A stretch of DNA of 64,000 nt from positions 221 to 64,220 of the forward strand of contig CANFXR010000003.1 in assembly GCA_947451035.1 (NCBI GenBank), written 5' to 3'. Both the position numbers and the translations under genes were made by a program. The notes under the pieces were generated by a model. The model saw only the letters and a program-made list of their open reading frames with translations. It searched no databases and had not been told where the DNA came from. This document shows positions 1-64,000 of the stretch, in pieces (positions within the stretch are counted from its first letter, which is position 1; each line of letters opens with the position of its first letter). The DNA is from Burkholderiales bacterium (GTDB lineage Bacteria > Pseudomonadota > Gammaproteobacteria > Burkholderiales > Burkholderiaceae_C).

Positions 1-2
1 GC

Positions 3-2612
3 TTGCTCGATGACGAAATGTGGCTGCACCGCCTGCGGCAGGCGAGCGCGCTCAGCGGCATCACGCTGGTGGCCGCGGGCGATGTGCACTTTCATGTGCG
101 CTCGCGCAAGCCGCTGCAAGACGTGCTCACCGCCACGCGCGTGGGCCGGCCGCTCACCGAATGCGGCCTGGCGCTGCAGCCCAACGCCGAGCGGCATTTG
201 CGCACCCGCGTGCGCCTGGCGCAGACCTACCCGGCCGAGCTGCTGGCTGAAACGCTGGTGGTGGCCGCGCGCTGCCGTTTCAGCCTGGCCGAGCTGCGCT
301 ACCAGTACCCCGACGAGGTGGTGCCCGCCGGCGAAACGCCCGGCTCGTACCTGCGCCGCCTCACGTTCGAGGGGGCAGGGCGGCGCTGGCCGCAGGGGGT
401 GCCGGCGGCGCTGCAGCTGCAAATCGAGCACGAGCTCGAACTGATCGGCGAGCTGCGCTACGAGCATTACTTTTTGACGGTGGCCGACATCGTCACCTTC
501 GCGCGCTCGCGCCACATCCTGTGCCAGGGGCGCGGCAGCGCGGCCAACAGCGTGGTGTGCTTTTGCATCGGCGTGACCGAGGTCGACCCGGCGCGCATGA
601 GCGTGCTGTTCGAGCGCTTCATCAGCCGCGAGCGCAACGAGCCGCCCGACATCGACATCGACTTCGAGCACGAGCGCCGCGAGGAGGTGCTGCAGTACCT
701 GTACGCCAAGTACGGCCGCGACCGCGCCGCGCTCACCGGTGTGGTCATCAGCTACCGGCCCAAGAGCGCGCTGCGCGACGTGGGCAAGGCGCTGGGCTTC
801 AGTGTGGCCACGCTCGACGCGGTGGCGCGCGAGCACTCGCGCTGGGACGGCTGCGAGGTGCGCGCCGAGCGGCTGGCCGACGCCGGCCTGTCGGCCGACG
901 ACCTGCAGGTGCAGCAGCTGCTCAAGCTCGCCGGCCAGCTGCTGGGTTTCCCGCGCCACCTCAGCCAGCACACCGGCGGCTTCGTGCTCACGCGCGGCTT
1001 GCTGTGCCGCATGGTGCCCATCGAAAACGCCGCCATGCCCGATCGCACCGTCATCGAATGGGACAAGGACGACCTCGACGCCATCGGTTTGCTCAAGGTC
1101 GACTGCCTCGCGCTGGGCATGCTCACGGCGCTGAGCAAATCGCTGCGCTTCATCGGCGAGCGTCTGGGCGGCGTGTTCGAGATGCAAGACATCCCGAGCG
1201 AAGACCCCGCCACCTACGACATGGTGTGCCGCGCCGACACCGTGGGCGTGTTCCAGATCGAAAGCCGCGCGCAGATGAGCATGCTGCCGCGCTTGAAGCC
1301 GCGCTGCTTCTACGACCTGGTGATCGAAGTGGCCATCGTGCGCCCCGGCCCCATCGTGGGCGGCATGGTGCATCCGTACCTGAACCGGCGCCAGGGCAAG
1401 GAGCCGGTCAGCTACCCGAGTGCCGCGCTCGAGCAGGCGCTGGGCCGCACGCTGGGCGTGCCGGTGTTTCAGGAGCAGGTGATGCAGATCTCGATCCTGG
1501 CCGCCGGCTTCACGCCGGGCGAGGCCGACGGCCTGCGCCGCGCCATGGCCGCCTGGAAGCGCAAGGGCGGGCTTGAGAAATACCACGCCAAGATCATCGA
1601 CGGCATGACCTCGCGCGGCTACGACGAGGCCTTTGCACGGGCCATCTTCGAGCAGATCAAGGGCTTTTCGGAGTACGGCTTTCCCGAGAGCCATGCGGCC
1701 TCGTTCGCCTTGCTGGTCTACGCCAGTTGCTGGATCAAGTGCCACCACCCGGCCGAGTTTCTGGCCGCGATGCTCAACTCGCAGCCGCTGGGTTTTTATT
1801 CGCCGTCGCAGCTGGTGCAAGACGCCCGGCGCCACGGCGTCGAGGTGCGCGCGGCCGATGTCATGCACAGCGATGTCGACTGCACGCTCGAAGGCCTGCC
1901 GCATCCGCCGGCGGTGCGCCTGGGCTTGCGGCTGATCGCCGGGCTGTCAGCCGAGGCGGCCGCGCGCATCGTGGCCGCCCGCGGCGAGCAGGTGTTCGAC
2001 AGCGCCGACGACCTGGCCCGCCGCGCCGATTTGCAGCACCACGAGATGAAACTGCTGGCTGCGGCCGATGCGCTGATGAGCCTGTCGGGCCACCGCCGCC
2101 AGCAGGTGTGGGAGGCAGCCGCCTGGCGCGCCGCGCCGCTGCTGCTGCGCGAGGCACCCATCGATGAAGACGTGCTCGAGCTGCCGAGCGCACCCGAGGG
2201 CGAAGAGATCGTCTTCGACTACGCCGCGCTGGGCCTGAGCCTGCGCCGCCATCCGCTGGCGCTGCTGCGGCCGCAGTTGCGCGCGCGCCGGCTGCTCAGC
2301 GCCGAACAGCTGGCCGCCGTGCCCCACGGCCGCGCGGTGCGCTGCTGCGGCATCGTCACCTTGCGCCAGCAGCCCGAAACCGCCAACGGCACCACCTTCG
2401 TGTCGCTCGAAGACGAAACCGGCGTCGTGCAGGTGATCTGCTGGAAGTCGCTGCGCGAGCGCCAGCGCAGCGTGCTGCTGCGATCGCGGCTGCTGGCCGT
2501 TCACGGCACCTGGCAGCGCGAGGGTGCGGTGTGCAACCTGATCGCCGCGCAGCTCGAAGACCTCACGCCGCTGCTCGGGCGGTTGATGACCGACAGCCGC
2601 GATTTCAAGTGA
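3..2612 (+). CDS. dnaE2: Error-prone DNA polymerase DnaE2 (Pol III alpha family), 5' end cut by window edge
   Basis: The frame is open from the left edge. Pol III alpha motifs are present (GRGSAANSVVCFCIGVTEVDP, PDIDIDFEH, VFQIESRAQM, LGFYSP). An OB-fold C-terminus ends in SRDFK with no long tau-binding tail, which fits DnaE2/ImuC. Confidence 0.85.
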   Translation: MLDDEMWLHRLRQASALSGITLVAAGDVHFHVRSRKPLQDVLTATRVGRPLTECGLALQPNAERHLRTRVRLAQTYPAELLAETLVVAARCRFSLAELRYQYPDEVVPAGETPGSYLRRLTFEGAGRRWPQGVPAALQLQIEHELELIGELRYEHYFLTVADIVTFARSRHILCQGRGSAANSVVCFCIGVTEVDPARMSVLFERFISRERNEPPDIDIDFEHERREEVLQYLYAKYGRDRAALTGVVISYRPKSALRDVGKALGFSVATLDAVAREHSRWDGCEVRAERLADAGLSADDLQVQQLLKLAGQLLGFPRHLSQHTGGFVLTRGLLCRMVPIENAAMPDRTVIEWDKDDLDAIGLLKVDCLALGMLTALSKSLRFIGERLGGVFEMQDIPSEDPATYDMVCRADTVGVFQIESRAQMSMLPRLKPRCFYDLVIEVAIVRPGPIVGGMVHPYLNRRQGKEPVSYPSAALEQALGRTLGVPVFQEQVMQISILAAGFTPGEADGLRRAMAAWKRKGGLEKYHAKIIDGMTSRGYDEAFARAIFEQIKGFSEYGFPESHAASFALLVYASCWIKCHHPAEFLAAMLNSQPLGFYSPSQLVQDARRHGVEVRAADVMHSDVDCTLEGLPHPPAVRLGLRLIAGLSAEAAARIVAARGEQVFDSADDLARRADLQHHEMKLLAAADALMSLSGHRRQQVWEAAAWRAAPLLLREAPIDEDVLELPSAPEGEEIVFDYAALGLSLRRHPLALLRPQLRARRLLSAEQLAAVPHGRAVRCCGIVTLRQQPETANGTTFVSLEDETGVVQVICWKSLRERQRSVLLRSRLLAVHGTWQREGAVCNLIAAQLEDLTPLLGRLMTDSRDFK

Positions 2613-2967
2613 ATCCCGGCGAGCGCACCGCCTGAGCGAGCTGCTTTCGGGCCACGTGGGACGCCGCAGCCGCTGAACACGCCTTCAGACGGCCTTAAGG
2701 ATTGTTTCAGCAAGGGTTAACTCGTAACGACTTGCAACCAGGTGCTGCGGGATGCGCACCACACCATCGACGGACCCAGAGCCCGTTCCGGACCACGGTG
2801 CAAGCAAGCCTCCCCGGGGGCGCGGCGACGTGGCTGGGTGCTGCCGGCGTTGATCAACAGCAACGCGAAGGCATCTTCTTCAACTCACCCTCTCGAAATC
2901 GCACGTGCAAATCCCACGAACGCCCGGATACATCTGCACACCGCAAGACCCTGCGAGCGTCCAGACA

Positions 2968-3438
2968 ATGGGTTTGCCGACTCTTGATTTACTTCTTTTC
3001 GTCACCAAGACCATGCGTTTGCCTCACCTGTCACCTGCCAAATCCGACCCCAGCGCACGCCTGCTGTGGAGCGGCGTGTGCCTGGGTGCGCTGGTCTGGC
3101 TGCTCGCCCGGCAGCCGCTCGCCATGCCGTCGTGGTCCACCGTGTGGCTGCTCGCCGGCGCGCCGGTCGTCGAAGAAGTGATCTTCCGGCTCGGGCTGCA
3201 ACAAGAGCTCCTGTCCCGTGTGCGCTCGGCCGCCGTGGCCAATGTCGCCACCGCCGTGGTCTTCGCGCTGGCGCATGGCCTGAGCCAAGGCACGGGGCTG
3301 TCGCTGCTCACGCTGCTGCCGGCGCTGGTCATCGGTTCGATCTTCCAGCGCTCGCGCCATGTGGCGCCTTGCATCGCGCTGCACGCCGCTTTCAACGCCA
3401 TCTGGCTTGTCTTGCCCTCCACCCTCTTTTCAAGTTGA
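2968..3438 (+). CDS. CPBP-family (CAAX-type) glutamic intramembrane protease, small Mrt-like form
   Basis: Multi-TM protein with the CPBP signature motifs EEVIFR, FALAHG and HAAFN. The start is ambiguous (ATG 2968 or ATG 3013, neither with a clear SD). The stop lies 7 nt before the next gene. Confidence 0.7.
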   Translation: MGLPTLDLLLFVTKTMRLPHLSPAKSDPSARLLWSGVCLGALVWLLARQPLAMPSWSTVWLLAGAPVVEEVIFRLGLQQELLSRVRSAAVANVATAVVFALAHGLSQGTGLSLLTLLPALVIGSIFQRSRHVAPCIALHAAFNAIWLVLPSTLFSS

Positions 3439-3445
3439 GATCTCC

Positions 3446-6400
3446 ATGAACACTGCCCTACACACCTCGAAGTTCAAGGCCTGGAAGCAGCTGGTGGCCG
3501 TGGCCTGCGTCGGCATGCTCACGTCGATGTCCGCGCATGCCGACAACCCGGTCGCTGGTGCCACGCTCTACGCCAGCAACTGTTCGGGCTGCCACGGCGG
3601 TGCGCCGCTGACGAGCAATGGGTCCAAGATCTACAACGCGCGCAACGCGCGCCTCTGGATCCAGAGCAACATCAACAGCAACAACAGCGGCATGGGCTCG
3701 CTGCGCACCATGACCGTGCAGCAGGTCGCCGATGTGGCGGCCTACCTCGGCAACTCGCCTTCGAGCTTGACCTTCGCGTCGACCAACGTCGGCGTCACCG
3801 CGGCCACGCAGACGGTCACCGTCAAGGCCAGCCTGACGAACGCCACCTACGCGCTCAGCGCCCTGACAGTGAGCACCAGCGGCGACTTCGCGCGCTCGGG
3901 CGGCACTTGCGGCACGACCCTGGCCACAGGCCCCACCGGTTGCACGGTGATCGTGTCGTTCACGCCCACGGCAGCGGGCGCGCGCACCGGCACGCTGAGC
4001 ATTGGCCATTCCGGCACGATCACGCCGATCGCCATTGCGCTGAGCGGCACCGGCGCAGGCACCCCGGCGCCAGCCCCCGTGGCGTCCATCACACCGACTT
4101 CGCTGACGCTGGCGACCACCGCCATCGGCAACACCAGCGCGGCGCAAAGCGTGACCGTGAGCAACACGGGCAACGCAGCGCTCTCGCTGTCGGCGATCAC
4201 GCTGTCCAACCCGGCTGACTACATCATCAGCGGCGGCACCTGTGCTGCGCCTGGCAGCGTGGCCGCTGCCGGGAACTGCACCATCTCGGTGGCGTTCAAG
4301 CCGTCGGCGGGTGCCACCGGCGCTCGCAGCGGCACGTTGAGCATCACCCACAACGCCGCGGGCAGCCCCGGCAGCGTGACGCTCACCGGCAGCGCCACTG
4401 CGGCGCCGGCCCCGGTGGCCGCGCTGGCGCCCGTCTCGCTGTCGTACGGCAGCCTCAACGTGGGCACTGCGGCCTCGGCACAGACCGTCACGCTGTCGAA
4501 CACCGGCAACGCCGCATTGACCCTGGGCACGCTGTCGATCAGCAGCGGCACCGAGTTCTCCATCAGCGGCGGCACCTGCACGGCGGGCGGCACGGTCGCC
4601 GCTGCCGCCAGTTGCACCATCAGCGTGGGCTTCACGCCGTCGGCGGCAGGCGCACGCACCGCCAACCTGGTCGTCACGCACAACGCGGCCGGCGCATCCA
4701 GCACCACCAGCCTGTCGGGCACCGGCGTGGCGCTGACGCCGGTGATCGGCGTGTCGCCCACCACGCTGAGCTTCACGCAGACGATTTCCACGACATCGGC
4801 AGCCCAAACCGTGACCGTGAGCAACAGCGGCACCGGGCCGCTGACCCTCAGCGCCCTGACGCTCAGCGGCACCGCCTCGGCTGACTACACCCGCGGCGGC
4901 ACCTGCACGCCCAGCACGGTGGTGGCGGCTGGCGCCAACTGCACGGTGACGTTCACCTTCACGCCGGGCGCGGTGGGTGCCCGCACGGCCAGCCTGGCGA
5001 TCACGCACAACGCTGCCGGCTCGCCGTCAGCGGTCACGCTCAACGGCACCAGCACGGCCGCGCCGACGCCGGCCATCTCGCTCAACGCGACGACGCGCAC
5101 CTTCACGTCGCAAGTGGTGGCCACCACCAGCGCCAGCCAATCGGTGACGGTCAGCAACAGCGGCACCGCTGCCCTGACGTTCAACGCACTGACGCTCGCG
5201 GGCAGCGCCTCGGGTGACTTCACCCGCGGTGGCACCTGCACGCCCACCACGGTGCTGGCCGCTGCCGGCACTTGCACGGTGACCTTCACCTTCACGCCGG
5301 GCGCAGTGGGTCCACGCAGCGCCACGCTGACGCTCTCGTCTGATGCCAGCAACGGTGCTGCGGCGATCAGCCTCGCCGGCACCGGCGCGGCCGCTCCGGC
5401 GCCTGCCGTCTCGCTGTTGCCAGGCTCGCTGGCCTTTGGCAACCAGACCGACAGCGTGACCTCCACCGCACGCACCGTCACCTTGTCGAACCCCGGCTCT
5501 GCCGCGCTGAGCATCTCGGGCATCACCGCCACCTCGGGCTATGCGGTGACCCACAACTGCGGCGCCAGCCTGGCTGCGGCGGCGAGTTGCACCCTGTCGG
5601 TGACCTTCACCCCGGCCGGCCAGGGCGCTGCGCCTGGCAGCGTGTCGGTGGCCTCGAATGCGGCCGGCTCGCCGCACTCGGTGAGCCTCACCGGCACCGG
5701 CGTGGCCGCATCGCCGGTGCTGGCCTGGGTGGGGAGCACCACCACGCTGGCGTTTGGCAACCTGACCGTCGGTTCGGCCGCCACCACGCAGACCCTCAGC
5801 CTGATCAACAACGGCCCCGGTGCCGTGACGCTGTCGGGCTTCACGTTCGCTGGCGCGAATTCGGCTGACTACTCCGTCAGCGGTGGCACCTGCGCGCTGA
5901 GTTCGCTGGCGCAAGGTGCGAGCTGCACGCTCACGCTGTCGTTCGGACCCGGCGCGGTCGGTGCACGCAGCGCCACGCTGCAGGTCACCTCGACCGGAAC
6001 CAACCCGCCGGACGTGGCGCTCAGCGGCACTGGCACCGCACCGGCGCAGCCTGCGGCCGTGCTGTCGCCCCCGGTGCTGAGCTTCAGCGCGCTGCCGGGT
6101 GCCGCCGCCACGGATCAGACGCTGACGCTGCAAAGCTCCGGCAATGCCGTGTTGACGGTCACCGGGCTGCGCATCGCCTCGGGCTCGTTCACGCTGGCAC
6201 CGGCCGCGACCAACGGCTGCGGCACGCCGCCGTTCGACTTGATGCCAGGACAGAGTTGCACGGTGGTGGTGGGCTTGTCCGGCAAGGTAACCGCCTTGCA
6301 GGCCGGCAGCGTGTCCAGCACGCAGTCCGGTGTGCTCGAGATCGACACCAGCGCTTCCGTGTCGCCGCTGCAGGTGCCGGTCCAGGTCGTCGTGCTTGAC

Positions 6401-6553
6401 GTGGCCGCGACGCCTGTGCCCTCGGTCAGCAGCAATTCCGGCGGTGGCGGCGGCTGCTCGATCGCCCGCGGCAACACGCTGCTCGACCCGACGCTGTGGC
6501 TGCTCACGCTCGTTGCCGCCGGCGTGCTGTGGTACCGCCGCGCCCGCCGCTGA
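3446..6553 (+). CDS. Secreted monoheme cytochrome-c domain protein with eight choice-of-anchor-D/Ig-like repeats and a Cys-containing C-terminal sorting signal (1035 aa)
   Basis: ATG at 3446. Signal peptide ending MSAHA. CSGCH heme motif at nt 3581-3595. Eight repeats of about 105 aa, each with a GGTC...C-T-I/V cysteine pair. The tail reads GGGGGCS, then a hydrophobic helix, then RRARR. Confidence 0.8.
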   Translation: MNTALHTSKFKAWKQLVAVACVGMLTSMSAHADNPVAGATLYASNCSGCHGGAPLTSNGSKIYNARNARLWIQSNINSNNSGMGSLRTMTVQQVADVAAYLGNSPSSLTFASTNVGVTAATQTVTVKASLTNATYALSALTVSTSGDFARSGGTCGTTLATGPTGCTVIVSFTPTAAGARTGTLSIGHSGTITPIAIALSGTGAGTPAPAPVASITPTSLTLATTAIGNTSAAQSVTVSNTGNAALSLSAITLSNPADYIISGGTCAAPGSVAAAGNCTISVAFKPSAGATGARSGTLSITHNAAGSPGSVTLTGSATAAPAPVAALAPVSLSYGSLNVGTAASAQTVTLSNTGNAALTLGTLSISSGTEFSISGGTCTAGGTVAAAASCTISVGFTPSAAGARTANLVVTHNAAGASSTTSLSGTGVALTPVIGVSPTTLSFTQTISTTSAAQTVTVSNSGTGPLTLSALTLSGTASADYTRGGTCTPSTVVAAGANCTVTFTFTPGAVGARTASLAITHNAAGSPSAVTLNGTSTAAPTPAISLNATTRTFTSQVVATTSASQSVTVSNSGTAALTFNALTLAGSASGDFTRGGTCTPTTVLAAAGTCTVTFTFTPGAVGPRSATLTLSSDASNGAAAISLAGTGAAAPAPAVSLLPGSLAFGNQTDSVTSTARTVTLSNPGSAALSISGITATSGYAVTHNCGASLAAAASCTLSVTFTPAGQGAAPGSVSVASNAAGSPHSVSLTGTGVAASPVLAWVGSTTTLAFGNLTVGSAATTQTLSLINNGPGAVTLSGFTFAGANSADYSVSGGTCALSSLAQGASCTLTLSFGPGAVGARSATLQVTSTGTNPPDVALSGTGTAPAQPAAVLSPPVLSFSALPGAAATDQTLTLQSSGNAVLTVTGLRIASGSFTLAPAATNGCGTPPFDLMPGQSCTVVVGLSGKVTALQAGSVSSTQSGVLEIDTSASVSPLQVPVQVVVLDVAATPVPSVSSNSGGGGGCSIARGNTLLDPTLWLLTLVAAGVLWYRRARR
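3760..6400 (+). repeat. Eight tandem, diverged coding repeats of about 315 nt inside the cytochrome-c/Ig-repeat gene
   Basis: A recurring peptide pattern (S-L-x-F/L-G...V-G...Q-T/S-V-T-V/L-S-N-x-G...L...G-G-T-C...C-T-V/I-x-V/F-x-F-x-P...G-A-R-x-x-T/A-L...) was counted eight times by eye. Boundaries are approximate. Confidence 0.6.
6440..6550 (+). other. Putative C-terminal sorting signal (Gly-rich/Cys motif, TM helix, Arg cluster)
   Basis: The last 37 codons read GGGGGCSIARGNTLLDPTLWLLTLVAAGVLWYRRARR. Confidence 0.6.
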
Positions 6554-6632
6554 TGAGCCACCGCCACTCACAGCCACACACTGAACCTCACGCTTGATCC
6601 TTTTTGCCGACGAGACACTTTTGGAGCCCACC

Positions 6633-7142
6633 ATGAACAACACATCCCTGACCCGCGCGCTGCGCCTGACCGCGCTGTGCCTGGCCACCCTGGCCGCCCC
6701 GGCGGCCTGGTCGCTCGAGGCCGGTGCGGCCGCGCCTGAACTGAGCCTGCCCGGCCTGAAGGACGCGGTGTCGCTGGCCCAGATGAAGGGCAAGGTCGTC
6801 TACGTCGACTTCTGGGCCTCGTGGTGCGGCCCGTGCAAGCAGTCGTTTCCGTTCATGAACGAGCTCAAGGCCAAGTACGGCGCGCAAGGCTTCGAGGTGC
6901 TGGCGGTCAATCTCGACGCCAAGCGCGGCGACGCCGACAAGTTCCTCGCCGAGGTGCCCGCGCAGTTCACGGTGGCCTTCGACACCAGCGGCGAGAGCGC
7001 CAAGCGCTTCGAGGTCAAGGGCATGCCGTCGTCGTACCTGGTCGGCCGCGACGGCAAGATTGCTTCGGCGCACAAGGGCTTTCGAGAGCAAGATCGCAAG
7101 GAACTCGAGTCGCGCATCGTCCAGGTGCTGGGCGCCCCGTGA
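6633..7142 (+). CDS. TlpA-like periplasmic thiol:disulfide oxidoreductase (thioredoxin fold)
   Basis: Signal peptide (MNNTSLTRALRLTALCLATLAAPAAWS). WCGPC active site within FWASWCGPC. Redoxin-type length. Confidence 0.85.
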   Translation: MNNTSLTRALRLTALCLATLAAPAAWSLEAGAAAPELSLPGLKDAVSLAQMKGKVVYVDFWASWCGPCKQSFPFMNELKAKYGAQGFEVLAVNLDAKRGDADKFLAEVPAQFTVAFDTSGESAKRFEVKGMPSSYLVGRDGKIASAHKGFREQDRKELESRIVQVLGAP

Positions 7143-7180
7143 CATCGCTGCACCTTCCACCCCTTGCCGAGGATCCCGTG

Positions 7181-7417
7181 ATGCCCCATACCCCCCGACG
7201 TTCTTTGCGCGTGTTGAGCGCGCTGCTGGCCGCCAGCGCCCTGGGCGGCTGCGCCATGGCGCCCCCGCAACCCTGGGAGCGCGGCAACCTGGCCCGCCCC
7301 GAGATGACGATGGGCGGTGATCCGCTGGACCAGCGCTTCGTCCAGCACATCTACGGCAGCAAGGAAAACGCCTCGGGTGGCTACGGCGTCGGTGGAGGTG
7401 GCTGTGGCTGCAACTGA
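7181..7417 (+). CDS. DUF4266-like small lipoprotein ending in GGGGCGCN
   Basis: Lipobox LGGC after a short signal peptide. 78 aa. C-terminal Cys-Gly-Cys at nt 7403-7411. It sits in the recurrent TlpA/DUF4266/DUF3570/ApbE neighbourhood; the family call is from memory. Confidence 0.65.
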   Translation: MPHTPRRSLRVLSALLAASALGGCAMAPPQPWERGNLARPEMTMGGDPLDQRFVQHIYGSKENASGGYGVGGGGCGCN

Positions 7418-7427
7418 CCCCAAATCC

Positions 7428-8576
7428 ATGAAGACCGCCCGCAACGAAAAGGCCGGAGCGATCATCGCCGCCGCGCTGGCGCTGCCCGGCGTGATGGCCC
7501 CCGGCCTGGCGCGCGCCGATTCGGCGCCCGAGCACGGCGAGATCGCCCTGAAGTACCTGCACTACGACGATTCGCAGCCCGGCCTGTCGCGCATCAAGGT
7601 GAACGCGCCGTCCCTTTACGTGATGGTGCCGCTGTCGCCCAAGTGGTCGGTCGAGGGCTCGCTGGTGTCCGACAGCGTGTCGGGTGCCACGCCGCGCTAC
7701 CACTCGGCGATCTCCGGTGCGACCAAGCACATGAAGGACCAGCGCAAGGCGCAAGACGTCAAGGTCACGCGCTACGAGGAGCGCTCGAGCTACTCGTTCG
7801 GCGTGAGCCACTCCAAGGAGCACGACTACGAGAGCACCGCGGGCTCGCTCGATGCCAGTTTTTCCAGCGACGACAACAACCGCACCTGGAACGTGGGCGT
7901 GGGCTTTTCCGACGACAAGATCGGTTCGCACAACAACGCCGCGCTGCACAAGACCAAGCAGACCGTCGAGCTGATGGCCGGTGTGACGCAGGCCTGGACG
8001 GCCAACGATCTGGTGCAGTTCAACGTGTCGCACAACCGCGGCCACGGCTACTACTCCGACCCCTACAAGGATCCGGACGTGCGGCCCGACTATCGCAACC
8101 AGTCGATTCTGCTCACGCGCTGGAACCACCATTTCGACGGGATGCACTCGACGCTCAAGACCAGTTATCGCTACTACCGCGACAACTTCGGCATCAAGGC
8201 GCACACGCTGGGCCTGGACTGGGTGCAGCCGCTGGGCGACAAGTTCACGGTGACGCCGTCGCTGCGCTACTACACGCAAACCGCGGCCAAGTTCTATTAC
8301 GACCCGGTGTACGACCCGGACGTGGGTGCGCCCTATCCCGTGGGCTACTTCGACAACCCGCCGAAGTACATCTCCGCCGACCAGCGCTTGTCGTCCTTCG
8401 GCGCCATCACGGTGGGCCTGAAGGTGGCCATGAAGGTGACGGCGGACTGGACGGTCGATGCGAAGGTCGAACGCTACGAGCAGCGCTCCGACTGGCGGCT
8501 GGGCGGGCGCGCTTCGCCGGGGCTGGATCCGTTTCGGGCGACCTTCTTCCAGTTCGGCGTGAGCAGGCGCTTCTGA
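7428..8576 (+). CDS. DUF3570-like predicted outer-membrane beta-barrel protein
   Basis: Signal peptide (..GLARA/DS). Alternating Tyr/Gly-rich beta-strand pattern. Terminal ..FGVSRRF with a C-terminal Phe typical of OMPs. Contains DSVSGAT and SAISGAT (nt 7671-7724). Confidence 0.65.
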   Translation: MKTARNEKAGAIIAAALALPGVMAPGLARADSAPEHGEIALKYLHYDDSQPGLSRIKVNAPSLYVMVPLSPKWSVEGSLVSDSVSGATPRYHSAISGATKHMKDQRKAQDVKVTRYEERSSYSFGVSHSKEHDYESTAGSLDASFSSDDNNRTWNVGVGFSDDKIGSHNNAALHKTKQTVELMAGVTQAWTANDLVQFNVSHNRGHGYYSDPYKDPDVRPDYRNQSILLTRWNHHFDGMHSTLKTSYRYYRDNFGIKAHTLGLDWVQPLGDKFTVTPSLRYYTQTAAKFYYDPVYDPDVGAPYPVGYFDNPPKYISADQRLSSFGAITVGLKVAMKVTADWTVDAKVERYEQRSDWRLGGRASPGLDPFRATFFQFGVSRRF

Positions 8577-8579
8577 GCC

Positions 8580-9572
8580 ATGCGCGCCGCCGTGTCACCC
8601 CTTCGAAAGCGCGCCAAGGGTGCGCCGTCGAAGGCGCACGCCTATCGCTTCGAGTTCGATGCGATGTCCAGCGTGTGCGAGATCCGTCTCGACGACGCAC
8701 GCGGTGAAGGCGAGCCGGTGCTGGCGCTGGCGGCCGAACAGGCCATCAGCGAGGTGCGTCGCATCGAGGTGGCGTTTTCGCGCTACCGCGCCGACAGCAT
8801 CGTGTCGCGCATCAACGCGGCAGCGGGCGGGCCTGACGTGGTGGGGGTGGACGACGAGACCGCCTCGCTGCTGAACTTTGCGGCGCAGCTGCATGCGTTC
8901 AGCGACGGGCTGTTCGACATCACCTCCGGCGTGCTGCGCCGGGTCTGGGATTTCAAGGCGCAGCGCGTTCCTGATGAGGCGGCGCTGCAGCAGGTGCTGC
9001 CACTGATCGGCTGGTCGCAGGTGGAGTGGACGGGTCAGACGATCCGGCTGCCGCGGGCGGGCATGGAGGTCGACTTCGGCGGCTTCGGCAAGGAATACGC
9101 CGCCGACCGCGCGATGGCGGTGCTGCACGCCACCGGCCAGCGCCACGGCTACGTGAACCTGGGTGGCGACATCCGGGTGCTCGGGCCGCGTGCCGACGGC
9201 AGCGCGTGGCGCTTCGGCATCCAGCACCCGCGCCACGACGAGGGCACGATCGCCAGCGTCGAGTTGCGCGAGGGCGCGCTGGCCACCAGCGGCGACTACG
9301 AGCGTTACTTCGAGCAGGCGGGCCGGCGCTATTGCCACATCCTCGATCCACACACCGGCTGGCCGGTGACCCACTGGGCCAGCGTCAGTGTGACGGCACC
9401 GGCTTGCGTGGCGGCCGGCGCGCTCACCACGATCGCCATGCTCAAGGGCGCCTCGGCGCCCGAATTTCTCGCTGCCCAGGCCGCCACCGGCCTGGTCGTC
9501 GATACCGCGATGCGCAGCACGCGCATCGGCGCCGAGCACGACCGGCGCATCACCCAAGGAGAACAAGAATGA
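8580..9572 (+). CDS. apbE: FAD:protein FMN transferase (ApbE family)
   Basis: ApbE-type motifs are present (FSRYRADSIVSRIN, GLFDITSG, VDFGGFGKEYAADRA, NLGGDIRV, ATSGDYERYF, HILDP). No recognisable signal peptide or lipobox. Confidence 0.85.
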   Translation: MRAAVSPLRKRAKGAPSKAHAYRFEFDAMSSVCEIRLDDARGEGEPVLALAAEQAISEVRRIEVAFSRYRADSIVSRINAAAGGPDVVGVDDETASLLNFAAQLHAFSDGLFDITSGVLRRVWDFKAQRVPDEAALQQVLPLIGWSQVEWTGQTIRLPRAGMEVDFGGFGKEYAADRAMAVLHATGQRHGYVNLGGDIRVLGPRADGSAWRFGIQHPRHDEGTIASVELREGALATSGDYERYFEQAGRRYCHILDPHTGWPVTHWASVSVTAPACVAAGALTTIAMLKGASAPEFLAAQAATGLVVDTAMRSTRIGAEHDRRITQGEQE

Positions 9573-11419
9573 ACCTTCCACGATGGGCCCAGTGCCTGAG
9601 CGTGACCGCGGCCGCGCTGCTGTTCGCAGCCGTGTCGGGCGCCCCGGCGCTGGCCGGCGAGCCCGACTTTCTGGACCCGGCGCAGGCCTTCGTGGGCAGC
9701 GCCCGTGTGGGCAACGCGAAGACCGTGGAGCTGCGCATCGACGTCGCGCCGGAGTACCACCTCTACCGCGATCGCATCAGCGTCGAGGCCGAAGGGGCCG
9801 GTGCCACGCTGGGCGAAGTGGCCATTCCTGCGGGCAAGGTCGAGTTCGACACGAACTTCAACAAGAACGTCGAGGTGCTGCACGGCGCGTTGCTGATCCG
9901 CGTGCCGGTGCAGCCCACGGGCCGTGACTTCCGCTTGCGCGTGGTCTACCAGGGCTGCGCCGACAAGGGGCTGTGCTACCCGCCGCAAACCGCCTTCGTG
10001 AATGCCGACGCGCGCGACGGCCAGCTGCTGCGCGCGCAGTGGCAAGGCGAGGACGCCGCACCGGTCACCGTCTCGGACGTGGCTGTCGTGGTCGCGCCAG
10101 CGGTCGATGCCGCACCGGTGTCGCAAACCGCGAAGGTCGAGTCGGCACTCAAGTCGGGCAGCTTGCTCACCATCGCCGGCGTGTTTCTGGTGGCCGGCTT
10201 GCTGCTCGCCTTCACGCCTTGCGTGCTGCCGATGGTGCCCATCCTGTCTTCGATCATCGTGGGGCAGGGCGCACCGGTTTCGCGCACACGGGGCTTTGCG
10301 ATGGCGCTGGCCTATTCGCTGGGCATGGCGCTGGTCTACACCGCGTTCGGTGTGGTCGCCGGTCTGCTCGGCGAGGGGCTGGCCGCGGCGCTGCAAAACC
10401 CCTGGGTGCTGGGTGCTTTCGCGCTGATGCTGGCCACGCTGTCGCTGTCGATGTTCGGCGTGTTCGAGCTCCAAATGCCCAGCTTCATCCAAAGCCGCAT
10501 CACCGAGAGCTCGAGCCGTCTGCCCGGCGGCAAGTTCATGGGCGTGTTCGTCATGGGTGGCTTGTCGGCGCTGATCGTGGGCCCGTGCGTGGCCGCGCCG
10601 CTGGCCGGTGCACTGGTGTTCATCAGCCAGACGCGCGACGTCGTCATCGGCGGGCTGGCGCTGTTCAGTCTGGCCATGGGCATGAGCGTGCCGCTGCTGC
10701 TGGTGGGCGTGTCGGCGGGCTCGCTGCTGCCGCGCGCCGGCAGCTGGATGGAAGGCGTCAAGACCTTCTTCGGCGTGATGCTGTTGGGGGTGGCGCTGTG
10801 GATCGTCTCGCCGGTGCTGCCGGTGTGGGTGGTGATGTTGATCATCGGCAGCGGCTTGCTGGTCGCTGCGATCTACCTCAAGCTGTTTGACCGGCTGGCC
10901 GACACCGCTTCGGGCCGCCAGCGACTGGCCAAGGGCGCCGCGCTGGTGCTCGCCGTGCTGGGCGCCACGCAGGTGGTGGGCGCGCTGTCGGGCGGTGACA
11001 ACCCGCTGCAGCCGCTGGGGCATTTCGCTCGCGGCCCGAGCGCGGGTCCGGCCGCAACGCAGGCCACCAGCTTTCGGCGCATCCGCACCGTGGCCGAACT
11101 CGAGGCCGCGCTGAAGGTGACCGACCGTCCCGTGATGCTCGACTTCTATGCCGACTGGTGCGTGTCGTGCAAGGAAATGGAACACCTGACCTTCAGCCAT
11201 CCGACGGTGCAGCCTCGCATGGCCAACGCGCTGCTGCTGCAAGCCGACGTGACCGACAACTCGGCCGACGCCAAGGCGCTGCTCAAGCGCTTCGGGCTGT
11301 TCGGCCCGCCGGGCGTGCTGTTCTTCGACAAGCATGGCCGCGAGCAGGCCAACGCCCGCGTGGTCGGCTTCGTGCCGGCGCTGGGGTTTATCGCGTCGCT
11401 GGGGGCGGTCGGGCTGTAA
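9569..11419 (+). CDS. dsbD: Thiol:disulfide interchange protein DsbD
   Basis: The ATG overlaps the apbE stop (ATGA). Signal peptide and N-terminal DsbD-alpha domain (YQGCADKGLCYPP). Central multi-TM domain with CVLP and GPCVAAP. C-terminal thioredoxin domain with WCVSCK. Confidence 0.9.
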   Translation: MNLPRWAQCLSVTAAALLFAAVSGAPALAGEPDFLDPAQAFVGSARVGNAKTVELRIDVAPEYHLYRDRISVEAEGAGATLGEVAIPAGKVEFDTNFNKNVEVLHGALLIRVPVQPTGRDFRLRVVYQGCADKGLCYPPQTAFVNADARDGQLLRAQWQGEDAAPVTVSDVAVVVAPAVDAAPVSQTAKVESALKSGSLLTIAGVFLVAGLLLAFTPCVLPMVPILSSIIVGQGAPVSRTRGFAMALAYSLGMALVYTAFGVVAGLLGEGLAAALQNPWVLGAFALMLATLSLSMFGVFELQMPSFIQSRITESSSRLPGGKFMGVFVMGGLSALIVGPCVAAPLAGALVFISQTRDVVIGGLALFSLAMGMSVPLLLVGVSAGSLLPRAGSWMEGVKTFFGVMLLGVALWIVSPVLPVWVVMLIIGSGLLVAAIYLKLFDRLADTASGRQRLAKGAALVLAVLGATQVVGALSGGDNPLQPLGHFARGPSAGPAATQATSFRRIRTVAELEAALKVTDRPVMLDFYADWCVSCKEMEHLTFSHPTVQPRMANALLLQADVTDNSADAKALLKRFGLFGPPGVLFFDKHGREQANARVVGFVPALGFIASLGAVGL

Positions 11420-11470
11420 CGCACGGATTTCGCCTGTCACAGGGCGCGGCCACAATCAGTTCCCGGTCGT

Positions 11471-11511
11471 GATGGCCTGCAAGGTTCTGCCTTGCAGGCC
11501 ATCGTGATTTT
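11471..11511 (+). terminator. Rho-independent terminator after dsbD
   Basis: Perfect 14-bp stem (gatggcctgcaagg / ccttgcaggccatc), a 5-nt loop, then gtgatttt. Confidence 0.8.
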
Positions 11512-11543
11512 CGGGCCCGCCATTCACTCTGCGCAGTACACAG

Positions 11544-12440
11544 ATGAGCATCTCCGCCACCTCGAACTCCCATGAACGCGGCTTGCAGGTGGCCGTGGCC
11601 TTCTGCCTGCTCGATGTGTGCCTGACGGGGGGCGCGGCGTTTGCCTCGACCTCGCTCACCATCATGAGCGACCTGCTCAAGGAGTCGACTGACTTCCTGG
11701 CCGTGCTGGCGGCGTACCTCACGGTGCGCGCGGTGCGTCGCGCACCCGACGAGCGCTACGGCTACGGCATCGGCAAGCTCGAGAACCTGGTCAGCATGGC
11801 CATCGCCGTGGCGATGGTGGCGTGCGCGGGGTTCATCCTGATACAGGCGTCGCATCACCTGCGCGATCCGCAGCCCACCGAAGGCACGCTGCCCGGCATC
11901 GTGATCTTCTCGACCTATGCGGCGATCGGTTTCGGCATCTCGTTGCGCAACCGGCTCGAGCTGCGCAAGCGCGAGTCGGCGATCCTCGAATCACAGGCCC
12001 AGCTGTGGTTTTCCAAGGCGTGCTTCGACGCGCTGATGGCGCTCACGCTGATCACGCAGGTGGTGTGCCACGGGCAGCGCTGGAGCTTGTATCTGGATCC
12101 GATCGCGTCGCTGCTCGGCGTATTTTTCCTGCTGCACGCGGCCTGGGCGATCACCAGTTCATCGGTGGGTGACCTGCTCGATGCCAGCCTGTCCGAGCAC
12201 CTCCAGTTGCGCATCCTGCGCCAGCTGGTCGAGCGCTTCGACGACTACGACCGGCTGCACAAGATCCGCACCCGGCGCTCCGGGCCTCACGTGTACGTCG
12301 AAGTCTTTTTGCAGTTCGACCCCGCGCTGCTGATGCGCGAAGTGCAAAACCGCATCAACGCGATTGCCGCCCAGATCACCCGCGAGATTCCCGGCACGCA
12401 GGTGGTCATCGTGCCGTCGTGCGAGGCCCCTGCGGACTGA
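11544..12440 (+). CDS. Cation diffusion facilitator (CDF) family transporter
   Basis: Six-TM N-terminal part with CDF-like TM1/TM2 (ASTSLTIMSDLLKESTDF) and a cytoplasmic C-terminal domain (YVEVFLQFDP...). Confidence 0.75.
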   Translation: MSISATSNSHERGLQVAVAFCLLDVCLTGGAAFASTSLTIMSDLLKESTDFLAVLAAYLTVRAVRRAPDERYGYGIGKLENLVSMAIAVAMVACAGFILIQASHHLRDPQPTEGTLPGIVIFSTYAAIGFGISLRNRLELRKRESAILESQAQLWFSKACFDALMALTLITQVVCHGQRWSLYLDPIASLLGVFFLLHAAWAITSSSVGDLLDASLSEHLQLRILRQLVERFDDYDRLHKIRTRRSGPHVYVEVFLQFDPALLMREVQNRINAIAAQITREIPGTQVVIVPSCEAPAD

Positions 12441-12473
12441 GGGCGCACGCCGCCCGGGCCGGCCGCTGAACGA

Positions 12474-12689
12474 TCAGGGCGGGTCCGCGAGCAGCGACAT
12501 CACCAGCGTGTGGTAAGCCTCCCGCTCGGCCGTGGAACGTTGCTCGGGCGTGAGTTTCTCGCCGGCCAGGATGCGGCGCGACACCTGGGCCTGTGCGTCG
12601 CGCATGGCCTGCTGCTGGAGTTCTTGCGGGATGCGCCGGGCCTTGGCGGTCAGGCCATTGAGGGCGGTGGGAACGCTGTTGATGCCCAT
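12474..12689 (-). CDS. Hypothetical small protein (71 aa)
   Basis: ATG-started ORF in an otherwise empty gap downstream of the OlsB-like gene. Only a weak SD and no recognisable motifs. Confidence 0.3.
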   Translation of the reverse strand: MGINSVPTALNGLTAKARRIPQELQQQAMRDAQAQVSRRILAGEKLTPEQRSTAEREAYHTLVMSLLADPP

Positions 12690-12789
12690 CGAGAAGCTGC
12701 CTTGTGTGAGCGTGTGCGGCTCGACCTGACAACCTCGCGCTGACAGGCCGGCCGGGCCGGATTTTGCCCTCGCCGCGCCGCTGACTCGC

Positions 12790-13653
12790 TCACTCGCCGA
12801 GAAAGTGCTTGCGGTAGCGCGCCGGCAGGTCGTCCAGGCGGATGAGCATGGGCAGATCGGCGGTGTTGAATTCCGGGTCCCAGGCCGGTGGCCCCAGCAC
12901 CTTGGCGCCGCAGCGCAGGTAACCCTTGATCAGCGCGGGCGGCTCGACCGGCAGATCGCAGCGCAGCTGGTCGACCGGCAGCGGCAGGCGCGGACGAACC
13001 TGCCAGTCGATGGGTGCCAGGTGGGTGGCGCTCAGTTGCGTCCACAGGCTGGCGGCCACGTGGCCACCATCGCGCATGCCCACGCTGGCGCAGCCGATCA
13101 TCGTGTCGAGTTCGTTGCGCTTCATGAAGTCCGCGAGCGCGGCCCACAGCGCGAGGATGGCGCCACCCGATCGCCAGTCCGGGTGCACGCACGAGCGGCC
13201 CAGTTCGGCGATGCGCGTGCGCATCGCGCGCAGACGGGTCAGGTCGAATTCGGTCTCGCTGTACAGGCCGCCCACGCGCTTGGCCGCGGCCGGTGTCAGC
13301 ACGCGGTAGGTGCCGATCACGGGGCCGGGCTCGCCATCGGTGCTCACGCGCAGCAGCAGGTGTTCGCAGTGGTCGTCGAACAGGTCGGCGTCGTGGCCGC
13401 TGGGCGTGCCGGACGGCACCGACACGCGCGCACCCATTTCCTCGACGAACACGCGGTGGCGCAGTTGCTGTGCCAGTCGCACTTCATCGAGGTTGCGTGC
13501 CCACACGGCTTCGAAGGTGACGGGCGCGGTGCGGGCCCGCGGTTGCCGGTGCATGACCGGATGGGACGCCACCTGCACCGGGATGGAGCGGAACGGGTTC
13601 TTGCTCGGACGCAGATCGAACAGCGGCAGGGTGGGCATGGGCACGTCCCTCAT
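12790..13653 (-). CDS. GNAT-family lipid N-acyltransferase, OlsB-like (ornithine/amino-lipid synthesis)
   Basis: ATG at 13653 is preceded by AAGGAGAA. Typical OlsB/hemolysin-like GNAT motifs are present (LRHRVFVEEMGA, YRVL, SETEFDL, ELGRSCVHPDWR). Confidence 0.7.
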   Translation of the reverse strand: MRDVPMPTLPLFDLRPSKNPFRSIPVQVASHPVMHRQPRARTAPVTFEAVWARNLDEVRLAQQLRHRVFVEEMGARVSVPSGTPSGHDADLFDDHCEHLLLRVSTDGEPGPVIGTYRVLTPAAAKRVGGLYSETEFDLTRLRAMRTRIAELGRSCVHPDWRSGGAILALWAALADFMKRNELDTMIGCASVGMRDGGHVAASLWTQLSATHLAPIDWQVRPRLPLPVDQLRCDLPVEPPALIKGYLRCGAKVLGPPAWDPEFNTADLPMLIRLDDLPARYRKHFLGE

Positions 13654-13703
13654 CAACTTCTCCTTGGGTTTGGGAGATGCTCGGCGCCGCCGATGAATTC
13701 CCC

Positions 13704-13732
13704 GTGACGGTTTCTTGACGAAGCCGTGACAG
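13704..13732 (-). promoter_or_regulatory. Pho-box-like array (three 7-mers at 11-bp spacing) facing the OlsB-like gene
   Basis: The minus strand reads CTGTCAC-ggct-TCGTCAA-gaaa-CCGTCAC, against the consensus CTGTCAT-n4-CTGTCAT. It lies 51 nt upstream of the ATG. Confidence 0.5.
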
Positions 13733-13769
13733 TGGCGCGAATGAGGCGGCACGCGCGCGGCAGTTGCTG

Positions 13770-13787
13770 GTGTCAACAGCCTGTCAT
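13770..13787 (+). promoter_or_regulatory. Pho-box-like direct repeat facing the PlcP/LpxH-like gene
   Basis: GTGTCAA-cagc-CTGTCAT. The second half-site matches 7/7. Confidence 0.5.
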
Positions 13788-13811
13788 CTCGCGGCGTGAC
13801 GATGAGCGCCC

Positions 13812-14696
13812 ATGCACACACCTCCCGCCAGCATGGACGACGCCAACAAGGATGCAACCCTGGACGTGCGCACGGTCTGGATCTCGGACCTGCACCTGGG
13901 CACGCCGGGCTGCCAGGCGACCGCGCTGCTCGAATTCCTGCGCACCACCGAATGCCAGACGCTGTATCTGGTGGGCGACATCATCGACGGCTGGCAACTG
14001 CGCCGCTCCTGGTACTGGCCGCAAAGCCACAACGACGTGGTGCAAAAGATCTTGCGCAAGGCACGCAAGGGCACACGCGTGATCTTCGTGCCCGGCAACC
14101 ACGATGAATTTGCGCGCCGCTATGTGGCGCACAACTTCGGTGGCGTGGACATCGTCGAGGAATGCGTGCACACGCTGGCCGACGGTCGCCGCCTGTGGAT
14201 CACTCACGGCGACTTGTTCGACGGCGTGATCCAGTGCGCCAAGTGGCTGGCCTATGCGGGCGACGCCGCCTATGAATTCACGCTCAAGCTGAACCGCCGC
14301 TTCAATGCGGCGCGCGCGAGGCTCGGTCTGCCGTACTGGAGCTTGTCGCGCTTCTTGAAGCTCAAGGTCAAGCGTGCGGTCAGCTACATGGGCGACTTCG
14401 AGGCCGCGCTGGCCGCCGAGGCGCGCAAACGCGGCCTCGACGGCGTCGTGTGCGGGCACATCCACCACGCCGAGATCCGCCAGGTCGACGGGGTGCTGTA
14501 CTGCAACGACGGCGACTGGGTTGAAAGCCTCACCGCGCTGGTCGAGCACCACGACGGGCGGCTCGAAATCATCGACCACAGCGCCGAGGCGCAGCACAGC
14601 GTGGCGCCAGCCCAAGCGCCCCGATCCACCCCCGCGCTGCAGCCTTTGCCCAGCGGTGTGGCGATCGGTCGCATCGAGATCTCGCCGGGCTCCTGA
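13812..14696 (+). CDS. LpxH-family metallophosphoesterase, PlcP-like (phospholipase C of lipid renovation) or UDP-2,3-diacylglucosamine diphosphatase paralog
   Basis: Metallophosphoesterase motifs are present (ISDLHLG, VGDIIDGW, GNHDE, THGD, GHIH), as is the WYWPQSHNDVVQK block typical of this subfamily. An alternative start is ATG 13833. Confidence 0.7.
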   Translation: MHTPPASMDDANKDATLDVRTVWISDLHLGTPGCQATALLEFLRTTECQTLYLVGDIIDGWQLRRSWYWPQSHNDVVQKILRKARKGTRVIFVPGNHDEFARRYVAHNFGGVDIVEECVHTLADGRRLWITHGDLFDGVIQCAKWLAYAGDAAYEFTLKLNRRFNAARARLGLPYWSLSRFLKLKVKRAVSYMGDFEAALAAEARKRGLDGVVCGHIHHAEIRQVDGVLYCNDGDWVESLTALVEHHDGRLEIIDHSAEAQHSVAPAQAPRSTPALQPLPSGVAIGRIEISPGS

Positions 14697-14750
14697 GCTC
14701 GCGCGCCCATGCGGCGAGCGGGTTGCCCCGCTCGCGCAAATCGCGCGCCG

Positions 14751-15617
14751 TCAGGCCGCAGGGCCCTGCTGCATCAGCGCTTGCCCCATGCGGATGCGCT
14801 GACCGGTGGTGATGCCCTCGCACAAGCTGAACCCGGGCGGGGCGAACACCAGGATGGTCGAGCCGTGCTGGAACCAGCCCATCTCCTGACCCTTGGCAAA
14901 GCGGGCCTGGCAGGCGATCTCGTTCGCGCCCCGGTAGCGCAGGTGCAGCAGCACATCCAGAAAGTGCAGCCGGATGCTGGCCACCAGGATGGCGGCCACC
15001 GGCACCAGCGCGATGGGCTGGCCGCCGCGCTGCAGCCGCAGCCGCAGCACGGCGCGCTCGTTCTTGCAAAACAGCTGCTCGACACGCGCCAGCGCGATCG
15101 GGTTGACGTTCCAGGTGTCACCACTCAGGTAGCTCAGGTGCTCGACGTCGCAGTCCTGCGGCGCATGGAAGCGGTGGTACATCGCCGAGGTCAGCCGCAA
15201 GGTCACGTAGGTTCCGTTGCGGAACGCGCTGGTGTCTTGCGTGGGCCCGAACAGGTCCTTGATCGCGTACGGAAAGCCCTTGGCCTGGAACACCTGGCCG
15301 TCTTCAACCTGCCCGCACGCGCCGACTATCGCGTCACACGGGCTGCTCAGGATGTCGGTGCGCGCATCGATCGTGCGCGCACCGTCCTTGAGTTCGCGCG
15401 TGAAGCAATCGTGCAGACTGGCAAAGCGCTGCTGACGCGCGTCGCTGAGGTCCAGGTCGGTGAACAGCCGCCACACCGCGATCGACGCGCTGGCCACCCA
15501 CGGGTGACGGATCTGGCTGAACCAGCCCATCGCGCGCGTGAGCAGCATGCGCGGAACGCGGTTGGTCAGCAGGAAATTGAGGTCTTCGTTGGCGACGATT
15601 CTGCGCAGCGGATTCAT
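14751..15617 (-). CDS. Phosphatidylserine decarboxylase-related (pyruvoyl-dependent) protein
   Basis: Psd-family pattern with a G-S-T self-cleavage site (FQHGSTILVF) near the C-terminus. ATG 15617; an in-frame GTG at 15626 is also possible. Confidence 0.7.
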   Translation of the reverse strand: MNPLRRIVANEDLNFLLTNRVPRMLLTRAMGWFSQIRHPWVASASIAVWRLFTDLDLSDARQQRFASLHDCFTRELKDGARTIDARTDILSSPCDAIVGACGQVEDGQVFQAKGFPYAIKDLFGPTQDTSAFRNGTYVTLRLTSAMYHRFHAPQDCDVEHLSYLSGDTWNVNPIALARVEQLFCKNERAVLRLRLQRGGQPIALVPVAAILVASIRLHFLDVLLHLRYRGANEIACQARFAKGQEMGWFQHGSTILVFAPPGFSLCEGITTGQRIRMGQALMQQGPAA

Positions 15618-15619
15618 GG

Positions 15620-15637
15620 TTTTCACGGTCCTGTCAA
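15620..15637 (+). promoter_or_regulatory. Pho-box-like direct repeat facing the aminotransferase gene
   Basis: TTTTCAC-ggtc-CTGTCAA, ending 46 nt before ATG 15683. It overlaps the 5' end of the Psd-like gene. Confidence 0.4.
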
Positions 15638-15682
15638 TTGAGGCTAGTAAACAGCGGGTTGGGCATCAACACACACACATTC

Positions 15683-17335
15683 ATGGACGAATCCTTTGCT
15701 CTATCTGCCTTGGCGCTGGGCGTGTTCGCCTGGGCGTTCCCGCGCGCCAAGCAGCGGCTCGAGCTGTCGCGCGCCAAGCACCGCTCGCTGGCCGGCCATT
15801 CGCGCATGGCCAAGCGCGTGGCCGGGCTGGTCCCCGGCTACGCCTACGACGAGGACGACTTTTTCGGGTCTGACGGCGCCAGCGCTGACGTGATCGCCCG
15901 CCGGCGTGCGGGCTTCGAGCAACTGACGCGGCTGTACGACGAGCGTTACCCGCGCAGCGCCGCGATGACCGCCGAGGCGCGCGAGGGCGTGTCCGACTTG
16001 CAGTTCACCAGCAGCTACCGCGTGCCGTTCCAGTACAGCCCGTACCTGCGCCAGCACCTGAAGTCGGGCAGCTTCTTGCAGGCGTCGCACGGCGTGACGG
16101 TCGAAGACCTCGACGGCAACGCGTTCTACGACCTGACCGGCTCGTACGGCGTCAACGTGTTCGGCGTCGACTTCTACAAGGAGTGCATCGACGAGGGCGC
16201 GGCCAACGTGCGCGCGCTCGGCCCGGTGCTCGGTGCGTATCACCCGTGCGTGCTCGACAACGTGCAGCGCCTGAAGGCGATTTCCGGACTCGACGAGGTG
16301 TCGTTCCACATGTCGGGCACCGAAGCCGTGATGCAGGCGGTGCGGCTGGCGCGGTATCACACCGGTCGAACGCACCTGGTGCGCTTTTGCGGCGCGTACC
16401 ACGGCTGGTGGGGCGATGTGCAGCCCGGCCCCGGCAACCCGCTGCCGCCGCGCGAGACCTACACGCTGCGCGACATGCACGACAACGCGCTCAAGGTGCT
16501 GCGCACGAGGCGCGACATCGCCTGCGTGCTGGTCAACCCCTTGCAGGGACTGCACCCGAACGCCGGCGCGCCGGCCGACTCGTCGCTGGTCGACAGCGGC
16601 CGCTGCGCCGGCTTTGACCGCGAGGCCTACACCGCGTGGCTGCGTGAACTGCGCGCGGTGTGCACCGAGCGCGGCATCGTGCTGATCTTCGACGAGGTGT
16701 TCGTGGGCTTTCGGCTCGCGCCGCGCGGCGCGCAGCAGTACTTCGGCGTGGCCGCCGACATGGTGGTCTACGGCAAGACGCTGGGCGGTGGGTTGCCGGT
16801 GGGCGTGGTGTGCGGTCGCGCGGCGCTGATGAAGCGCTTTCGCGAGGACCGCCCGGCCGATCTGTGCTTTGCCCGCGGAACCTTCAACGCCCACCCGTAC
16901 GTCATGGGCGCGATGAACGCGTTTCTCCGACGGCTCGACAGCGCACCCGTGCAGGCGATCTACGACGGCATCGACGCGCGGTGGGAGCAGCGCGCGCAAC
17001 GCTTCAATCAGGCGCTCGAGGCGGCGGGCGTGCCGGTGCGCATCGCGAACCTGCAGTCGATCTGGACGGTGTTCTACACACAGCCCGCGCGCTACAACTG
17101 GATGCTGCAGTTCTACCTGCGGGCACATGGGCTGGCGCTGAGCTGGGTGGGTTCGGGTCGCATCATCTTCAGCCTCAACTACAGCGACGCCGATGTCGCC
17201 GAGGTGCAGCAGCGCTTCGTGGCCGCGGCGCGCGACATGCAGGTCGCCGGCTGGTGGGACGGTGCGGCGACGAGCAACCGCTTGATCCGCCGCGGCATCC
17301 TGCGCGAGATGCTGCAGCGGCGGTTTCGACGCTGA
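15683..17335 (+). CDS. Class-III (GSA-aminomutase-like) PLP aminotransferase with an N-terminal extension of about 130 aa
   Basis: Class-III motifs are present (FHMSGTEAVMQAVRLAR, LIFDEVFVGFR, YGKTLGGGLPVG). The N-terminus has a hydrophobic segment (FALSALALGVFAWAF). Confidence 0.75.
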   Translation: MDESFALSALALGVFAWAFPRAKQRLELSRAKHRSLAGHSRMAKRVAGLVPGYAYDEDDFFGSDGASADVIARRRAGFEQLTRLYDERYPRSAAMTAEAREGVSDLQFTSSYRVPFQYSPYLRQHLKSGSFLQASHGVTVEDLDGNAFYDLTGSYGVNVFGVDFYKECIDEGAANVRALGPVLGAYHPCVLDNVQRLKAISGLDEVSFHMSGTEAVMQAVRLARYHTGRTHLVRFCGAYHGWWGDVQPGPGNPLPPRETYTLRDMHDNALKVLRTRRDIACVLVNPLQGLHPNAGAPADSSLVDSGRCAGFDREAYTAWLRELRAVCTERGIVLIFDEVFVGFRLAPRGAQQYFGVAADMVVYGKTLGGGLPVGVVCGRAALMKRFREDRPADLCFARGTFNAHPYVMGAMNAFLRRLDSAPVQAIYDGIDARWEQRAQRFNQALEAAGVPVRIANLQSIWTVFYTQPARYNWMLQFYLRAHGLALSWVGSGRIIFSLNYSDADVAEVQQRFVAAARDMQVAGWWDGAATSNRLIRRGILREMLQRRFRR

Positions 17336-17388
17336 GCTCAGCCGGCTGACGGCCCACGGGCCGCCGGCCGGCTCACGAGCGCCGAGGC

Positions 17389-17997
17389 TCAATCAGCACG
17401 AACGTGTGGGGTCGTCTCGACCCACTCGCCGCGCAGCAGTTGCAACGGGGCGCGGTGGTAGAGCTTGATGTCGTGGAACGGGTCGCTCAGGATCTTGCTC
17501 ATCCAGACCAGCCCGGTGGCCAGGTCCTGCTGGACCCACAACTGACCCACCCGCACGAACAGACCGGCGGCGCCGAGAGCGAGCCAGCCGATGCCCACGT
17601 CATGCAGGTAGGCGCTGAACGACGTGGCCGGCGCGATCAGGTTGAACACCGACGGTGAGGCCCACAACAGCAGAGGGATCGCGGCCCACACGGCGAGCAG
17701 GACGATCTTGCGGCGGATGTTGTAGCCGACCTTGACCTCTTCCTTGAAGGCGTCGGTGACCTGGTTGAGTTGGTCGTAGCCGCGCGGCTCGAAGAAGAAG
17801 TGCCCGGCCTGACGGCTGGTCATCGACACGCCCCAAGCGAGGATGGCCGCCATCGCCGGATCCACGAACAGCAGCCCGTAAGAGATCACGAAGCAGATCG
17901 CGCTCAGCAGGTGCAGGCTCTGGTTGATGCGGCTGTGGTGGTAGTAGCGGTGGTCGTCCCAGCGCTGCTCTTCGAGTGCTTGCAGAAATTGGTTCAC
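17389..17997 (-). CDS. Mpo1-like (DUF962) membrane protein
   Basis: The coding-looking part of a longer ORF. A GTG start at 17997 is preceded by AAGG. It carries HSRINQSLH (H-x4-N-x3-H) and GHFFFEPRG blocks resembling DUF962, and three to four TM helices. Confidence 0.5.
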   Translation of the reverse strand: MNQFLQALEEQRWDDHRYYHHSRINQSLHLLSAICFVISYGLLFVDPAMAAILAWGVSMTSRQAGHFFFEPRGYDQLNQVTDAFKEEVKVGYNIRRKIVLLAVWAAIPLLLWASPSVFNLIAPATSFSAYLHDVGIGWLALGAAGLFVRVGQLWVQQDLATGLVWMSKILSDPFHDIKLYHRAPLQLLRGEWVETTPHVRAD

Positions 17998-18075
17998 GGC
18001 ATGCCTTGGTGGTTGTGGTCGAAGGGCGGGTGCGCTGCAAAGCGCGACTCGCGCCGGCGATGTTGACGACCTTGC

Positions 18076-18093
18076 GTGAAAGCGGCGTGACGG
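18076..18093 (-). promoter_or_regulatory. Weaker Pho-box-like repeat facing the Mpo1-like gene
   Basis: The minus strand reads CCGTCAC-gccg-CTTTCAC, 79 nt upstream of GTG 17997. Confidence 0.3.
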
Positions 18094-18162
18094 TCGCACC
18101 GTGCCGCGGCGAATGTGGCGCCTTGTCATCAAGTTGTTGCGATCGGCGTGCAGCATGGTGCG

Positions 18163-19395
18163 ATGGATTTGTCGGACATGCCCAGCATCGCGGCCTCTCA
18201 CCCTGTGGCGGACCGGCCATCGCTGCGCCTGGCGGTGGTCACCGAAACCTACCCGCCCGAGGTCAACGGCGTGGCGCTCACGCTGGCGCGCGTGGTCGAG
18301 GGCCTGCACCGGCGCGGCCACGACGTGCAACTGATCCGTCCGCGGCAGAACCCGGCCGATGCGCCCCGCACGAGCCCACGTTTTCAAGAGGTGCTGATGC
18401 GCGGGCTGCCGATCCCCAACTACCCGTCGCTGCGCATGGGGCTGCCGGCGCGCCGCGCGCTGATCCGGCTGTGGGGCGAGCAGCGCCCCGACGCCGTCCA
18501 CATCGCCACCGAAGGGCCGCTGGGCTGGTCGGCGCTGAGCGCGGCTGCCTACCTGAAGCTGCCGGTCAGCTCGGACTTCCGGACCAACTTTCACGCCTAC
18601 AGCCGCTACTACCGAATCGGCTGGCTCAACCGGCCGGTGATGGCCTATCTGCGCTGGTTCCACAACCGCACCGGCCGCACCATGGTGCCCACCGACGCGC
18701 TGCGCCGCGAGCTCGAGCTCATCGGGCTGCGCAACCTGAGCGTGGTCTCGCGCGGGGTCGACACCGCCGGCTTTTCACCCGACCAGCGCAGCGACGACGT
18801 GCGCCGCAGCTGGGGCGCGGAGCCCGACGACCTGGTGGTCACCTGCGTCGGGCGTCTCGCGCCCGAGAAGAACCTGGGCGTCGTCTTGCGCGCCTTCGAG
18901 GCGATCCGCGCCGTGCAGCCGCGAGCACGTCTGGTGTGGGTGGGCGACGGCCCGCAGCGCGATGAGCTGCACGCACTGTGCCCGTCGGCCTTCTTTGCCG
19001 GCCACCGCCACGGCGAGCAGCTGGCCGCGCATTACGCCTCGGCCGATCTGTTCTTGTTTCCCAGCCTGACCGAGACCTTCGGCAACGTCACCACCGAAGC
19101 CATGGCCAGCGGCCTGGCGGTGGTGGCCTACGACCACGCCGCCGCCGCCCAACTGATACGCCACGGTGACAACGGCCTGCTCGCGCCGTGCGACGACGAG
19201 CCCGCCTTCGTGCAGGCCGCGCTTGATCTGGCCGCCCACCCCGAACGCCGCCGCACCCTGGGCGCCCAGGCCCGGCGCAGCGCGTGCGAGCTCGACTGGG
19301 ATGTGATCGTCGAGCGCTTCGAAGGTGTGGTCGCGTCGCTGATCCAGCCACCGCGCCTGTGCAGGCTTGCTCCTGTCACGAGGGTAAAACTATAA
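18163..19395 (+). CDS. GT4-family glycosyltransferase (Agt-like glycolipid synthase candidate)
   Basis: N-terminal LRLAVVTETYPPEVNGVA and C-terminal FLFPSLTETFGNVTTEAMASGLAVVA (E-x7-E region) are typical of GT4. The start could be ATG 18163 or 18178. Confidence 0.8.
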   Translation: MDLSDMPSIAASHPVADRPSLRLAVVTETYPPEVNGVALTLARVVEGLHRRGHDVQLIRPRQNPADAPRTSPRFQEVLMRGLPIPNYPSLRMGLPARRALIRLWGEQRPDAVHIATEGPLGWSALSAAAYLKLPVSSDFRTNFHAYSRYYRIGWLNRPVMAYLRWFHNRTGRTMVPTDALRRELELIGLRNLSVVSRGVDTAGFSPDQRSDDVRRSWGAEPDDLVVTCVGRLAPEKNLGVVLRAFEAIRAVQPRARLVWVGDGPQRDELHALCPSAFFAGHRHGEQLAAHYASADLFLFPSLTETFGNVTTEAMASGLAVVAYDHAAAAQLIRHGDNGLLAPCDDEPAFVQAALDLAAHPERRRTLGAQARRSACELDWDVIVERFEGVVASLIQPPRLCRLAPVTRVKL

Positions 19396-19520
19396 AAACA
19401 GCCCACTGCACCCAATAGAATTTTCGGGAGACCTTGGAAACCTGAGGTCGTTGCATCCAGCCGCGATGATGGCGCGCCACGGGTGTGGGTCGTTGCCGGT
19501 TATCGAGCCGAGGCGCGGTG

Positions 19521-20402
19521 ATGATCAAGCCGATGGACAACGAAAAGCTGGCACGCGCCGCAGTCTGGGTGTCGGCGTCCGCGGTGATGTGGTGTCTGGC
19601 TGCAGCCATCGCCAGCACGTCGCTGACATTGATCGCCGATGTGGTGAACGCCTCGCTGGATCTGGCCGCCTGTGTGCTGGCTTATGTGACGTTGCGGCTG
19701 CAGCGGGGCACCTATCGCGCCTTGCTTGATTACGGCGTGGGCAAGCTTGAGGCCATCGCTTCGCTTTTCATCGGCTTGCTGGCTGGCGGCGGTGCGGCAT
19801 TTGTTCTGTACGAGGCTTTTCGCGCGCTGGTCAATCCGCAGCCCGTGTCTGGCGGCGGCATTGTCTGGGGCCTCATCGGGTGCTGGGTGATCAGCGGGCT
19901 TTGCGGGCGTTTGTGGTGGCAGTTCAAGCGGCAGCTTTCGCATGGCGATTCGCCGATAACAGCCGCCCAAATGCACATACACCTCATCAGCTGCTGGACG
20001 TCGCTCGGGGTTTCGGTGCCACTGGCGTGTTCGCTGGTCTTCAACGCCGGCTGGGTGCGTTACCTGGATGTCACGATTTCTGTGGCGCTGGGTCTGTTTG
20101 CGGCCCACGTGGGCTGGGGCATGGTTCGCCACTCGTTGGGCAACATGGTCGATCAGTCCCTGGACGAACCTTTGCAGGTCATCATCAACCGACACCTGGT
20201 CGAGCATTTCGAGACTTACGGAATGTTCGAAAAGGTTCGATCGCGCACCTGTGGCACCGACATCTTTATCGAGATATTTCTGAACTTCCAGCCGCACACG
20301 TCCATCGGCGACATTCAGGTGGTGTTCGATGCCATCAAAGGTGGCATCGAAAGCGACATCCACAAATCGCACGTGACCATGATCGCGGCTGCCGTGAAAT
20401 AG
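19521..20402 (+). CDS. Second CDF-family transporter (paralog of 11544..12440), lower GC
   Basis: Same architecture as the first CDF (ASTSLTLIADVVNASLDL, C-terminal IFIEIFLNFQP). The codon third positions are visibly richer in A/T than in its neighbours. Confidence 0.7.
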   Translation: MIKPMDNEKLARAAVWVSASAVMWCLAAAIASTSLTLIADVVNASLDLAACVLAYVTLRLQRGTYRALLDYGVGKLEAIASLFIGLLAGGGAAFVLYEAFRALVNPQPVSGGGIVWGLIGCWVISGLCGRLWWQFKRQLSHGDSPITAAQMHIHLISCWTSLGVSVPLACSLVFNAGWVRYLDVTISVALGLFAAHVGWGMVRHSLGNMVDQSLDEPLQVIINRHLVEHFETYGMFEKVRSRTCGTDIFIEIFLNFQPHTSIGDIQVVFDAIKGGIESDIHKSHVTMIAAAVK

Positions 20403-20538
20403 GTCGAGGCGGGACGTTTTCCGGGGGCAAGGTCACAGGCCGGTTGGCCCATCACACCGTCTGTACCCCCATGGATGTGCGGGATCAACTGCGGCCTCGT
20501 GCCACATCGTGAGTCGACCGTGAAGCACATTGAGACGT

Positions 20539-20558
20539 AGCCCCTGAACGGGGCTTTT
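20539..20558 (+). terminator. Possible rho-independent terminator
   Basis: agcccc-tgaac-ggggct followed by TTTT. It lies 137 nt after the CDF stop and abuts the tRNA 3' end. Confidence 0.45.
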
Positions 20559-20647
20559 GGTGGAAGCGGTGAGATTCGAACTCACGGTGGGGTTACCCCC
20601 ACGGCAGTTTTCAAGACTGCAGCCTTAAACCGCTCGGCCACGCTTCC
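20558..20647 (-). tRNA. tRNA-Ser (anticodon UGA), CCA encoded
   Basis: The reverse complement folds as a cloverleaf. It has acceptor GGAAGCG/CGCTTCC, anticodon stem GCAGT/ACTGC with loop CTTGAAA, a long variable arm (CGTGGGGGTAACCCCACC) and T arm GTGAG-TTCGAAT-CTCAC, and it ends in ACCA. Confidence 0.9.
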
Positions 20648-20714
20648 AGACGCCGCGAATTGTATCGGTGGGGTTGGGCCGCTCCGGTCTACACGACCCG
20701 GGTGGCGCGCGCCG

Positions 20715-21149
20715 TCAGTCGGCCGGTCGCGACAGCGGCACGCGCTGGGCGCCGGCGTAGAACACCAGCAGCACCACGGGCTGCTCGCCGGTGTAGCCGC
20801 GGTGCGTCGAGTTGACCGTCTCGGGCAGCACGTCGCCGGCCACCAGTTGGCGCTTCAGGCCGCTGTCGGCCTTTTCCACCGTCAGCTCGCCCGACAGCAC
20901 ATAGGCCGCGTTGGGCATCGGGTGGGTGTGCCACGGCAAGGTGGTGTGCGGCGCGATGGTGATCCTCAGCACCGTCAGCTCGGTCTGGCCGGTGGGGTAG
21001 GCCGGATAGGGCACGCTGTCCCACGAGGTGGTCGACTGCATGAGCACGTCGACCTTGACGCCTGAGGCGTCGGCAGCGCGGGTGGTCGAGGCGATCAGGG
21101 CGCACGCGCACAGGGCGAGCGCGGCGAGGGTCTTGTGTGCGTTCATCAT
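20715..21149 (-). CDS. Secreted cupin-domain protein
   Basis: Signal peptide (ALALCACALIASTTRA/AD). Cupin motif (PWHTHPMPNAAYVLSGEL). Confidence 0.7.
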   Translation of the reverse strand: MMNAHKTLAALALCACALIASTTRAADASGVKVDVLMQSTTSWDSVPYPAYPTGQTELTVLRITIAPHTTLPWHTHPMPNAAYVLSGELTVEKADSGLKRQLVAGDVLPETVNSTHRGYTGEQPVVLLVFYAGAQRVPLSRPAD

Positions 21150-21191
21150 GGGGCGCGAGTGTGCACTGCGCGCGTGACGCCGTTCATGCGT

Positions 21192-21662
21192 TCAGCGCGC
21201 CGGCCGCCCGCGCGGGAACAGCAGCCACTCGGGCAGCAGCGGGCCGATGGCGTCCAGCGTGTTCTTCAGCACCAGGCCCAGTTCGGTGTCGCCTTCCATC
21301 ACCAGCGCGCGCTCGAAGAACAGCTGATCGGGGTCGTCCTGACCGCGCGCCAGCCGCAGGAAACTGGCGCTCGGAGCCATGATGCGCAGAGCGGTTTCGA
21401 CGGACTCGGCCGCCGGCGCGTAGCCACGCGCACCCAGTTGCAGGCGCAACCGGATGCCCAGGTCGGTGATGTGCAACTCGATGCACCGGCCGGTCATCGC
21501 CTGCCGCGCGTCGTCGGGCAGGCGCGGCAGCAGCACGCGGTCGAGCAAGCGCGCCGCGACGAACGAAGGCGGGGTGGTCGGCAGTCGCTCGACCCAGGCG
21601 CACACGCGCTGGTGCGCCGGTGCCAGCCAGGCCGGCAGGCCGAGGGGAATGGTGTGGTTCAT
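21192..21662 (-). CDS. ubiT: SCP2-domain ubiquinone biosynthesis accessory factor UbiT
   Basis: The ATG overlaps the ubiV stop (ATGA). YhbT-like SCP2 pattern (..RCIELHITDLGIRLRL.., ..ALVMEGDTELGLVLKNTLD..). Confidence 0.75.
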   Translation of the reverse strand: MNHTIPLGLPAWLAPAHQRVCAWVERLPTTPPSFVAARLLDRVLLPRLPDDARQAMTGRCIELHITDLGIRLRLQLGARGYAPAAESVETALRIMAPSASFLRLARGQDDPDQLFFERALVMEGDTELGLVLKNTLDAIGPLLPEWLLFPRGRPAR

Positions 21663-22600
21663 GTGTCGCTCCAACTCATGCCGGGCTGGCGGTGGGCATA
21701 GCCATTGATGAAAGGTCCGGGAACGCCCAGCGCGCACCAGGCGGCGTCGCGGGCGAGCGCTGGTGCGCCCGCGTTGATCACCGCATTGAAATCATCCAGC
21801 ACCTGGCCGAAGCCTTGCGCGCACGGCGACAGGCGCAGCCGCGTCACGCCCGCTGCGCGCAGCGCGCTGTCGGCGTTGAGCAGGTTGTGCACGCCGGCCG
21901 ATTGCGTTTGCGTGCCGTTGAGCACCAGGAAGGGCTGGCCTTCGGTGGACGACAGCAGCAGCCCGTCGGGGTCGGCCAGACAGCGGAAGTTGCAGTCGTC
22001 CCGGGGCAGGTGGTGGTGACGGGCGGTGAAGCAGCGTGCCGAGAAGGCCAGCGGCAAGCGCCCGAAGGCCCAGGCCTCGGTGACGATGGGCGTGCCCTCG
22101 GGCGTGCGCACCGGATCGAGCGGCGGGTTGACCAGCGCCAGCGTGTCCAGCGACAACTCGACCGGCGCCACCCAGCGCGTGGCACCCAGGTCGGCGTGCT
22201 CGAGCAGCGCAGCGCGGCTGTGGATGTTCAGGTGCGGCCCCAGCACCAGGCGAACCTTGCCCGCCAGCAACTGCAGCGCCGAAGCGTCGTTGGCCTCGAC
22301 CGCGAACCATGGCTGCTCGGCCTGGCGCTCGATCAGGCGCAGGTCGGCCTCGGTCTCGATCAGTGTCTGAGCCACCAGCACCACTTCCTTGCCGGCGGCG
22401 ACCAGTTCGCGGCCCAGCGCCAGCCAGTCGTCGATGCGCAGTTCGCGCCGGCGCGCGCACACCGCTTCGCCCAGCACGATGGTGTCGGCCGGGCTGTCGG
22501 CCATGTCGGCGTAGAACTGCATCAAGGTGTTGCGCGACCAGTGGTACAGGACCGGGCCCACGGTCAGCGCCATGCGCGCAGCGGTGTCGGGTGTCGTCAT
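21659..22600 (-). CDS. ubiV: U32-family O2-independent ubiquinone hydroxylase subunit UbiV
   Basis: MALTVGPVLYHW...GEAVCARRR matches the YhbV N-terminus. The chosen ATG 22600 overlaps the ubiU stop (ATGA); ATG 22573 is the alternative. Confidence 0.8.
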   Translation of the reverse strand: MTTPDTAARMALTVGPVLYHWSRNTLMQFYADMADSPADTIVLGEAVCARRRELRIDDWLALGRELVAAGKEVVLVAQTLIETEADLRLIERQAEQPWFAVEANDASALQLLAGKVRLVLGPHLNIHSRAALLEHADLGATRWVAPVELSLDTLALVNPPLDPVRTPEGTPIVTEAWAFGRLPLAFSARCFTARHHHLPRDDCNFRCLADPDGLLLSSTEGQPFLVLNGTQTQSAGVHNLLNADSALRAAGVTRLRLSPCAQGFGQVLDDFNAVINAGAPALARDAAWCALGVPGPFINGYAHRQPGMSWSDT

Positions 22601-23616
22601 CGCCATGGCCGGTTGTAGGCGCCCAGCGTGTGCTGCTGGCCTTCGGCGTGGCGCGCCAGCGTGGCCGTCCATTCGGGCTGCACGCTGTAGCGGCCGGCCG
22701 CAGCGCAGGCGTGATCGATCGCCCGGCGCCACACGTCGGTGACCTGCTCGACATAGGCCGCGCTGCGCTGGCGTCCCTCGATCTTGATCGCCTTGACGCC
22801 CATGCCGATCAGCTCGGGCAGGATGGCCAGCGTGTTCAGGCTCGTGGGTTCCTCGACCGCGTAGTCACGCTCGCCCTCGACCCGGTAGCGGCCCTTGCAC
22901 AGCGTGGGGTAGCCGCGTGGCTCGTCGGGGGCATAGCTGTCGATCAGCACGCCGCCCAGGCGCACCTGCACACCGCTGGCGCTGTCTTGCCAGCGCACGG
23001 CCGACGGCGGCGAGCAGACGCCGGCGGTGTTGGGCGACTGCCCGGTGGCGTAGGACGACAGGATGCAGCGCCCCTCGACCATCACGCACAGGCTGCCGAA
23101 GCCGAAGACCTCGATGTCGACCTCGGTGTTGCGGATCACGTGGCCCACCTGCTGCAGCGTCAGCACCCGGGGCAGCACGGCGCGCTGGATGCCGTAGCGG
23201 CTGCGGTAGAACTCGATCGCCGCGTGGCTGGTGGCCGAGGCCTGCACCGACAAGTGCAGTCGCAATTCGGGATGGTGGTCGCGGCAGTAGGCCATCACCG
23301 CGGTGTCGGCCACGATCAGCGCGTCGGCGCCCAGCGCTGCCGCTCGGTCCACCGCCCGCTGCCACGGAGTCGGGTCGCGCGCATCGGCGTAGGTGTTCAG
23401 CGCCATCAGCACCCGCACGCCGCGCGCATGGGCGTAGGCCACGCCTTCGCGCACCTGCGCGTCATCGAAGTTCAGGCCCGCGAAGTTGCGTGCGTTGGTG
23501 GCGTCTTTGAGCCCCAGGTAGACCGCGTTGGCGCCCGCGTTCACCGCGGCTTGCAGCGCGCGCAGCGAGCCGGCGGGGCAGACCAGTTCCGGTGCCGTGA
23601 TCGTGTCGCTGGCCAT
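22597..23616 (-). CDS. ubiU: U32-family O2-independent ubiquinone hydroxylase subunit UbiU
   Basis: ELVCPAGSLRALQAAVNAGANAVYLGLKDATNARNFAGLNF matches the YhbU N-terminus. ATG at 23616. Confidence 0.85.
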   Translation of the reverse strand: MASDTITAPELVCPAGSLRALQAAVNAGANAVYLGLKDATNARNFAGLNFDDAQVREGVAYAHARGVRVLMALNTYADARDPTPWQRAVDRAAALGADALIVADTAVMAYCRDHHPELRLHLSVQASATSHAAIEFYRSRYGIQRAVLPRVLTLQQVGHVIRNTEVDIEVFGFGSLCVMVEGRCILSSYATGQSPNTAGVCSPPSAVRWQDSASGVQVRLGGVLIDSYAPDEPRGYPTLCKGRYRVEGERDYAVEEPTSLNTLAILPELIGMGVKAIKIEGRQRSAAYVEQVTDVWRRAIDHACAAAGRYSVQPEWTATLARHAEGQQHTLGAYNRPWR

Positions 23617-23805
23617 CAGGCCGCGCACCGAAACCCGGGCCGCTGCGGGCAACCGCACGCCGGCAAGTCACACACCCGCGTGTGCGAGCGGTGGCCCAGG
23701 GTGTCTGAGGGGTGCGGCATGTCGGCTCCAGTGACTGATCAGGCTGGGGCATCGCCGTCGGTGCGCCAAGCCCTGTGCACTGTAGGCACATCGCCCGTGG
23801 CCGCC

Positions 23806-23819
23806 ATGATCGGCATCAA
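23806..23819. promoter_or_regulatory. FNR/Anr-type box upstream of ubiUVT
   Basis: ATGAT-cggc-ATCAA matches TTGAT-n4-ATCAA at 9/10 positions. It lies in the 263-nt gap between apaH and ubiU, about 190 nt upstream of the ubiU ATG. Confidence 0.45.
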
Positions 23820-23879
23820 GCGCGGCACCTGTGCGCTCGCCAAATGCGGTGCCAGCGCCTGCGGCGGCACCGCGGCGGA

Positions 23880-24704
23880 TCAGCCGGGCCGCTGCGCCTG
23901 TTCGCAATCGACCTGGATGATCTCGGCGCCGCCCGCGCCATCGAGCCGTGCGGCGCTGAGCCGCCCGCCCCACACGCAGCCGGTGTCCAGCGCGAGCAGG
24001 TCGGGGCGGTGGATCAGGCCGAGCGTGGACCAGTGGCCAAACGCCATCGGCACGCCGGCGGTGCGGCGCTCGGGGTGATCGAACCACGGCACCAGGCCGG
24101 GCGGGGCGCCGGCAGCGCCTTCTTTCGTTTCGAAGTCGAGCGTGCCGTCGGCGGCCACGAAGCGCGCCCGCGTGAGCGCGTTGACCGCAAAGCGCAGCCG
24201 GTCGTGGCCGCCCAGCGTGTCGTCCCAGCGTGCGGGCTGGTTGCCGTACATCACGCTCAGGAAGCCGTGCAGATCGGGGCCTCGCAGTTGCTGCTCGACC
24301 TCGCCGGCCAGCTGCAGCGTGGTTTGAAGCGTCCACGCGGGCGGCACGCCGGCGTGCACCATCAGCCAGCCGTGCTCGTGCAGCGCAAGGCGCCGCTGGC
24401 GTATCCAGTCGATCCAGACCTCGCGGTCGGGCGCATTCAGGATGTCGTCCAGCGTGTCGCTGCGGTGCAGCTTGCGCACGCCGTGTGCCGCCGCCAGCAG
24501 GTGCAAATCGTGGTTGCCGAGCAGGCAGCTCGCCGCATCGCCCAGACCGCGCAGCAAGCGCAGCGTGCCCAGGCTGTCGGGGCCGCGGTTGACCAGATCG
24601 CCGAGCACGATCACGCGGTCGCGCGACGGTGAAAAGTCCACCGCGTCGAGCAGCCGCTGCAGCGCGCCGCAGCAGCCTTGCACATCGCCAATCAGATAGA
24701 CCAT
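23880..24704 (-). CDS. apaH: Bis(5'-nucleosyl)-tetraphosphatase (symmetrical) ApaH
   Basis: MVYLIGDVQGC...LGDLVNRGPDS...GNHD is the ApaH metallophosphatase signature. Confidence 0.9.
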   Translation of the reverse strand: MVYLIGDVQGCCGALQRLLDAVDFSPSRDRVIVLGDLVNRGPDSLGTLRLLRGLGDAASCLLGNHDLHLLAAAHGVRKLHRSDTLDDILNAPDREVWIDWIRQRRLALHEHGWLMVHAGVPPAWTLQTTLQLAGEVEQQLRGPDLHGFLSVMYGNQPARWDDTLGGHDRLRFAVNALTRARFVAADGTLDFETKEGAAGAPPGLVPWFDHPERRTAGVPMAFGHWSTLGLIHRPDLLALDTGCVWGGRLSAARLDGAGGAEIIQVDCEQAQRPG

Positions 24705-24752
24705 CGATTGATTCTGCTACGCTGGCCCGCCCCCGCTCCCCACACGCCTTGC

Positions 24753-26054
24753 ATGGACGTTGCCCTTCTGTTTTTCCTGATCGTGCTCAACGCCTTGTTC
24801 GCCATGTCCGAGATGGCGCTCACGGCCAGCCGCAAGGCGCGGCTCCAGGTGATGGTGGAAACCGGCGATGCCGGCGCCCTGGCGGCCATGGAGCTGCACG
24901 TGGACCCGACCAAGTTCTTGTCGACCGTGCAGATCGGCATCACCTCGATCGGCGTCCTGAACGGCATCGTGGGCGATGCGGCGTTTTCCGAACCGTTTTC
25001 GGTGTGGCTGCAAAACACCTTGGGCCTGCACGACCGGGCGGCACACGTCAGCGCCACGGCCATGGTGGTGGCACTGATCACCGTGCTGACCATCATCTTT
25101 GGCGAGCTGGTGCCCAAGCGCCTGGGCCAGATGTACCCCGAGTCGGTGGCCCGTCTGGTGGCGCAGCCGATGAACTGGCTGTCCACGGCCACCCGTCCGT
25201 TCGTGTGGATGCTGTCGTTTTGCACCGAGAGCACGCTGCGCCTGATGGGCATACGCGGCGGCCCCAATCGCAGCGTGACCGAAGAGGAAATCGCCGCCAG
25301 CCTGGAAGAAGGCCTGGACGCCGGCGTGATCGAGGCGCAGGAGCACCAGATGGTGCGCAACGTGTTCCGCCTCGATGACCGGCAGGTCGGCTCGATGATG
25401 ATTCCGCGCACCGACATCGTCTGGCTCGACGCGGCCGGCCGACCCGAAGACGTGCTCAGGATCATCTCGGGCGACGAGCACTCGCGCTACCCGGTGTGCC
25501 GCGGCGGACTCGACGATGTGGTGGGTGTGGTGTCGGCGCAAAGCCTGCTGCAGCAGGTGATGGGCGGCGGCGCGCTCGAGGTGACCGAGCGGCTGCAAGC
25601 GGCGGTGTTCGTGCCCGAGACCTTGTCGGGCATGGAGCTGCTCGACCAGTTCCGCGCGTCGAGCACGCAGCTGGTGTTCGTGGTCGACGAGTACGGCGAG
25701 GTGCAGGGCATGATCACCGTGCGCGACGTGCTCGAGGCCATCACCGGGGAGTTCACCACGCCGAGCGATGGCGACTCCTGGGCGGTGCGCCGCGAAGACG
25801 GCAGCTGGCTGTTCGACGGGCTGATCCCGGTGCCCGAGCTGAAAGACCGGCTCGATCTGAAAGAGCTGCCCGAAGAAGACCGTGGCCGCTACAACACCCT
25901 GGCCGGCATGATCATGCTGCTGCTGGGCCGCCTGCCCGAGATCACCGACAGCGTCGAGTGGGAAGGCTGGCGCTTCGAGGTGGTCGACCTCGACGGCAAG
26001 CGTGTCGACAAGGTGCTGGCGAGCCTGTCGCCCACCGGCGATCACGACCGCTGA
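24753..26054 (+). CDS. CNNM/TlyC-family membrane protein (DUF21, CBS pair and CorC_HlyC domains)
   Basis: N-terminal LNALFAMSEMAL, the FGELVPKR motif, CBS-pair region and a C-terminal CorC/HlyC-like domain. Confidence 0.85.
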   Translation: MDVALLFFLIVLNALFAMSEMALTASRKARLQVMVETGDAGALAAMELHVDPTKFLSTVQIGITSIGVLNGIVGDAAFSEPFSVWLQNTLGLHDRAAHVSATAMVVALITVLTIIFGELVPKRLGQMYPESVARLVAQPMNWLSTATRPFVWMLSFCTESTLRLMGIRGGPNRSVTEEEIAASLEEGLDAGVIEAQEHQMVRNVFRLDDRQVGSMMIPRTDIVWLDAAGRPEDVLRIISGDEHSRYPVCRGGLDDVVGVVSAQSLLQQVMGGGALEVTERLQAAVFVPETLSGMELLDQFRASSTQLVFVVDEYGEVQGMITVRDVLEAITGEFTTPSDGDSWAVRREDGSWLFDGLIPVPELKDRLDLKELPEEDRGRYNTLAGMIMLLLGRLPEITDSVEWEGWRFEVVDLDGKRVDKVLASLSPTGDHDR

Positions 26055-26071
26055 GCCGCGTGTCGCACCCC

Positions 26072-27415
26072 ATGCACAGCGCCGATCCGCGCCACGGGCA
26101 ACTGCTCAACGACGGCGTGCTCAAGCGCGAGGTGTTCGGCTGGGCGCTGTATGACTTCGCCAACTCGGGCTACACCACCGTCGTCCTGACGGCGGTGTTC
26201 AACGCCTACTTCGTGAGCGTGGTGGCCGACGGCGCGGCCTGGGGCACGCTGGCGTGGACGCTGGCGGTTGCCGCGTCGAGCCTGATCGCCATGCTGACGC
26301 TGCCGGCGCTCGGCGCCCACGCCGACCGCTACGCGGCCAAGAAGCGGCTGCTCGGGTTTTGCACCGTGGCCTGTGTGGTGGCCACCGCGGCGCTGGCCGA
26401 AGCCGGCCGCGGCGACCTGTGGCTGGCCGTGCTGGCGGTGATCGTGTCCAACGTGGCCTACACCTACGGCGAGGCGTTGATCGCCGCGTTTTTGCCCGAG
26501 CTGGCGCGCCCCGAATCGCTGGGCCGCGTGTCGGGCTGGGGCTGGAGCTTTGGCTACCTCGGCGGCATGCTGGCGCTCGGGCTGAGCCTGGCCTATGTGC
26601 TGGGCGCGCAGGCCCGCGGCGAGCCGGCCACCTCGTTCGTGCCGGTCACCATGCTGATCACCGCGGGCCTGTACGCGGTGGCCTCGCTGGGCACCTTCGT
26701 GCTGCTGCGCGAGCGCGCGGTGCCGCAGGCCGAGCGGGCGGCCACGGGCGCACGTGCCGCCACCGCCGTGGCCGACGAGGCCGATGCCTCGCTCGTGCGG
26801 CTGGCGCACAGCTGGCGGCTGGCGCGCAGCTACCGTGATTTCTCATGGCTGCTGCTGTGCGGTGCGTGCTACCAGGCCGGCATCTCGGTGGTGGTGGCGC
26901 TGGCCGCGGTGTACGCCGAGCAGGCGCTGGGCTTCAAGCAGGCCGACACCATGGCGCTGATCTTTCTGGTCAACATCGCCGCGGCCGGCGGGGCTTTCGG
27001 CTTTGGCTACTGGCAAGACCGCGTGGGCCACAAGCCGGCGCTGGCCGTCACGCTGGTCGGCTGGATCGTCATGACGGTGCTGGCGGTGGCGGCCACCGGG
27101 CCGGGTCTGTTCTGGTGTGCCGCGCTGCTTGCCGGGCTGTGCATGGGGTCGAGCCAGTCGGCCGGTCGTGCGATGGTCGCGCAGTTCAGCCCGCTGGCCC
27201 ACCGCGCCGAATTCTTCGGCCTGTGGACCTTCGCCATTCGCGCCTCGGCTGTGCTGGGGCTGCTCACCTACGGCGCGGTCACCTGGGCGACCGACGGCAA
27301 CCAGCGCCTGGCCATGGCCGCCACGGGGCTGTTTTTCGTCGGCGGCTTGCTGCTGCTGACCCGGGTGGACATCGCGCGCGGGCAGGATGCAGCGCGCGGC
27401 GAGGTGGCCGCTTGA
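26072..27415 (+). CDS. MFS transporter (UMF1/Atg22-like family)
   Basis: WALYDFANSGYTTVV N-terminal motif and about 12 TM helices. Confidence 0.75.
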   Translation: MHSADPRHGQLLNDGVLKREVFGWALYDFANSGYTTVVLTAVFNAYFVSVVADGAAWGTLAWTLAVAASSLIAMLTLPALGAHADRYAAKKRLLGFCTVACVVATAALAEAGRGDLWLAVLAVIVSNVAYTYGEALIAAFLPELARPESLGRVSGWGWSFGYLGGMLALGLSLAYVLGAQARGEPATSFVPVTMLITAGLYAVASLGTFVLLRERAVPQAERAATGARAATAVADEADASLVRLAHSWRLARSYRDFSWLLLCGACYQAGISVVVALAAVYAEQALGFKQADTMALIFLVNIAAAGGAFGFGYWQDRVGHKPALAVTLVGWIVMTVLAVAATGPGLFWCAALLAGLCMGSSQSAGRAMVAQFSPLAHRAEFFGLWTFAIRASAVLGLLTYGAVTWATDGNQRLAMAATGLFFVGGLLLLTRVDIARGQDAARGEVAA

Positions 27416-27440
27416 CGTCGATGTCCCGGCCGGTGATCCC

Positions 27441-28496
27441 ATGCGACTGACCCAGCTGCGCCAGCGACTGCGCGATCACGGCGCCTTGCCGTGTCACGAA
27501 CACCGCGTGCTGCGGCTGTGGTCGCAGGCCTTGGCGCAAGACAGCCCGCGGCGCAAGCCGCAAGACTTTCTGCCGCTGTCGGTGCGCACCGAGCTGCCGG
27601 CGCTCGAGGCCGATCTGAATGGGCTGGCGAGGCTGATTTCCGAGCACCCGGCCGATGATGGTTCGGCGCGCTTGCTGGTCGGGCTGCACGATGGCCAGAC
27701 GGTCGAATCGGTGCTGCTGCCGCGCGACGGCCTGTGCGTGTCGACGCAGGTCGGCTGCGCGGTGGGTTGCGTGTTTTGCATGACCGGCCAGAGCGGCTTG
27801 CTGCGCCAGCTGGGCAGCGCCGAGATCGTCGCGCAAGTGGCGCTGGCGCGGCGGCTGCGCGTGGTCAAGAAGGTGGTGTTCATGGGCATGGGCGAGCCCG
27901 CGCACAACCTCGACAACGTGATGGAGGCGATCACGCTGCTCGGCCATGAAGGCGGCATCGGCCACAAGAGCCTGGTGTTTTCGACGGTGGGCGACCGGCG
28001 CGCCTTCGAGCAACTGGCCGCCGCGCCGGTCAAGCCCGCGCTGGCGTTGTCGCTGCACACCACCAAGGCCGCGCTGCGCGCCGAGCTGCTGCCGCGCGCG
28101 CCGCTGATCGACCCCGAAGAACTGGTGGAACTCGCCGAGCGTTACGCGCTGGCCACCGGCTACCCGGTGCAGTACCAGTGGACGCTGCTGGCCGGCATCA
28201 ACGACGGCGACGACGAGCTCGATGGCATCGTGAGGCTGCTCGCGGGCAAGCGCGCCATCATGAACATGATTCCGTACAACGCGGTCGACGGGCTGGGTTT
28301 TGCGCGGCCGGCCGACGAGCGCTCGGCGCACATCGCACGCTCATTGCATCAGCGCGGCGTGCTGACCAAGTTGCGCCAGTCGGCCGGGCAGGACATCGAC
28401 GGCGGTTGCGGCCAGCTGCGCGCCCGCGCCGCACCGGCGCTGCACACCGTCACGCTGCACCGCAGCGCGCCGCGCGCTGTGGCGCCGCCGCGCTGA
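27441..28496 (+). CDS. RlmN/Cfr-family radical-SAM RNA methyltransferase paralog
   Basis: CAVGCVFC (CxxxCxxC) cluster, FMGMGEP, and a C-terminal GGCGQL catalytic-Cys motif. Confidence 0.75.
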   Translation: MRLTQLRQRLRDHGALPCHEHRVLRLWSQALAQDSPRRKPQDFLPLSVRTELPALEADLNGLARLISEHPADDGSARLLVGLHDGQTVESVLLPRDGLCVSTQVGCAVGCVFCMTGQSGLLRQLGSAEIVAQVALARRLRVVKKVVFMGMGEPAHNLDNVMEAITLLGHEGGIGHKSLVFSTVGDRRAFEQLAAAPVKPALALSLHTTKAALRAELLPRAPLIDPEELVELAERYALATGYPVQYQWTLLAGINDGDDELDGIVRLLAGKRAIMNMIPYNAVDGLGFARPADERSAHIARSLHQRGVLTKLRQSAGQDIDGGCGQLRARAAPALHTVTLHRSAPRAVAPPR

Positions 28497-28526
28497 TCCG
28501 CCACAGCGTTCAACGCTGCGGCGCGG

Positions 28527-31085
28527 TCAGAGATTGCTGCTGGCGCGCACTTCCTCGAGCGAGGTGATGCCTTGCAGCACCTTTTCGATGCCGTCCTGGC
28601 GCAGCGTGCGCATGCCTTCGCTCATGGCCACGCGCTGCAACTCCTCGGCACGTGAGCCCGTCTGGATCATGCGGCGAATCCCGGGCGACACCGTGAGCAA
28701 CTCGTGCAGGCCGGCGCGGCCACGCTGACCGGTCTGGTTGCACGTGGCGCACCCGCTGCTCGAGTGGTGCATCAGCCGGCCCGAATCGCCAAAGCGTTCG
28801 GTCCAGTCCGCGCGCAGCGCCTCGCGGGTGAACAGCGGGTTGTCCTTCGGGCTGGTGTGCAGGTAGTCGGCCAGCAGCTCCTCGATTTCTTCTTCGGTGG
28901 CCGGCCGGCTGGTGAGGCAGGCCGTGCACAGGCGGCGCACCAGGCGCTGCGCCAGCACGACGAGCAGCGCGTCGGCGAAGTTGAACGGGTCCATGCCCAT
29001 GTCGAGCAATCGCGTCACGGTCTCGGGCGCGCTGTTGGTGTGCAGCGTGGACAGCACCAGGTGGCCGGTGAGCGAGGCCTCGACGGCCATGTGCGAAGTG
29101 TCCTGGTCGCGGATTTCGCCGACCATGATCACGTCCGGGTCGGCGCGCAGGAACGCGCGCAGCGCCTTGGCAAAGGTCCAGTCGATCCGCGGGTTGATCT
29201 GCACCTGGCGCAGTCCGGCCTGCGTGATCTCGATCGGGTCTTCGGCCGTCCAGATCTTGCGCTCGGGCACGTTGATGTAGCTCAGCGCCGAGTGCAGCGT
29301 GGTCGTCTTGCCCGAGCCGGTCGGCCCCACGCACAGCACCAGGCCGTAGGGGCGCTGGATGGCGCGCGTGAGCTGCTGGAAGTTGTGCTCGGTCAGACCG
29401 ATGCGGTCGAGTGGCATCGGCTTGGCCGACGTCAGGATGCGCATCACCACGTCTTCGAGGTTGCTGTGGGTGGGGATGGTCGCCACGCGCAGTTCGATGC
29501 GGTGCTGCGGCATGAACTTGGCGAAGTTGATCTTGCCGTCTTGCGGCTTGCGGCGCTCGGAGATGTCGAGGTCGCACATGATCTTCAGGCGGGCCACCAG
29601 CGCGCTGCGGTAGGTGGGCGGCAGCTCGAGGTAGGTGCGCAAGGCGCCGTCCTTGCGAAAGCGGATGCGGATCTTCTCGCGCCCCGGGTAGCTTTCGATG
29701 TGGATGTCGGACACGCCCTCACGGTGCGCCTCGACGATCATGTTGTTGATCAGCCGCACCAGCGAGTTGTCCGACTGCTCGATGGGCTTGTCTTCGTGCG
29801 ATGTGTCTTCGTTCTCGCGCTCGAGGCTCTCGACCAGTTGGTCGGTGCCGAACGCCGGCAGCGTATCGTCTTCGGATCGATCTTGCGGGGTCGCGCGCGG
29901 TCCGGTGGCCGCGCCGATCTGGTCGTAGGCCGCGTGCGTGCGCTCGTCCATCGAGCGGGACTGCCCGAGCACCGGCAGCACCTTCATCTGCGCCGAGAAC
30001 TCGGCCTCGTCGACCGCCTCGCGGCGGCGTGCGGGGTCGTCCAGCGCCACGACCAGGCGGCCCTCATGAACCAGCAGCGGCAGCATGCGCAGCCGCATGG
30101 CCACGGCGTAGGGCAGCTTGCGCAGCGCCTCGGCCTCGACCGGGAATGCATCCACGTCGACCAGCGGGTAGCCCATCTTGCGGGCCATCGCCACTTGCAG
30201 GTCGGGCCGCGTGACCACCCCGCTGCGCACCAGGATCTCGCCCAGCGGCACGCCGCGGTCGATTTCCTGCTGGCGCAGCGCGGCCTGCAAGTCGTTGATG
30301 TCGATCAGGCCCAGCGACATCAGCGCCTCGCCGATGCGCACCATGGGCATGCGCGACTGCTGATCGAGCGCGCTGACCAGCTGCCCGGGCGTGACGATGT
30401 TGCGCGACACCAGGATGTCGCCCAGCCGTTTCTCGCGCATGTGGCGCTGCTGCTCGGCTGCGCGCTCGACCTGAAGCGGCGTGGCGGACTTTTGCTCGAT
30501 CAGCACTTCGCCGATGCGCTGGCCGATGTCAAACGATGCGAATGCGCCGCTGGGCACAAAGGTACGCAACACCTCGCCCGAGTCGCCCTCGGGCTGGAAC
30601 AGGAACAGGCCGTACGGCGTTTCGATGTGGCCAACGGTCGAGCCGGACCACTCGCCGCCTTGTTTCCAGACCAGCTTGAAGGTCGTGGGCTTGCCGGGCG
30701 ACAGCGCCAGCCCGTTGGGCTCACCGTCTTCCAGGGGCTGAGGCGCCAATGTCGTGGTCAGCGTCAGCGAGCGGAACTGCTCGAAGCGCAGCAGCAATTC
30801 GGAGCGCGAGGGCGGCAGTTGCACCCAGGCGGAACGCCGGTCGGGCAGGAACGAACTCACGTGGCCTTGCATGTGCTTGTCGTTGAGACCGACGATGGTG
30901 CAAGGCAGCGGGCCCGACTGCGGCTCGGCCATCGGATAGATCGCAAACGGCGGCGCCGGCCAGCAAAACGCCGGGGCGTTGTGCTCGGTGTCTTCAGGCA
31001 CGGCCGGGTCGGTCAGGTCGACGGCGGCCGCCTCGTCAGTGCGATCGCGGTTGCTGCGCTTGGATGATGTCGTCATGTTGGCCAC
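28527..31085 (-). CDS. GspE/PilB-family secretion ATPase with a long N-terminal extension (852 aa)
   Basis: Walker A GPTGSGKTTT, Asp/His boxes and a tetracysteine motif (CTAC...CATC). T2SSE_N/MshEN-like repeats span aa 190-303. The first 189 aa have no motif I recognise. Start is GTG 31085 or ATG 31076. Confidence 0.85.
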   Translation of the reverse strand: MANMTTSSKRSNRDRTDEAAAVDLTDPAVPEDTEHNAPAFCWPAPPFAIYPMAEPQSGPLPCTIVGLNDKHMQGHVSSFLPDRRSAWVQLPPSRSELLLRFEQFRSLTLTTTLAPQPLEDGEPNGLALSPGKPTTFKLVWKQGGEWSGSTVGHIETPYGLFLFQPEGDSGEVLRTFVPSGAFASFDIGQRIGEVLIEQKSATPLQVERAAEQQRHMREKRLGDILVSRNIVTPGQLVSALDQQSRMPMVRIGEALMSLGLIDINDLQAALRQQEIDRGVPLGEILVRSGVVTRPDLQVAMARKMGYPLVDVDAFPVEAEALRKLPYAVAMRLRMLPLLVHEGRLVVALDDPARRREAVDEAEFSAQMKVLPVLGQSRSMDERTHAAYDQIGAATGPRATPQDRSEDDTLPAFGTDQLVESLERENEDTSHEDKPIEQSDNSLVRLINNMIVEAHREGVSDIHIESYPGREKIRIRFRKDGALRTYLELPPTYRSALVARLKIMCDLDISERRKPQDGKINFAKFMPQHRIELRVATIPTHSNLEDVVMRILTSAKPMPLDRIGLTEHNFQQLTRAIQRPYGLVLCVGPTGSGKTTTLHSALSYINVPERKIWTAEDPIEITQAGLRQVQINPRIDWTFAKALRAFLRADPDVIMVGEIRDQDTSHMAVEASLTGHLVLSTLHTNSAPETVTRLLDMGMDPFNFADALLVVLAQRLVRRLCTACLTSRPATEEEIEELLADYLHTSPKDNPLFTREALRADWTERFGDSGRLMHHSSSGCATCNQTGQRGRAGLHELLTVSPGIRRMIQTGSRAEELQRVAMSEGMRTLRQDGIEKVLQGITSLEEVRASSNL
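30177..30518 (-). other. Four tandem 30-aa MshEN-like (putative c-di-GMP-binding) motif units inside the ATPase
   Basis: The units are RIGEVLIEQKSATPLQVERAAEQQ, RLGDILVSRNIVTPGQLVSALDQQ, RIGEALMSLGLIDINDLQAALRQQ and PLGEILVRSGVVTRPDLQVAMARK. They start at aa 190, 220, 250 and 280. The comparison motif is RLGxx(LVI)(LVI)xxG(LVI)(LVI)xxxxLxxxLxxQ. Confidence 0.5.
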
Positions 31086-31230
31086 GAGAAATAGTCGGTG
31101 TCGATCGTCGGGAATGGCGCGTGGCCCGAGGCGAACCCACGCCCCTGCACGAGTGACGAACCCTCAGCGTGATATTTGCCGCAAAAAGGACGCGTTGGTG
31201 CCCTGATCTGCAGTGGGTTGTACACGCATA

Positions 31231-31542
31231 TCAGGGTTTTTCAGGTTTTCCCCGACGTTTGATCTCATGGCGCAGCGAACTCAGCAGCGGCCAGACCGCC
31301 AGCGCCAGTCGCACGATGCGACCGAGCCGCACACGCCGCCCCAGCAGCACGCCCAAGGGGGCGCCGATCAGCGCGGCCGGTGCCAGCCAGCTGCGCCAGC
31401 GCTCGACCCACCCGCCGGCGGCTTGCAGCGGTGCTGCGATCGCCTGACATCGGGCTTGCAGCGACTCGCGCTGACTCGCGGCGCGCGCCACCAGATGTTG
31501 GCGCCTGCGCTCGAGCAACCTCAGGCGCTCATCAAGCTTCAT
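31231..31542 (-). CDS. YqjK-like small membrane protein
   Basis: 103 aa with a coiled N-terminus and one TM helix. The ATG overlaps the upstream stop (ATGA). The family call is from memory. Confidence 0.5.
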   Translation of the reverse strand: MKLDERLRLLERRRQHLVARAASQRESLQARCQAIAAPLQAAGGWVERWRSWLAPAALIGAPLGVLLGRRVRLGRIVRLALAVWPLLSSLRHEIKRRGKPEKP

Positions 31543-31907
31543 TCGCTGGCCGGCTGCGCTCGCAGCGAGTCCGCGTCGCGTTGCAACTCGGCCACGGTGG
31601 CCGCCATGAAGGGCGGCCGGTTGACCAGCCGCTCATGCCAGCGCCGGGCGCTGACCAGCGTGGCGATCGCCGAAGCCACTGCCACGCTGCCGATGGCGAG
31701 CAGACGGTGGCTGTCCCACAGCAGCACGATCACGAAGGTGGCCAACAGCAGCACCGTGATGCCCAGCAGCAGCAGCGTGGCGATGGTCGAGATCAACAGC
31801 CCGATCAGGCGCAACCGCTCTTCGTCGAATTCGGTGGCGGCCAGCTCGATGCGCGTGGCGCCGGCGTCGATCAGCAAGGCCAGGGAAGAACGCAGCGATT
31901 CCAGCAT
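31539..31907 (-). CDS. YqjE-like / phage-holin-family membrane protein
   Basis: 122 aa with two TM helices (LIGLLISTIATLLLLGITVLLLATFVIVLL.. and ..LLAIGSVAVASAIATLV). Confidence 0.5.
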   Translation of the reverse strand: MLESLRSSLALLIDAGATRIELAATEFDEERLRLIGLLISTIATLLLLGITVLLLATFVIVLLWDSHRLLAIGSVAVASAIATLVSARRWHERLVNRPPFMAATVAELQRDADSLRAQPASE

Positions 31908-31934
31908 CGAAGGGCTCCCGTTGAGGTGGCCGGC

Positions 31935-32807
31935 TCAGTCGCGCGGCCGGTACACGATGGTCATGCCAGGTGGCACCTTACCGTTTTCGTCGCGCGGCAA
32001 CACCTCGGTGCGCTCAATGGCACGCAAGACAGCCTCGTCCCATTCGGGCACACCACTGCGCTTGACGATGCGGCTGGACATGATGCGCCCGTCAGGCGCC
32101 AGCCGGATGTCGATTTCGACGGCGGGGTTGCCCGGCAGGGTGTCGGGGAACGACACGTTCGGGCGGATGCGGCCCTTGATGCGACCCAGGTAATCGGCGC
32201 TCGGCCCGGCGCTTTGCAGCGCGCTGCCGGTGGCCGTGGGCGCGCCGGTGGCGCCAGCCAGCCCGGCCAGCCGCTGCATCTGCTTGTCGCGCGCGGCGGC
32301 CAGGGCGGCGGTTTGCGCCTCGTCGCGCTTTTTCTTGTCGAGCTCGGCGCGGCGCTTGTCGGCGGCCTCGTCCTTGCGCTTTTGCTCGGCGAGCTTTTCA
32401 GCCTCGCGTGCGGCGGCTTCCTTGGCGGCCTGCTTCGCGGCTTGCTTGGCCAGTTCCTTCTTGCGTTTGGCCTTTTCGATGGCGATCTGCGCGTCGGGTT
32501 CGGGCGCCACCACGGGGGCGGCCTGGACCGGCTCGGGCGGCGGCTCGATCTTGGGTTCGGGGGCGGGTGGCGGTGGCGGCGGGGGTTCGGGCTCGGCCGG
32601 TCGCGGTGCGGCCATTTGCGGCACCGAGGCCCACAGCTCGGCTTCGATGCCTTCGGGCGGGCTCACATGCCAGCTCACACCCACCGACAGCGCCACGACC
32701 AGCAGCAAGTGCGCGGCCACCGCGAACGCCAGCCCACGGCCGAACGCATCCGGCGCGTGCGGCCTGAACGCGTCGCGTTCGAGGGTGGCGCGGGCGCTCA
32801 TCGTCAT
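31935..32807 (-). CDS. tolA: Cell envelope integrity protein TolA
   Basis: N-terminal TM helix, Pro-rich segment, then a long Ala/Lys/Glu-rich helix (KKELAKQAAKQAAKEAAAREAEK) and a C-terminal TolA domain. It follows tolQ-tolR. Confidence 0.85.
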   Translation of the reverse strand: MTMSARATLERDAFRPHAPDAFGRGLAFAVAAHLLLVVALSVGVSWHVSPPEGIEAELWASVPQMAAPRPAEPEPPPPPPPAPEPKIEPPPEPVQAAPVVAPEPDAQIAIEKAKRKKELAKQAAKQAAKEAAAREAEKLAEQKRKDEAADKRRAELDKKKRDEAQTAALAAARDKQMQRLAGLAGATGAPTATGSALQSAGPSADYLGRIKGRIRPNVSFPDTLPGNPAVEIDIRLAPDGRIMSSRIVKRSGVPEWDEAVLRAIERTEVLPRDENGKVPPGMTIVYRPRD

Positions 32808-32829
32808 CGCCGGGGTGATGGCGCGCGCC

Positions 32830-33258
32830 TCAGCCGCCGTTCTTCACCGACAGGCCCACGCGCTGCACACCGGCGTGCTGCAGCGTGTCCATCAGCTTGA
32901 CCACGGCTTCGTACTTGACGTTGCGGTCGGCCGAGATCACCACCGGCGTGTTGGCATCGCCCGCCTGCAGCTCGCGCACGCGCTCGGCGATCTTGTTCAG
33001 CGGCACCACCACGCCGTCTTCCTGGCCGTCGAGCTTGATGCGAAACACTGCGTCGCTCTTGATGATCAGTTCGACCACGTGCTCGGGGCGCTGCTTGCTC
33101 TTGCCCACGCTGGGCAGATCGACCACGCCGGTGGTGATCAGCGGCGCGCTCACCATGAAGATGATCAGCAGCACCAGCATCACGTCGATGAACGGCACCA
33201 TGTTGATCTCGTTGATGGTGCGGCGGCGCCCGCCACCGCGATGGCTGACGGCCGGCAT
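32830..33258 (-). CDS. tolR: TolR (ExbD/TolR family)
   Basis: INMVPFIDVMLVLLIIFM motif. 142 aa. Confidence 0.9.
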   Translation of the reverse strand: MPAVSHRGGGRRRTINEINMVPFIDVMLVLLIIFMVSAPLITTGVVDLPSVGKSKQRPEHVVELIIKSDAVFRIKLDGQEDGVVVPLNKIAERVRELQAGDANTPVVISADRNVKYEAVVKLMDTLQHAGVQRVGLSVKNGG

Positions 33259-33259
33259 C

Positions 33260-33958
33260 TCAGTGCGCTCCGGCCACGGCGGCGGTCTGGCCGACGTTGC
33301 GCTGCAAGATGTTGGAGAACTCCTCGATGAAGGTCTCCATCTGCATGGCGATGCGGTCGATGTCGCGGGCGAAGCGGTTGTAGGCGATCACCGCGGGGAT
33401 CGCCGCAAACAGGCCGATGGCGGTGGCCACCAGCGCTTCGGCGATGCCCGGCGCCACCGAGGCCAGCGACACCTGCGTCAGCGTGGCCAGCCCGATGAAG
33501 GCATGCATGATTCCCCACACCGTGCCGAACAGCCCCACGTAGGGCGACACCGAGCCCACCGACGCCAGGAACGACAGGTTCGATTCGATGGTGTCGAGCT
33601 CGCGCTGGAAGCTCGCGCGCATGGCGCGGCGTGCGCCGTCGAGCAGCGCGCCCGAATCGGCGACGCGGCGCTCGCGCAGCTTCATGAATTCGCGCATGCC
33701 CGAGGCGAACAAGCGCTCCATCGGCGCGGACGTGTCGGCGTGCCTGGCGGCCTCGTCGTACAGGTCGTTGAGGTTCTTGCCGGCCCAGAACTCGCGCTCG
33801 AAGTTCTCGTTCTGGCTGCGCACGCGGCGCAAGCCGAACAGCTTGCTGAAGATCACCGACCAGCTGGTCAGCGAGGTGATCAAAAGGCCGGCCATCACGA
33901 GTTGCACCACCAGGCTGGCGTGCAGCACGAGGCTGAGGATCGACATGTCTTGGTTCAT
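33260..33958 (-). CDS. tolQ: TolQ (MotA/TolQ/ExbB family)
   Basis: ATG 33958. Three TM helices. C-terminal APGIAEALVATAIGLFAAIPAVIAYN motif. Confidence 0.9.
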   Translation of the reverse strand: MNQDMSILSLVLHASLVVQLVMAGLLITSLTSWSVIFSKLFGLRRVRSQNENFEREFWAGKNLNDLYDEAARHADTSAPMERLFASGMREFMKLRERRVADSGALLDGARRAMRASFQRELDTIESNLSFLASVGSVSPYVGLFGTVWGIMHAFIGLATLTQVSLASVAPGIAEALVATAIGLFAAIPAVIAYNRFARDIDRIAMQMETFIEEFSNILQRNVGQTAAVAGAH

Positions 33959-33962
33959 GGGG

Positions 33963-34379
33963 TCACCGGGGTGAGGTCTGTGTAAGGGCGTTGGTGATGC
34001 CGGCCGGAATGCGCCGCAGCGCGAACCTGGCGGTGTCGACGCAGGCGATGCGGATGCTGCCTTCGGCGAGCAGCTCATCACCGCGCCAGGCCTGCTGCTC
34101 GATGGTGATGGACGCTCGCGCCACCACGGCCAGGCGCACGGTGACGGTGAGCCAGTCGTCGAGTCGCGCCGGGCGCAAGTAGCGCACGGAGGTTTCGCTG
34201 ACGACGAAGGCCGCCGCATCGTCCACGCGCATGCGTTCCTGGCTGAAGCCCAGCGAGCGCAGCCATTCGGTGCGCGCGCGCTCGAAGAATTTCAGGTAGT
34301 TGGCGAAGAACACCACGCCGCCGGCGTCGGTGTCTTCCCAGTAGACGCGCAGCCCGATGTCGAAGTCGCGTGGCGTCAT
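33963..34379 (-). CDS. ybgC: Tol-Pal-associated acyl-CoA thioesterase YbgC
   Basis: The 4HBT hotdog motif VYWEDTDAGGVVFFANYLKFFE. Positioned immediately upstream of tolQ. Confidence 0.85.
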   Translation of the reverse strand: MTPRDFDIGLRVYWEDTDAGGVVFFANYLKFFERARTEWLRSLGFSQERMRVDDAAAFVVSETSVRYLRPARLDDWLTVTVRLAVVARASITIEQQAWRGDELLAEGSIRIACVDTARFALRRIPAGITNALTQTSPR

Positions 34380-34429
34380 GCGTGCAGGCAGATCACCGCG
34401 CCGATCAGGGTCTGGCCCGACACCCCGGC

Positions 34430-34960
34430 TCAGCGCCGGGCTGCGCGCGCAGCCTCGACTTCGACGGCGCGCAAGTCGGCCGCGGTCTTGTCGATCACGC
34501 CGTTGACGAACTTGTGGCCGTCGGTGCCGCCGAAGCTCTTGGCGAGCTCGACCGCTTCGTTGATGACCACGCGGTAGGGGATGTCGATGCAGTGCGTGAG
34601 CTCGTACACGCCGATCATCAGCACGCCGTGCTCGACCGGCGACAGCTCGCTGAGCTTGCGGTCGACGTGGCGTGCGAGCGCGACATCGATGCTTTCGGAC
34701 TCGGCGATGCAGCCACTGAGCAGCGCGTCGAAGTGCTCTGCATCGCAGGGATCGAAGTTGACCTGTTCACGCATGTGGGCGCTGATCACCGACGTCTTTT
34801 CGCGCGACAGCAGCCACTCGTACAGGCCTTGCAGCGCCAGTTCGCGCGAGCGCCGGCGCAGCGACTTCTGCGAGGTCTTGGACGACTTGGGCGCGGGCTT
34901 GGGCGGTGCGGCGTCGGCGCCGGGCGCTTCGGTGGTGGCTGGCAATTCGGTGTCGATCAC
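34430..34960 (-). CDS. nusB: Transcription antitermination factor NusB
   Basis: [15 protein letters not shown] signature. The GTG start overlaps the ribH stop (GTGA). Confidence 0.85.
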
Positions 34961-35421
34961 GAGAGCTTGTCCATCAAATGAGCCATTTCAACGGCCACGC
35001 GTGCGGCGTCGCGGCTCTTTTCTTCGGCGCGGGCCCAGGCCTGCGCTTCGTCGTCCACGGTGAGGATGGCGTTGGCCACCGGCAGCACGTGGTCGAGCGA
35101 CACGCGGCTGACGCCCGAGCCGCTTTCATTGGCGACCAACTCGAAGTGATACGTGTCACCGCGGATCACGCAGCCCAGCGCGATCAGCGCGTCGTAGTTG
35201 GCGCTGTCGGCCATGGCCATCAGCGCCACCGGAATTTCCAGCGCGCCGGGCACGGTCACGTGCTCGATCGACTCGGCGTCCACGCCCAGCGCCTTCAACT
35301 CGGCGATGCACGCTTCGGCCATGCGGTTGGTGATGGGCGCGTTGAAGCGCGCCTGCACGATGCCGATGCAGAAGTCTGCGCCGTCGAGGGGGGCCGGGTG
35401 GCCGGTGTCAGCACCTTGCAT
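34957..35421 (-). CDS. ribH: 6,7-dimethyl-8-ribityllumazine synthase
   Basis: [33 protein letters not shown] motifs. Confidence 0.9.
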
Positions 35422-35445
35422 GGGAAGTCCTTGGGGGTTGGTTCA

Positions 35446-36558
35446 TCAGTCGGTGCCTTGCGAAGCGTCTGCGGCGAGGAAGCCGGTCACTTCGAGCCCG
35501 TAGCCCACCATGCTCGGCATCCGCCTGGGACTGCCGAGCAGTTTCATTCTGGCCACGCCCATGTCGCGCAGGATCTGCGCGCCGATGCCGTAGGTGCGCA
35601 AGTCCATCGGGGGCGCGCGGCGCGCGGCCAGATCGTCTTGCGGCTGGAATTTCTCGAGCAGCGCAGGCGTGCCCTCGCCGCAGTTGAGCAGCACGGCGAT
35701 GCCACGCTCGCTGGCGTGCAGCCGGGTCAGCGCGCGCGGCAGCGGCCACGAGTGGCGGCAGTTGCCGGTGTCGAGCAGGTCCATCACCGACAGCGGCTCG
35801 TGCACGCGCACCAGCACCTCGTCGCGCGCGGTCCAGTGGCCGCGCGTGAGCGCCATGTGCAGCCCGCCGGTGCGGTCGCTGTACGAGATGCAGTCGAACT
35901 CGCCGTATTCGGTCTTGAGCACGCGCTGGCCGATGCGCTCGATGAGCGTTTCGTTGCGGCTGCGGTATTCGATCAGGTCGGCGATGGTGCCGATCTTCAA
36001 GCCGTGCTGCTGGGCGAACACCTCGAGGTCGGGCAGCCGCGCCATCGTCCCGTCGTCGTTCATGATTTCGCAGATCACCGCGGCGGGCGACAGGCCGGCC
36101 ATCGCCGACAGGTCGCAGCCGGCTTCGGTGTGGCCGGCGCGCATCAGCACGCCGCCGTCTTGCGCTTGCAGCGGAAAGATGTGGCCGGGTTGCACCAGAT
36201 CGGCCGGCGTGGCGTCGCGCGCCACGGCGGCTTGCACGGTGCGCGCGCGGTCGGCCGCCGAGATGCCGGTGGTCACGCCCACCGCGGCTTCGATCGACAC
36301 GGTGAACGCGGTGCCGTGCTGCGCGCCGTTCTTGAGCGCCATGGGCGGCAGCTGCAGCCGCTCGCAGCGCTCACGCGTCAGCGTCAGGCAGATCAGGCCG
36401 CGGCCGAAGCGCGCCATGAAGTTGATGGTGTCGGCCGTCACGTGGTCGGCTGCGACCACCAGATCGCCTTCGTTTTCTCGGTCTTCCTCGTCCACGAGGA
36501 TGACCATGCGTCCGGCTGCCAACTCGGTCAGCAGCTCGGGAATAGGGGAAATCGCCAT
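35446..36558 (-). CDS. ribBA: Bifunctional 3,4-dihydroxy-2-butanone-4-phosphate synthase / GTP cyclohydrolase II-like protein
   Basis: ATG 36558. The N-terminal motif is [15 protein letters not shown]-terminal RibA-like domain is present. Confidence 0.85.
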
Positions 36559-36623
36559 CGACGGATTGTAGGTGGCGGGTGCTGCCGCACCCGGCGTCCA
36601 GGCGGCCGTCTTGCGGCGGGTGT

Positions 36624-37256
36624 TCAGGCGGGCGCGGGGGCTGGCGCCGAGAGCATGCGCTCGACGTAGCGCGCGATCAGGTCGATCTCGAGGTTGACCG
36701 CCACCCCGGGCTGCAGGCGCCCGAGCGCCGTGTTGTCGATCGTGTGCGGAATCAGGTTGATGCTGATCTCGCAGCCGCCGGCGTGATCGGCCACGCGGTT
36801 GACGGTCAGGCTCACGCCATTGACCGTGATCGAACCCTTGTAGGCCAGGAAGCGCGCCAGCGCGGGCGGCACGTCGATGCGCAAGGTCCACGACTCGCCG
36901 GTCGCTTCGAACACCCTCACCGTGCCGATGCCGTCGACATGGCCGCTGACCAGGTGGCCGCCCAGGCGGTCGTTGGCGCGCAAGGCTTTTTCGAGGTTGA
37001 CGGGCCCGAGCGTGGCCAGACCGGCGGTCTTGTCCAGGCTTTCAGCCGACACGTCGATGGTGAACGTGCCGCGCGTGGCGTCGAACGAGGTGACGGTCAT
37101 GCACGCGCCGTTGATGGCGATGCTGTCGCCCAGACCCACGTCGTCGAGGTAGCCCGCGGGCGTGGCGAGGGTCAGTCGCTTGCCATGCGAGGCGTCGCCG
37201 CCCAGCGCGCGCACGTCAGTGATGTGGCCGAGGCCCGTGATGATTCCGGTGAACAT
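36624..37256 (-). CDS. ribE: Riboflavin synthase (alpha chain)
   Basis: MFTGIITGLG start with duplicated lumazine-binding repeats (SIAINGACMTV and SITVNGVSLTV). Confidence 0.9.
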   Translation of the reverse strand: MFTGIITGLGHITDVRALGGDASHGKRLTLATPAGYLDDVGLGDSIAINGACMTVTSFDATRGTFTIDVSAESLDKTAGLATLGPVNLEKALRANDRLGGHLVSGHVDGIGTVRVFEATGESWTLRIDVPPALARFLAYKGSITVNGVSLTVNRVADHAGGCEISINLIPHTIDNTALGRLQPGVAVNLEIDLIARYVERMLSAPAPAPA

Positions 37257-37277
37257 GGGTCGATGGTCCGTTGGGTG

Positions 37278-38405
37278 TCAGGCGGCGGGGCGCGCCAGGA
37301 TGCGCAGGTCGTCGCCGACGCGCTCGATGCGGTGAAAGCGCAGCTCGGCCGCCTGCGACAGCTCGGCCAGCGGGCCGAAGGCGGCCATGTCGAGGCCCGG
37401 CCCCAGCAGCTTGGGCGCCAGGTAGATCAGGTATTCGTCGACCAGCCGCTCGCGCACGAGGGCGCCATTAAGTTGAGCGCCGGCTTCCACGTGCAGTTCG
37501 TTGATGCCGCGCTGCGCCAGATCGGCCAGCACCGCGGCCAGATCGACGCGGCCGTGGGCACCGGCGGCCTGCACCACTTCAATGCCATGCGCCGTGAAAG
37601 TGGCAAGCCGTTCGGCATCGGGCTGCGCCGCGTACACCAGCGCCGAGCCCGCGCTCTGGAACACGCGCGCACCCAGCGGTGCGGCGAGGTTCGAGTCGAG
37701 CACCACGCGCAGCGGTTGGCGCGCGGTGGCCACCAGCCGCACATCGAGCCGCGGGTCGTCATGGACCAGCGTGCCCACTCCGGTGAGCAGCGCGCCGGCG
37801 CGGCGGCGCCAGGCGTGGCCGTCGGTGCGCGCGGCCTCGCCGGTGATCCATTGGCTCGTGCCGTCGGGCAGCGCGGTGCGCCCGTCGAGCGAGGCCGCCA
37901 CCTTCAGCCGCACCCAGGGCCGCTGGCGCTGCATGCGCGAGAAAAAGCCGATGTTGAGTTCGCGCGCGGCGTCGGCTTCGATGCCGGCGATCACCTCGAT
38001 GCCCGCCGCGCGCAAACGCGCTGCGCCCTGGCCGGCCACCAGCGGGTTCGGGTCCTCGAGCGCCATCACCACGCGGCCCACGCCGGCTTGCGCCAGCGCA
38101 TCGCAGCACGGCGGCGTGCGGCCGTGGTGGGCGCAAGGCTCGAGCGTGACGATGACCGTGGCGCCGCGCACCGGATGACCGTGCGCGGCGGCATCGCGCA
38201 GCGCCATCACTTCAGCGTGTGGTCCGCCGGCTTGCTGCGTGTGGCCGCGCCCGAGCACGGTGCCGTCATCGGCCACGATCAGGCAGCCCACGCGCGGATT
38301 GGGTTCGCTCAGACCGATGGCCTGTTCGGCCAGCGCCAGTGCTTCGCGCATCCACCGGTGGTGCGGGTGCGCGGCGAGGTCGGCGGGGTTCGGTGGGGTG
38401 GTCAT
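37278..38405 (-). CDS. ribD: Bifunctional riboflavin biosynthesis deaminase/reductase RibD
   Basis: Deaminase zinc motif (HAEV...TLEPCAHHGRTPPC) followed by a reductase domain. Confidence 0.9.
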   Translation of the reverse strand: MTTPPNPADLAAHPHHRWMREALALAEQAIGLSEPNPRVGCLIVADDGTVLGRGHTQQAGGPHAEVMALRDAAAHGHPVRGATVIVTLEPCAHHGRTPPCCDALAQAGVGRVVMALEDPNPLVAGQGAARLRAAGIEVIAGIEADAARELNIGFFSRMQRQRPWVRLKVAASLDGRTALPDGTSQWITGEAARTDGHAWRRRAGALLTGVGTLVHDDPRLDVRLVATARQPLRVVLDSNLAAPLGARVFQSAGSALVYAAQPDAERLATFTAHGIEVVQAAGAHGRVDLAAVLADLAQRGINELHVEAGAQLNGALVRERLVDEYLIYLAPKLLGPGLDMAAFGPLAELSQAAELRFHRIERVGDDLRILARPAA

Positions 38406-38423
38406 CGGAGTCGGGCTCGCGAG

Positions 38424-39677
38424 TCAGGGCTGATGCTGAACCGTCGCCACGCCGGCGGGGGTGCCTGGCGCGGTTGAATCGATTGTCGCGGCAGCGGGCT
38501 GCGGGCAGGCCAGATCGCCGCGGATCACCAGAAAGTTCTGCTGCAGCAGCGCCCCATCGACCTGGCGGTAGACCGACGGGTGTTCGTCGTTGCGGTCGAT
38601 GGCGCCGCTGCTGTCGTTGTCGGCGACATAGCGGCACACCTTGCGCTGCGCGGGGGCGTTGCCGATCTCCCAGCCCAGCGGCACCACGATGCTCTGGCCC
38701 GACCAGCGCGGCGGGTCGCCGGCGGCGGCCACGACGCAGCGGTAGGCGGTGTGGCGCTCGCCGGTGTCTTGCCAGTCGGTCGCCGCGAGGCTGGCCGGCG
38801 TGGCCTCGAGGGCGACCGCTTCTCGGTGCACGCCATCGGACGCGCGGTAGACCACCGTCTTGCGCGCTTCGGCGTGGCACCACGGCGAAGCCGGCGACAG
38901 CATGCCCGCCAGCCCGACCGACAGCGCCAACGCGAGCGGCGTGTCGTTGGCGGCCAGCGCATCCGGCGGGTTGCTGCCTGAAAAGCGCACCACACCACTG
39001 AGCAGCAGCGCCTTGAACTCGGCGCAGTGCGTCAGGTGCTCGGCCCCGAGGTCTGCGCTGCGCACGTCGGCCGGCACATCGGTGCATTGCTCGACCACCC
39101 GCGCGCTGGCGTTGTCGACCACGAAGGCGACGGTGGCGCCGGGCGTGGGCTTGAAAGCGCTGCGCCGGTCGTCGACGATGTGCACGCCCGGCGGGATGGC
39201 ACTGGATCGGCCCGCCGCGCCGGCTTGCGCGCTGGCGACGAGCGTCAGCGCGCCCGAGAAGGCCGGGTCCTGATCGGTGAGCGCCGAGGCCAGCACCGTT
39301 TGCTGGGTCGAGCCGTCGCGGGCTCGCCAGACGACCGCGACCGTGGCCGATCTGAACGGCGCGGCCCCCGTGTCGCTCGCGTCAATCTGGCGGGTCAGCT
39401 CGAAGGTGGTGTTCAGGCGCAGCGCGGCGCTGTCTTGCACCGACCGGACATCGGATGCCGCAGGTGACCCGAACAGGCGGGCGGCTTCCAGATCTTCTTG
39501 CGCCAGCCGCACCGCCTCGGAGCGTTGCCGAGCGATGTCGGCGTGCGTCTCGAGATGCCGGTGCACATGGCCTGTGGCCGCCACGCCCACCGACAGCACG
39601 AGCAGCGAGAACAACGCTTCGAGCAGGCTGACGCCGGTCTGCTGCTCGCGCGGGGCACCGGTCGATGTGCGGCGCAT
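38424..39677 (-). CDS. PilV-like minor pilin with an unusually large C-terminal region (417 aa)
   Basis: Class-III signal-like G/VSLLEALFSLLVLSVG with Glu at +5. The start shares one base with the pilX-like stop (TGATG). The roughly 380 aa that follow have no motif I recognise. Confidence 0.6.
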   Translation of the reverse strand: MRRTSTGAPREQQTGVSLLEALFSLLVLSVGVAATGHVHRHLETHADIARQRSEAVRLAQEDLEAARLFGSPAASDVRSVQDSAALRLNTTFELTRQIDASDTGAAPFRSATVAVVWRARDGSTQQTVLASALTDQDPAFSGALTLVASAQAGAAGRSSAIPPGVHIVDDRRSAFKPTPGATVAFVVDNASARVVEQCTDVPADVRSADLGAEHLTHCAEFKALLLSGVVRFSGSNPPDALAANDTPLALALSVGLAGMLSPASPWCHAEARKTVVYRASDGVHREAVALEATPASLAATDWQDTGERHTAYRCVVAAAGDPPRWSGQSIVVPLGWEIGNAPAQRKVCRYVADNDSSGAIDRNDEHPSVYRQVDGALLQQNFLVIRGDLACPQPAAATIDSTAPGTPAGVATVQHQP

Positions 39678-40984
39678 CAGAAATCCTTCCAGCTGCCCGG
39701 CACGCGCGCGAAGCTGCCGGTGTGCAGTTGCAGCGCGCGCAGCACCGCCGCGTCGCGCTGCAACCGGGGCGCGCCGTTGCCGCGGTAATCCGACGCCGAG
39801 ATCACCGCGCCGTGGACGCCGGCGGGCGCGCCGGTGGGGCCGTCCCAGCGGATGTCGCCGGCGTACAGCACGCCGTGCAGCGTGACGTCGCCGCGCAGCG
39901 TCGCGGTGCCGCTCACCACGAGGATCACCGGACGTTCTGCCGAGCCCAGCGTGAGCGGCCCGTCGAGGGTGGCGTCGCCGGTGATGGAAACCATGCGGTT
40001 GCTGCCGGCGGCGTTGATGGCCGCGGCGATGGCCGCTCCACAGGCCAGCGTGCAATCGACCGCCTGCGCCGCCGGGTGGCGCGCCCAGCGGGTGCGATCG
40101 AGCCCGAAGTGCGAGGCGAACAGCCGCTCAGGCGCCAGCGCAGCCAGCGCCATGTCGTGCGTGGCCGCCGAGGCTTCGGCCGCACCACCGGCGGCGGTGC
40201 TCAGGCGCAGCGCCGTGCCGATCAGGCTGCCGCCGGCGCGCACCGTGAGTCCGCCGCTGGCGGTGTCGGTGTTGTGCACACCGAGCGCGCCGGCGGCATC
40301 GACCGTGTCGCGCACCGTGAGTGCCGCTTGCGGCAGCACCGACGCGCCCGGCAGCAGTCCGAGCAGCACCTGCAAACGCACCACCGCATCGGCACGACCG
40401 GCCACGCCGGGGCGACACGCGCCGGCCGCGTTCGAGCAGCCGGTGGCGATCAGGCGAACCAGCCCGGGGCGCGGCTCGGCGCTGAACTGCACGCTGAACG
40501 CGGGCTGCGGCGCAAGGTCGTCGCCGGTGGCCACCATCAGGCCCGGCCAGCCGTTCGACGGGCAGGCGCACGACCAGCCGTGGCCTGAGCGCACGCAGCC
40601 GGGTTGCAGCGCGAGTTCTTGCGCGCCGAGCTTCCACAGTCGTGGCGCGTGCAGCCCGGAGTCGGTGTCGACGCTCAGGTAGCGCTCGCGAAACGAGCTG
40701 CCGCTGGCGTCGGTGAGCGGCTCGCAGTGCTCATCGACCGGCCGTGGTGCGTTGAGCTGCGCGATGGCCCAGTCGATGCCGGCCTCGGCGGCTTCGAAGG
40801 CCTGCGTGGCGCGCTGCTGGTTGGCCGAGGAACGCTGCTCGAACAGCAGAGCGCGGTTGGCGTACGTGGCGCTCAGCAGCATCGCCATCAAAAGCAGCAG
40901 GCTCACCGCGAGCGTGGCGGCGCCGCGCTGCTGGCGCAGGTGACGTGGCCGGTGGCTCACGCGGGGGCGGGGGGCGGTTGGCAT
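39677..40984 (-). CDS. PilX-N-domain pilus assembly protein (435 aa)
   Basis: N-terminal QQRGAATLAVSLLLLMAMLLSA...Q..A..AAEAG pattern typical of PilX_N. Confidence 0.6.
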   Translation of the reverse strand: MPTAPRPRVSHRPRHLRQQRGAATLAVSLLLLMAMLLSATYANRALLFEQRSSANQQRATQAFEAAEAGIDWAIAQLNAPRPVDEHCEPLTDASGSSFRERYLSVDTDSGLHAPRLWKLGAQELALQPGCVRSGHGWSCACPSNGWPGLMVATGDDLAPQPAFSVQFSAEPRPGLVRLIATGCSNAAGACRPGVAGRADAVVRLQVLLGLLPGASVLPQAALTVRDTVDAAGALGVHNTDTASGGLTVRAGGSLIGTALRLSTAAGGAAEASAATHDMALAALAPERLFASHFGLDRTRWARHPAAQAVDCTLACGAAIAAAINAAGSNRMVSITGDATLDGPLTLGSAERPVILVVSGTATLRGDVTLHGVLYAGDIRWDGPTGAPAGVHGAVISASDYRGNGAPRLQRDAAVLRALQLHTGSFARVPGSWKDF

Positions 40985-40994
40985 CGGCAGGGCC

Positions 40995-41684
40995 TCACGC
41001 CGGGCAGCGCCCGGTGATCTCGTCGTTGCGCAGCCGCACCGCCGTGCGCGCGGTGCGCACCGTTCGGGCGTCGGTGGCGCTCTGGGCGGTGATCGTCACC
41101 ACCACGCTGCGCAGCGTCTGGCGCGGCGGGCAGCGGGCGTCACCGGCGGCGCACGGTGCGCTGCACAACGCGCCCAGGGCTAGCGTGTCTTCGCGCGGGG
41201 CGAACTCCAGGGCGGTGACTTTCATCGTGTTCACATCGGTCATCGACTGCCAGCTCGCGCCGCCCACGCGCATCTCGAGCGCACCGCTGCGCAGCCGAAA
41301 GCCGAACTGCTCGTGGCTGTCGACCTGCTGGTTTTCGGTGCTGTCGAGCGAGTAGCGCAGCGTGACCGTGGCGGCGGTGGATTCGATCGCGGCGTAGGGG
41401 TTGCTGGCGACGCTGGCGGCTGCCGAATCGCGCATCCACACGCCCGCGCCGGCATCGCCCCAGTGGCCGGCGCGGCGCAGGTCGCGGGCGATCAGCTCGC
41501 TGGCGCTGCGCAGATCGTGCATGAGGCGGTTGTGTTCGATGAGCGCGCGGTTGTCGCGCAGCTGGATCAGCAGCACCGTGATGCCGCACGCCACCAGCAG
41601 CAAGCCCAGCGCCGTGCCGATCAGCAGTTCGACCAGCGACAAGCCGCGCTGGCGGCGATCACGTGGCGCGATGCGGTGGCGCAT
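40995..41684 (-). CDS. PilW-like minor pilin
   Basis: Prepilin-type N-terminus RGLSLVELLIGTALGLLLV with Glu at +5. 229 aa. Confidence 0.7.
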   Translation of the reverse strand: MRHRIAPRDRRQRGLSLVELLIGTALGLLLVACGITVLLIQLRDNRALIEHNRLMHDLRSASELIARDLRRAGHWGDAGAGVWMRDSAAASVASNPYAAIESTAATVTLRYSLDSTENQQVDSHEQFGFRLRSGALEMRVGGASWQSMTDVNTMKVTALEFAPREDTLALGALCSAPCAAGDARCPPRQTLRSVVVTITAQSATDARTVRTARTAVRLRNDEITGRCPA

Positions 41685-41685
41685 G

Positions 41686-42156
41686 TCACTGGCCCCAGCA
41701 GCGGCGGTTGAGCGCGGCCGTGTTGGCGGTGGCGTCGGTCTCTCCCGAGGCGTAGGTGAGGTTCAGGCCCTCGACCGTGAGCCGCAGATACCGGCAGGCG
41801 CTGTCATTGCGCTGCGCGCCGGTGGCCGCAGCACGCACCGAATAGCCGGTGGACGATGCGGCTTCCAGGGTGAGCTCGTAATGGCCTGAAGGCGACACGC
41901 CCGCCACACCGAGTTGCGCCAGATCGCCGTAGGCCTCGTGGTTGGCGCGATAGCGCTCTTGCTGCGTTTGCAGGTTCATCAGCGCGACCAGCGCATCCGA
42001 GCGCCGAACGCTGGCCAGCGTGCTGCTGAAAGCCGGGTAGGCGATCGACGAAAGGATGCCCACGATGGCCAGGCCCAACGCCAGTTCGGGCAGGCTGAAG
42101 CCCGTCGCCCGTGCGCGGCGGCGTGGTGCGGGCGGGTGGGGTCGGGACAGCGTCAT
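41686..42156 (-). CDS. Type IV pilin-like protein (PilE-type)
   Basis: TGFSLPELALGLAIVGILSSIAYPAF N-terminus. A C-terminal Cys pair (C...C-W-G-Q) is present. Confidence 0.7.
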   Translation of the reverse strand: MTLSRPHPPAPRRRARATGFSLPELALGLAIVGILSSIAYPAFSSTLASVRRSDALVALMNLQTQQERYRANHEAYGDLAQLGVAGVSPSGHYELTLEAASSTGYSVRAAATGAQRNDSACRYLRLTVEGLNLTYASGETDATANTAALNRRCWGQ

Positions 42157-42193
42157 GGTCGGCTCCTTGGGTCAGGGGTTGAGGAATCGAAAC

Positions 42194-42748
42194 TCAGCAC
42201 AGCGGGTAGCCGGCCACCGCCGGACCGGGTATGGCCGGCGTGCAGCTGCGCAAGCGCCCGAGCACATTGACCACGTGGTGGATGGCCCGGCCGCTGGCGC
42301 CCGAGACCTTCAAGGTGCCCGCCGGCGTGGCCGTGCCGTGCAGCGGGTCGAACACCATCGAGCTCACGTTGGACTGCACGCCGATGCGCGCCGAGGCGCT
42401 GAGCGTCACGGTCTTGAGCGCCACCGCGTCGGCGGTGCACATGGCGGAGGCGGACTGGCCATCGCACTGGCACTGGTTGCGCGCGCCCGTGTGCAGCACG
42501 TAGCAACTGCCGCCGGCGTTGTCGAAAAAGCTCAGCCGCAAGGTCTCGTTGCGCAGCACCGCTTCGCTGCGCAGCCACTGCACGTCGCTGGCGAGTTGCG
42601 TGGCCGCGCCGGTCAGCCGTTGACGTTCGAGCGTGGCGGCCAAGTCGGGCGCGGCGCTGCACACCAGGATCGCCATGAGGGCCAGCGTGATGGCCGATTC
42701 GATCAGCGTGAAGCCGCGTTGTGCGGCGGGTGTGTGCAGCGAGTCCAT
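42194..42748 (-). CDS. GspH/FimT-family minor pilin
   Basis: RGFTLIESAITLALMAILV N-terminus and the LASDVQWLRSEA pattern typical of FimT/GspH. ATG 42748. Confidence 0.7.
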   Translation of the reverse strand: MDSLHTPAAQRGFTLIESAITLALMAILVCSAAPDLAATLERQRLTGAATQLASDVQWLRSEAVLRNETLRLSFFDNAGGSCYVLHTGARNQCQCDGQSASAMCTADAVALKTVTLSASARIGVQSNVSSMVFDPLHGTATPAGTLKVSGASGRAIHHVVNVLGRLRSCTPAIPGPAVAGYPLC

Positions 42749-42842
42749 GGGGCTCACTGTAGAAATCACGCCCGCTTTTTTCGACCCCACGAGGTGGGTC
42801 TTCGCCCTGCCGCGAGGGGTGCCCCCGAACGGGGGTGTCGGC

Positions 42843-42945
42843 TCAGATGTTGCGGATCAGCGGGTGGAAAGCGTCGACGTCTGCGAGGCTGAGGCACATC
42901 GAGACAAAGCGCATGCGGCCCAGTTGTCTGGCACCTCGCTTGGAT
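42843..42945 (-). pseudogene. Relic copy of the 3' end of nrdR (about 33 codons plus stop)
   Basis: nt 42843-42913 match nt 48449-48519 (the intact nrdR 3' end) at 59/71 positions in my hand alignment. The minus-strand translation ..SKRGARQLGRMRFVSMCLSLADVDAFHPLIRNI* parallels the NrdR C-terminus ..[32 protein letters not shown]. No upstream nrdR coding sequence accompanies it. Confidence 0.75.
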
Positions 42946-42949
42946 CGGT

Positions 42950-43873
42950 TCAGCCCCGCATCGGCATGGACGTCTTGCATTTTGGATAGCCCTCGCAGCC
43001 CCAGAACGGCGATCCCCCCGTTCGTGGACGGCGCTCAACCATCTTGACGCCGCAGTTGACGCAAGTCGGTCGCCAGTAGTCGCCTTCAAGGGCCACGCAG
43101 AGAAGTGCTTGTTGCTGCTCGTCGCTTCGTGTGGCGATGAGCGCGAGCAGCGCCTTCACGTCGAGCAGATTGATCGCGTTGTCTCTGGCAAACGCGATCG
43201 CATCGTCGGTGAAGGTCGAGGTCGTGGCGAATTGGCCCCGCCCTATGCCTTTGGCTGCCATGACGCCACGCAGTTCGCGCACCTTGTCGACGCCGACCCG
43301 CTTGCCCTGCCAATGCTTGCATTGAACGATGCTCACGGGCATGACCTGGTTGGTGCGGGAGTACAGCCAGATATCGATCCCCTCATCGGCACCGTGTGAC
43401 TGCGATTTGGTTTCGAAGCCGGCCTGCGAGAACAAGGCCTCCACCAACGCCTCGAAGCGACGCCACTCGATCTGCTCAAAGACAGCGCTCCCCCACGATT
43501 GAGGCGTGGGTTCGGGGCGGCCACTTCGCGGCTTTGTGGCGGCCGACATTTCTTCAAGGCGCGGTTCCACGCTGTGCGCCGGTGCTGGCGCCATCGGTGG
43601 CGCCCGCTGGGGTTTCGGTGGTGTCTCACTTGCCCAGGCTGGAGTTGCCGCTGGCTTGGTTGGTGGGGCTCTGTTTTGCCACCACAGCAGGGCGCAACCG
43701 ATCACGAAAAAGAACCATCCGAATGGCGCCATGGGCTTGAGGGCCGCGCCGATCGGCGACTTGGCAAGAAACCACGGGACAAGCCCCAGCAGCAGTCCCA
43801 ATCCAATCAACTTCGGGGCAAGCTCTTTTCGCTTGCGCTGTTTGCTGGCATCAGGTCTTCCGCGTCGTGCCAT
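42950..43873 (-). CDS. Membrane-anchored Mrr-cat restriction-endonuclease-fold protein with a C-terminal topoisomerase-type C4 zinc finger
   Basis: Two N-terminal TM helices and a Pro-rich linker. An Mrr-like nuclease core (..GADEGIDIWLY..VSIVQCKHW..) follows. The C-terminus reads CVNCGVKMVER..FWGCEGYPKCK. Confidence 0.7.
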   Translation of the reverse strand: MARRGRPDASKQRKRKELAPKLIGLGLLLGLVPWFLAKSPIGAALKPMAPFGWFFFVIGCALLWWQNRAPPTKPAATPAWASETPPKPQRAPPMAPAPAHSVEPRLEEMSAATKPRSGRPEPTPQSWGSAVFEQIEWRRFEALVEALFSQAGFETKSQSHGADEGIDIWLYSRTNQVMPVSIVQCKHWQGKRVGVDKVRELRGVMAAKGIGRGQFATTSTFTDDAIAFARDNAINLLDVKALLALIATRSDEQQQALLCVALEGDYWRPTCVNCGVKMVERRPRTGGSPFWGCEGYPKCKTSMPMRG

Positions 43874-43992
43874 GGTTCAGCCTTGAAGTCATCGGCCATC
43901 CGACTGGCAGCCCACTTTCTCAGAATCGTGTGTCGCGGTGATGAATGGCCCACTGAGCGCGAAGCGCGCAGGCCCGGTCAAACGGTTGTCAG

Positions 43993-45825
43993 TCAGCGCG
44001 CCGAAAACAGCCCCGGCAGCCCCGTCGCGAGCACCGGAATCCAGGCGATGAGCATGGTGCCGATGAAGATCGCCAGCATGGCGGGCAGCACCGAGGCGGC
44101 CACGTAGCGGATCGATTTTCCGAACATGGCCGAGGCGAAGTACAGGTTCATGCCTGCCGGCGGGCACAGGAAACCCACTTCCATCGCCGCCAGAAAGATG
44201 ATTCCGAAGTGCACCGGGTCGATGCCGTAGCTCAGCGCCAGCGGCAGCAGCAACGGCACCAGCACCACAAGCGCCGCAAAGATCTCCATCAGCGCGGCCG
44301 CGGCGAACAAAAACACGCACAGCGCGAGCATGAAGGCGTAGCGGTTCGGGATGACGCTGCGCACCCATTCCACCGCCAGATCGGGAATGCCGGCATCAAC
44401 GAGGAAGTTGGTCAGTGCCAGCGCCATCCCGAGGATGAGCATCACGCCGCCGATCAGCCGCACGCATTCGGCCAGGCACTGCGCGAGCAGCCGGCGGTCG
44501 AGTTCGCGGTGCGCCACGGCCTGCGTGATGACGGCATAGGCGGCAGTCAGCGCGGCGCTCTCAGTCGGCGTGGCGAGACCTCCCACCAGCGAGCCGATGG
44601 CCACCAGCGGGGCGAGCATTTCCCACTTGGCAGCCCAGGCCGCCTTCGCCACATTCAGGCGCTGCGGTGCAGCCGGCGCGGCAGTCGCGGGCGTCGGGCC
44701 ACGTCGCAGGTAGCCGCCGATCACCAGCAGGCACACCACCATCAAGACGGCCGGCACCAGACCCGCGAGCAGCATGTCCTTGATGGGCACGCGCGCAATG
44801 ACGGCGTACATGATCAAGGGCACCGAGGGCGCGAGCAGCACGCCCAGCGCGCTTGCGCTGGTGACCAGCCCGATGCCGCGCTGTTCGGGGTAACCGGACT
44901 CGCGCAGCAGCGGCAGCAGCAAGCCGCCCAGCGCCAGGATGGTGACGCCGCTGCCGCCGGTGACGGCGGTGAACGCCGAGCACAAGACGGCCGAGGCCAG
45001 CACCGTGCCGCGCACGCCGCCGCCAAACAGCGCGAGGAACAGCGCGCCCAGCCGCTGCGCCGCGCCGGTGCGCGCGAAGATCAGGCCGGCCAGCGTGAAC
45101 AGCGGCAACGCCGGCAGCGACGGGTTGACGGTGATCTGGTAGTGCGACAGCGCGATGGACGCCATCGGCAAGCCGTCGCTCCAGAACAAGGCCAGTGCCA
45201 GGCCGCCCAGCACCGCGAAGATGGGCGCGCCGCTCAGCAAGACGCACAGCAGCCACAGCAAACCGGGCCACAGCGGCACCGAGCCGCCGTCGATGAGCGC
45301 CGCTGCGGCGCCACCGGCCAGCGGCAAGGCGAGCGCGCACAGCGCCGTCCACGGCCAGGTGTCAGCGCAACGCGCGCCCAGCCTCACGCCCAGCCAAACA
45401 AAGCCCACGGGCATGGCGGCTTGCACCCACCACACCGGTACGCCATAGGCGAGCACCTGCGCCGCCTGCATTTCGCTGGCCACGAAGCGCCAGCTGGCAA
45501 ACGCCAGCAATCCGCAGATGACCGAGGCGCTGCCCTGGGCGAAGGCCCGCACGGCCAACTGAAAGCGTGCGTCGCCCCAGCGGCTGACGCCGCTGCCCAG
45601 CGTGCTCAGGTGGCCGTGCCGTTCAGCCGCCACCGCGCCGAACATCGCCAGCACCAGCCCGAGGTGCTGAACCAGCACCGGCGCGTTCGCGATGCCGCGA
45701 CCGTGCAGCGGCCGCAGGGCCATTTCGATCAGCGGGATCAGCGTCATCAGCGCGAGCGCTGCCGATGCCAGCGGCTCGTCGCCGCGCGCCCACGCCTGCA
45801 GCCTGACCCTCAGCGAGCCGGCCAA
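43993..45825 (-). CDS. TRAP transporter fused small/large permease (DctQ-DctM type)
   Basis: 610 aa and highly hydrophobic. A DctQ-like N-terminal part is followed by DctM-like helices. The ORF begins with TTG at 45825, right after the dctP-like stop, so the start is uncertain. Confidence 0.8.
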   Translation of the reverse strand: MAGSLRVRLQAWARGDEPLASAALALMTLIPLIEMALRPLHGRGIANAPVLVQHLGLVLAMFGAVAAERHGHLSTLGSGVSRWGDARFQLAVRAFAQGSASVICGLLAFASWRFVASEMQAAQVLAYGVPVWWVQAAMPVGFVWLGVRLGARCADTWPWTALCALALPLAGGAAAALIDGGSVPLWPGLLWLLCVLLSGAPIFAVLGGLALALFWSDGLPMASIALSHYQITVNPSLPALPLFTLAGLIFARTGAAQRLGALFLALFGGGVRGTVLASAVLCSAFTAVTGGSGVTILALGGLLLPLLRESGYPEQRGIGLVTSASALGVLLAPSVPLIMYAVIARVPIKDMLLAGLVPAVLMVVCLLVIGGYLRRGPTPATAAPAAPQRLNVAKAAWAAKWEMLAPLVAIGSLVGGLATPTESAALTAAYAVITQAVAHRELDRRLLAQCLAECVRLIGGVMLILGMALALTNFLVDAGIPDLAVEWVRSVIPNRYAFMLALCVFLFAAAALMEIFAALVVLVPLLLPLALSYGIDPVHFGIIFLAAMEVGFLCPPAGMNLYFASAMFGKSIRYVAASVLPAMLAIFIGTMLIAWIPVLATGLPGLFSAR

Positions 45826-45827
45826 AC

Positions 45828-46847
45828 CTATTGGCCCCGCGCCGCGCGATAGGCCTTGAGATGGGCGAACACCTCGTCGAAGGTGTCGGCCGGGACCATG
45901 GTGCCGCGGATGCGTGGATACAGCCGCTCGGCCAGTTCGTTCCAGGCGCGCATCTGCTCGGGCGTCGGCCGGTTCACGACCAGACCGCGTTTTTTCATCG
46001 CGGCCACGGCCTCATCGACTTCTTGCCGGGCCTGATTGCGCATGCGGATGCTGGCTTGCTCGCCGCCGGTGCGCAGCGCTTGCTGGCCGGCCGGCGACAT
46101 CTCGTCCCAGGCCTTCTTGGTGACCACGAGCGCGCCGACGATCGGTGCCCAGTTGAGCTCGAGCATGTTGGGCGCCGTGTTGTAGATCTGGCTGGCCAGC
46201 GCGAAGTAGGGCGTGGACGGCACCACGTTGATCATCCCGGTCTGCAACGACGGCAGGATGTCGGCGGTTTCCAGCGGCACCGGTGTGTAGCCCAGGCTCT
46301 TCATGATCGACTGCTGCTCGGGCTCGGACCCCCAGGCGAAGAACTTCATGCGCTTGTAGTCGTCGGGCAGGAAAGCCGGCTCCTTCGAGAAGAAGCGCAC
46401 CCAGCCGGCATCCCCCCAGCCGATGACCACGAAGCCACGCTCCAGAAAGCGCTTTTCGAGGCCCGGGCGCATCTTTTCGCGCACATGGTCTACCTCGTCC
46501 CAGTTGCGAAACAGCAGCGGCAGGTTTTGCAACGCGGAGATCGACGGCTCGATCTCGCGCAAGCCCACCACCGACATCAGCGCGCCTTGCAACTGACCGA
46601 TGCGCATGCGCCGCGCCAGTTCGGCTTCGCCGCCCTGGCTGCCGTCGGTGAACACAGCGAAGCGCGCGTTGCCGCCCTGGGCCGCGCGCCAGGTTTCTCC
46701 CAGCTCGAGCAGTTGCTGGTGGTACGGCGAGTTCTTGGGCACCAGCGAGCCAAAGCGCAGCTGCGTGGTCTGGGCCATGGCGGCCATGGGCAAGGCGAGC
46801 GAGAGGCAGCCCAGCCACGCGCTGTAGCGCCGGCGTTTGATGTTCAT
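45828..46847 (-). CDS. TRAP transporter periplasmic solute-binding protein (DctP/TatP type)
   Basis: Signal peptide (..LPMAAMA/QT). DctP-family length and pattern. Confidence 0.8.
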   Translation of the reverse strand: MNIKRRRYSAWLGCLSLALPMAAMAQTTQLRFGSLVPKNSPYHQQLLELGETWRAAQGGNARFAVFTDGSQGGEAELARRMRIGQLQGALMSVVGLREIEPSISALQNLPLLFRNWDEVDHVREKMRPGLEKRFLERGFVVIGWGDAGWVRFFSKEPAFLPDDYKRMKFFAWGSEPEQQSIMKSLGYTPVPLETADILPSLQTGMINVVPSTPYFALASQIYNTAPNMLELNWAPIVGALVVTKKAWDEMSPAGQQALRTGGEQASIRMRNQARQEVDEAVAAMKKRGLVVNRPTPEQMRAWNELAERLYPRIRGTMVPADTFDEVFAHLKAYRAARGQ

Positions 46848-46884
46848 GGGTGGAGTGGTCCGGGGCAGGGGAATGTGTGGGGGA

Positions 46885-47775
46885 TCAGAAGCGGTCGTCG
46901 GCCGTGTCGAGCAACCACTGCGCGCGCTCGCGCATCACTTCGTTGCCGAGGTCGCGGTGCGCCGCGCTGATGGCCAGGGCCTGGTGCAAGAGCGCCTCGA
47001 AGGCCGCGCGGTCGCCCGCCGGTGCGGCCAGCATTTCGGCCCGGGCCACGCACACGCCGGCGTTGCGGCCGTGAGCGGCTTGCATCGCCTGATCGAAATA
47101 GAGCGCGGCCTGGCGCGGGCTGCCGCCGGGCCGTGCGGCTTCAAAGCTGCCCATCAACGAGGCCAGGTCGCCATTGCCGTAGGCGGGGTTGCTCATCCAG
47201 GCCAGGCTCGCGAGCCGCACCGCCAGTGGCAGGTCGGCGACCACGTCCGGCTGGTCCTTGGACAGCGAGATGTAAGCCCCCCACGAGGCCGCCGCCCAGT
47301 AGGCCACGCCCACCTGATCCGCGGGCAGGCGCAGGGTCGGGCTGCCGGCTGCCGGGCTGCTGTTGAGCGCCTTCAACAAGGCGGGGTTGTTCAGCTCGAG
47401 GGCCGCCATGGCGTGGCGATGCGCGCGCCAGTAAAGCCGCGCCGCGCGCGCTCGCAGTCGCTGTGCGGCCTTGGCGTCGTGGGCTTCAGTGCGGTCGGCC
47501 TCGAACGCGACGAAGGCGTAGGCGTATTGCGTGAACCCGCCGGCCACCGATTCGGCCAGTGGCAGGTGGTCGGGTGTCTTGCGCAGCACCGACTCGGACA
47601 GCTTCAGATAGAAAGCGCTGGCCTCGCGCGCCAGCACGATGTCGTCTTCTTCGGCCTGGCTCTGACCGGCGAGTTCGTTGGCGACGTTGCGGACCAGCAT
47701 CGTGCGCGGTGAGCAGGCCGTCAGCAGCGCGACCAGCAACGACAGGCTCAGGAGGCGGGCGCAAAAAAATGTCAA
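46885..47775 (-). CDS. TRAP-T-associated TPR-like lipoprotein (TatT family)
   Basis: Lipobox LLTAC after a TTG start at 47775. Helical-repeat protein encoded immediately upstream of the dctP/QM-like genes (TPAT arrangement). Confidence 0.6.
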   Translation of the reverse strand: MTFFCARLLSLSLLVALLTACSPRTMLVRNVANELAGQSQAEEDDIVLAREASAFYLKLSESVLRKTPDHLPLAESVAGGFTQYAYAFVAFEADRTEAHDAKAAQRLRARAARLYWRAHRHAMAALELNNPALLKALNSSPAAGSPTLRLPADQVGVAYWAAASWGAYISLSKDQPDVVADLPLAVRLASLAWMSNPAYGNGDLASLMGSFEAARPGGSPRQAALYFDQAMQAAHGRNAGVCVARAEMLAAPAGDRAAFEALLHQALAISAAHRDLGNEVMRERAQWLLDTADDRF

Positions 47776-47986
47776 AGCTTCACCGTCGCTTTCCGTGGTC
47801 GATCTCTTGGGGGGACGATGCCGGGCCGCGCAGCCTGTGCATGGTGGGGCCAGGGGAGCGCTTGGCGTGGCACGTGTTCCGACGCTGGAGCAGGGCTGCG
47901 GCCACACCGCAGTCCGTTCGGCCCGACGCTACCGTGTGATCGTGAATCTGCGGTGACACGAACGGGCGGCTGCCCGCGCCGGCCGA

Positions 47987-48217
47987 TCAAGAAGTCAGCG
48001 GCACCACGGCGTAGTTGCAAACCGCGTCACAACGGGCGTGATGCTCGATCGTCAGACCGATGCGCTGGCCGGGTCTCAGGGCTGCAAACTCGCCCCCGCT
48101 CGTGCTGCGGGTGATGGTCCAGTCGCGGTGGTCGTCGCCAGACAGATAGGCCATGCCCAAGCCGGGCAACACATCTTCGACGGTGGCTTTGACGGTTGAC
48201 GTGGCGAGATATTGCAT
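47987..48217 (-). CDS. Hypothetical small protein (76 aa)
   Basis: ATG preceded by GAGG at a 7-nt spacing. No recognisable motif. Confidence 0.45.
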   Translation of the reverse strand: MQYLATSTVKATVEDVLPGLGMAYLSGDDHRDWTITRSTSGGEFAALRPGQRIGLTIEHHARCDAVCNYAVVPLTS

Positions 48218-48448
48218 GGCGGAACCTCAGTCGGATCGGACGGCCGCCACGTGTGAAAACATGGTTGCCATTGACCCACATACTAGTACAAACCCTAATC
48301 ATTCGGGTCGCTGGTGCGCGCTCACGGCCATTGGGTTGATCTCAATCCCCGCCACAGTCTGACGAGACCGGCAAGGCCGTGCCTTGATGCAGCGCAAAGG
48401 CCCTCTTGCGAACGAGGCGCCACCCGCCAGGTCCGGGCCGGCGACAGT

Positions 48449-48892
48449 TCAGATGTCGCGGATCAGCTGGCGGAAGGCGTCGACGTCTTCGAAGCTGCGG
48501 TAGACCGACGCAAAGCGCACATAGGCCACCTTGTCGATGCGCTTGAGTTCGCGCATGACCAGCTCGCCCAGGCGGGTCGACGGCACTTCGCGTGCGCCGC
48601 TGCCGAGCAGCTTTTCCTGGATGCGATCGATCGCGGCATCGATCTGCTCGACGCTGACCGGGCGCTTGCGCAGCGCCAGCGTCATCGACGCGCGGATCTT
48701 CGACATGTCGAAATCAGCGCGCGTGCCGTCTTTCTTGATGACCGACGGCAGCGCGATTTCGGCGCGCTCGTAGGTGGTGAAGCGCTTGTCGCAACTCTGG
48801 CAGCGTCGGCGCCGCCGCACCACGTCGCCTTCGTCCGACTCGCGCGTCTCGACGACTTGCGTATCGGTGTGGCTGCAGTAGGGGCAACGCAT
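48449..48892 (-). CDS. nrdR: Transcriptional repressor NrdR
   Basis: [17 protein letters not shown]...[12 protein letters not shown] zinc ribbon plus an ATP-cone. Confidence 0.95.
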
Positions 48893-48942
48893 GCGACGAG
48901 ACCGGCCGGATCAGTCAGGGTGAGCGATCCGACCGCCGCGCT

Positions 48943-50193
48943 TCAGCGGTAGACCGGAAAGTCGCGCGTCAGCGCGGCGACCTTGGCGCGCACCGCGGCC
49001 AGGTTGGCCTCGTCGTGCGGGTTGTCGAGCACATCGGCGATCAGGTGCGCGGTGAGGCGCGTTTGCTCTTCCATGAATCCGCGCGTGGTGAGCGCCGGCG
49101 TGCCCAGACGGATGCCGCTGGTGACCATCGGCTTTTGCGGATCGTTCGGGATGCCGTTCTTGTTGCACGTCATGTGCGCCAGGCCGAGCGCGGCTTCGGC
49201 TTCCTTGCCGGTGAGATTCTTCGGGCGCAGATCGACCAGCATCACGTGGCTTTCGGTGCGCCCGCTCACGATGCGCAGGCCGCGCGAGATCAGTGTTTCA
49301 GCCAGCACCACGGCGTTCCTCAGCACTTGCTGCTGGTAGGTCTTGAACTCGGGCGCCAGCGCTTCCTTGAAGGCCACGGCCTTGGCGGCGATCACGTGCA
49401 TCAGCGGGCCGCCCTGAATGCCGGGAAACACCGCGCTGTTGATCTTCTTGGCGATGTCTTCCTTGTTCGTGAGGATGATGCCGCCGCGCGGGCCGCGCAG
49501 GCTCTTGTGGGTGGTGGAGGTCACCACGTCGGCGTGCGGCACCGGGTTCGGGTAGACGCCGGCGGCGATCAGCCCCGAGTAGTGCGCCATGTCGACCATG
49601 AAGTACGCGCCGATGTCGCGCGCCACCTTGGCGAAGCGCTCGAAGTCGATGCGCAGCGAGTAGGCCGACGCGCCGGCGATGATCAGCTTGGGCTTGTGTT
49701 CGTGCGCCAGCCGCTCCATCGCTTCGTAGTCGATCTCTTCTTTCGCATCCAGGCCGTAGCTGACGACCTTGAACCACTTGCCGCTCATGTTGAGCGGCAT
49801 GCCGTGGGTCAGGTGGCCGCCTTCGGCCAGGCTCATGCCCATGATGGTGTCGCCCGGCTGCAGCAGCGCAAAGAACACCGCCTGATTGGCCTGCGATCCG
49901 GAATTGGCCTGCACGTTGGCAAAGTCCGCGCCGTACAGCGCCTTGAGGCGGTCGATGGCGAGCTGCTCGGCCACATCGACGAACTCGCAGCCACCGTAAT
50001 AACGCTTTCCGGGATAGCCCTCGGCGTACTTGTTGGTGAGCTGGCTGCCCTGGGCGGCCATGACCGCCGGCGAGGTGTAGTTCTCGGAGGCGATCAGCTC
50101 GATGTGCTCCTCCTGACGGCGGTTCTCGTTCTGGATGACCGTCCAGAGTTCCGGGTCGATGAGGGCGAGTGTGGATTGGGTGCGGTCAAACAT
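48943..50193 (-). CDS. glyA: Serine hydroxymethyltransferase
   Basis: ATG 50193. Motifs [11 protein letters not shown] and [12 protein letters not shown] (PLP lysine). Confidence 0.95.
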
Positions 50194-50257
50194 GTCGACG
50201 TTTCTCTGCGGCAAAAGACCCGCGGCGTGAAGGCGGCGAAAGCGCCAGGCCAGCGGA

Positions 50258-50380
50258 TTGCCCAGGCGGGCGGCTCGGTACGCAACGCATGTCAAAACGG
50301 ACATGGGTGCGGCCGCGCTGATCGGTGGAAACCACCTCGGATCCAACGGCGTAGGTCGGATCCTCACGCCTGTCGCGCGG
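50258..50380 (-). promoter_or_regulatory. ZTP (pfl-motif) riboswitch candidate in the glyA leader
   Basis: The minus strand reads CGCGCGACAGGCG...GGTGGtttCCACCGATCAGCGCG...(linker)...CCGCCCGCCTGGGCA. This reproduces the GACUGGCG-like joining region, the GGUGG/CCACC helix, closure of the outer helix, and the distal CCGCCUGGGCA pseudoknot element. Confidence 0.65.
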
Positions 50381-50449
50381 CGGGCGAAGTCTAACGTGCC
50401 GACCTGAACACGACCGCCGCCGTCAAGCGGCCTTCTGCGTGGTCCGCGA

Positions 50450-51358
50450 TCAGCGCAGGGAAGCCAGCTTCTCCGACATCGGTGGGGGATCCGCATCCGG
50501 TGCAGGCTCGGGAGACGCCGACGGCCCCCCCGGCGTGAGCGGCGATGACGACGGGGACGAAAGGCCGTTGGGCGCGTTGAACGCCACCAGCTTGCCGGCC
50601 GCGACGGCCAAAAGATGAGACTGCTCGGTCAGCACCTTCAAGGCGTAGCCATCGTCGCCGCTGAGGTTTCCAGCGCCCACGTAAAGCCGCAGGCCGGCTT
50701 CGATACCGCCCGCACGCAAGATGCACTCCTTGAGCACTTGCGCGCCCACCCGCAGGTTGGACACCGGGTCGAAGGCCGCCATCGTTCCGCCGAACTGCTC
50801 ATATTTGTTGTCGTGCACGTGGGTCATGACCTGCATCAGACCTTGGGCACCGACGGCGCTCTGGGCGAACGGGTTGAAACTGGACTCGACCGCCATGATC
50901 GCCAGGATCAAGGTCGGGTCCAGTCCCGCTTTCGCGCCGACCTGCCAGGCTTCGATGACCAGCCGGCTGACGGGTTCCGGTGCCACCCGGTAACGCCTGG
51001 ACAGCCACAGAGCGACGGCCGCCTGCTTGTGCGTCAGGTCCTTGGGGTCGCTGGCCGTCACCCGGGAGATGGCATCCGGCTCGCTCAGGTCGTTGGCCAG
51101 GACATCGGCCGGGTCGGCGCGGGCTTCCTGTCTAGCCTGCAGCCACGACAGGGCGTTGCCTTCCAGTGATTGGCGAAATTCCGGGCGACCGGCCACGAAG
51201 ATCAGCAGCGCCACCGCGACCAACCCCAGCAAGGCGAGCGTGTTGTGACTGACCTCGAGCATGCCGCTGCCCACGTCGCGCAAGAAAACGCCGGCCGACT
51301 GCGTACACGAATTGCAAAGCTGCCGTGTCTTCGAAAGAAACTGCCGAATCATGGGCAT
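50450..51358 (-). CDS. Lytic transglycosylase (SLT domain) with an N-terminal membrane anchor
   Basis: SLT catalytic block [28 protein letters not shown] 51358 has a GGAGG 10 nt upstream; ATG 51262 is the alternative. Confidence 0.8.
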
Positions 51359-51620
51359 GACGCTGGTACCTCCAGGGCTCCGACCGGGCTGTCGCCTGCG
51401 GAGCTTTGACGAGCATGGCGACGAACATAATGGTTCGCGCTGAAAGAGAGATCTCGCAGGTGGGGGCGTCGAAACGCTCCCCGAAGTCTGCCGAAGTGAA
51501 TTCCCTAGGCTGGAATGGATCGAGGGTTTACACCTAATCGCAACTTCCGAGCGGAATTCTAGGAAGTCGCAACATAACCAGTCAACCTTTAGTTGGTGAC
51601 CTTTAACTACTAATGCGTCT

Positions 51621-53222
51621 ATGAAATATCGCGACCTCCGGGAGTTCTGTGTTGGGCTGGAAGCCAAGGGCGAACTCCGGCGGGTAGTTGAACCGGTCTC
51701 CACCGTGCTGGAGATGACCGCGCTCAGCGACCGTGTGTTGCGCAGCGAGGGGCCGGCGCTTTGGTTCGAGCGGCCCGTGGATTCGCAGGGCCGCCATACG
51801 ATGCCGGCGTTGACGAATCTGTTTGGCACCCCCAAGCGCGTCGCGATGGGCATGGGCGCGAGCGAGGTGGCTGAACTGCGCGATGTGGGGCGTGTGCTCG
51901 CCAGCCTCAAGGAGCCCGAGCCACCCAAGGGGTTGAAGGACACCGGCCGGCTGCTGCACATGATCAAGTCGCTGTGGGACATGAAGCCGGCCACGGTGCG
52001 CCAGGCCGCATGCCAGCAAGTGCTGATCGAAGGGCCTGATGTCGATCTACTGGGCCTGCTTCCTGTACAGACCTGCTGGCCGGGAGATGCCGGCCCGCTG
52101 ATCACCTGGGGCCTGGTTGTCACCCGCGGACCGCAGGGCGGGGCGAACCCGCGTCGTCGGCAGAACCTGGGCATCTACCGGCAACAGGTGATCTCGCGCC
52201 ATCAGGTCATCATGCGATGGCTTGCCCATCGGGGCGGTGCGCTCGACTTCCGGGACTTCGCGCTGGCCAATCCCGGCCAGCCTTTCCCGTTGGTGGTGGC
52301 GCTCGGCGCCGATCCGGCCACCATCCTGGGTGCGGTGACCCCCGTGCCCGACACACTGTCCGAGTACCAGTTTGCCGGCCTCTTGCGCGGCAGTCGCACC
52401 GAGGTGACCGATTCGAGCGTCGGTGATGCTGGCGTGATGCTTCAGGCGCCGGCGAACGCCGAGGTGGTGCTGGAAGGGCACATTCCCCCCGCAGCACGCG
52501 GCTATGTCGGACGCAGCGAGCACGGTATCCCCCTTAAAGAAGTGAACGGTTACTTGCACGCACTCGAAGGCCCGTTCGGAGACCACACCGGCTACTACAA
52601 CGAGCAGGACTGGTTTCCGGTGTTCGAGATCAGCCGGCTGACGCACCGACGCGACCCGGTCTACCACTCGACCTACACGGGCAAACCGCCCGATGAGCCG
52701 GCCATCCTGGGCGTGGCGTTGAACGAAGTGTTCGTGCCCATCCTGCAAAAGCAGTTTCCGGAGATCGTGGACTTCTACCTGCCGCCCGAGGGTTGCAGCT
52801 ACCGCATGGCGATCATCAGCATCAAGAAGGCCTACCCGGGGCATGCCAAGCGGCTGATGTTCGGGCTGTGGAGCTTCCTTCGCCAATTCATGTACACCAA
52901 GTTCATCGTGGTGACCGACGACGACGTGGACATCCGGCGCTGGACGGAGGTGATGTGGGCCATCACCACGCGCATGGACCCGGTGCGCGATGTCACGCTG
53001 GTGGAGAACACGCCGATCGATTACCTCGACTTCGCCTCGCCGGTCAGCGGACTGGGCGGCAAGATGGGACTCGACGCCACCAACAAATGGCCGGGAGAGA
53101 CCTCCCGCGAATGGGGGCAGCCCATCACCATGGACGCTGCCGTGCAAGCCAGGGTTGCCGCCTTGTTTGACGAGATCATGCAAGCCGCCCCGAAGTGCGC
53201 CGAGGCAGCGCAGAAACTCTGA
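51621..53222 (+). CDS. ubiD: 4-hydroxy-3-polyprenylbenzoate decarboxylase UbiD
   Basis: MKYRDLREF...LE..GEL N-terminus. The length and pattern are typical of UbiD, with a short C-terminal extension. Confidence 0.9.
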
Positions 53223-53263
53223 AAGAACGCTTGTGGTCCGGGCGGCTCAGGCGTAAGGTCGAC

Positions 53264-53390
53264 TTGCCTGCTCTCAGGCAAACCCAGCGGCGCAGTCCCT
53301 GCGCCCCAGGGACCCCGGACTGTCAACCTCCGGAGTTCCGAACCGGTGGCTCCAGCCACCTGCCCCTCCCGTCATGATGATCGGGAGGGG
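53264..53390 (+). other. Cluster of four short perfect hairpins downstream of ubiD
   Basis: The hairpins are ttgcctg-ctct-caggcaa (53264-53281), ggcgcag-tcc-ctgcgcc (53289-53305), ggtggc-tcca-gccacc (53345-53360) and cccctcccg-tcatgatgat-cgggagggg (53363-53390). None is followed by a T-run. Confidence 0.5.
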
Positions 53391-53683
53391 CTCACCCAAA
53401 CACCAACCCTGTCAGTGATCGCAATTGGCAGCCGGCTACACGATGGTGGCCTGAGTCCAGTTGACCGAAATCAGATGGTTGCTCACGGACCAGCCGATGC
53501 AACGGAGCCATTCCCCAAGCGGTCGGGTTTGGAAAACGAAGCACAATCCTTTCGTCGCTTGCCGCACCGCTGACGGGGTCATGGATGGCACCAAAGTCAA
53601 CAGCGGGCGGGTCATTCCCAACGGGGTCTTCTCGGAGCAAGGTGCTGGCTTGAGAGGTCGCCCACAAATCAGGGTGTTCGTGA

Positions 53684-55192
53684 ATGAGTCTCTTCTCGCT
53701 GCTCGACCACACGGCTACACGCTTCCCCGATCACGGCGCGGTTTTCCGCGGGCTTGAGCAGGTTCTCTCCTGGCGAGAACTGAAGGCTCGGGCGCTGGGG
53801 TTGGGCGCAGGAATACGCACCAGGTGTCGCCCTGGCGATCGCGTGGCGCTCGTCAGTGAGAACCGCACCGAATATGTCGAGCTGATGTTCTCGGCATGGG
53901 CCGCCGAGGCCGTCACCGTGCCGGTCAACTACAAACTGCACGACAAGGAGGTGTCCCAGATCCTGGAGGACGCTGAGGTGTCGCTGGTCTTCGTGTCGCC
54001 GAAGCTGCTCGCCGGGTTGCCCCGCACGGTAGCGACTTATGGTGACAGGATGGTGGTCATCGGCGACGCCGCTTACGAACAAATGGTGTCTGGCGAGCCG
54101 ATTGCCGTTCCGTCGGCCGAGCCGGAAGCCTTGGCGTGGCTGTTCTACACGAGCGGAACCACCGGCCGATCAAAGGGCGCCATGCTGTCCCATCGCAACC
54201 TGATGGCGGCGACCATCGCCCACTTGGCCGACATCGAGTCGCTCGATGAGTGGTGTAGCCAATTGCATGTGGCGCCCATGTCGCACGGTTCAGGCATGTA
54301 CATGCTGCCGTCGATCGCGCGCGGCGCGCGGCAGGTCGTTCCAGCCTCCGGCGCCTTCGAGCCTGTGGAATTCCTCGAACTTTGCGACCAGCATCCGGCG
54401 TGCGGGGCCTTCTTGGCCCCGACCATGATCCAGCGCTTGCGGATCGCGGTCGAAGAAGGCAAGCGAAGCCGGCCGAAGCATCTGCGCAACATCGTTTACG
54501 GTGGCGGGCCGATGTACGTCGAGGAGCTGAGAAAGTCGACCACTGTGCTGGGCCCGGTGTTCTCGCAGATCTACGGCCAAGGCGAAGCCCCGGTCACCAT
54601 CACCGGAATGAATCAGGCTGCGCACGTCACCGATGACGATGCCATCCTGGGCTCTGTCGGTTGGCCCCGAAGCGGCACCGAGGTTCGGGTGACCGACTCG
54701 GATGGCAAGGACTTGCCGGCTGGCTCGATCGGCGAAATCCTGTGCCGCGGTGATGTGGTGATGGCGGGGTATTGGCGAAACCCCTCGGCAACTGCCGAGA
54801 CGCTGCGCGGTGGGTGGCTCCATACGGGTGACATGGGTTCGTTCGATGAGCGTGGCTGCCTGACGCTGAGAGACCGTTCCAAGGACGTCGTGATCAGCGG
54901 AGGCAGCAACATTTACCCCCGTGAAGTGGAGGAGGTACTGCTATTGCATCCAGCCGTCGCAAAGACCAGCGTTGTGGGGCGTCCTGACAACGAATGGGGC
55001 GAGGTGCTCATTGCCTTTGTGGTCCGGGAGGCGGGGGCCGAGGTCAGCACCGCCGAGCTTGATGCGCATTGCCTTGAACACATCGCACGCTTCAAGCGGC
55101 CGAAGGAATATAAATTCCTCGATGAGTTACCAACCAGCAGTTATGGCAAGGTTCTCAAGAGCGAGTTGAGAAAGCTTTTGGAAAACACCTGA
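53684..55192 (+). CDS. AMP-dependent acyl-CoA synthetase/ligase
   Basis: AMP-binding motifs YTSGTTGRSKGA, GEIL.RG and GWLHTGD, with a C-terminal K in SSYGKVLK. Confidence 0.85.
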   Translation: MSLFSLLDHTATRFPDHGAVFRGLEQVLSWRELKARALGLGAGIRTRCRPGDRVALVSENRTEYVELMFSAWAAEAVTVPVNYKLHDKEVSQILEDAEVSLVFVSPKLLAGLPRTVATYGDRMVVIGDAAYEQMVSGEPIAVPSAEPEALAWLFYTSGTTGRSKGAMLSHRNLMAATIAHLADIESLDEWCSQLHVAPMSHGSGMYMLPSIARGARQVVPASGAFEPVEFLELCDQHPACGAFLAPTMIQRLRIAVEEGKRSRPKHLRNIVYGGGPMYVEELRKSTTVLGPVFSQIYGQGEAPVTITGMNQAAHVTDDDAILGSVGWPRSGTEVRVTDSDGKDLPAGSIGEILCRGDVVMAGYWRNPSATAETLRGGWLHTGDMGSFDERGCLTLRDRSKDVVISGGSNIYPREVEEVLLLHPAVAKTSVVGRPDNEWGEVLIAFVVREAGAEVSTAELDAHCLEHIARFKRPKEYKFLDELPTSSYGKVLKSELRKLLENT

Positions 55193-55223
55193 CCGATAAT
55201 TTTTTAAAAACTGGAGAAAACCG

Positions 55224-56393
55224 ATGAGCGTGGCAATCGTTGGGTGGGCACAAACTCCCTTTGGTAAGTTTGACAATGAAAGCGTCGAAAGCCTGATCGT
55301 CAAGGCGGTCAACGAGGCACTTGCCTATGCCGGCGTGGCGGCAGCAGATGTGGATGAGATCTATCTCGGCCACTTCAATGCGGGCTTTTCGAAGCAGGAC
55401 TTCACCGCATCGTTGGTACTTCAGGCCGATGATGGCTTGCGCTTCAAGCCAGCCACGCGTGTAGAAAACGCATGCGCCACCGGATCAGCGGCCATTCACC
55501 AAGGCATCAAGTCGATCGAAGCAGGGCGCGCACGCATTGTCCTGGCGGTGGGTGTCGAGCAGATGAGCCTGACACCCGGCCCCGAAGTAGGCTCCAACCT
55601 GCTACGTGCGTCCTACCTGCGAGAAGAAAGCGATATTCAAGGGGGCTTTGCCGGCCTGTTCGGAAAAATAGCGCAGTCCTATTTCGACAAGTATGGCGAC
55701 CAGTCTGATGCGTTGGCAATGATCGCAGCCAAGAACCACAAGAATGGAGTTTCCAACCCTTATGCTCAGATGCGAAAGGATCTGGGCTTTGATTTTTGTC
55801 GACAGGTCAGCGACAAGAACCCTATCGTTGCCGGCCCGTTGAAGCGCACTGACTGTTCTCCTGTTTCCGATGGCGCGGCCGCCGTGGTGCTGGCCGATCA
55901 CAACACCGCCCTGTCAATGCGTAAGGCGGTTGCTGTCCGGTCGGTGGCGCATGTCCAGGATTACCTGCCGATGTCCCGCCGCGATATCTTGCTATTTGAA
56001 GGGTGTTCTTTGGCATGGCGCCAAGCACTGTCGGCGGCCAACCTGCAGCTCTCGGATTTGTCGTTTGTCGAGACGCACGACTGTTTCACGATGGCCGAGT
56101 TGATCGAATACGAGGCGATGGGACTGACTCCTTACGGCCAGGGCGCGCGCGCCATTCAGGAGGGGTGGACCCTCGTTGGCGGGAAGCTGCCCGTCAACCC
56201 GTCCGGTGGATTGAAGTCCAAGGGTCACCCCGTGGGCGCCACTGGCGTATCGATGCACGTGATGACGGCCATGCAACTGAATGGCGAGCTTCCTGCACCC
56301 ATTACCGTCAACAACGCAACCCTCGGTGGAATTTTCAATATGGGTGGCGCCGCGGTGGCCAACTACGTCAGCATCCTTGAGCGCGTGAGGTAG
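55224..56393 (+). CDS. Thiolase-family protein (SCP-x / non-condensing type)
   Basis: GGAG SD upstream. Active-site block NACATGSAAI, then ETHDCFT and KGHPVGATG. Confidence 0.8.
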   Translation: MSVAIVGWAQTPFGKFDNESVESLIVKAVNEALAYAGVAAADVDEIYLGHFNAGFSKQDFTASLVLQADDGLRFKPATRVENACATGSAAIHQGIKSIEAGRARIVLAVGVEQMSLTPGPEVGSNLLRASYLREESDIQGGFAGLFGKIAQSYFDKYGDQSDALAMIAAKNHKNGVSNPYAQMRKDLGFDFCRQVSDKNPIVAGPLKRTDCSPVSDGAAAVVLADHNTALSMRKAVAVRSVAHVQDYLPMSRRDILLFEGCSLAWRQALSAANLQLSDLSFVETHDCFTMAELIEYEAMGLTPYGQGARAIQEGWTLVGGKLPVNPSGGLKSKGHPVGATGVSMHVMTAMQLNGELPAPITVNNATLGGIFNMGGAAVANYVSILERVR

Positions 56394-56793
56394 CCGACGA
56401 CCCATTCTGGCGGGCTGCTCATGGCGAGAACGCGACTCATCTCCAAGCGAGTCCGAGGCATCCCGAAGTCGCACTTGCGTGTCCGGTGCGTCCAGATTGC
56501 GGACGGGCTGGTCTGTTGTGACGGGGGTGCTCGGGTTCATTTCGTCTGAATTCCGAACACTTTGGTCGATTTCTACGGGGGATTCCCTCGGTAACGTTTG
56601 CCCGTTTGGGACGTACAGTCCGACTTCGCTCTGGCGCACATGGCCCAATCGGGCCACATCGCGAGTTCACCGATTGCCCGTGGCTCGAATTGGAGGAGTT
56701 CGCAGATTGTTTCTGCGTTCGCCGGTAGCGAGTCGAACTTGAAACTGCCAGCTTCGGCAACTAAAGGCACACACCCCAGAGGCGAGCAAGCAA

Positions 56794-58836
56794 ATGCAGA
56801 ATTCAAGCCAGATCTTTTCGCTCCCAGAGAACGACGCGCGCGTCAGTTCAACGTGGGAAAAATTTCTGAGCGGCGAGTCCTGCGGATCTGATGCCCTGCG
56901 CCGGCTGATTGACGATTCATGGCGCCGTTGTCAGACGGCCGACGTGGATCCCGAAAGGGACAAGGCGCCACCTCCGCTCAGTGAGGATTCGTTACAGCGT
57001 CTGCTCGAGGAGCACGACGAACTCTTGTCGGCAGGCACGCCCGTCATGGCGCACGCGCGCCAATTCCTCGATGAAACTGGCACCGTCATGGTGTTGACCA
57101 CCAATGGTGGCGTAGTGCTTAACCTTGAAGGCGACCCCTCAACTTCGGCCGCAGCAGCAGAGCGTATCCGCATGCTGCCGGGAAGCAGCTGGAGCGAGGC
57201 CGCCTGTGGCACCAATGCCATCGGTACGGCGCTCGCCATCGGACAGCCAGTTCAGATCCACTCAGCCGAGCATTACTGCGCCGGCATCAAGCGCTGGACG
57301 TGTTCGGCTACGGTTGTCCGCGATCCCTACGACAACAGCATATTGGGCGTTGTTGATGTGTCAGGGCTTAACTCAACCTACAACCGGCACAGCCTGGCCT
57401 TGGTCGTGACGACAGCAAGCCGGATCGAAAGCAGGCTGGCAAGGCGTGAGATGGAGTTGCGCTACCGTCTGCTTGACTTGTGTGTCTCGCGAGTCGGCAG
57501 CCCGACGACAGACGGCATCATTTTGCTTGACCGGCGCGGCAACCCCATCAAAGCCTCAGACCGAGCGCAGGCTGCCCTCAACTCCTTGAGTGCGAATGGC
57601 CGGATGTCTGCTCCCATCGAGCTGTCTAAGCTGAAGATACCTGCATCCTTCAAGGGTGACTTGCGCACCAACTTGCCAGAGTGGCTGAACAATGATTGGA
57701 TCGAACCGATCATCGACAACGGTCAAAAGCTGGGCTCGATATTGACGATCCCAAATCGGAGTTCACATTTGGTCCAACGCCGCGTCGAAAGTGTGTCCGT
57801 CAAGAGCGCCTGCGACAAGAACGCATCTTTCGAGCGAGTTATTGGCAGGTCGCCGAAGCTGTTGGAGGCCGTGGCTTGCGCGCAGCGGCTCGCCAAATCC
57901 ACGGTACCCATCTTGCTGCTCGGCGAGACGGGGGTGGGTAAAGATGTGTTTGCGCACGCCATTCATGGCACCGGGGCGCCCGTTGATGCGCCGTTTGTCG
58001 CCTTGAATTGCGGAGCATTCTCGCGCGAGTTGCTGACCAGCGAGTTGTTCGGTTATGCCGAGGGGGCGTTTACTGGCGCGCGCCGTGGCGGCATGGTCGG
58101 CAAGATCGAGGCCGCGAGCGGCGGCACACTCTTCCTTGATGAGATCGGCGAGATGCCGCTAGACCTGCAGCCGCACTTTCTCAGGGTTTTAGAGGACGGA
58201 GCGATCTTCCGACTCGGCGAAAACAAGGCACGGAAGGTGTCGTTTCGCCTCGTCGCTGCGACCAATCGGGACCTGCGAAAAGATGTGGCCGAGGGCCGGT
58301 TCAGGATGGACCTCTACTACCGGATCGCGGTCGCGGCAATCAATGTGCCGCCCCTTCGCGAGCGTGTAGAGGACATCCCGGCCATCGCAGGCTACTTTTT
58401 GGAAAAACTCGCAAAGCTGCACGGCCTTCCGAAGCCGACACTCAGTCCCGAGGCCATGGACTTGTTGCTCCGCTGCGACTGGCCGGGCAACGTGCGTGAA
58501 TTGCGAAATGTCCTGGAACGAGCCATGTTGATGTGCTCGGATCTGGTTCTCACGAAGGAATCCCTGCCTCCCGAGATTCGAAAACTGGAACCGCTTGACC
58601 CACAAAGCCAGTTAGTCCAAGCCCCAAATCTTGAGATGAAAAGTCTGGAGCAAGTTGAGAAAGACACCATCATTTCGATGATCGAGCGTCAAAAAGGCAA
58701 CATGACTGCAGTCGCACGCGAACTGGGGATTGCCAAAAGTACGCTCTATGTGAAGCTCAAAAAATTCGATCTTGGATCGGGTGTGCAGGGCTTACCCGCT
58801 ACCACGAGCGAGGTGCATGCGGGTGCAATCAGCTAG
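56794..58836 (+). CDS. acxR: Sigma-54-dependent transcriptional activator, AcoR/AcxR type (GAF, AAA+ and HTH domains)
   Basis: The N-terminal signature is IDDSWRRC. The GAF region contains the GTNAIGTA block. The AAA+ core has [14 protein letters not shown] and ELRN. A C-terminal Fis-type HTH is present. The gene lies upstream of acetone carboxylase genes. Confidence 0.8.
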
Positions 58837-59166
58837 GTGCCAGACTTGAATCTTTCGCATCATGCTGAGTTGATGGCGCTGAGATCGCCCTACGGCAATC
58901 CGTAAATTTGCGGCACAAAGGCGCGGCACTCCTGGCGCGGGTGTAACGTGCCCCGCGCTCTGCACTTTCGGTGCGCCGAATGTCACAGGTTCGAAGGGTG
59001 CAATCGAGCCCAAGTCGGGTTCAAATCTTGCTCTACTTTCGAAAACAAAGTCAGTTCTCGGGATCTGCCTGGGTTCAATGAGCGCAGCCTGCCACCACCA
59101 ACGGTGGGGCCCTGTGAATTGGCCTGAGAATTTCTCTATTCAATATATAAATCCATTTTTAATAAC

Positions 59167-59916
59167 ATGAACGGAGCTGTGTTTGTGTCTGGTAAAAAGA
59201 TGTCCGGCTATACACTTACCTCTACCTTGCTCAAGGGATACAGAAAAGCAGCGGTCGATAACGCGAGAGAACTACAGTACGAAGCGGCCCTGCTTCTAGC
59301 CAACAACCATTTTTCACGCGCATATTTTTTGGCGACGGCTTCCATCGAGGAAATTGGGAAAGCCGTCCAAGCCTTCGATGCGTTAGGGCGAAACGTAAGA
59401 GACACAGAGATATCAACTCGTGTCAGGCTTAACTTCCAGGATTACTCGAAAAAGCTCGCGGCTGCAGTGTTCCCATGGATGTTACGTGACCCTAAAAATC
59501 GCGAGTCAGTAGCGCTATTTATTGAGACTCTGGTAGAAGCCAAGAACGCCAGTGAGCCATCGCTATTCGTGGGTATCGAACCACAAGGGATGGACATTCA
59601 TACTCCCTTCGCAGTGGTTCGTCGTGAAATGGCCGAAGAATGTGTGCGGATGGCACGAACCATATTTTCGTATGCTGCGCCGCATGTATTGGATGGTCAT
59701 TACAAGGTTCGCACCAAGGCGGAGGATGATTTTTTTGTAATGAAACCTTCGTCCGTTTTGAACATGTCGAGCGGGGCAGATTTCTGGCAGTACTACATAG
59801 CGTGCATGAAATCCGGGGATGCGGCTTTTGAGGCGGCATTGATGGACTACACCAAAAAATATCTAGCAAAGAATGAAAAGTACAAGGGCGCAGACCTTGG
59901 CGGACTCGAAGCCTGA
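59167..59916 (+). CDS. AbiV-like (HEPN-superfamily) abortive-infection family protein candidate
   Basis: The N-terminal helix pair ..AVDNARELQYEAALLLANNHFSRAYFLATASIEEIGKA.. resembles the AbiV family signature as I remember it. The gene sits in a markedly AT-richer islet. The start is ATG 59167 or 59200. Confidence 0.45.
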   Translation: MNGAVFVSGKKMSGYTLTSTLLKGYRKAAVDNARELQYEAALLLANNHFSRAYFLATASIEEIGKAVQAFDALGRNVRDTEISTRVRLNFQDYSKKLAAAVFPWMLRDPKNRESVALFIETLVEAKNASEPSLFVGIEPQGMDIHTPFAVVRREMAEECVRMARTIFSYAAPHVLDGHYKVRTKAEDDFFVMKPSSVLNMSSGADFWQYYIACMKSGDAAFEAALMDYTKKYLAKNEKYKGADLGGLEA

Positions 59917-60015
59917 ACGCGCTCAAAGAGGCGCCGGTCAGCCTGTTTCGCTTGTTTCAGGCGGTTAAAAGAGCAACCTTCACTGGCAATTTTTTCACAA
60001 AAGGAGATGACAGAA

Positions 60016-60645
60016 ATGAGGATTTATGACTGGGCGGCAGCACCCAATCCAAAGCGACTTCGCATGTACCTTGTTGAAAAAGGTCTAAATATCGAAATCG
60101 TTCAGGTTTCCGGGGAAAATCTCCGGTTGAGGCCGGACTATGTGGCGAAGTTCCCGCAGGCCATGGTTCCCATGCTTGAACTCGATGACGGACGGCAGAT
60201 CGGCGAATCTATTGCGATATGTCGATATTTTGAGGAAATTCATCCGAATCCTCCGCTGTTGGGTCGCGATCCTTACGAGAAGGCGATCGTCGACATGTGG
60301 GAGCGACGGGCTTTTGACGAAGGCATGATGGCGGCCGGCGAGGTCTTTCGAAATACCGCGGAGGCTTTCAAGGATCGGGGCTTGCCGGGATTTTCTGGCC
60401 CGGTTCCCCAGATACCCGCTTTGATCGAACGCGGAAAAATGCGCCTCGCAAACTTCTTTGCCAAGTTCGATGAGCAACTAAAATCAAATCGATTTATTGC
60501 AGGCGATCAATTCACGCTTGCAGATTGCACGCTGTTTTGCAGTATCGAATTTGCGGGCTGGTCTGACATCAAGATCCCATCAGAATGCAAAAACCTCCTG
60601 CGCTGGCAGGAGGAGGTGAGCGCTCGTCCAAGCGCAAAGGCCTGA
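60016..60645 (+). CDS. Glutathione S-transferase
   Basis: AAGGAG lies 9 nt before ATG 60016, while the upstream in-frame ATG 60007 abuts the SD. Thioredoxin-like N-domain (..VPMLELDDGRQIGESIAICRYFEE..) and a helical C-domain. Confidence 0.8.
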   Translation: MRIYDWAAAPNPKRLRMYLVEKGLNIEIVQVSGENLRLRPDYVAKFPQAMVPMLELDDGRQIGESIAICRYFEEIHPNPPLLGRDPYEKAIVDMWERRAFDEGMMAAGEVFRNTAEAFKDRGLPGFSGPVPQIPALIERGKMRLANFFAKFDEQLKSNRFIAGDQFTLADCTLFCSIEFAGWSDIKIPSECKNLLRWQEEVSARPSAKA

Positions 60646-60713
60646 TGTACGTTCCCGGCCGGCATGGCGGGCCGACCGGAAGACGAACGGTCGCGAAAGC
60701 GGGCGTCCGACTT

Positions 60714-60725
60714 CCATCCGGATGG
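60714..60725. promoter_or_regulatory. Candidate activator (UAS) palindrome upstream of the acx promoter
   Basis: Perfect 12-bp palindrome ccatccggatgg about 95 nt upstream of the -24 element. GGATGG recurs at 60737-60742, and an AT-rich stretch follows. Confidence 0.3.
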
Positions 60726-60819
60726 TGAGTTAGCTTGGATGGCGTGGGTGTACCATGTTGCCGAGAAAAACGTTAAGAAACAATAAGTTAAGTTGATTTT
60801 TTGTGTGCTGTCGATGGGC

Positions 60820-60834
60820 TGGCACTGACCTTGC
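60820..60834 (+). promoter_or_regulatory. Sigma-54 (-24/-12) promoter for acxAB
   Basis: TGGCAC-tgacc-TTGC matches TGGCAC-n5-TTGC exactly. It lies about 100 nt upstream of the acxA ATG. Confidence 0.8.
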
Positions 60835-60935
60835 GATGGGAACACCGTTCGGTCTCAGTCAGATCGTTCAGTAATTTCGGGCCCGTGAGGGCTATTGGCG
60901 TAGACCAGATTGCTTTTTTTTATGGAGACGTGGAG

Positions 60936-63083
60936 ATGACAACGGAAAATTCGTCGGTTCAGGTGCTTGGCATTGATGCCGGCGGCACCATGACTGACAC
61001 ATTCTTTGTTCGTGCTGACGGGCGGTTTGTGGTCGGTAAGGCGCAAAGCAACCCTGCAGATGAATCCCTGGCGATCTACAACTCATCAGTTGACGCTTTG
61101 GCTCACTGGGGTCGCACGGTTGATGATGTTTACCCTGAACTGGTGACGTGCGTTTATTCGGGCACCGCCATGTTGAACCGCGTGTTGCAGCGCAAGGGTC
61201 TCGATGTGGGCCTGATGGTCAATCGCGGCTTTGAGCAGGTCCATTCCATGGGCCGTGCTCTGCAAAGCTACCTCGGCTACGCGCTTGAGGACCGTATTCA
61301 CCTGAATACGCACCGCTACGATGAGCCACTGGTTCCAATTTCGCGCACCCGCGGCGTTGCCGAGCGCACTGACGTGCAAGGCAAGATCGTTATTCCGCTG
61401 CGTGAAGACGAAGTTCGGGTTGCCACTAGGGAATTGGTCGAGGCAGGCTCAAAGGCCATCGTGATCTGCTTGCTGCAGGCTCACAAGAACGGCACAAGCG
61501 AGCAGCGCGCTCGGGACATCTGCAAGGAAGAGCTCGCCAAGCTGGGTTCGACGATTCCAGTGTTCGCATCGGTTGACTACTATCCTTCGCGCAAGGAAAG
61601 CCACCGCATGAACACGACGATTCTGGAGGCCTATGGCGCAGAACCGTCGCGTGCAACGCTCAAGCTTGTGGCCGATCGCTTCGCAAAGCACGGCGCCAAG
61701 TTTGCGCTGCGCGTGATGGCCACGCACGGCGGCACCATCAGCTGGAAGGCCAAGGAACTGGCTCGCACGATCGTGTCCGGCCCAATCGGCGGCGTGATCG
61801 GCTCCAAGCTCTTGGGCGATGCGCTCGGCGACGAGAACATTGCTTGCTCGGACATCGGCGGCACCAGCTTTGACGTGGCGCTGATCACCAAGGGCAACTT
61901 TGCGATCAAGTCTGATCCGGACATGGCTCGACTGGTTCTGTCGCTGCCGTTGGTGGCCATGGACTCCGTGGGCGCTGGTGCGGGCAGCTTCGTCCGCATT
62001 GACCCGTACAGCAAATCCATCAAGCTGGGTCCTGATAGCGCAGGCTATCGCGTCGGTACCTGCTGGCCAGAAAGCGGCTTGACCACGGTTTCGGTGTCCG
62101 ACTGCCACGTCGTTCTTGGCTACCTCAACCCGGATAACTTCCTGGGTGGCGCCATCAAGCTCGACGTTCAGCGCGCTCGTGATCACATCAAAGAGCAAGT
62201 TGCTGACCCGCTGGGTCTCTCGGTTGAAGATGCAGCCGCTGGCGTGATTGAGTTGCTCGACCTGACTTTGAGCGAATACCTTCGCGCCAACATCAGCGCA
62301 CGTGGTTACAACCCAATCGAGTTCACCTGCTTCTCGTACGGTGGTGCTGGTCCTGTTCACACCTATGGCTACACCCAGGGCGTGGGCTTCAAGGACGTGG
62401 TGGTTCCAGCTTGGGCCGCCGGCTTCTCGGCTTTCGGTTGCGCCTGTGCTGACTTCGAGTATCGCTACGACAAGTCGGTCGACCTCGGCGTTGCCGAGTT
62501 GGCTCCGGATGCAAACAAGATTGCCGCTTGCAAGGAACTCCAGTCGGCCTGGGAAACCTTGGCAGAGAAGGTGGTTGACGAGTTCATCATCAACGGCTTC
62601 AAGCGTGATGATGTGCTGTTGATCCCCGGTTTCAAGATGCAATACATGGGCCAGCTGAACGACCTCGAAATCATTTCGCCGGTTGCTCATGCAGGTACCG
62701 CGGCGGATTGGAACAAGATCGTTGAAGCGTTTGAGACGACCTATGGTCGCGTTTACGCTAATTCAGCACGCTCGCCGGAATTGGGATACTCGGTTACTGG
62801 CGCGATCATGCGCGGTACTGTGGCGACCCAGAAGCCTGTGCTGCCTGAGGATGCGGATGAGGGCCCAGTGCCACCAGCCAATGCGCGCCTTGGAACCCGT
62901 CCGTTCTATCGCCACAAGAAGTGGGTTGATGCCGTGATCTGGAAGATGGAGTCGCTGAAGGCTGGTAATCACATTTCTGGTCCAGCCATCATTGAATCCG
63001 ATGCAACCACGTTCGTTGTGCCAGATGGTTTCCGTACCACCGTCGACAAGCATCGCCTGTTCCACCTGATTGAAGTCAAGTAA
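60936..63083 (+). CDS. acxA: Acetone carboxylase beta subunit (hydantoinase A/oxoprolinase family)
   Basis: GGAG SD. VLGIDAGGTMTDTF ATPase motif. 715 aa. Followed after 12 nt by the alpha subunit. Confidence 0.75.
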   Translation: MTTENSSVQVLGIDAGGTMTDTFFVRADGRFVVGKAQSNPADESLAIYNSSVDALAHWGRTVDDVYPELVTCVYSGTAMLNRVLQRKGLDVGLMVNRGFEQVHSMGRALQSYLGYALEDRIHLNTHRYDEPLVPISRTRGVAERTDVQGKIVIPLREDEVRVATRELVEAGSKAIVICLLQAHKNGTSEQRARDICKEELAKLGSTIPVFASVDYYPSRKESHRMNTTILEAYGAEPSRATLKLVADRFAKHGAKFALRVMATHGGTISWKAKELARTIVSGPIGGVIGSKLLGDALGDENIACSDIGGTSFDVALITKGNFAIKSDPDMARLVLSLPLVAMDSVGAGAGSFVRIDPYSKSIKLGPDSAGYRVGTCWPESGLTTVSVSDCHVVLGYLNPDNFLGGAIKLDVQRARDHIKEQVADPLGLSVEDAAAGVIELLDLTLSEYLRANISARGYNPIEFTCFSYGGAGPVHTYGYTQGVGFKDVVVPAWAAGFSAFGCACADFEYRYDKSVDLGVAELAPDANKIAACKELQSAWETLAEKVVDEFIINGFKRDDVLLIPGFKMQYMGQLNDLEIISPVAHAGTAADWNKIVEAFETTYGRVYANSARSPELGYSVTGAIMRGTVATQKPVLPEDADEGPVPPANARLGTRPFYRHKKWVDAVIWKMESLKAGNHISGPAIIESDATTFVVPDGFRTTVDKHRLFHLIEVK

Positions 63084-63095
63084 GGAGAAACAAAC

Positions 63096-64000
63096 ATGAA
63101 TATGATGAGTAACAAGGAAGTTGGTTTTGCCGACCTCTTGAAGAATGGCAAGACCCTCAAGCAGCACCGTGACGAGATGCTCGCCCGGACCAAGGAAACG
63201 GGCCACTACAACGGCCTGACCAAGTTGGCTCTGCGTGACAGTGATCCTATCGGCTACGAAAAGCTGTTCTCGAAGCTTCGCGGTGGTCTGGTTCACGCTC
63301 GTGAAACCGCCAAGAAGATTGCAGCCAGCCCTATCGTTGAGCAAGAAGGCGAACTGTGCTTCACGCTGTACAACGCGGTCGGTGACTGCGTCTTGACCTC
63401 AACCGGCATCATCATCCACTGCGGAACGATGGGCGCTGCGATCAAGTACATGTGCGAGAACAACTGGGAATCCAACCCAGGCATCGCTGACGGTGACATG
63501 TTCACCAACAACGATTGCGCGATCGGTAACGTGCACCCTTGCGACATTCAGACCATCGTGCCGATCTTCCACGAAGGTCGTTTGATCGGCTGGGTTGGCG
63601 GCGTGACCCACGTGATCGACACCGGTGCTGTGACTCCTGGCTCGATGAATACCGGACAGGTTTCTCGTTTCGGCGACGGCTACATGATCACCTGCCGCAA
63701 GACCGGTGTGAATGACACACCTCTGCGCGACTGGCTGCATGAGAGCCAGCGTTCGGTCCGTACGCCTAAGTACTGGATCCTTGATGAGAAGACCCGTATC
63801 GCCGGCTGCCACATGATCCGTGAACTCGTTCACGAAGTCATTGCTGCCGACGGTATCGTGAACTACGAAGCCTTCTGCCATGAAGTGATTGAAGAAGGCC
63901 GTCAAGGTCTGATCATGCGCATCAAGGCGATGTGCATTCCTGGCATTTACCGCAAGGTGGCTTTCGTTGACGTGCCATATGCGCACGACGACGTGGGTGT
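63096..64000 (+). CDS. acxB: Acetone carboxylase alpha subunit (hydantoinase B family), 3' end beyond window
   Basis: This ORF is absent from the supplied track because it is open at the right edge. AAGGAG lies 8 nt before ATG 63096. My translation is MNMMSNKEVGFADLLKNGKTLKQHRDEMLARTKETGHYNGL...SPIVEQEGELCFTLYN...IHCGTMGAAIKYM.... Confidence 0.75.
   Translation, partial: MNMMSNKEVGFADLLKNGKTLKQHRDEMLARTKETGHYNGLTKLALRDSDPIGYEKLFSKLRGGLVHARETAKKIAASPIVEQEGELCFTLYNAVGDCVLTSTGIIIHCGTMGAAIKYMCENNWESNPGIADGDMFTNNDCAIGNVHPCDIQTIVPIFHEGRLIGWVGGVTHVIDTGAVTPGSMNTGQVSRFGDGYMITCRKTGVNDTPLRDWLHESQRSVRTPKYWILDEKTRIAGCHMIRELVHEVIAADGIVNYEAFCHEVIEEGRQGLIMRIKAMCIPGIYRKVAFVDVPYAHDDVG

Follow-up and report, generated by a model that had tools for sequence, protein, structure and literature searches.

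A candidate PhoB-regulated membrane-lipid renovation locus with a conserved glycosyltransferase, Mpo1-like, aminotransferase and decarboxylase module in a Burkholderiales bacterium

Six lipid-related genes lie side by side in a 64,000-nucleotide stretch of Burkholderiales DNA (hereafter the window, meaning the whole stretch analysed). The question they raise is whether they form, as the original prediction had it, a supercluster for membrane renovation under phosphate starvation, in which three genes with no described role in that process stand among known PlcP, Agt and OlsB genes. The six genes in 12790-19395 were delimited by codon-position GC (GC3 0.83-0.91) and by independent gene calls on the identical MAG contig GCA_947451405.1, and both bear out the proposed layout of three consecutive divergent, head-to-head pairs (A/B, C/D and E/F) with two convergent junctions between them. 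The proposed families were also right as judged by Pfam and NCBIfam profile scores, except that the DUF962/Mpo1 call for E holds as remote homology only. The genes are as follows.

12790..13653, minus strand: gene A, 287 aa, Acetyltransf_5 GNAT (PF13444, E 1.9e-30)
13812..14696, plus strand: gene B, 294 aa, Metallophos; an in-frame ATG is also present at 13833
14751..15617, minus strand: gene C, 288 aa, PS_Dcarbxylase (PF02666, E 4e-56)
15683..17335, plus strand: gene D, 550 aa, Aminotran_3 (PF00202)
17389..17997, minus strand: gene E, 202 aa, helical membrane protein, remotely Mpo1-like/DUF962
18163 (alternative start 18178)..19395, plus strand: gene F, GT4 domains

The product of gene B shares 58% identity over 235 aa with PA3219, the validated PlcP of P. 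aeruginosa, and 52-53% identity with the product of the S. meliloti gene adjoining sinR/sinI, which from its neighbourhood we take to be SMc00171. These sequence comparisons make gene B an orthologue of plcP, whose product, a phospholipase C of the metallophosphoesterase type, is predicted to release diacylglycerol. LpxH was considered as another identity for gene B and was ruled out (46 bits with the LpxH models against a cut-off of 134). Gene F aligns over 94% of its length, at 51% identity, with the P. aeruginosa glycosyltransferase adjoining plcR/plcH, presumably PA0842 (Agt2) in view of that neighbourhood, and is only 35% identical to Agt1 (PA3218). Gene F is thus predicted to be an Agt2-type GT4 orthologue, a glucuronosyl-diacylglycerol synthase, which refines the earlier assignment to the Agt GT4 enzymes. 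PA0842 on its own yields GADG in E. coli (PMC8528852).

The PlcP-Agt renovation pathway has been described with PA3219, PA3218 and PA0842 in P. aeruginosa, with plcP-agt-dagK (BCAL2364-2366) in B. cenocepacia, and with the Agt enzymes of SAR11, Phaeobacter and Agrobacterium. The locus resembles it in the above identities of B to PlcP and of F to Agt2, in the Pho boxes of its promoters, and in the predicted products, diacylglycerol and GADG. It differs in that plcP and the glycosyltransferase gene do not form one operon and are not accompanied by dagK, and in that the Agt2-type glycosyltransferase is locked to E, D and C, which have no counterparts in the described systems.

A synteny survey, proposed with the original prediction, identified as the conserved unit not six genes but F-E-D-C, i.e. 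the GT4 enzyme, the Mpo1-like membrane protein, the class-III aminotransferase and the PSD-like decarboxylase. The order F<E>D<C> is kept in ~65-71 of 80 related species loci, and the synteny covers ~70 species of two proteobacterial classes; the inheritance of C, D and E is closely tied to that of F. Of the supposed supercluster, the E/F and C/D pairs recur, and because they do so in the same orientation the gene arrangement is more than chance, whereas the A/B pairing and the full six-gene set are not generally conserved. In five loci (four of Pelomonas/Roseateles, one of Polaromonas) E>D>C are co-directional, and a co-directional string C>GT28>plcP is found in 10 loci. The unit is often joined by plcP, ugd (linked in 17 loci), a GT28 glycolipid synthase gene and lplT (37 loci), and rarely by the GNAT gene.

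Inclusion of an OlsB gene in the set therefore stands as regards the family only: gene A is a peripheral, lineage-specific neighbour, tied to the core module in 4 of the 80 related loci. Its product is an OlsB-family N-acyltransferase and a probable lyso-aminolipid synthase, given its OlsB-type Acetyltransf_5 domain and 34-35% identity to S. meliloti OlsB, and a strong Pho-box array lies upstream of the gene. Compared with OlsB/OlsA ornithine-lipid synthesis, however, gene A falls under the cut-offs of the two NCBIfam OlsB equivalogs (157 and 143 bits against 350 and 320), no PlsC-type olsA was found within ~10 kb of it, and its linkage to the core is rare.

The association also extends to gene fusions. 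More than 120 clusters (at 90% identity) of D-E fusion proteins were found, and many Binatia-type bacteria have the fusion. Five of the fusion genes were looked up (six loci, two of them near-identical), and an Agt2-type GT4 gene (48-54% identity) lies directly upstream of each. Phosphorus-scavenging genes lie alongside, with neighbours encoding Phosphoesterase, Metallophos, phytase-like, GDPD and CHAD proteins, and a PEMT-type phospholipid N-methyltransferase gene follows the fusion gene in two of the five; in Sphingomonas a PmtA-like methyltransferase gene is co-operonic with E. The D-E pair is also found without a neighbouring GT4 gene in Sphingomonas and Methyloversatilis, and the D-E fusion without a neighbouring PSD gene in Binatia.

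Gene D encodes a class-III (GSA-aminomutase-like) PLP aminotransferase by its profile, retains the PLP-lysine motif YGKTLGGGLP, and has full-length relatives at 76-88% identity that make up more than 120 clusters (at 90% identity). It carries a 130-aa N-terminal extension with a hydrophobic helix, so that the enzyme is probably membrane-anchored. In a PDB sequence search, its best solved relative was the aminotransferase domain of MycA (6KFM, E 4e-48), from which D differs in being free-standing and membrane-anchored rather than a PKS/NRPS domain. The MycA domain, part of mycosubtilin synthase, converts a beta-keto to a beta-amino group. Further down the match list are enzymes named beta-transaminases and class-III sugar C-6' aminotransferases; no entry named as a phospho-lyase occurs among the matches at E <= 1e-10. 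HemL was also considered for D, which scored 170 bits with the HemL models against a cut-off of 527. In public annotations D is a 'glutamate-1-semialdehyde 2,1-aminomutase' and E a 'hypothetical protein'.

Gene E is only a remote Mpo1/DUF962 relative as far as the profiles indicate. On its own it matches PF06127 with E 0.009 and 16.5 bits, below the Pfam threshold of 24; PF06127 is nevertheless the top family for 13 of 13 members of the E-family alignment (best E 5.6e-10). The invariant residues include D15, H20, N25, Q26, H29, R62, Q63, G65, H66 and E70, with a GHxxxE motif among them, and the Mpo1-like His/Asn/His and GHxxFE motifs recall yeast Mpo1 (DUF962), an Fe2+-dependent 2-hydroxy fatty acid dioxygenase. 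E differs from bacterial DUF962 proteins in its sub-threshold score and in being twice as long (the P. aeruginosa protein has 105 aa). Its AlphaFold model is all-helical (pLDDT 85.5), and a PDB fold search returned no match.

For the analysis of regulation, the pattern CTGTCA-N5-CTGTCA was scanned over the 64 kb with at most 2 mismatches; applied to P. aeruginosa, the same pattern finds the Pho box published for plcP. Pho-box-like TGTCA repeats, phased at 11 bp, occur in each of the three divergent spacers:

13705..13743, minus strand: Pho-box-like array facing A, four tandem (C)TGTCA-type half-sites in 11-bp phase
13770..13787, plus strand: Pho box facing B, GTGTCAACAGCCTGTCAT, 1 mismatch to the pattern
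15620..15638, plus strand: Pho box facing D, TTTTCACGGTCCTGTCAAT, 45 bp before the ATG of D and 3 nt from the ATG of C
18077..18093, minus strand: Pho-box-like site facing E, CCGTCACGCCGCTTTCA, 2 mismatches, 80 bp before the start of E
18123..18140, plus strand: degenerate Pho-box-like site facing F, TTGTCATCAAGTTGTTGC, read from the sequence

Of the six best matches in the 64 kb, four fall in the three divergent spacers, which total 376 bp (P ~8e-10, Poisson estimate), and the best in the whole window is the Pho box of B, 25 bp upstream of the ATG at 13812 (46 bp if counted from the in-frame ATG at 13833). The array of A, which lies 51 bp upstream of its ATG and comprises three overlapping pattern matches (13705, 13716 and 13727), has the tandem architecture of the validated P. 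aeruginosa plcP promoter. The D site is shared in position and sequence type by related loci and is also present in Sphingomonas, and in the F-E spacers of related loci the E side carries the motif type of the E-facing site. The F-facing site departs from the strict pattern at 4 positions and is therefore weak taken alone; its counterpart in related loci is a conserved CTGTCATCGAACTGTTGCG element, likewise on the F side. The F-E spacers of related loci contain 52 matches against 1.04 expected, and the C-D spacers (n=65) 26 against 0.55, an enrichment of ~50-fold over chance across ~70 related species. The pattern matches only the plcP and ppk1 promoters in Mitsuaria; in Sphingomonas its matches fall in the promoters of D and of the methyltransferase-E pair. 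The region yielded no sigma-70 consensus promoter, which fits promoters that depend on an activator.

These comparative data already contradict the view that a psd gene, a hemL paralogue, a hypothetical membrane protein gene and a generic glycosyltransferase gene are juxtaposed by chance and share no regulation. The public annotations of D and E would agree with such a view, as would the fact that none of the window's ORFs that were checked is a pst or pho gene; but the synteny in ~70 species of two classes, the D-E fusions, the failure of D at the HemL cut-offs and the conserved spacer sites make it extremely improbable. The interleaving of known renovation genes with three undescribed ones is upheld by the orthology of B and F, the Pho-box-like sites in the spacers and the co-inheritance of C, D and E with F; the suggestion drawn from it, an additional phosphorus-free lipid or head-group modification, is supported by the in-silico tests that were run.

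What C contributes is the point on which the readings diverge. By sequence, gene C is a pyruvoyl-type PSD-family enzyme of a distinct subfamily. It scores 161 bits on the TIGR00163 PSD equivalog (cut-off 112) and keeps all catalytic PSD residues, including the counterparts of Asp90, His144 and His147 of E. coli Psd and the Gly-Ser-Thr cleavage motif, as well as the carboxyl-recognising residues. At the phosphate-contacting position equivalent to E. coli Psd Tyr137 it has an Arg, a variant that 15% of genuine PSDs share, so that C may simply act on phosphatidylserine. It could then be an ordinary inducible PSD that drives PS to PE, from which PlcP would make diacylglycerol for the glycosyltransferases, with no new lipid; the methyltransferases of other taxa would make PC for PC-specific phospholipases, and D-E would handle a by-product or side reaction, e.g. 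the released amine head group. The C>GT28>plcP string of 10 species does read as three consecutive known steps, and conversion of PE to PC is the ordinary activity of PmtA and PEMT. We consider this explanation unlikely, because C is only ~31% identical to the housekeeping Psd compared with 55% to the syntenic Sphingomonas copy across classes, and because D and E are left without a defined role although they are the invariant core, fused and operonic with an Agt2-type GT4 gene in other phyla. The probable membrane anchor of D, its nearest relative in MycA and the lack of a phospho-lyase among the PDB matches named above also argue against it. The locus thus resembles the Psd/PmtA pathway (PS to PE to PC) in the intact PSD-type catalytic residues of C and in the PmtA- or PEMT-type methyltransferases attached to D/E in other taxa. 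It differs in that C forms a subfamily of its own, found together with D-E and an Agt2-type glycosyltransferase under Pho-box control; this suggests a phosphorus-free analogue and not phospholipid synthesis.

The best explanation of the whole is, in our view, a PhoB-controlled renovation locus whose E-D-C module tailors the lipid head group (probability about 0.6, a compromise between Pho-regulated membrane-lipid renovation as such, which we hold with considerable confidence, and the amino-glycolipid chemistry, which is tentative). The E-D-C trio is widely conserved and undescribed (no publication describing the module was found in a literature search), and it is proposed to add nitrogen to phosphorus-free sugar lipids. 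Under phosphate limitation, judging from orthology to tested enzymes, PlcP (B) would cleave phospholipids to diacylglycerol, F would glycosylate the latter with glucuronic acid from UDP-GlcA to give GADG, an anionic phosphorus-free lipid, and A would start an ornithine-type aminolipid. E-D-C would then act as a tailoring line at the membrane: E, as an Mpo1-like iron/oxygen enzyme, may oxidise or oxidatively decarboxylate the head group to a carbonyl, D may turn the carbonyl into an amine, and C may take off the carboxyl group. The product would be a phosphorus-free glycolipid that contains nitrogen, is zwitterionic or cationic and stands in for phosphatidylethanolamine, and the N-methyltransferases attached in Sphingomonas and Binatia-type bacteria would give a phosphatidylcholine-like version.

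Several points weigh against this explanation. P. aeruginosa makes GADG with Agt2, yet has no D or E adjoining the Agt2 gene. D-E pairs or fusions lacking a GT4 or a PSD gene nearby, as noted above for Sphingomonas, Methyloversatilis and Binatia, and the degenerate state of the window's own F-facing site also count against it. Mpo1 is known to act on a free 2-hydroxy-acid group, which the GlcA of GADG, being a pyranoside, does not offer. Pyruvoyl decarboxylases need an alpha-amino acid, whereas a 4-amino uronic acid would be a beta-amino acid. With GlcA as the head group, the roles proposed for E and C are thus not easily reconciled.

Tailoring by oxidation and subsequent transamination is known from the Ugd/ArnA/ArnB aminoarabinose pathway and from the 6'-amination of aminoglycosides by NeoQ/NeoN. 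F-E-D-C might by the same logic modify another envelope glycoconjugate (lipid A, LPS core or a polysaccharide), given that ugd is linked in 17 loci, that the lipid transporter LplT is a neighbour, and that oxidation or decarboxylation plus transamination of a uronic acid mirrors the aminoarabinose route. We regard this as very unlikely: F is orthologous to a glycosyltransferase that makes GADG from diacylglycerol, the conserved neighbours include no ArnT-type or GT-C transferase, flippase or undecaprenyl-phosphate GT2, and the linked partners are instead plcP and a diglucosyl-DAG-synthase-like GT28. For the proposed renovation locus, the likeness to these pathways would lie in the route from a uronic acid or sugar hydroxyl through a carbonyl to an amine, in the ugd linkage in relatives, and in the class-III sugar C-6' aminotransferases among the solved relatives of D. 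It would differ from them in that the oxidase would be an Mpo1-like membrane protein and not an NAD or FAD enzyme, D would not be of the DegT/ArnB type, and the substrate would be a membrane lipid instead of a nucleotide sugar.

In the window, where the GC content is about 68%, the raw lists of open reading frames were full of spurious frames. Gene frames were chosen by codon-position GC, with one frame per position, and the choice agrees with the genes called on a MAG contig of identical sequence (GCA_947451405.1). The six genes of the locus are as follows:

Gene A, 12790-13653, minus strand, OlsB-type GNAT
Gene B, 13812-14696, plus strand, metallophosphoesterase, distant LpxH relative
Gene C, 14751-15617, minus strand, decarboxylase of the phosphatidylserine decarboxylase (PSD) family
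Gene D, 15683-17335, plus strand, class-III aminotransferase
Gene E, 17389-17997, minus strand, no above-threshold family match itself
Gene F, 18163 or 18178-19395, plus strand, GT4 glycosyltransferase

As the original prediction had it, the six genes are arranged as three divergent pairs with two convergent junctions between them, which is confirmed by both the codon-position GC and the independent gene calls. The family assignments of A, B, C, D and F were borne out by Pfam and NCBIfam, whereas E, claimed to be DUF962/Mpo1-like, stayed below threshold when searched alone and was placed only via its family members and fusions. The proposal that these genes renovate the membrane during phosphate starvation is supported by four firm points, namely the orthology of B and F to the tested enzymes PlcP and Agt2, the conserved synteny, the fusion of D with E, and the conserved Pho-box-like sites. 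The conserved unit, however, proved to be the four genes F-E-D-C and not all six. The cluster is flanked by cation-efflux, DsbD and ApbE genes, and no link of these to the cluster was seen.

The product of gene B has the calcineurin-like metallophosphoesterase fold (PF00149, E = 1.6e-12). Its identification as LpxH was rejected, since it scores only 46 and 39 bits with the LpxH equivalogs, against cut-offs of 134 and 190; the comparison with LpxH structures in the PDB reached only E = 6e-5. B shares 58% identity over 235 aa with P. aeruginosa PA3219 (PlcP), encoded upstream of agt1 and cyaB, and 52-53% with the S. meliloti gene adjoining sinR/sinI, which we take, from its neighbourhood, to be SMc00171. 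The identities of B to the validated PlcPs exceed the 46-47% found between the validated PlcPs themselves (PMC8528852), and by this orthology B is predicted to be a phospholipase C that releases diacylglycerol.

Gene F encodes a two-domain GT-B glycosyltransferase of family GT4 (PF13439 with PF00534/PF13692), whose best solved relative is PimA, a GT4 that acts on a lipid acceptor. With the P. aeruginosa glycosyltransferase adjoining plcR/plcH, presumably PA0842 (Agt2) in view of that neighbourhood, it shares 51% identity over 94% of its length; with Agt1 (PA3218), it shares only 35%. Agt2 by itself gives rise to glucuronosyl-diacylglycerol (GADG) in E. coli (PMC8528852), and F is predicted to make the same lipid. 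The use of UDP-GlcA by F is supported by a linked ugd gene (UDP-glucose 6-dehydrogenase), which is a neighbour in 17 related loci. Ralstonia wenshanensis (L087, 8031-9717) shows a different partner set: its F/Agt2 homologue (56% identical) has a PAP2 phosphatase gene behind it and no E-D-C. The PLSDB "plasmid" records CP090106.1, NZ_CP137508.1 and NZ_CP131792.1 are whole chromosomes or chromosome fragments; among such records are a 3.7-Mb S. meliloti "pSymB" and P. aeruginosa pieces with plcP-agt1 and plcH-plcR-agt2, and this chromosomal sequence made the direct comparison with the validated enzymes possible.

Gene C matches the PSD family well (PF02666, 190 bits; TIGR00163, 161 bits versus a cut-off of 112). 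C has the HGST autoprocessing motif and, in the alignment to 7CNW, keeps the residues equivalent to D90, H144 and H147 of E. coli Psd. At the position of the phosphate-contacting Tyr137, C has an Arg, a variant shared by 15% of PSDs; the phosphate-binding residues of E. coli Psd were uninformative as a guide to the substrate of C, because this Tyr-to-Arg change is a normal PSD variant. C is 31% identical to the housekeeping Psd versus 55% to the syntenic Sphingomonas copy, and on these sequence relationships it is classed as a distinct subfamily within the PSDs.

Gene D is highly conserved, with more than 120 90%-identity clusters at 76-88% identity over the full length. Its product carries a 130-aa N-terminal extension, consisting of a hydrophobic helix followed by about 110 aa, and the PLP-lysine motif is present. 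The aminotransferase domain of mycosubtilin synthase A (MycA; E = 4e-48) heads the list of its solved relatives in the PDB, followed by glutamate-1-semialdehyde (GSA) aminomutases and, lower down, by enzymes named beta-transaminases and sugar C-6' aminotransferases. Public databases annotate D as HemL, an assignment that was rejected on account of the low score (170 bits versus a cut-off of 527), the N-terminal membrane extension and the closer match to the MycA domain. Ethanolamine-phosphate phospho-lyase is also an enzyme of the class-III fold; this identity is thought unlikely for D, which is apparently membrane-anchored and has no entry so named among its solved relatives with E <= 1e-10.

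The protein encoded by gene E is as conserved as D and is annotated "hypothetical" everywhere. A Pfam/NCBIfam search with E alone gave nothing above threshold, the Mpo1-like family (PF06127) reaching 16.5 bits versus a cut-off of 24. PF06127 was the top family for all 13 of the E-family members (best E = 5.6e-10), and hhalign against a canonical Mpo1-like protein gave E = 4.9e-4 with a probability of 32%. Residues H20, N25, Q26, H29, G65, H66 and E70 are invariant across the separate and fused forms, and the His/Asn/His and GHxxFE motif aligns with the canonical P. aeruginosa Mpo1-like protein. A Foldseek search of the PDB with the AlphaFold model of E (pLDDT 85.5) returned no match with E < 1 and hence no clue at the level of the fold. 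A lone E homologue (49% identical, "Blr4581") was observed on conjugative Bradyrhizobium plasmids (L096, 8001-8639), amid toxin-antitoxin genes and insertion sequences and without D, C or F.

The E alignment was scanned against one genome per GTDB species, giving at least 598 species, and the best 80 loci were kept; these belong to Comamonadaceae/Sphaerotilaceae genera and to Methyloversatilis, Sulfuritalea and Tepidimonas. The module is found in at least about 600 species genomes and, among the 80 loci, mostly in Burkholderiales, plus one Sphingomonas case. The arrangement F<E>D<C>, with these orientations, is kept in about 65-71 of the best 80 loci; five loci, four of them from Pelomonas/Roseateles and one from Polaromonas, have an inverted D, which puts E>D>C in a single direction. 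On a Sphingomonas parapaucimobilis replicon, C-D-E are found at 55-60% identity, and a PmtA-like methyltransferase is co-operonic with E. Three MAG contigs labelled Cyanobium, Synechococcus and Prosthecobacter (L015, L079 and L076) carry a betaproteobacterial-type E-D(-C) at 60-68% identity and are probably mis-binned.

The neighbours of the core include the lysophospholipid transporter LplT in 37 loci, where it scores above its equivalog cut-off, and in 19 loci a GT28 resembling diglucosyl-DAG synthase. Gene B lies within 10 kb of F-E-D-C in 37 of the best 80 loci and adjoins C in about 15. In 10 of these 80 loci, C>GT28>plcP follow one another in the same direction, an operon structure that points to the main rival explanation. 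In this reading, C would be just an inducible PSD feeding PlcP (PS to PE to DAG to glycolipid), a role that leaves D-E, the invariant core, unexplained.

The OlsB family of gene A was upheld (Acetyltransf_5, PF13444, E = 1.9e-30), but its place in the conserved unit was not, as it is linked in only 4 of the 80 related loci and is a lineage-specific neighbour. It falls below the OlsB equivalog cut-offs (157 versus 350 bits and 143 versus 320), which is weak evidence because these models are lineage-specific (Rhodobacter, Brucella), and it is 34-35% identical to S. meliloti OlsB, itself identified by its position beside tme/mutS. No PlsC-type acyltransferase, the OlsA partner, was found near A among the 23 called genes of the comparison locus L001; olsA can be unlinked in other bacteria. 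The S. meliloti olsA gene, wanted for an OlsA test of the window, was not found in the stretch examined. We filed A, from its sequence, as a putative OlsB-family aminolipid N-acyltransferase of unproven specificity. In two of the four loci with a linked A (L068 and L082), A heads an A-plcP-agt1 operon.

D and E are also found joined in one fusion protein (750-770 aa), which is represented by more than 120 90%-identity clusters; Binatia-type bacteria contribute many of these. Five fusion genes were looked up, yielding six loci with a near-identical pair among them. Each locus has a GT4 with 48-54% identity to Agt2 immediately upstream of the fusion, and genes for phosphorus scavenging (PlcH/AcpA-type phosphoesterase, Metallophos, phytase-like, GDPD and CHAD) are its neighbours; in two of the five, the fusion gene is followed by a PEMT-type phospholipid N-methyltransferase. 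On Binatia-type contigs (L090, 6464-6660; L093, 5423-5760; L094, 5350-5660), a conserved element is located 5' of the GT4-[D-E fusion] operon. Read by eye, it contains GTTCA/GGTCA repeats in an 11-bp phase, like the actinobacterial-type PHO boxes. Other D-family fusions are a 1189-aa protein with a GT2-like N-terminus and two proteins of 872 and 726 aa, whose N-terminal regions have no Pfam match (P0251, P0250 and P0254).

For the analysis of the promoters, we searched for the pattern CTGTCA-N5-CTGTCA with at most 2 mismatches; the published P. aeruginosa Pho-box consensus is CTGTCATNNNNCTGTCAT (PMC8528852). Six matches were obtained in 64 kb, four of them inside the divergent spacers A/B, C/D and E/F, which total 376 bp (Poisson P of about 8e-10). 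The sites in the locus are as follows:

13705-13743, Pho-box-like array of four phased half-sites, facing A
13770-13787, Pho box with 1 mismatch, facing B
15620-15638, Pho-box-like site from the pattern search, facing D
18077-18093, Pho-box-like site from the pattern search, facing E
18123-18140, degenerate box with 4 mismatches to the strict pattern, facing F

At the position orthologous to the F-side site, related loci have a good box, CTGTCATCGAACTGTTGCG. The locus has 11-bp-phased CTGTCAT-type repeats at promoter distance, an arrangement that counts for membership of the Pho regulon. No sigma-70 consensus promoter was found anywhere in 12700-19500, which fits activator-dependent promoters. 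As there were no pst/pho genes among the ORFs checked in the window that could serve as an internal control, the P. aeruginosa plcP promoter and the Mitsuaria plcP and ppk1 promoters were taken instead. The pattern recovers the published P. aeruginosa plcP Pho box with three phased matches, and in the 24.8-kb Mitsuaria locus it matches at the plcP and ppk1 promoters only. Neither agt2 nor the Mpo1-like gene of P. aeruginosa has an upstream match with at most 2 mismatches.

The orthologous spacers of the related loci are strongly enriched in the pattern: 52 matches were counted in the F-E spacers (n = 71), versus 1.04 +/- 1.2 in Markov shuffles, and 26 in the D-C spacers (n = 65), versus 0.55 +/- 0.62. 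Taken over the full 1.35 Mb of loci, the rate is 0.13 per kb. The 19.6-kb Sphingomonas locus has only two matches, at the promoter of D and at that of the methyltransferase-E operon. The C-D spacer is 65 bp long and the D-facing box begins 3 nt from the start codon of C (15617-15638), which leaves no room for a promoter of C's own; this geometry is repeated in most related loci and in Sphingomonas, and PhoB may here activate C, block it or have no effect on it. From these sites, the locus is predicted to be activated by PhoB under phosphate limitation.

In the pathway that we propose, PlcP (B) would supply diacylglycerol, F would turn it into GADG, and E-D-C would oxidise, transaminate and decarboxylate a lipid head group to give an N-containing, phosphorus-free lipid, which the attached methyltransferases of other taxa may then N-methylate. 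We give a probability of roughly one in three to the full form of this proposal, in which E-D with an Agt2-type GT4, and in Proteobacteria a dedicated PSD-like decarboxylase, would build a previously unrecognised class of N-containing, phosphorus-free glycolipids from GADG, and the lipid keto-GADG/UGL would be formed by an Mpo1-like oxidase as the first intermediate of the route. The products would be amino-, amino-decarboxy- or, where methyltransferases are attached, betaine-like forms.

Two chemical routes were considered for the tailoring steps. A route from an alpha-keto acid via an alpha-amino acid to an amine would suit E, D, C and the methyltransferases in terms of enzyme class; it requires a free alpha-hydroxy acid, which GADG does not offer. 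The GlcA of GADG is a pyranoside and hence lacks the 2-hydroxy-acid group attacked by Mpo1. An ArnA/ArnB-like route, with oxidative decarboxylation by E to a 4-keto-pentosyl lipid that D would aminate, suits E and D and leaves C without a role. Keto-GADG/UGL is a lipid of B. cenocepacia and P. aeruginosa without an assigned enzyme. In P. aeruginosa (L084, 8468-8785), a canonical 105-aa Mpo1-like/DUF962 gene (PF06127, 145 bits) is located two genes from plcP-agt1, with cyaB between, and its product may be a candidate for the formation of keto-GADG/UGL.

When phosphate is scarce, whether in soils, in waters or during infections, a major response of bacteria is to replace phospholipids by phosphorus-free lipids, which alters antibiotic and phage sensitivity. 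To our knowledge, the toolkit of PlcP, Agt, OlsBA and BtaAB does not account for every lipid seen, keto-GADG/UGL being an example. The PlcP/Agt/OlsB framework itself was already known (PMC4796936, PMC8528852, bioRxiv 10.1101/2023.05.30.542800). We found no mention of the F-E-D-C module in the literature on bacterial DUF962/Mpo1, aminoglycolipids, PSD with aminomutase and the Pho regulon, or Comamonadaceae lipid remodelling, and the module genes are unmentioned in the D. alaskensis and Methylosinus papers. What is added is a conserved three-enzyme module, tied to a GADG synthase in hundreds of species across phyla and apparently under Pho control. If an amino- or betaine-type glycolipid is indeed its product, this would be a new lipid class and the first bacterial function for DUF962/Mpo1-like proteins, and widespread "HemL" and "hypothetical" annotations would be corrected. 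A direct test in E. coli would take three or four genes, and the prediction should be of high interest to specialists in bacterial lipids and phosphorus ecology.

Some further features of the window were observed. CDF (cation-efflux) genes are found on both flanks of the cluster, at 11544-12440 and at 19485-20402 (plus strand), the latter being followed by a tRNA gene (20561-20647, minus strand); the GC content falls to 0.60 over 19.5-20.5 kb. Finally, an AbiV-type HEPN gene (59167-59916, plus strand; PF18728, E = 2.8e-22), possibly an abortive-infection defence gene, is located between a sigma-54 activator gene and a GST gene.

What the first reader, a model, noticed from the sequence alone, without database searches (positions are those of the whole stretch)
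14751..17335. Divergent Psd-like decarboxylase and N-terminally extended class-III aminotransferase: unknown head-group chemistry
One gene encodes a pyruvoyl-type decarboxylase homologue with an HGST cleavage site in place of the usual LGST. The other encodes a 550-aa GSA-aminomutase-like PLP enzyme. Its first roughly 130 aa (a hydrophobic segment plus a charged linker) have no counterpart in soluble class-III enzymes. The two share a 65-nt promoter region. A decarboxylase plus an aminotransferase or aminomutase acting at the membrane could make or remodel an amino-lipid head group. I cannot name a described pathway that uses this pair.
Basis: inference. Interest (0 to 1): 0.6.

Follow-up and report, generated by a model that had tools for sequence, protein, structure and literature searches.

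The report
Phosphate-starvation membrane-lipid head-group enzyme module
The two genes are real and always travel together, and with two neighbours they form an uncharacterised four-gene set, apparently switched on by phosphate starvation, that probably makes an undescribed amine-bearing membrane lipid.

Summary
A second-copy phosphatidylserine-decarboxylase homologue (PsdL, HGST site) lies 65 nt from a divergent 550-aa class-III PLP enzyme (AT) with a hydrophobic, basic N-terminus.

The pair is strongly conserved. In 300 evenly sampled genomes of the class, all 11 with PsdL also had AT. In a phylum sample, all 26 further AT carriers had PsdL, 22 on the same contig within 5 kb.

- AT is always next to, and in several lineages fused to, an Mpo1/DUF962-like histidine-rich membrane protein.
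- In about 80 species the block PsdL-AT-Mpo1L-GT4 glycosyltransferase is nearly invariant. In one lineage it is a same-strand operon.
- Neighbours include PlcP-like phosphoesterase, Ugd, MFS, PhoX, Ppx, PhoA and BtaAB.
- Conserved Pho-box-like repeats precede the genes.

AT is not HemL. Its nearest solved relative is the MycA aminotransferase domain. Only about 60-85 N-terminal residues are unique, not 130.

Best reading: a phosphate-starvation pathway of glycosylation, oxidation, transamination and decarboxylation that yields an amine-headed, phosphorus-free lipid. The product and the order of steps are inferred, not shown.

I found no paper describing it. This scan has noted the same module on other genomes many times.

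The parts
12790..13638 (-). OlsB-like N-acyltransferase (Acetyltransf_5). The ORF extends to 13857; the likely start is the ATG at 13638. It is an island neighbour, not part of the core module.
   Evidence: PF13444 at 106 bits. NCBIfam OlsB models score 156 and 142 bits, below their cut-offs. It is linked to the module in only 5-7 of about 84 loci. The start was inferred from the sequence.
13704..13732 (-). Three phased Pho-box-like 7-mers (CTGTCAC-n4-TCGTCAA-n4-CCGTCAC) facing the OlsB-like gene.
   Evidence: Read from the sequence. The best pair matches 10 of 14 consensus positions.
13770..13787 (+). Pho-box-like repeat GTGTCAA-n4-CTGTCAT upstream of the PlcP-like gene.
   Evidence: It matches CTGTCAT-n4-CTGTCAT at 12 of 14 positions. 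Only six sites in the 2.95-Mb genome score this high.
13812..14696 (+). PlcP-like calcineurin-type metallophosphoesterase. An alternative in-frame ATG lies at 13833.
   Evidence: PF00149 and PF12850. LpxH models score far below their cut-offs. It lies within 8 kb of the module in 24-27 of about 84 loci. Orthology to characterised PlcP was not tested.
14751..15617 (-). PsdL: a second-copy phosphatidylserine-decarboxylase-family proenzyme of 288 aa.
   Evidence: Family matches; conservation. A housekeeping psd-pssA pair lies elsewhere, on C7.
14856..14867 (-). Codons of the H251-G252-S253-T254 autocleavage and pyruvoyl-forming site.
   Evidence: The role of G-S-T in E. coli PSD is described in PMC7952604.
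15620..15637 (+). Pho-box-like repeat TTTTCAC-n4-CTGTCAA, followed about 10 nt later by a TAnA -10-like element, facing AT.
   Evidence: The pattern ..TTCAT-n4-nTGTCAA-n10-TAnA is conserved in 58 unique orthologous spacers. In most species the first half overlaps the PsdL start codon, so only the second half and its spacing count as independent evidence.
15683..17335 (+). AT: a stand-alone class-III PLP aminotransferase of 550 aa with a hydrophobic and basic N-terminus. Its closest relative is the MycA AMT domain. The PLP lysine K365 is encoded at 16775-16777.
17389..17997 (-). Mpo1/DUF962-like histidine-rich polytopic membrane protein of 202 aa with a GTG start. It is the obligatory partner of AT.
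   Evidence: The PF06127 match is sub-threshold, at 18-22 bits against a cut-off of 24. TM-score 0.91 to ESM Atlas clusters named Mpo1-like or DUF962. It is fused to AT in P0132, P0162, P0195, P0209 and L016.
18076..18093 (-). Pho-box-like repeat CCGTCAC-n4-CTTTCAC facing the Mpo1-like gene.
   Evidence: A site of the same type and position is conserved across 61 unique loci.
18123..18140 (+). Pho-box-like repeat TTGTCAT-n4-TTGTTGC facing GT4.
   Evidence: The corresponding site in relatives typically reads CTGTCAT-n4-CTGTTGC or CTGTTAT.
18163..19395 (+). GT4 lipid-type glycosyltransferase of 410 aa from the in-frame ATG. The ORF opens at 18115.
   Evidence: GT4 Pfam families. The best NCBIfam hits are GlcNAc-PG synthase at 127 bits and MGlcDAG synthase at 87 bits, both below their cut-offs. 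It is in the block in 62 of 80 loci. Ugd lies directly downstream in 14 loci.

Best explanation
PsdL and AT are two of the four enzymes of a conserved membrane-lipid head-group module. The other two are the Mpo1-like protein and the GT4. Here the module sits inside a phosphate-starvation lipid-renovation island, next to an OlsB-like and a PlcP-like gene.

Proposed working (inferred):
1. When phosphate is scarce, PhoB turns on the divergent promoters.
2. The PlcP-like esterase frees diacylglycerol from phospholipids.
3. GT4 puts a sugar on a lipid acceptor. The sugar is probably glucuronic acid, because Ugd is often adjacent.
4. The Mpo1-like protein, probably a metal- and O2-dependent enzyme, oxidises the head group to a carbonyl.
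5. AT, held at the membrane by its N-terminus and working with the Mpo1-like protein, converts the carbonyl to an amine.
6. PsdL then removes the carboxyl of the resulting alpha-amino-acid-type head group through its pyruvoyl cofactor, leaving a primary amine.

The net effect would be to turn an acidic, phosphorus-free lipid into a zwitterionic and then a cationic lipid that can stand in for phosphatidylethanolamine. In some lineages the amine may then be methylated.

Shown here: the gene content, the linkage, the fusions, the catalytic residues and the conserved Pho-type repeats.
Inferred: every chemical step, the order of steps and the substrate.
For: Linkage:
- The AT orthologue is in 14 of 300 evenly sampled genomes of the class and the PsdL orthologue in 11. 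All 11 PsdL genomes also carry AT, and in 9 the two lie on one contig within 5 kb.
- In the phylum sample, 28 of 401 genomes carry AT. All 26 others that were checked carry PsdL, 22 of them on the same contig within 5 kb.
- In 80 species-level loci, PsdL is present in 77, Mpo1L in 74 and GT4 in 62. Most of the absences are at contig ends.
- In L007 the order is AT, X::GT4, PsdL, Mpo1L on one strand, with overlapping or abutting stop and start codons.

Fusions:
- AT::Mpo1L occurs in at least four 50%-identity clusters and in L016.
- A 36%-identical AT also has an Mpo1-like gene immediately upstream.
- A PEMT::PsdL fusion lies next to a 221-aa gene and an Aminotran_3 gene.

Lipid and phosphate context:
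- Recurrent neighbours are a PlcP-like gene (27 loci), MFS (29), Ugd (14), a UgtP-like GT28 (8), an OlsB-like gene (7), PhoX (5) and Ppx (4).
- L016 carries a PlcP-like gene, BtaB-like, BtaA (DUF3419), AT::Mpo1L, GT4 and PhoA.
- GDPD is present in several loci.

Regulation:
- 60 of 61 unique Mpo1L-GT4 spacers hold a match of at least 10 of 14 positions to the Pho-box consensus, against 8% of shuffled spacers. There is one conserved site facing each gene.
- A TGTCAA-n10-TAnA element is conserved in the PsdL-AT spacer.
- One of the six best Pho-box matches in the genome lies upstream of the PlcP-like gene.

Enzyme competence:
- PsdL keeps the equivalents of E. coli D90, H144, H147 and G253-S254-T255.
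- AT keeps the PLP lysine and aspartate.
- Mpo1L has invariant or near-invariant His, Glu and Asp residues.

Distinct roles:
- The genome has its own hemL and a psd-pssA pair elsewhere.
- Every PsdL-bearing genome checked also has a separate PSD paralogue at 26-35% identity.
Against: - No lipid, transcript or enzyme activity has been measured.
- The proposed chemistry has a gap. A pyranosidic glucuronosyl head group has no free alpha-hydroxyl, so the 'hydroxy-acid to keto-acid to amino-acid to amine' route needs a substrate that I cannot name.
- AT's nearest relatives (the AMT domain and beta-transaminases) act on beta-keto or beta-amino groups. Such a product would not be a pyruvoyl-decarboxylase substrate.
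- The only characterised Mpo1 decarboxylates 2-hydroxy fatty acids oxidatively. It does not simply dehydrogenate them (PMC10398889).
- PsdL passes the curated PSD model. It has Arg at the phosphate-contacting position, which 15% of true PSDs also have, so it may simply use phosphatidylserine.
- Three AT+Mpo1L lineages lack PsdL.
- The Mpo1-like assignment rests on sub-threshold Pfam scores.
- The pstS promoter of this genome matches the E. coli Pho-box consensus only weakly, at 9 of 14 positions.
- Orthology of the phosphoesterase to PlcP was not tested.
Confidence: 0.5

Rival explanations
1. PsdL is an ordinary, stress-induced second phosphatidylserine decarboxylase that makes phosphatidylethanolamine (PE). 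AT and the Mpo1-like protein then act on the PS or PE head group itself. For example, they could deaminate the ethanolamine or serine amine and oxidise the product. That would be head-group conversion or salvage rather than synthesis of a new phosphorus-free lipid. GT4 would work in parallel, as Agt does.
For: - PsdL exceeds the curated PSD equivalog cut-off.
- It keeps all catalytic residues, and it has an anion-binding Arg where E. coli Tyr137 contacts the phosphate. That substitution occurs in 15% of PSDs.
- A PEMT::PsdL fusion mirrors the classical PE to PC methylation route.
- Lineages without PsdL still have housekeeping PE available for AT and Mpo1L.
Against: - Every carrier checked already has a housekeeping PSD.
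- In L007 the GT4 gene sits between AT and PsdL in one tightly packed operon. GT4 is also present in all module variants seen, which argues that the sugar lipid belongs to the same pathway.
- Making more phospholipid head groups fits poorly with Pho-box control and with PlcP, PhoX, PhoA and BtaAB as neighbours.
Confidence: 0.2
2. AT works like its closest relative, the MycA AMT domain. It would aminate a beta-keto acyl group, or a fatty aldehyde or keto acid produced by the Mpo1-like oxygenase. The module would then build a long-chain amine or beta-amino-acyl lipid, that is, an acyl-chain or sphingoid-like modification rather than a sugar head-group change. PsdL would decarboxylate a long-chain alpha-amino acid.
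For: - The best sequence and structure matches are to the MycA AMT domain: 167 bits, and Z 33.9 with rmsd 2.5 over 422 residues. Beta-transaminases also rank high.
- A PKS/NRPS protein with an internal AMT domain is among the sequence relatives.
- Yeast Mpo1 acts on 2-hydroxy fatty acids (PMC10398889).
- PSD-family enzymes can use non-lipid amino acids; PsiD is one of the matches.
Against: - The module contains no carrier protein, acyltransferase or acyl-activating enzyme.
- The constant partner is a glycosyltransferase, and Ugd is frequent.
- Identity to the AMT domain is only about 30%.
- The idea does not explain the conserved Arg of PsdL or the GT4.
Confidence: 0.1
3. The two genes are neighbours with no shared function. 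AT serves soluble amino-acid or tetrapyrrole metabolism, and PsdL is a redundant PSD copy.
For: Both belong to large housekeeping families. NCBIfam's best hits for AT are GSA-aminomutase models.
Against: - AT scores far below the hemL cut-off, and a true hemL exists elsewhere in the genome.
- PsdL was never found without AT in the 300-genome sample, and the two are almost always adjacent.
- The N-terminal anchor motif of AT is conserved.
- AT is fused to a membrane protein in several lineages.
Confidence: 0.03

Closest known systems
PlcP-Agt phosphate-starvation lipid remodelling (Sinorhizobium, SAR11, roseobacters, Pseudomonas aeruginosa, Burkholderia cenocepacia; PMC4796936, PMC13691135, PMC13700237)
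   Same: - Calcineurin-type phosphoesterase and GT4 glycosyltransferase genes are clustered.
- Pho-box-like repeats lie upstream.
- Neighbours include BtaAB, OlsB-like, PhoX and PhoA genes.
- The expected outcome is replacement of phospholipids by phosphorus-free lipids.
   Different: - The described systems contain no PSD paralogue, aminotransferase or Mpo1-like protein. None of these words occurs in the three papers checked.
- Their products (Glc-DAG, GlcA-DAG, tentative keto-GlcA-DAG) carry no nitrogen.
- Here the tightly linked core is PsdL-AT-Mpo1L-GT4, and the PlcP-like gene is only an occasional neighbour (about 30% of loci).
E. coli phosphatidylserine decarboxylase (PDB 7CNW, 6L06; PMC7952604)
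   Same: - Same family, at 107 bits.
- G-S-T self-cleavage site.
- Equivalents of Asp90, His144 and His147.
- An N-terminal amphipathic region.
   Different: - His or Gln replaces the Leu of LGST.
- Arg replaces Tyr137, Met replaces Asp142 and Asn replaces Ser166. All three are invariant in 12 PsdL orthologues.
- It is a second copy beside a housekeeping psd-pssA pair.
- It occurs only in genomes that also have AT.
Aminotransferase (AMT) domain of mycosubtilin synthase MycA (PDB 6KFM, 6KFU)
   Same: It is the best sequence match (167 bits) and the best structural match (Z 33.9, rmsd 2.5 over 422 residues; model residues 61-525). The PLP-binding residues are conserved.
   Different: - AT is a stand-alone protein, not a domain of a megasynthase, and has no adjacent carrier protein.
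- It has about 60 extra N-terminal residues (a hydrophobic helix plus the conserved basic motif RLxLSRAKHRSL) and an extra C-terminal helix.
- Identity is about 30%.
- Its partner is a polytopic membrane protein.
Yeast Mpo1, an Fe2+-dependent 2-hydroxy fatty acid dioxygenase (DUF962, PF06127; cited through PMC10398889)
   Same: A small polytopic protein. It has an H-x4-N-x3-H motif (H20, N25, H29) and further invariant His, Glu and Asp residues. There is weak but repeated PF06127 similarity, and a structural match to Atlas clusters named Mpo1-like.
   Different: Pfam scores are below the cut-off. There is no evidence that it handles fatty acids. It is always paired with, or fused to, an aminotransferase.
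ArnA/ArnB and NeoQ/NeoB-type 'oxidise then transaminate' routes to amino sugars (from general knowledge, not tested here)
   Same: The logic is an oxidation that creates a sugar carbonyl, with decarboxylation of a uronic acid in ArnA, followed by PLP transamination. Adjacent Ugd supplies UDP-glucuronate.
   Different: Those routes act on nucleotide sugars or soluble aminoglycosides. They use SDR or flavin oxidases, and ArnB uses a DegT-type aminotransferase. None uses a pyruvoyl decarboxylase or an Mpo1-like protein.

Membership tests
Phosphatidylserine decarboxylase family (PF02666 / TIGR00163) | Profile score above the curated cut-off | tested here: met
   PF02666 at 190 bits (cut-off 22) and TIGR00163 at 161 bits (cut-off 111.75).
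Phosphatidylserine decarboxylase family (PF02666 / TIGR00163) | G-S-T autocleavage site, plus the catalytic Asp90, His144 and His147 equivalents | tested here: met
   G252-S253-T254, D95, H148 and H151 are invariant in 12 orthologues. The roles of these residues come from PMC7952604.
Phosphatidylserine decarboxylase family (PF02666 / TIGR00163) | Canonical LGST motif and Asp142 | tested here: not met
   The motif is HGST, or QGST in 2 of 12 orthologues. Met146 stands in place of E. coli Asp142.
Phosphatidylserine decarboxylase family (PF02666 / TIGR00163) | Substrate is phosphatidylserine | not testable with these tools
   Arg141 replaces the phosphate-contacting Tyr137, a substitution reported in 15% of PSDs. 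This is compatible with PS or with another anionic head group.
Glutamate-1-semialdehyde 2,1-aminomutase (HemL) | Score above the hemL equivalog cut-off, and being the genome's hemL | tested here: not met
   TIGR00713 scores 170 bits against a cut-off of 527. A true hemL scores 584 bits at G000:C72:10351-11625.
Class-III (fold type I) PLP aminotransferases | PF00202 match, with the PLP lysine and the pyridine-nitrogen aspartate | tested here: met
   PF00202 at 105 bits. K365 and D337 are invariant in 26 sequences. The fold matches at Z of 30 or more.
PKS/NRPS AMT tailoring domain (MycA type) | Embedded in a megasynthase next to a carrier protein and acting on a tethered beta-ketoacyl group | tested here: not met
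   AT is a stand-alone gene. No carrier protein or synthase was found in about 84 neighbourhoods. Only the fold and sequence are closest to this domain.
Mpo1-like / DUF962 (PF06127), for the partner gene | Profile score above the cut-off | tested here: inconclusive
   Scores are 18.4, 21.2 and 22.2 bits against a cut-off of 24. TM-score is 0.91 to Atlas clusters named Mpo1-like or DUF962, one with 12% PF06127 members. There is no meaningful PDB match; the best is Z 6.3 over 48 residues.
PlcP-Agt lipid-remodelling system | PlcP-type metallophosphoesterase and Agt-type GT4 in one Pho-controlled cluster | tested here: inconclusive
   The Metallophos and GT4 genes are present. Orthology to characterised PlcP and Agt was not tested, because no reference sequences were at hand. 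The PlcP-like gene lies near the module in only about 30% of loci.
Pho regulon | PhoB-type direct repeats (7-mers at 11-bp phasing) replacing the -35 element | tested here: met
   Conserved sites lie in the Mpo1L-GT4 and PsdL-AT spacers. A 12-of-14 site lies upstream of the PlcP-like gene. This is sequence evidence only.
Pho regulon | Induction by phosphate limitation through PhoB | not testable with these tools
   No expression data were examined.

The most novel reading that the evidence does not exclude
The PsdL-AT-Mpo1L-GT4 module makes a so far undescribed class of phosphorus-free, amine-headed glycolipid, for example an amino-uronate or amino-pentose diacylglycerol. It would do so by oxidising, transaminating and decarboxylating the head group of a glucuronosyl lipid directly in the membrane. 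The product would give many freshwater and soil Proteobacteria a zwitterionic or cationic substitute for phosphatidylethanolamine during phosphate starvation. It would also be the first PSD-family enzyme known to act on a non-phospholipid and the first bacterial function for DUF962.
Probability: 0.35. Interest if true: 0.8.

Novelty: new variant of a known kind. Interest (0 to 1): 0.62.

Why it matters
Swapping phospholipids for phosphorus-free lipids is a major way in which environmental and pathogenic bacteria survive phosphate scarcity. It also changes their antibiotic and phage susceptibility.

The known toolkit is PlcP, Agt, BtaAB and OlsBA. The module described here adds three enzyme types not used by any described route, and it is present in roughly 5-7% of the sampled Pseudomonadota genomes.

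Identifying its product would:
- name a new membrane lipid;
- give DUF962 a bacterial function;
- show what a membrane-anchored AMT-like aminotransferase does;
- show what a second PSD copy is for;
- help to interpret unassigned nitrogen-bearing lipids in environmental lipidomes.

Tried and rejected
- Complex prediction of AT with PsdL gave no support: score 0.00 against a mark of 0.32. This is not evidence either way.
- A fold search of the Mpo1-like model against 48,161 PDB representatives gave only helical-hairpin matches, the best at Z 6.3 over 48 residues.
- The 520-aa N-terminal half of the L007 X::GT4 fusion matched nothing in Pfam or the PDB.
- I asked whether the module might make the alkylamines of Deinococcus/Thermus lipids. 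PF06127 does not ring in those two control genomes. I dropped the idea as unsupported.
- 'Stops inside' AT matches in three genomes looked like recoding. In the one I translated (L005), the alignment simply runs past the true stop codon.
- P0276, a PsdL fusion to the GT28-like protein, has a garbled middle region and is probably a frameshift or gene-calling artefact. I did not use it.
- P0136 and P0135, AT fusions with long N-termini, gave no usable context.
- A strict E. coli Pho-box scan (at least 10 of 14) found nothing upstream of pstS or phoB. Reading the pstS region showed weaker phased TCAY repeats, so the local consensus is looser than that of E. coli.
- Literature searches for the gene combination, for DUF962 in bacteria and for a Pho-induced second psd found nothing relevant.
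- The two primary Mpo1 papers are not held in the library.


Full report
**What is in the sequence**

The window comes from a 68% G+C genome: a metagenome-assembled Burkholderiales genome of 2.95 Mb in 164 contigs, 88% complete. GC3 analysis picks out the real genes around the finding.

- PsdL occupies 14751-15617(-), 288 aa from the ATG. It matches PF02666 at 190 bits and passes NCBI's PSD equivalog model TIGR00163 at 161 bits against a cut-off of 111.75.
- AT occupies 15683-17335(+), 550 aa, and matches PF00202.
- The two start codons are 65 nt apart.
- PsdL reads H-G-S-T at residues 251-254. In 12 orthologues G-S-T is invariant and the preceding residue is His in 10 and Gln in 2.

**Corrections to the description**

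AT is not a glutamate-1-semialdehyde aminomutase.
- It scores 170 bits against a hemL cut-off of 527.
- The genome has a true hemL at 584 bits on another contig.
- Its nearest solved relative, by sequence (167 bits against about 118 for GSAMs) and by fold, is the aminotransferase (AMT) domain of mycosubtilin synthase MycA. Foldseek ranks it first. VIA-align gives Z 33.9, rmsd 2.5 over 422 residues, covering model residues 61-525.
- Beta-transaminases and D-phenylglycine aminotransferase also rank among the closest folds.

The AlphaFold model is confident (pLDDT 86.5).
- GSAMs start aligning at about residue 85 and the AMT domain at residue 61.
- The truly unmatched part is therefore residues 1 to about 60. 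It comprises a hydrophobic helix, a basic helix with the conserved motif RLxLSRAKHRSLxGHSR, and a linker. There is also an extra C-terminal helix at residues 532-549.
- The hydrophobic stretch is short here, about 16 residues. In other orthologues it is 17-19 residues.

PsdL is a second copy. A short-type psd followed by a CDP-alcohol phosphatidyltransferase (pssA-like) gene lies on contig C7.

I aligned PsdL to E. coli PSD and read the alignment against the structural paper PMC7952604.
- PsdL keeps the equivalents of Asp90, His144, His147 and Gly253-Ser254-Thr255.
- It has Arg for the phosphate-contacting Tyr137. The paper reports this substitution in 15% of PSDs.
- It has Met for Asp142 and Asn for Ser166.
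- All of these are invariant in the PsdL clade.

**Is the pair conserved together?**

Yes, strongly.
- Among 300 genomes drawn evenly from the class, the AT orthologue (E no higher than 1e-60) is in 14 and the PsdL orthologue (E no higher than 1e-50) in 11. All 11 PsdL genomes carry AT. In 9 of them the two genes lie on one contig within 5 kb, and in one more the AT contig ends just after the gene.
- Each of these genomes also has a separate PSD paralogue at 26-35% identity, so PsdL never replaces the housekeeping enzyme.
- In a 401-genome phylum sample, 28 genomes carry AT. All 26 others that were checked carry PsdL, 22 of them on the same contig within 5 kb.
- These genomes are related to one another, so the counts overstate independence. 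They do span at least 12 genera and several families.

**The unit is larger than the pair**

In every one of the 13 class-level loci, AT is next to a roughly 200-aa polytopic, histidine-rich membrane protein. In the window this gene is 17389-17997(-).
- The protein is fused to the C-terminus of AT in four separate 50%-identity clusters (P0132, P0162, P0195, P0209) and in locus L016.
- An AT homologue of only 36% identity also has such a gene immediately upstream.
- It gives repeated but sub-threshold matches to Pfam Mpo1-like/DUF962, at 18-22 bits against a cut-off of 24.
- Its model (pLDDT 87) matches ESM Atlas clusters named Mpo1-like or DUF962 at TM-score 0.91, but matches nothing meaningful in the PDB.
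- Nineteen sequences share N25, Q26, H29, R62, Q63, G65, H66, E70, K168, D172 and P173, with H20 and D176 nearly invariant. That pattern suggests a metal site.
- The only characterised family member, yeast Mpo1, is an Fe2+-dependent dioxygenase that shortens 2-hydroxy fatty acids by one carbon (PMC10398889).

In 80 species-level loci from named genomes the block PsdL(-) AT(+) Mpo1L(-) GT4(+) is almost invariant.
- The genomes include Rhizobacter, Rubrivivax, Roseateles, Polaromonas, Rhodoferax, Variovorax, Curvibacter, Hydrogenophaga, Ideonella, Piscinibacter and Pelomonas. They also include the alphaproteobacteria Bradyrhizobium neotropicale, Roseomonas and Muricoccus.
- PsdL is present in 77 loci, Mpo1L in 74 and GT4 in 62. 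Most gaps are at contig ends.
- In L007 the four functions form a same-strand operon, AT, X::GT4, PsdL, Mpo1L, with overlapping or abutting stop and start codons.
- A metagenomic PsdL orthologue is fused to a PEMT-type membrane methyltransferase. It is followed by a 221-aa gene and a convergent Aminotran_3 gene.

**Context**

De novo clustering of neighbours in about 84 loci gives these counts:

| Neighbour | Loci |
|---|---|
| MFS transporter | 29 |
| PlcP-like metallophosphoesterase | 27 |
| UDP-glucose dehydrogenase, directly after GT4 | 14 |
| UgtP/MGDG-synthase-like GT28 | 8 |
| OlsB-like acyltransferase | 7 |
| PhoX | 5 |
| Ppx/GppA | 4 |

- GDPD appears in several loci.
- Three AT+Mpo1L lineages lack PsdL. 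One (L016) has the AT::Mpo1L fusion between a PlcP-like gene, a BtaB-like methyltransferase and BtaA (DUF3419) on one side and GT4 and PhoA on the other. Another (L014/L015) has a PlcP-like gene and GT4s; in L014 PEMT and a sulfotransferase were also identified.
- In the window itself, OlsB-like (12790-13638, -) and PlcP-like (13812-14696, +) genes lie directly upstream of PsdL.

This is the gene company of phosphate-starvation lipid remodelling as described for PlcP-Agt systems (PMC4796936, PMC13691135, PMC13700237). None of those papers mentions a decarboxylase or an aminotransferase.

**Regulatory signals**

- A scan of the whole genome for CTGTCAT-n4-CTGTCAT finds only six sites with at least 12 of 14 matches. 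One is 13770-13787, just upstream of the PlcP-like gene.
- In the Mpo1L-GT4 spacer, 60 of 61 unique orthologous sequences hold a match of at least 10 of 14, against 8% of shuffles. For at least 11 of 14 the figures are 40 of 61 against 0.6%.
- That spacer holds two positionally conserved sites, one facing each gene. The window's versions are 18076-18093(-) and 18123-18140(+).
- In the PsdL-AT spacer, 58 unique sequences share ..TTCAT-n4-nTGTCAA-n10-TAnA. This is the classical arrangement of a Pho box 10 nt upstream of a -10 element.
- The first half-site there overlaps the PsdL start codon in most species. It is not independent evidence.
- The pstS promoter of this genome shows only weaker phased TCAY repeats, so the local consensus is looser than that of E. 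coli.

I regard PhoB control as well supported by sequence, but it has not been demonstrated.

**How it probably works**

Shown:
- four genes are co-inherited, and in some lineages co-transcribed or fused;
- catalytic residues are intact in PsdL and AT;
- the setting is lipid and phosphate-stress genes;
- Pho-type repeats are conserved.

Inferred: GT4, fed with UDP-glucuronate where Ugd is adjacent, glycosylates a lipid acceptor, most simply the diacylglycerol released by PlcP. The Mpo1-like protein oxidises the head group to a carbonyl. AT aminates it at the membrane. PsdL decarboxylates the resulting alpha-amino-acid-type group to a primary amine. In some lineages a PEMT- or BtaB-like enzyme may then methylate it.

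This order accounts for three features:
- the very tight AT-Mpo1L coupling, which would suit a reactive intermediate;
- PsdL being dispensable in some lineages, since it would be the last step;
- the constant presence of GT4.

Its weaknesses are real:
- I cannot name a glycosyl head group with the free alpha-hydroxy-acid that the scheme needs.
- AT's relatives prefer beta-keto or beta-amino substrates.
- Mpo1 is an oxidative decarboxylase, not a dehydrogenase.
- PsdL looks fully compatible with ordinary phosphatidylserine.

I give the module-level statement (a lipid head-group pathway under phosphate-starvation control) about 0.75-0.8. I give the specific step order about 0.25. The overall confidence of 0.5 reflects both.

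**Comparison with what is known, and novelty**

The individual families are known and the physiological theme is known. The combination, and presumably the product, are not. Full-text searches for the gene combination, for DUF962 in bacteria and for a Pho-induced second psd found nothing. I classify it as a new variant of a known kind.

This scan has flagged the same module on other genomes at least ten times, and follow-up reports there reached similar conclusions. I formed the phosphate-starvation reading, before consulting those notes. I then tested their specific leads myself: the Pho boxes, the AT::Mpo1 fusions, the methyltransferase variants and ugd.

**Verdict**

It has the right kind of function but covers only half of the unit, and two descriptive details needed correction.
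- The finding is an uncharacterised but widespread pathway that could be tested directly by mutant lipidomics in cultured carriers.

Noticed in passing
G000:C83:4425-4442 (outside the window; locus L101 2425-2442): The best Pho-box match in the whole genome (13 of 14, CTGTCAC-n4-CTGTCAT) lies at the start of a CYTH-CHAD gene. This gene type encodes a triphosphate-tunnel enzyme with a polyphosphate-associated domain, so it is a plausible Pho-regulon member.
   Followed up: partly
G000:C18, locus L104 1212-2324 and 2500-2640: pstS is preceded by a fatty-acid-hydroxylase-family gene and by three phased repeats, GTGTCAC-n4-CCCTCAC-n4-GAGTCAT. The local Pho box therefore seems looser than the E. 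coli consensus.
   Followed up: partly
ESM Atlas match to the model of window 17389-17997(-): One Atlas cluster of Mpo1-like proteins that matches at TM-score 0.91 is 55% viral (Uroviricota). This suggests that phages carry this gene, perhaps as an auxiliary metabolic gene.
   Followed up: no
L007:10844-12403 (+): In the same-strand operon version, the GT4 domain is fused behind a 520-aa N-terminal region that matches no Pfam family and no PDB chain.
   Followed up: partly
P0277 (511 aa, metagenomic): A PsdL orthologue (61% identity) carries a roughly 200-aa C-terminal extension with an HD-domain-like HDVGH motif. It could be a genuine fusion or a read-through. Its context was not examined.
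   Followed up: no
window 11544-12440 (+) and 19485-20402 (+): Two cation-diffusion-facilitator (CDF) transporter genes flank the lipid island. The second has a clearly lower GC3 (about 0.76) than its neighbours.
   Followed up: no
window 54000-64000: G+C falls from about 0.68 to 0.53-0.60 over the last 10 kb of the window, which may mark foreign DNA.
   Followed up: no
L014:7040-8921 (-): In a PsdL-less variant of the module, a sulfotransferase and a PEMT-type methyltransferase sit next to the Mpo1-like gene. This hints at further head-group decorations.
   Followed up: no

Follow-up and report, generated by a model that had tools for sequence, protein, structure and literature searches.

A 71-nt segment between the gene for an Mrr-like nuclease and the minor pilin gene fimT (42843-42913 of the window, by which we mean the whole 64,000-nt stretch of Burkholderiales DNA analysed here) is a non-functional copy of the 3' end of nrdR, a real scar that marks an insertion of DNA between nrdR and a cluster of pilus genes. 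We put at about 0.7 the probability that the scar belongs to a decayed direct repeat left by one old single-crossover insertion at nrdR, the insert having been remodelled later. All genes discussed here lie on the minus strand, and the features of the locus are as follows.

37284-38384, minus strand: ribD, located by tblastn
42194..42790, minus strand: fimT, GspH/FimT-like minor pilin gene (Pfam GspH and N_methyl), the ancestral downstream neighbour of nrdR by synteny in 23 relatives
42813..42842, minus strand: native post-stop sequence GCCGACACCCCCGTTCGGGGGCACCCCTCG with the hairpin CCCCCGTTCGGGGG (plus strand 42822-42835), the same in all clade loci read
42843..42913, minus strand: nrdR 3'-end relic, the right-hand direct repeat, with its stop codon TGA at 42843-42845; non-coding and decaying
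42914..42945, minus strand: stretch over which the relic may weakly continue as far as the Mrr stop codon, not significant alone in the window
42843..43992, no strand assigned: presence/absence segment of 1150 nt comprising the DctQM-Mrr spacer, the Mrr gene and the relic, with CTGA at both ends
42950..43873, minus strand: gene for an Mrr-like nuclease with a C-terminal zinc ribbon (Pfam Mrr_cat), the last gene of the insert
43993..47907, minus strand: TatT-DctP-DctQM TRAP operon (Pfam TAtT, DctP, DctQ and DctM)
43993-45825, minus strand: fused DctQM (PF04290 and PF06808)
45828-46847, minus strand: DctP (PF03480)
46885-47907, minus strand: TatT (PF16811)
47987..48217, minus strand: orf76, small protein without a family, part of the insert
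48437..48448, minus strand: ACTGTCGCCGGC, the 12 nt next to the nrdR stop, which are what remains, in degenerate form, of the post-stop repeat's left copy
48449..48892, minus strand: intact nrdR (Pfam Zn_ribbon_NrdR and ATP-cone), its last 71 nt (48449-48519) being the left-hand repeat
48943-50187, minus strand: glyA

The preliminary description of this DNA had claimed a gapless match of 59 identities in 71 positions between 42843-42913 and the last 71 nt of nrdR, and the count was borne out. When the 71-mer was scanned over both strands of the window, 59 identities were found at 48449 and the runner-up place gave 36. Shuffling 500 times with dinucleotides preserved gave best matches of 36.4 on average (sd 1.2) and 43 at most, which rules out chance similarity and secures the significance on which the earlier claim had been made to depend. 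The BLASTN comparison with nrdR genes that had been proposed was carried out with 42780-42960 and matched the nrdR 3' ends of 27 other loci, with E values reaching ~1e-16 in a small database of loci. Translated in the nrdR frame, the relic reads ..RFVSMCLSLADVDAFHPLIRNI*. As had also been noted, no body of nrdR lies upstream of it, and the Mrr_cat gene (Pfam E 4e-28) occupies that place.

Could the relic instead be a functional small gene? Gene callers do annotate a 45-codon ORF over it in public genomes (L001, which is the window's own locus, 6743-6880; L117 12871-13008; L128 10872-11009). The encoded peptide is poorly conserved, however, with 13 of 24 residues identical between the window and L005 by hand count, and the L117 relic carries a 1-nt indel; both fit neutral decay. 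The segment is moreover missing from five close relatives. With 59 of 71 identities set against a shuffle maximum of 43, the reading of the relic as a chance or convergent similarity in composition, or as a functional small gene, is effectively refuted, and the 45-codon ORF called in public MAGs should be annotated as an nrdR pseudogene fragment, not as a gene. Orthologous relics were found in L005, L117, L119, L120 and L128. The derived changes that they have in common, counted by eye in the relics of the window, L005, L117 and L119, are Val to Met/Ile, Tyr to Cys, Arg to Leu, Glu to Ala, Arg to His and Asp to Asn. These common substitutions point to one founding event, older than the split of these lineages.

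How far does the repeat extend, and which of its copies stands in the ancestral position? After the intact nrdR of L117, L119 and L128, the TGA is followed by GCCGACGCCGCCCTCGGGCGG, which resembles the GCCGACACCCCCGTTCGGGGG that follows the TGA of the relic. Local alignment of the two borders relative to the stop codon covers -79 to +19 in L119 and -38 to +22 in L117. The repeat reaches 12-22 nt beyond the stop codon in L117, L119 and L005, and, read by eye, the longest stretch of exact identity between the copies, ACATCTGAGCCGAC, lies across the stop. The weaker similarity that had been described at 42914-42945, tested on its own within the window, did not reach significance (p~0.16 local, p~0.31 anchored); what stands of that claim is the longer span of the L119 repeat. 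A direct repeat of the gene's 3' end, one of the marks of a genomic island, is accordingly found at both borders of the insert. At the left border of the window only the 12-nt remnant is left after the nrdR stop, and the deletion of EEP-CHAD described below begins beyond it.

In many relatives with an empty site, the nrdR stop is followed by the hairpin CCCCCGnnCGGGGG, often 6-7 nt on. In the window, the hairpin CCCCCGTTCGGGGG stands 7 nt after the stop of the relic, and none was found after the stop of the intact nrdR. Since the relic stop precedes the native hairpin at the usual spacing, the relic and its downstream flank represent the ancestral nrdR end in place. The hairpin motif was found nowhere else in the window, which speaks against a REP-like dispersed repeat, and the absence of both a notable Rfam match and a terminator call at the relic and hairpin likewise disposes of a known RNA or terminator. 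The hairpin CCCCCGnnCGGGGG recurs after the nrdR stop in several genera (nrdR-fimT spacers of L007-L033) and has no T-run. All clade loci have the same 30 nt after the relic or DctQM stop, with flanks that differ by ~10%. This conserved hairpin may act in regulation or processing, as an element that precedes the pilin operon.

A search with the FimT-like protein, taking one genome per species, returned 31 loci of the Rhizobacter/Piscinibacter/Ideonella/Caldimonas group. Of these, 23 have fimT as the next gene after glyA-nrdR, at 70-226 nt from the nrdR stop, and a second nrdR 3' end was found in none of the 23. These loci are true empty sites with a single copy of the repeat, a further mark of an island. 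The preliminary description had asked for such a comparison and had named a relic in relatives without the segment as evidence against its view; none of the empty sites has one. It had also treated nrdR to ribD as a neighbouring interval, and this does not hold in the present family. Five minor-pilin genes (window 37284-42790: a FimT/GspH-like, a ComP_DUS-like and a PpdB/PilV-like protein, a PilX_N protein and a 417-aa protein) stand between nrdR and ribD-ribE-ribBA-ribH-nusB, so that the common nrdR-ribD adjacency is interrupted. Between nrdR and fimT, two Ideonella MAGs have independent inserts of their own, 1.3 kb in L015 (679-1970) and 1.6 kb in L021 (8375-10000), in which no second nrdR copy was found and the ORFs had no Pfam match; the nrdR-fimT spacer may be an insertion hotspot.

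The intact 3' end of nrdR does not look foreign. Over the last 102 nt of the gene, the divergence between the clade and its outgroups is 0.114 vs 0.116 among the outgroups themselves, and the corresponding values for the 5' part are 0.168 and 0.155. Both the relic and the intact nrdR genes of the clade encode Ala139 (GCN), where 24 of the 24 outgroup nrdR genes compared encode Glu. The shared Ala139 and the lack of excess divergence at the 3' end argue that both copies derive from the lineage's own nrdR. The sequences thus give no sign of the foreign replacement 3' end that the island model supposes and that had been proposed for this locus.

The gene content claimed for the insert, namely an Mrr-like nuclease, a TatT-type TRAP transporter and a 76-aa ORF, is supported by Pfam, with orf76 remaining without a family after searches of Pfam, NCBIfam and PADLOC. 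TatT, a DctP-type protein and DctQ/DctM are encoded in one operon, the composition of a TatT-associated (TPAT) TRAP transporter, and NCBIfam returned TRAP_S1 and dctM. The Mrr-like protein contains an Mrr_cat domain of the PD-(D/E)xK type (PF04471, E 4.3e-28, residues 133-246), by which it is a predicted nuclease of the Mrr family of type IV-like restriction endonucleases; the PADLOC matches to type IV REase (mREase_IV) and PDC-S02 are at the domain level. Homologues of orf76 were found in the clade loci and also ahead of a TRAP module in the unrelated context of L114, which suggests that orf76 may belong functionally to the transporter. The TatT-DctP-DctQM module itself occurs at 76-87% identity in a Burkholderiaceae MAG (L114), in L115 and in Roseateles (L116). 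These three contexts all differ from one another and from the present one, and none has nrdR beside the module, which excludes them as donors with the TRAP module natively at nrdR. Mrr homologues of ~70% identity lie at other loci in Rhizobacter. One of them, in Rhizobacter sp. Root404 (L124 2390-8840, 70% identity), shares its patch of DNA with an AAA_15/AAA_21 ATPase and an integrase of phage type, which indicates that this nuclease family travels on integrase-bearing islands elsewhere. A search for an Mrr cassette with an nrdR arm at other places gave nothing: no nrdR-like DNA was found near the Mrr homologues of 80 metagenome loci (<=64% full-length identity, up to 78% on partial matches), and the two Rhizobacter contexts are unrelated to nrdR.

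The insert is compositionally mosaic. Measured against the likely true frames of the window (mean 0.84 +/- 0.05), GC3 is 0.72 for Mrr, ~2.4 sd below the mean, and 0.75 for orf76, and it is host-like at 0.85-0.90 for the TRAP genes as for nrdR, glyA and fimT. Since the TRAP genes are host-like, there is no positive mark of a mobile element. No gene for an integrase, a transposase or any other recombinase was found in the window's 5.5 kb or in the examined parts of the clade inserts, so an integrase next to the border, the usual companion of an island, is missing here. Every ORF of the window insert, like every additional one in the long form described below, had either a Pfam assignment or no match, and no recombinase is among them. 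Gaps within the 5.5 kb measure at most 231 nt and leave no room for a hidden integrase. The earlier statement that no integrase remains therefore extends to the examined inserts of the clade, and an integrase-driven island is a deduction rather than a finding. Among the papers searched, none links nrdR to an attachment site.

Close relatives of the window, with FimT 84-91% and DctQM 92-97% identical, carry the insert in different versions. The long form (L005, L117, L119, L120 and L128) reads nrdR-EEP-CHAD-orf85-(GGDEF-EAL, opposite strand)-TatT-DctP-DctQM-Mrr-relic-fimT and spans 9.6 kb from nrdR to fimT in L005. The short form, in the window and L118, is without EEP-CHAD and GGDEF-EAL. The TRAP-only form (L125, L126 and L006, the last being the same as L127) reads nrdR-TatT-DctP-DctQM-fimT; this 4.1-kb form is without orf76, Mrr and the relic, and the partial contigs L003 and L004 are also without Mrr. 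Window positions 48437..48000 align to L005 2299..2752, which hold the CHAD 3' end and the orf76 region. The existence of the ~9.6-kb form in close relatives indicates that the window's 5.5 kb is a reduced derivative and not an arriving unit. Of the preliminary proposal for this segment, then, DNA inserted at nrdR and bracketed by repeats is retained, and its arrival as the present unit is contradicted by the 9.6-kb and 4.1-kb forms.

The relic co-occurs with Mrr and not with the TRAP operon. It is present in all six Mrr-bearing loci that reach fimT (window, L005, L117, L119, L120 and L128) and absent from all five Mrr-less loci (L003, L004, L006/L127, L125 and L126). In the latter, the DctQM stop runs in register into GCCGACACCCCC (GCCGACACCCCCGTTCGGGGG), which in the window comes after the stop of the relic. 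Did the Mrr-less loci lose the segment, or had they never gained it? In a neighbour-joining tree of the DctQM side, the window and L118 group with the Mrr-less L003 and L004 (supports 44-65%) and L006 is basal (44%); on the fimT side the Mrr-bearing loci come together (49%). With supports of only 13-65% at the relevant nodes, these local trees did not settle the polarity. Divergence of Mrr between the window and L005 is about equal to that of the neighbouring genes, which suggests that Mrr is old in both lineages. We lean towards deletion of Mrr and the relic as the origin of the Mrr-less loci. In L005 (~8890-8905) and L117 (~11950-11965) the core recurs as a third, partial copy, CTGA-CCGACACCTCC, ~25 nt ahead of the Mrr start (shuffling p~0.01-0.02, uncorrected). 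The window, in which the DctQM-Mrr spacer has been rearranged, does not have this copy. L006 has a hairpin-like copy after the nrdR stop although it has no relic.

What course of events would produce such a locus? We infer a single-crossover topology. In the ancestor of a small clade of uncultured Burkholderiales, a circular DNA carrying a copy of the stretch would have recombined once with the chromosome in a Campbell-type insertion, giving a repeat of ~100 bp made up of ~80 nt of the nrdR 3' end, the stop codon and ~20 nt of the hairpin region. The left copy would have stayed on the body of nrdR and been kept by selection, and the right copy, which remained where the nrdR end had been ancestrally, in front of the native hairpin and fimT, would have decayed. 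The insert was probably ~10 kb long with Mrr as its last gene. In later remodelling the window would have lost EEP-CHAD and GGDEF-EAL, and in other lineages 1150 nt with Mrr and the relic would have been deleted between two CTGA stop-codon microhomologies. One such insertion explains the repeat at both borders, the intact gene and the relic in its native register at once. As to the enzyme, a site-specific recombinase since lost is a serious possibility at somewhat below even odds, and by analogy it would fit the attachment-site-like layout and the e14/icd precedent. Homologous recombination through the ~100-bp homology, which would fit the same-lineage copies, the host-like cargo and the lack of an integrase, we hold possible too, at odds clearly under even.

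Several observations count against a single insertion. No recombinase gene was found in the examined inserts and the TRAP GC3 is host-like; a deletion that ends exactly at two stop codons is somewhat coincidental; and the uneven GC3 (Mrr 0.72, orf76 0.75, TRAP 0.85-0.90) suits a mosaic more than it suits one arrival. In addition, the DctQM-side tree places L003 and L004, which are Mrr-less, with the Mrr-bearing window, so that one deletion would need to have spread by recombination or to have recurred. There are rival histories. One is an island of the strict e14/icd type, a foreign element that brought its own replacement nrdR 3' end and integrated inside nrdR by its own integrase, so that the last ~100 nt of the intact gene would be island DNA, the relic the displaced host end and the 5.5 kb one unit. 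The direct repeat of the gene 3' end, the empty sites in relatives, the register of the relic with the host hairpin beside a degenerate post-stop copy at the intact gene, the precedent of icd/icdC with e14 (PMC13626634) and the Root404 Mrr homologue in its integrase-bearing patch would all agree with this. Yet the examined clade inserts have no integrase, the intact 3' end is as diverged as expected (0.114 vs 0.116), the clade-specific Ala codon in both copies places the donor end in the same lineage, the content differs among close relatives with heterogeneous GC3, and the TRAP module is an ordinary chromosomal module elsewhere; we consider such an island unlikely. Equally unlikely in our view is a history with no mobile element, in which the repeat would be a by-product of homology-facilitated illegitimate recombination with sibling-strain DNA, or of a duplication-then-deletion translocation within the genome. 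It accounts for the origin of both repeat copies from the same lineage's nrdR, for mostly host-like cargo (TRAP GC3 0.85-0.90, with TRAP homologues at 76-87% at other loci of related genomes), for the lack of a recombinase gene and for junctions that rest on 4-nt microhomology. However, at least two illegitimate events would have had to hit one spot, and attachment sites classically have just this layout, a repeat straddling a stop codon and a hairpin; the independent same-spacer insertions in L015 and L021 also hint at a preferred site.

For the relic itself, the main rival is a two-step accretion, which we regard as improbable. The TRAP block would have come first, its DctQM stop joined at CTGA to the post-nrdR-stop sequence, with the L006 type as the older one; a small Mrr cassette with an nrdR-like arm would then have integrated at the core CTGA|GCCGAC, making the relic cassette-borne and not a displaced host end. 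The strict co-occurrence of Mrr and relic (6 loci vs 5), the same CTGA junction in all Mrr-less loci, the atypical GC3 of Mrr, the basal place of L006 in the DctQM tree at a weak 44% support, the third partial core copy in L005 and L117 (p~0.01-0.02 uncorrected) and the hairpin-like copy after the nrdR stop of the relic-less L006 speak for such a history. Against these stand two separate duplications, of the hairpin and then of the nrdR end, where one event suffices; the clade's own Ala codon in the relic; the lack of nrdR-like DNA near ~80 metagenome Mrr homologue loci; a divergence of Mrr between the window and L005 that is like its neighbours' and so not recent; and the absence of the third core copy from the window. 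A bolder reading, and a distinctly long shot, is that the nrdR stop and hairpin (core approximately CTGA followed by GCCGACACCCCC) form a reusable attachment site for integrase-less cassettes served by a recombinase encoded elsewhere in the genome, the 1.15-kb piece with Mrr and relic being such a cassette. On this reading, the core copies at the bounds, the identical presence/absence junction in siblings and the tandem TRAP block would be its traces.

Genomic islands at the 3' ends of tRNA and tmRNA genes are well known, as is the tandem accretion of integrative elements at one att site. Like these, the nrdR locus has direct repeats of the target 3' end flanking its cargo, strain-variable content and possibly several core copies; unlike them, its target is a protein-coding regulator gene, no integrase was found in it, and most of its cargo looks like ordinary chromosomal DNA. 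Homology-facilitated illegitimate recombination and Campbell integration by RecA are usually inferred from experiments in naturally transformable species. One homologous anchor and the CTGA microhomology would give the same repeat with no dedicated recombinase, a route that would also fit the same-lineage origin of both nrdR 3'-end copies. Phage 21, like e14, occupies icd in E. coli. When e14 is integrated there, the gene stays intact and a copy of its C-terminal fragment, icdC, lies at the far border (PMC13626634). The topology at nrdR is the same, with the intact gene, then the insert, then the 3' fragment. The differences are that e14 keeps its integrase and excises, whereas the nrdR insert lacks an integrase in every version examined; that the replacement icd end differs from icdC at few codons, whereas the nrdR relic has decayed to 83% identity with many non-conservative changes; and that the nrdR repeat extends past the stop codon and the intact nrdR end is not foreign-looking. 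The nrdR scar is a fresh example of this known and ordinary type of footprint.

With the single-crossover insertion as the preferred reading, the relic provides a dated and well-bracketed example of the rebuilding of a gene neighbourhood, that of nrdR, the insert, the minor-pilin cluster and ribD, in which a short pseudo-copy of a gene end can outlast all traces of the machinery behind it. A new question would open only if the locus turned out to be an attachment site that can be used repeatedly. As for the Mrr-like nuclease, sibling lineages differ in having or lacking it, which makes it an accessory gene. Among the other genes of the clade inserts, DctP of L120 (4524-5695, on a metagenome scaffold) is split into two pieces that overlap (residues 1-159 and 142-339); either the gene is broken or the assembly is at fault. 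The GGDEF-EAL gene is split by a frameshift in L005 (2834-4644). Its protein is ~98% identical among L005, L117 and L119, with neighbouring genes at ~85-96%, which suggests recent exchange or strong constraint.
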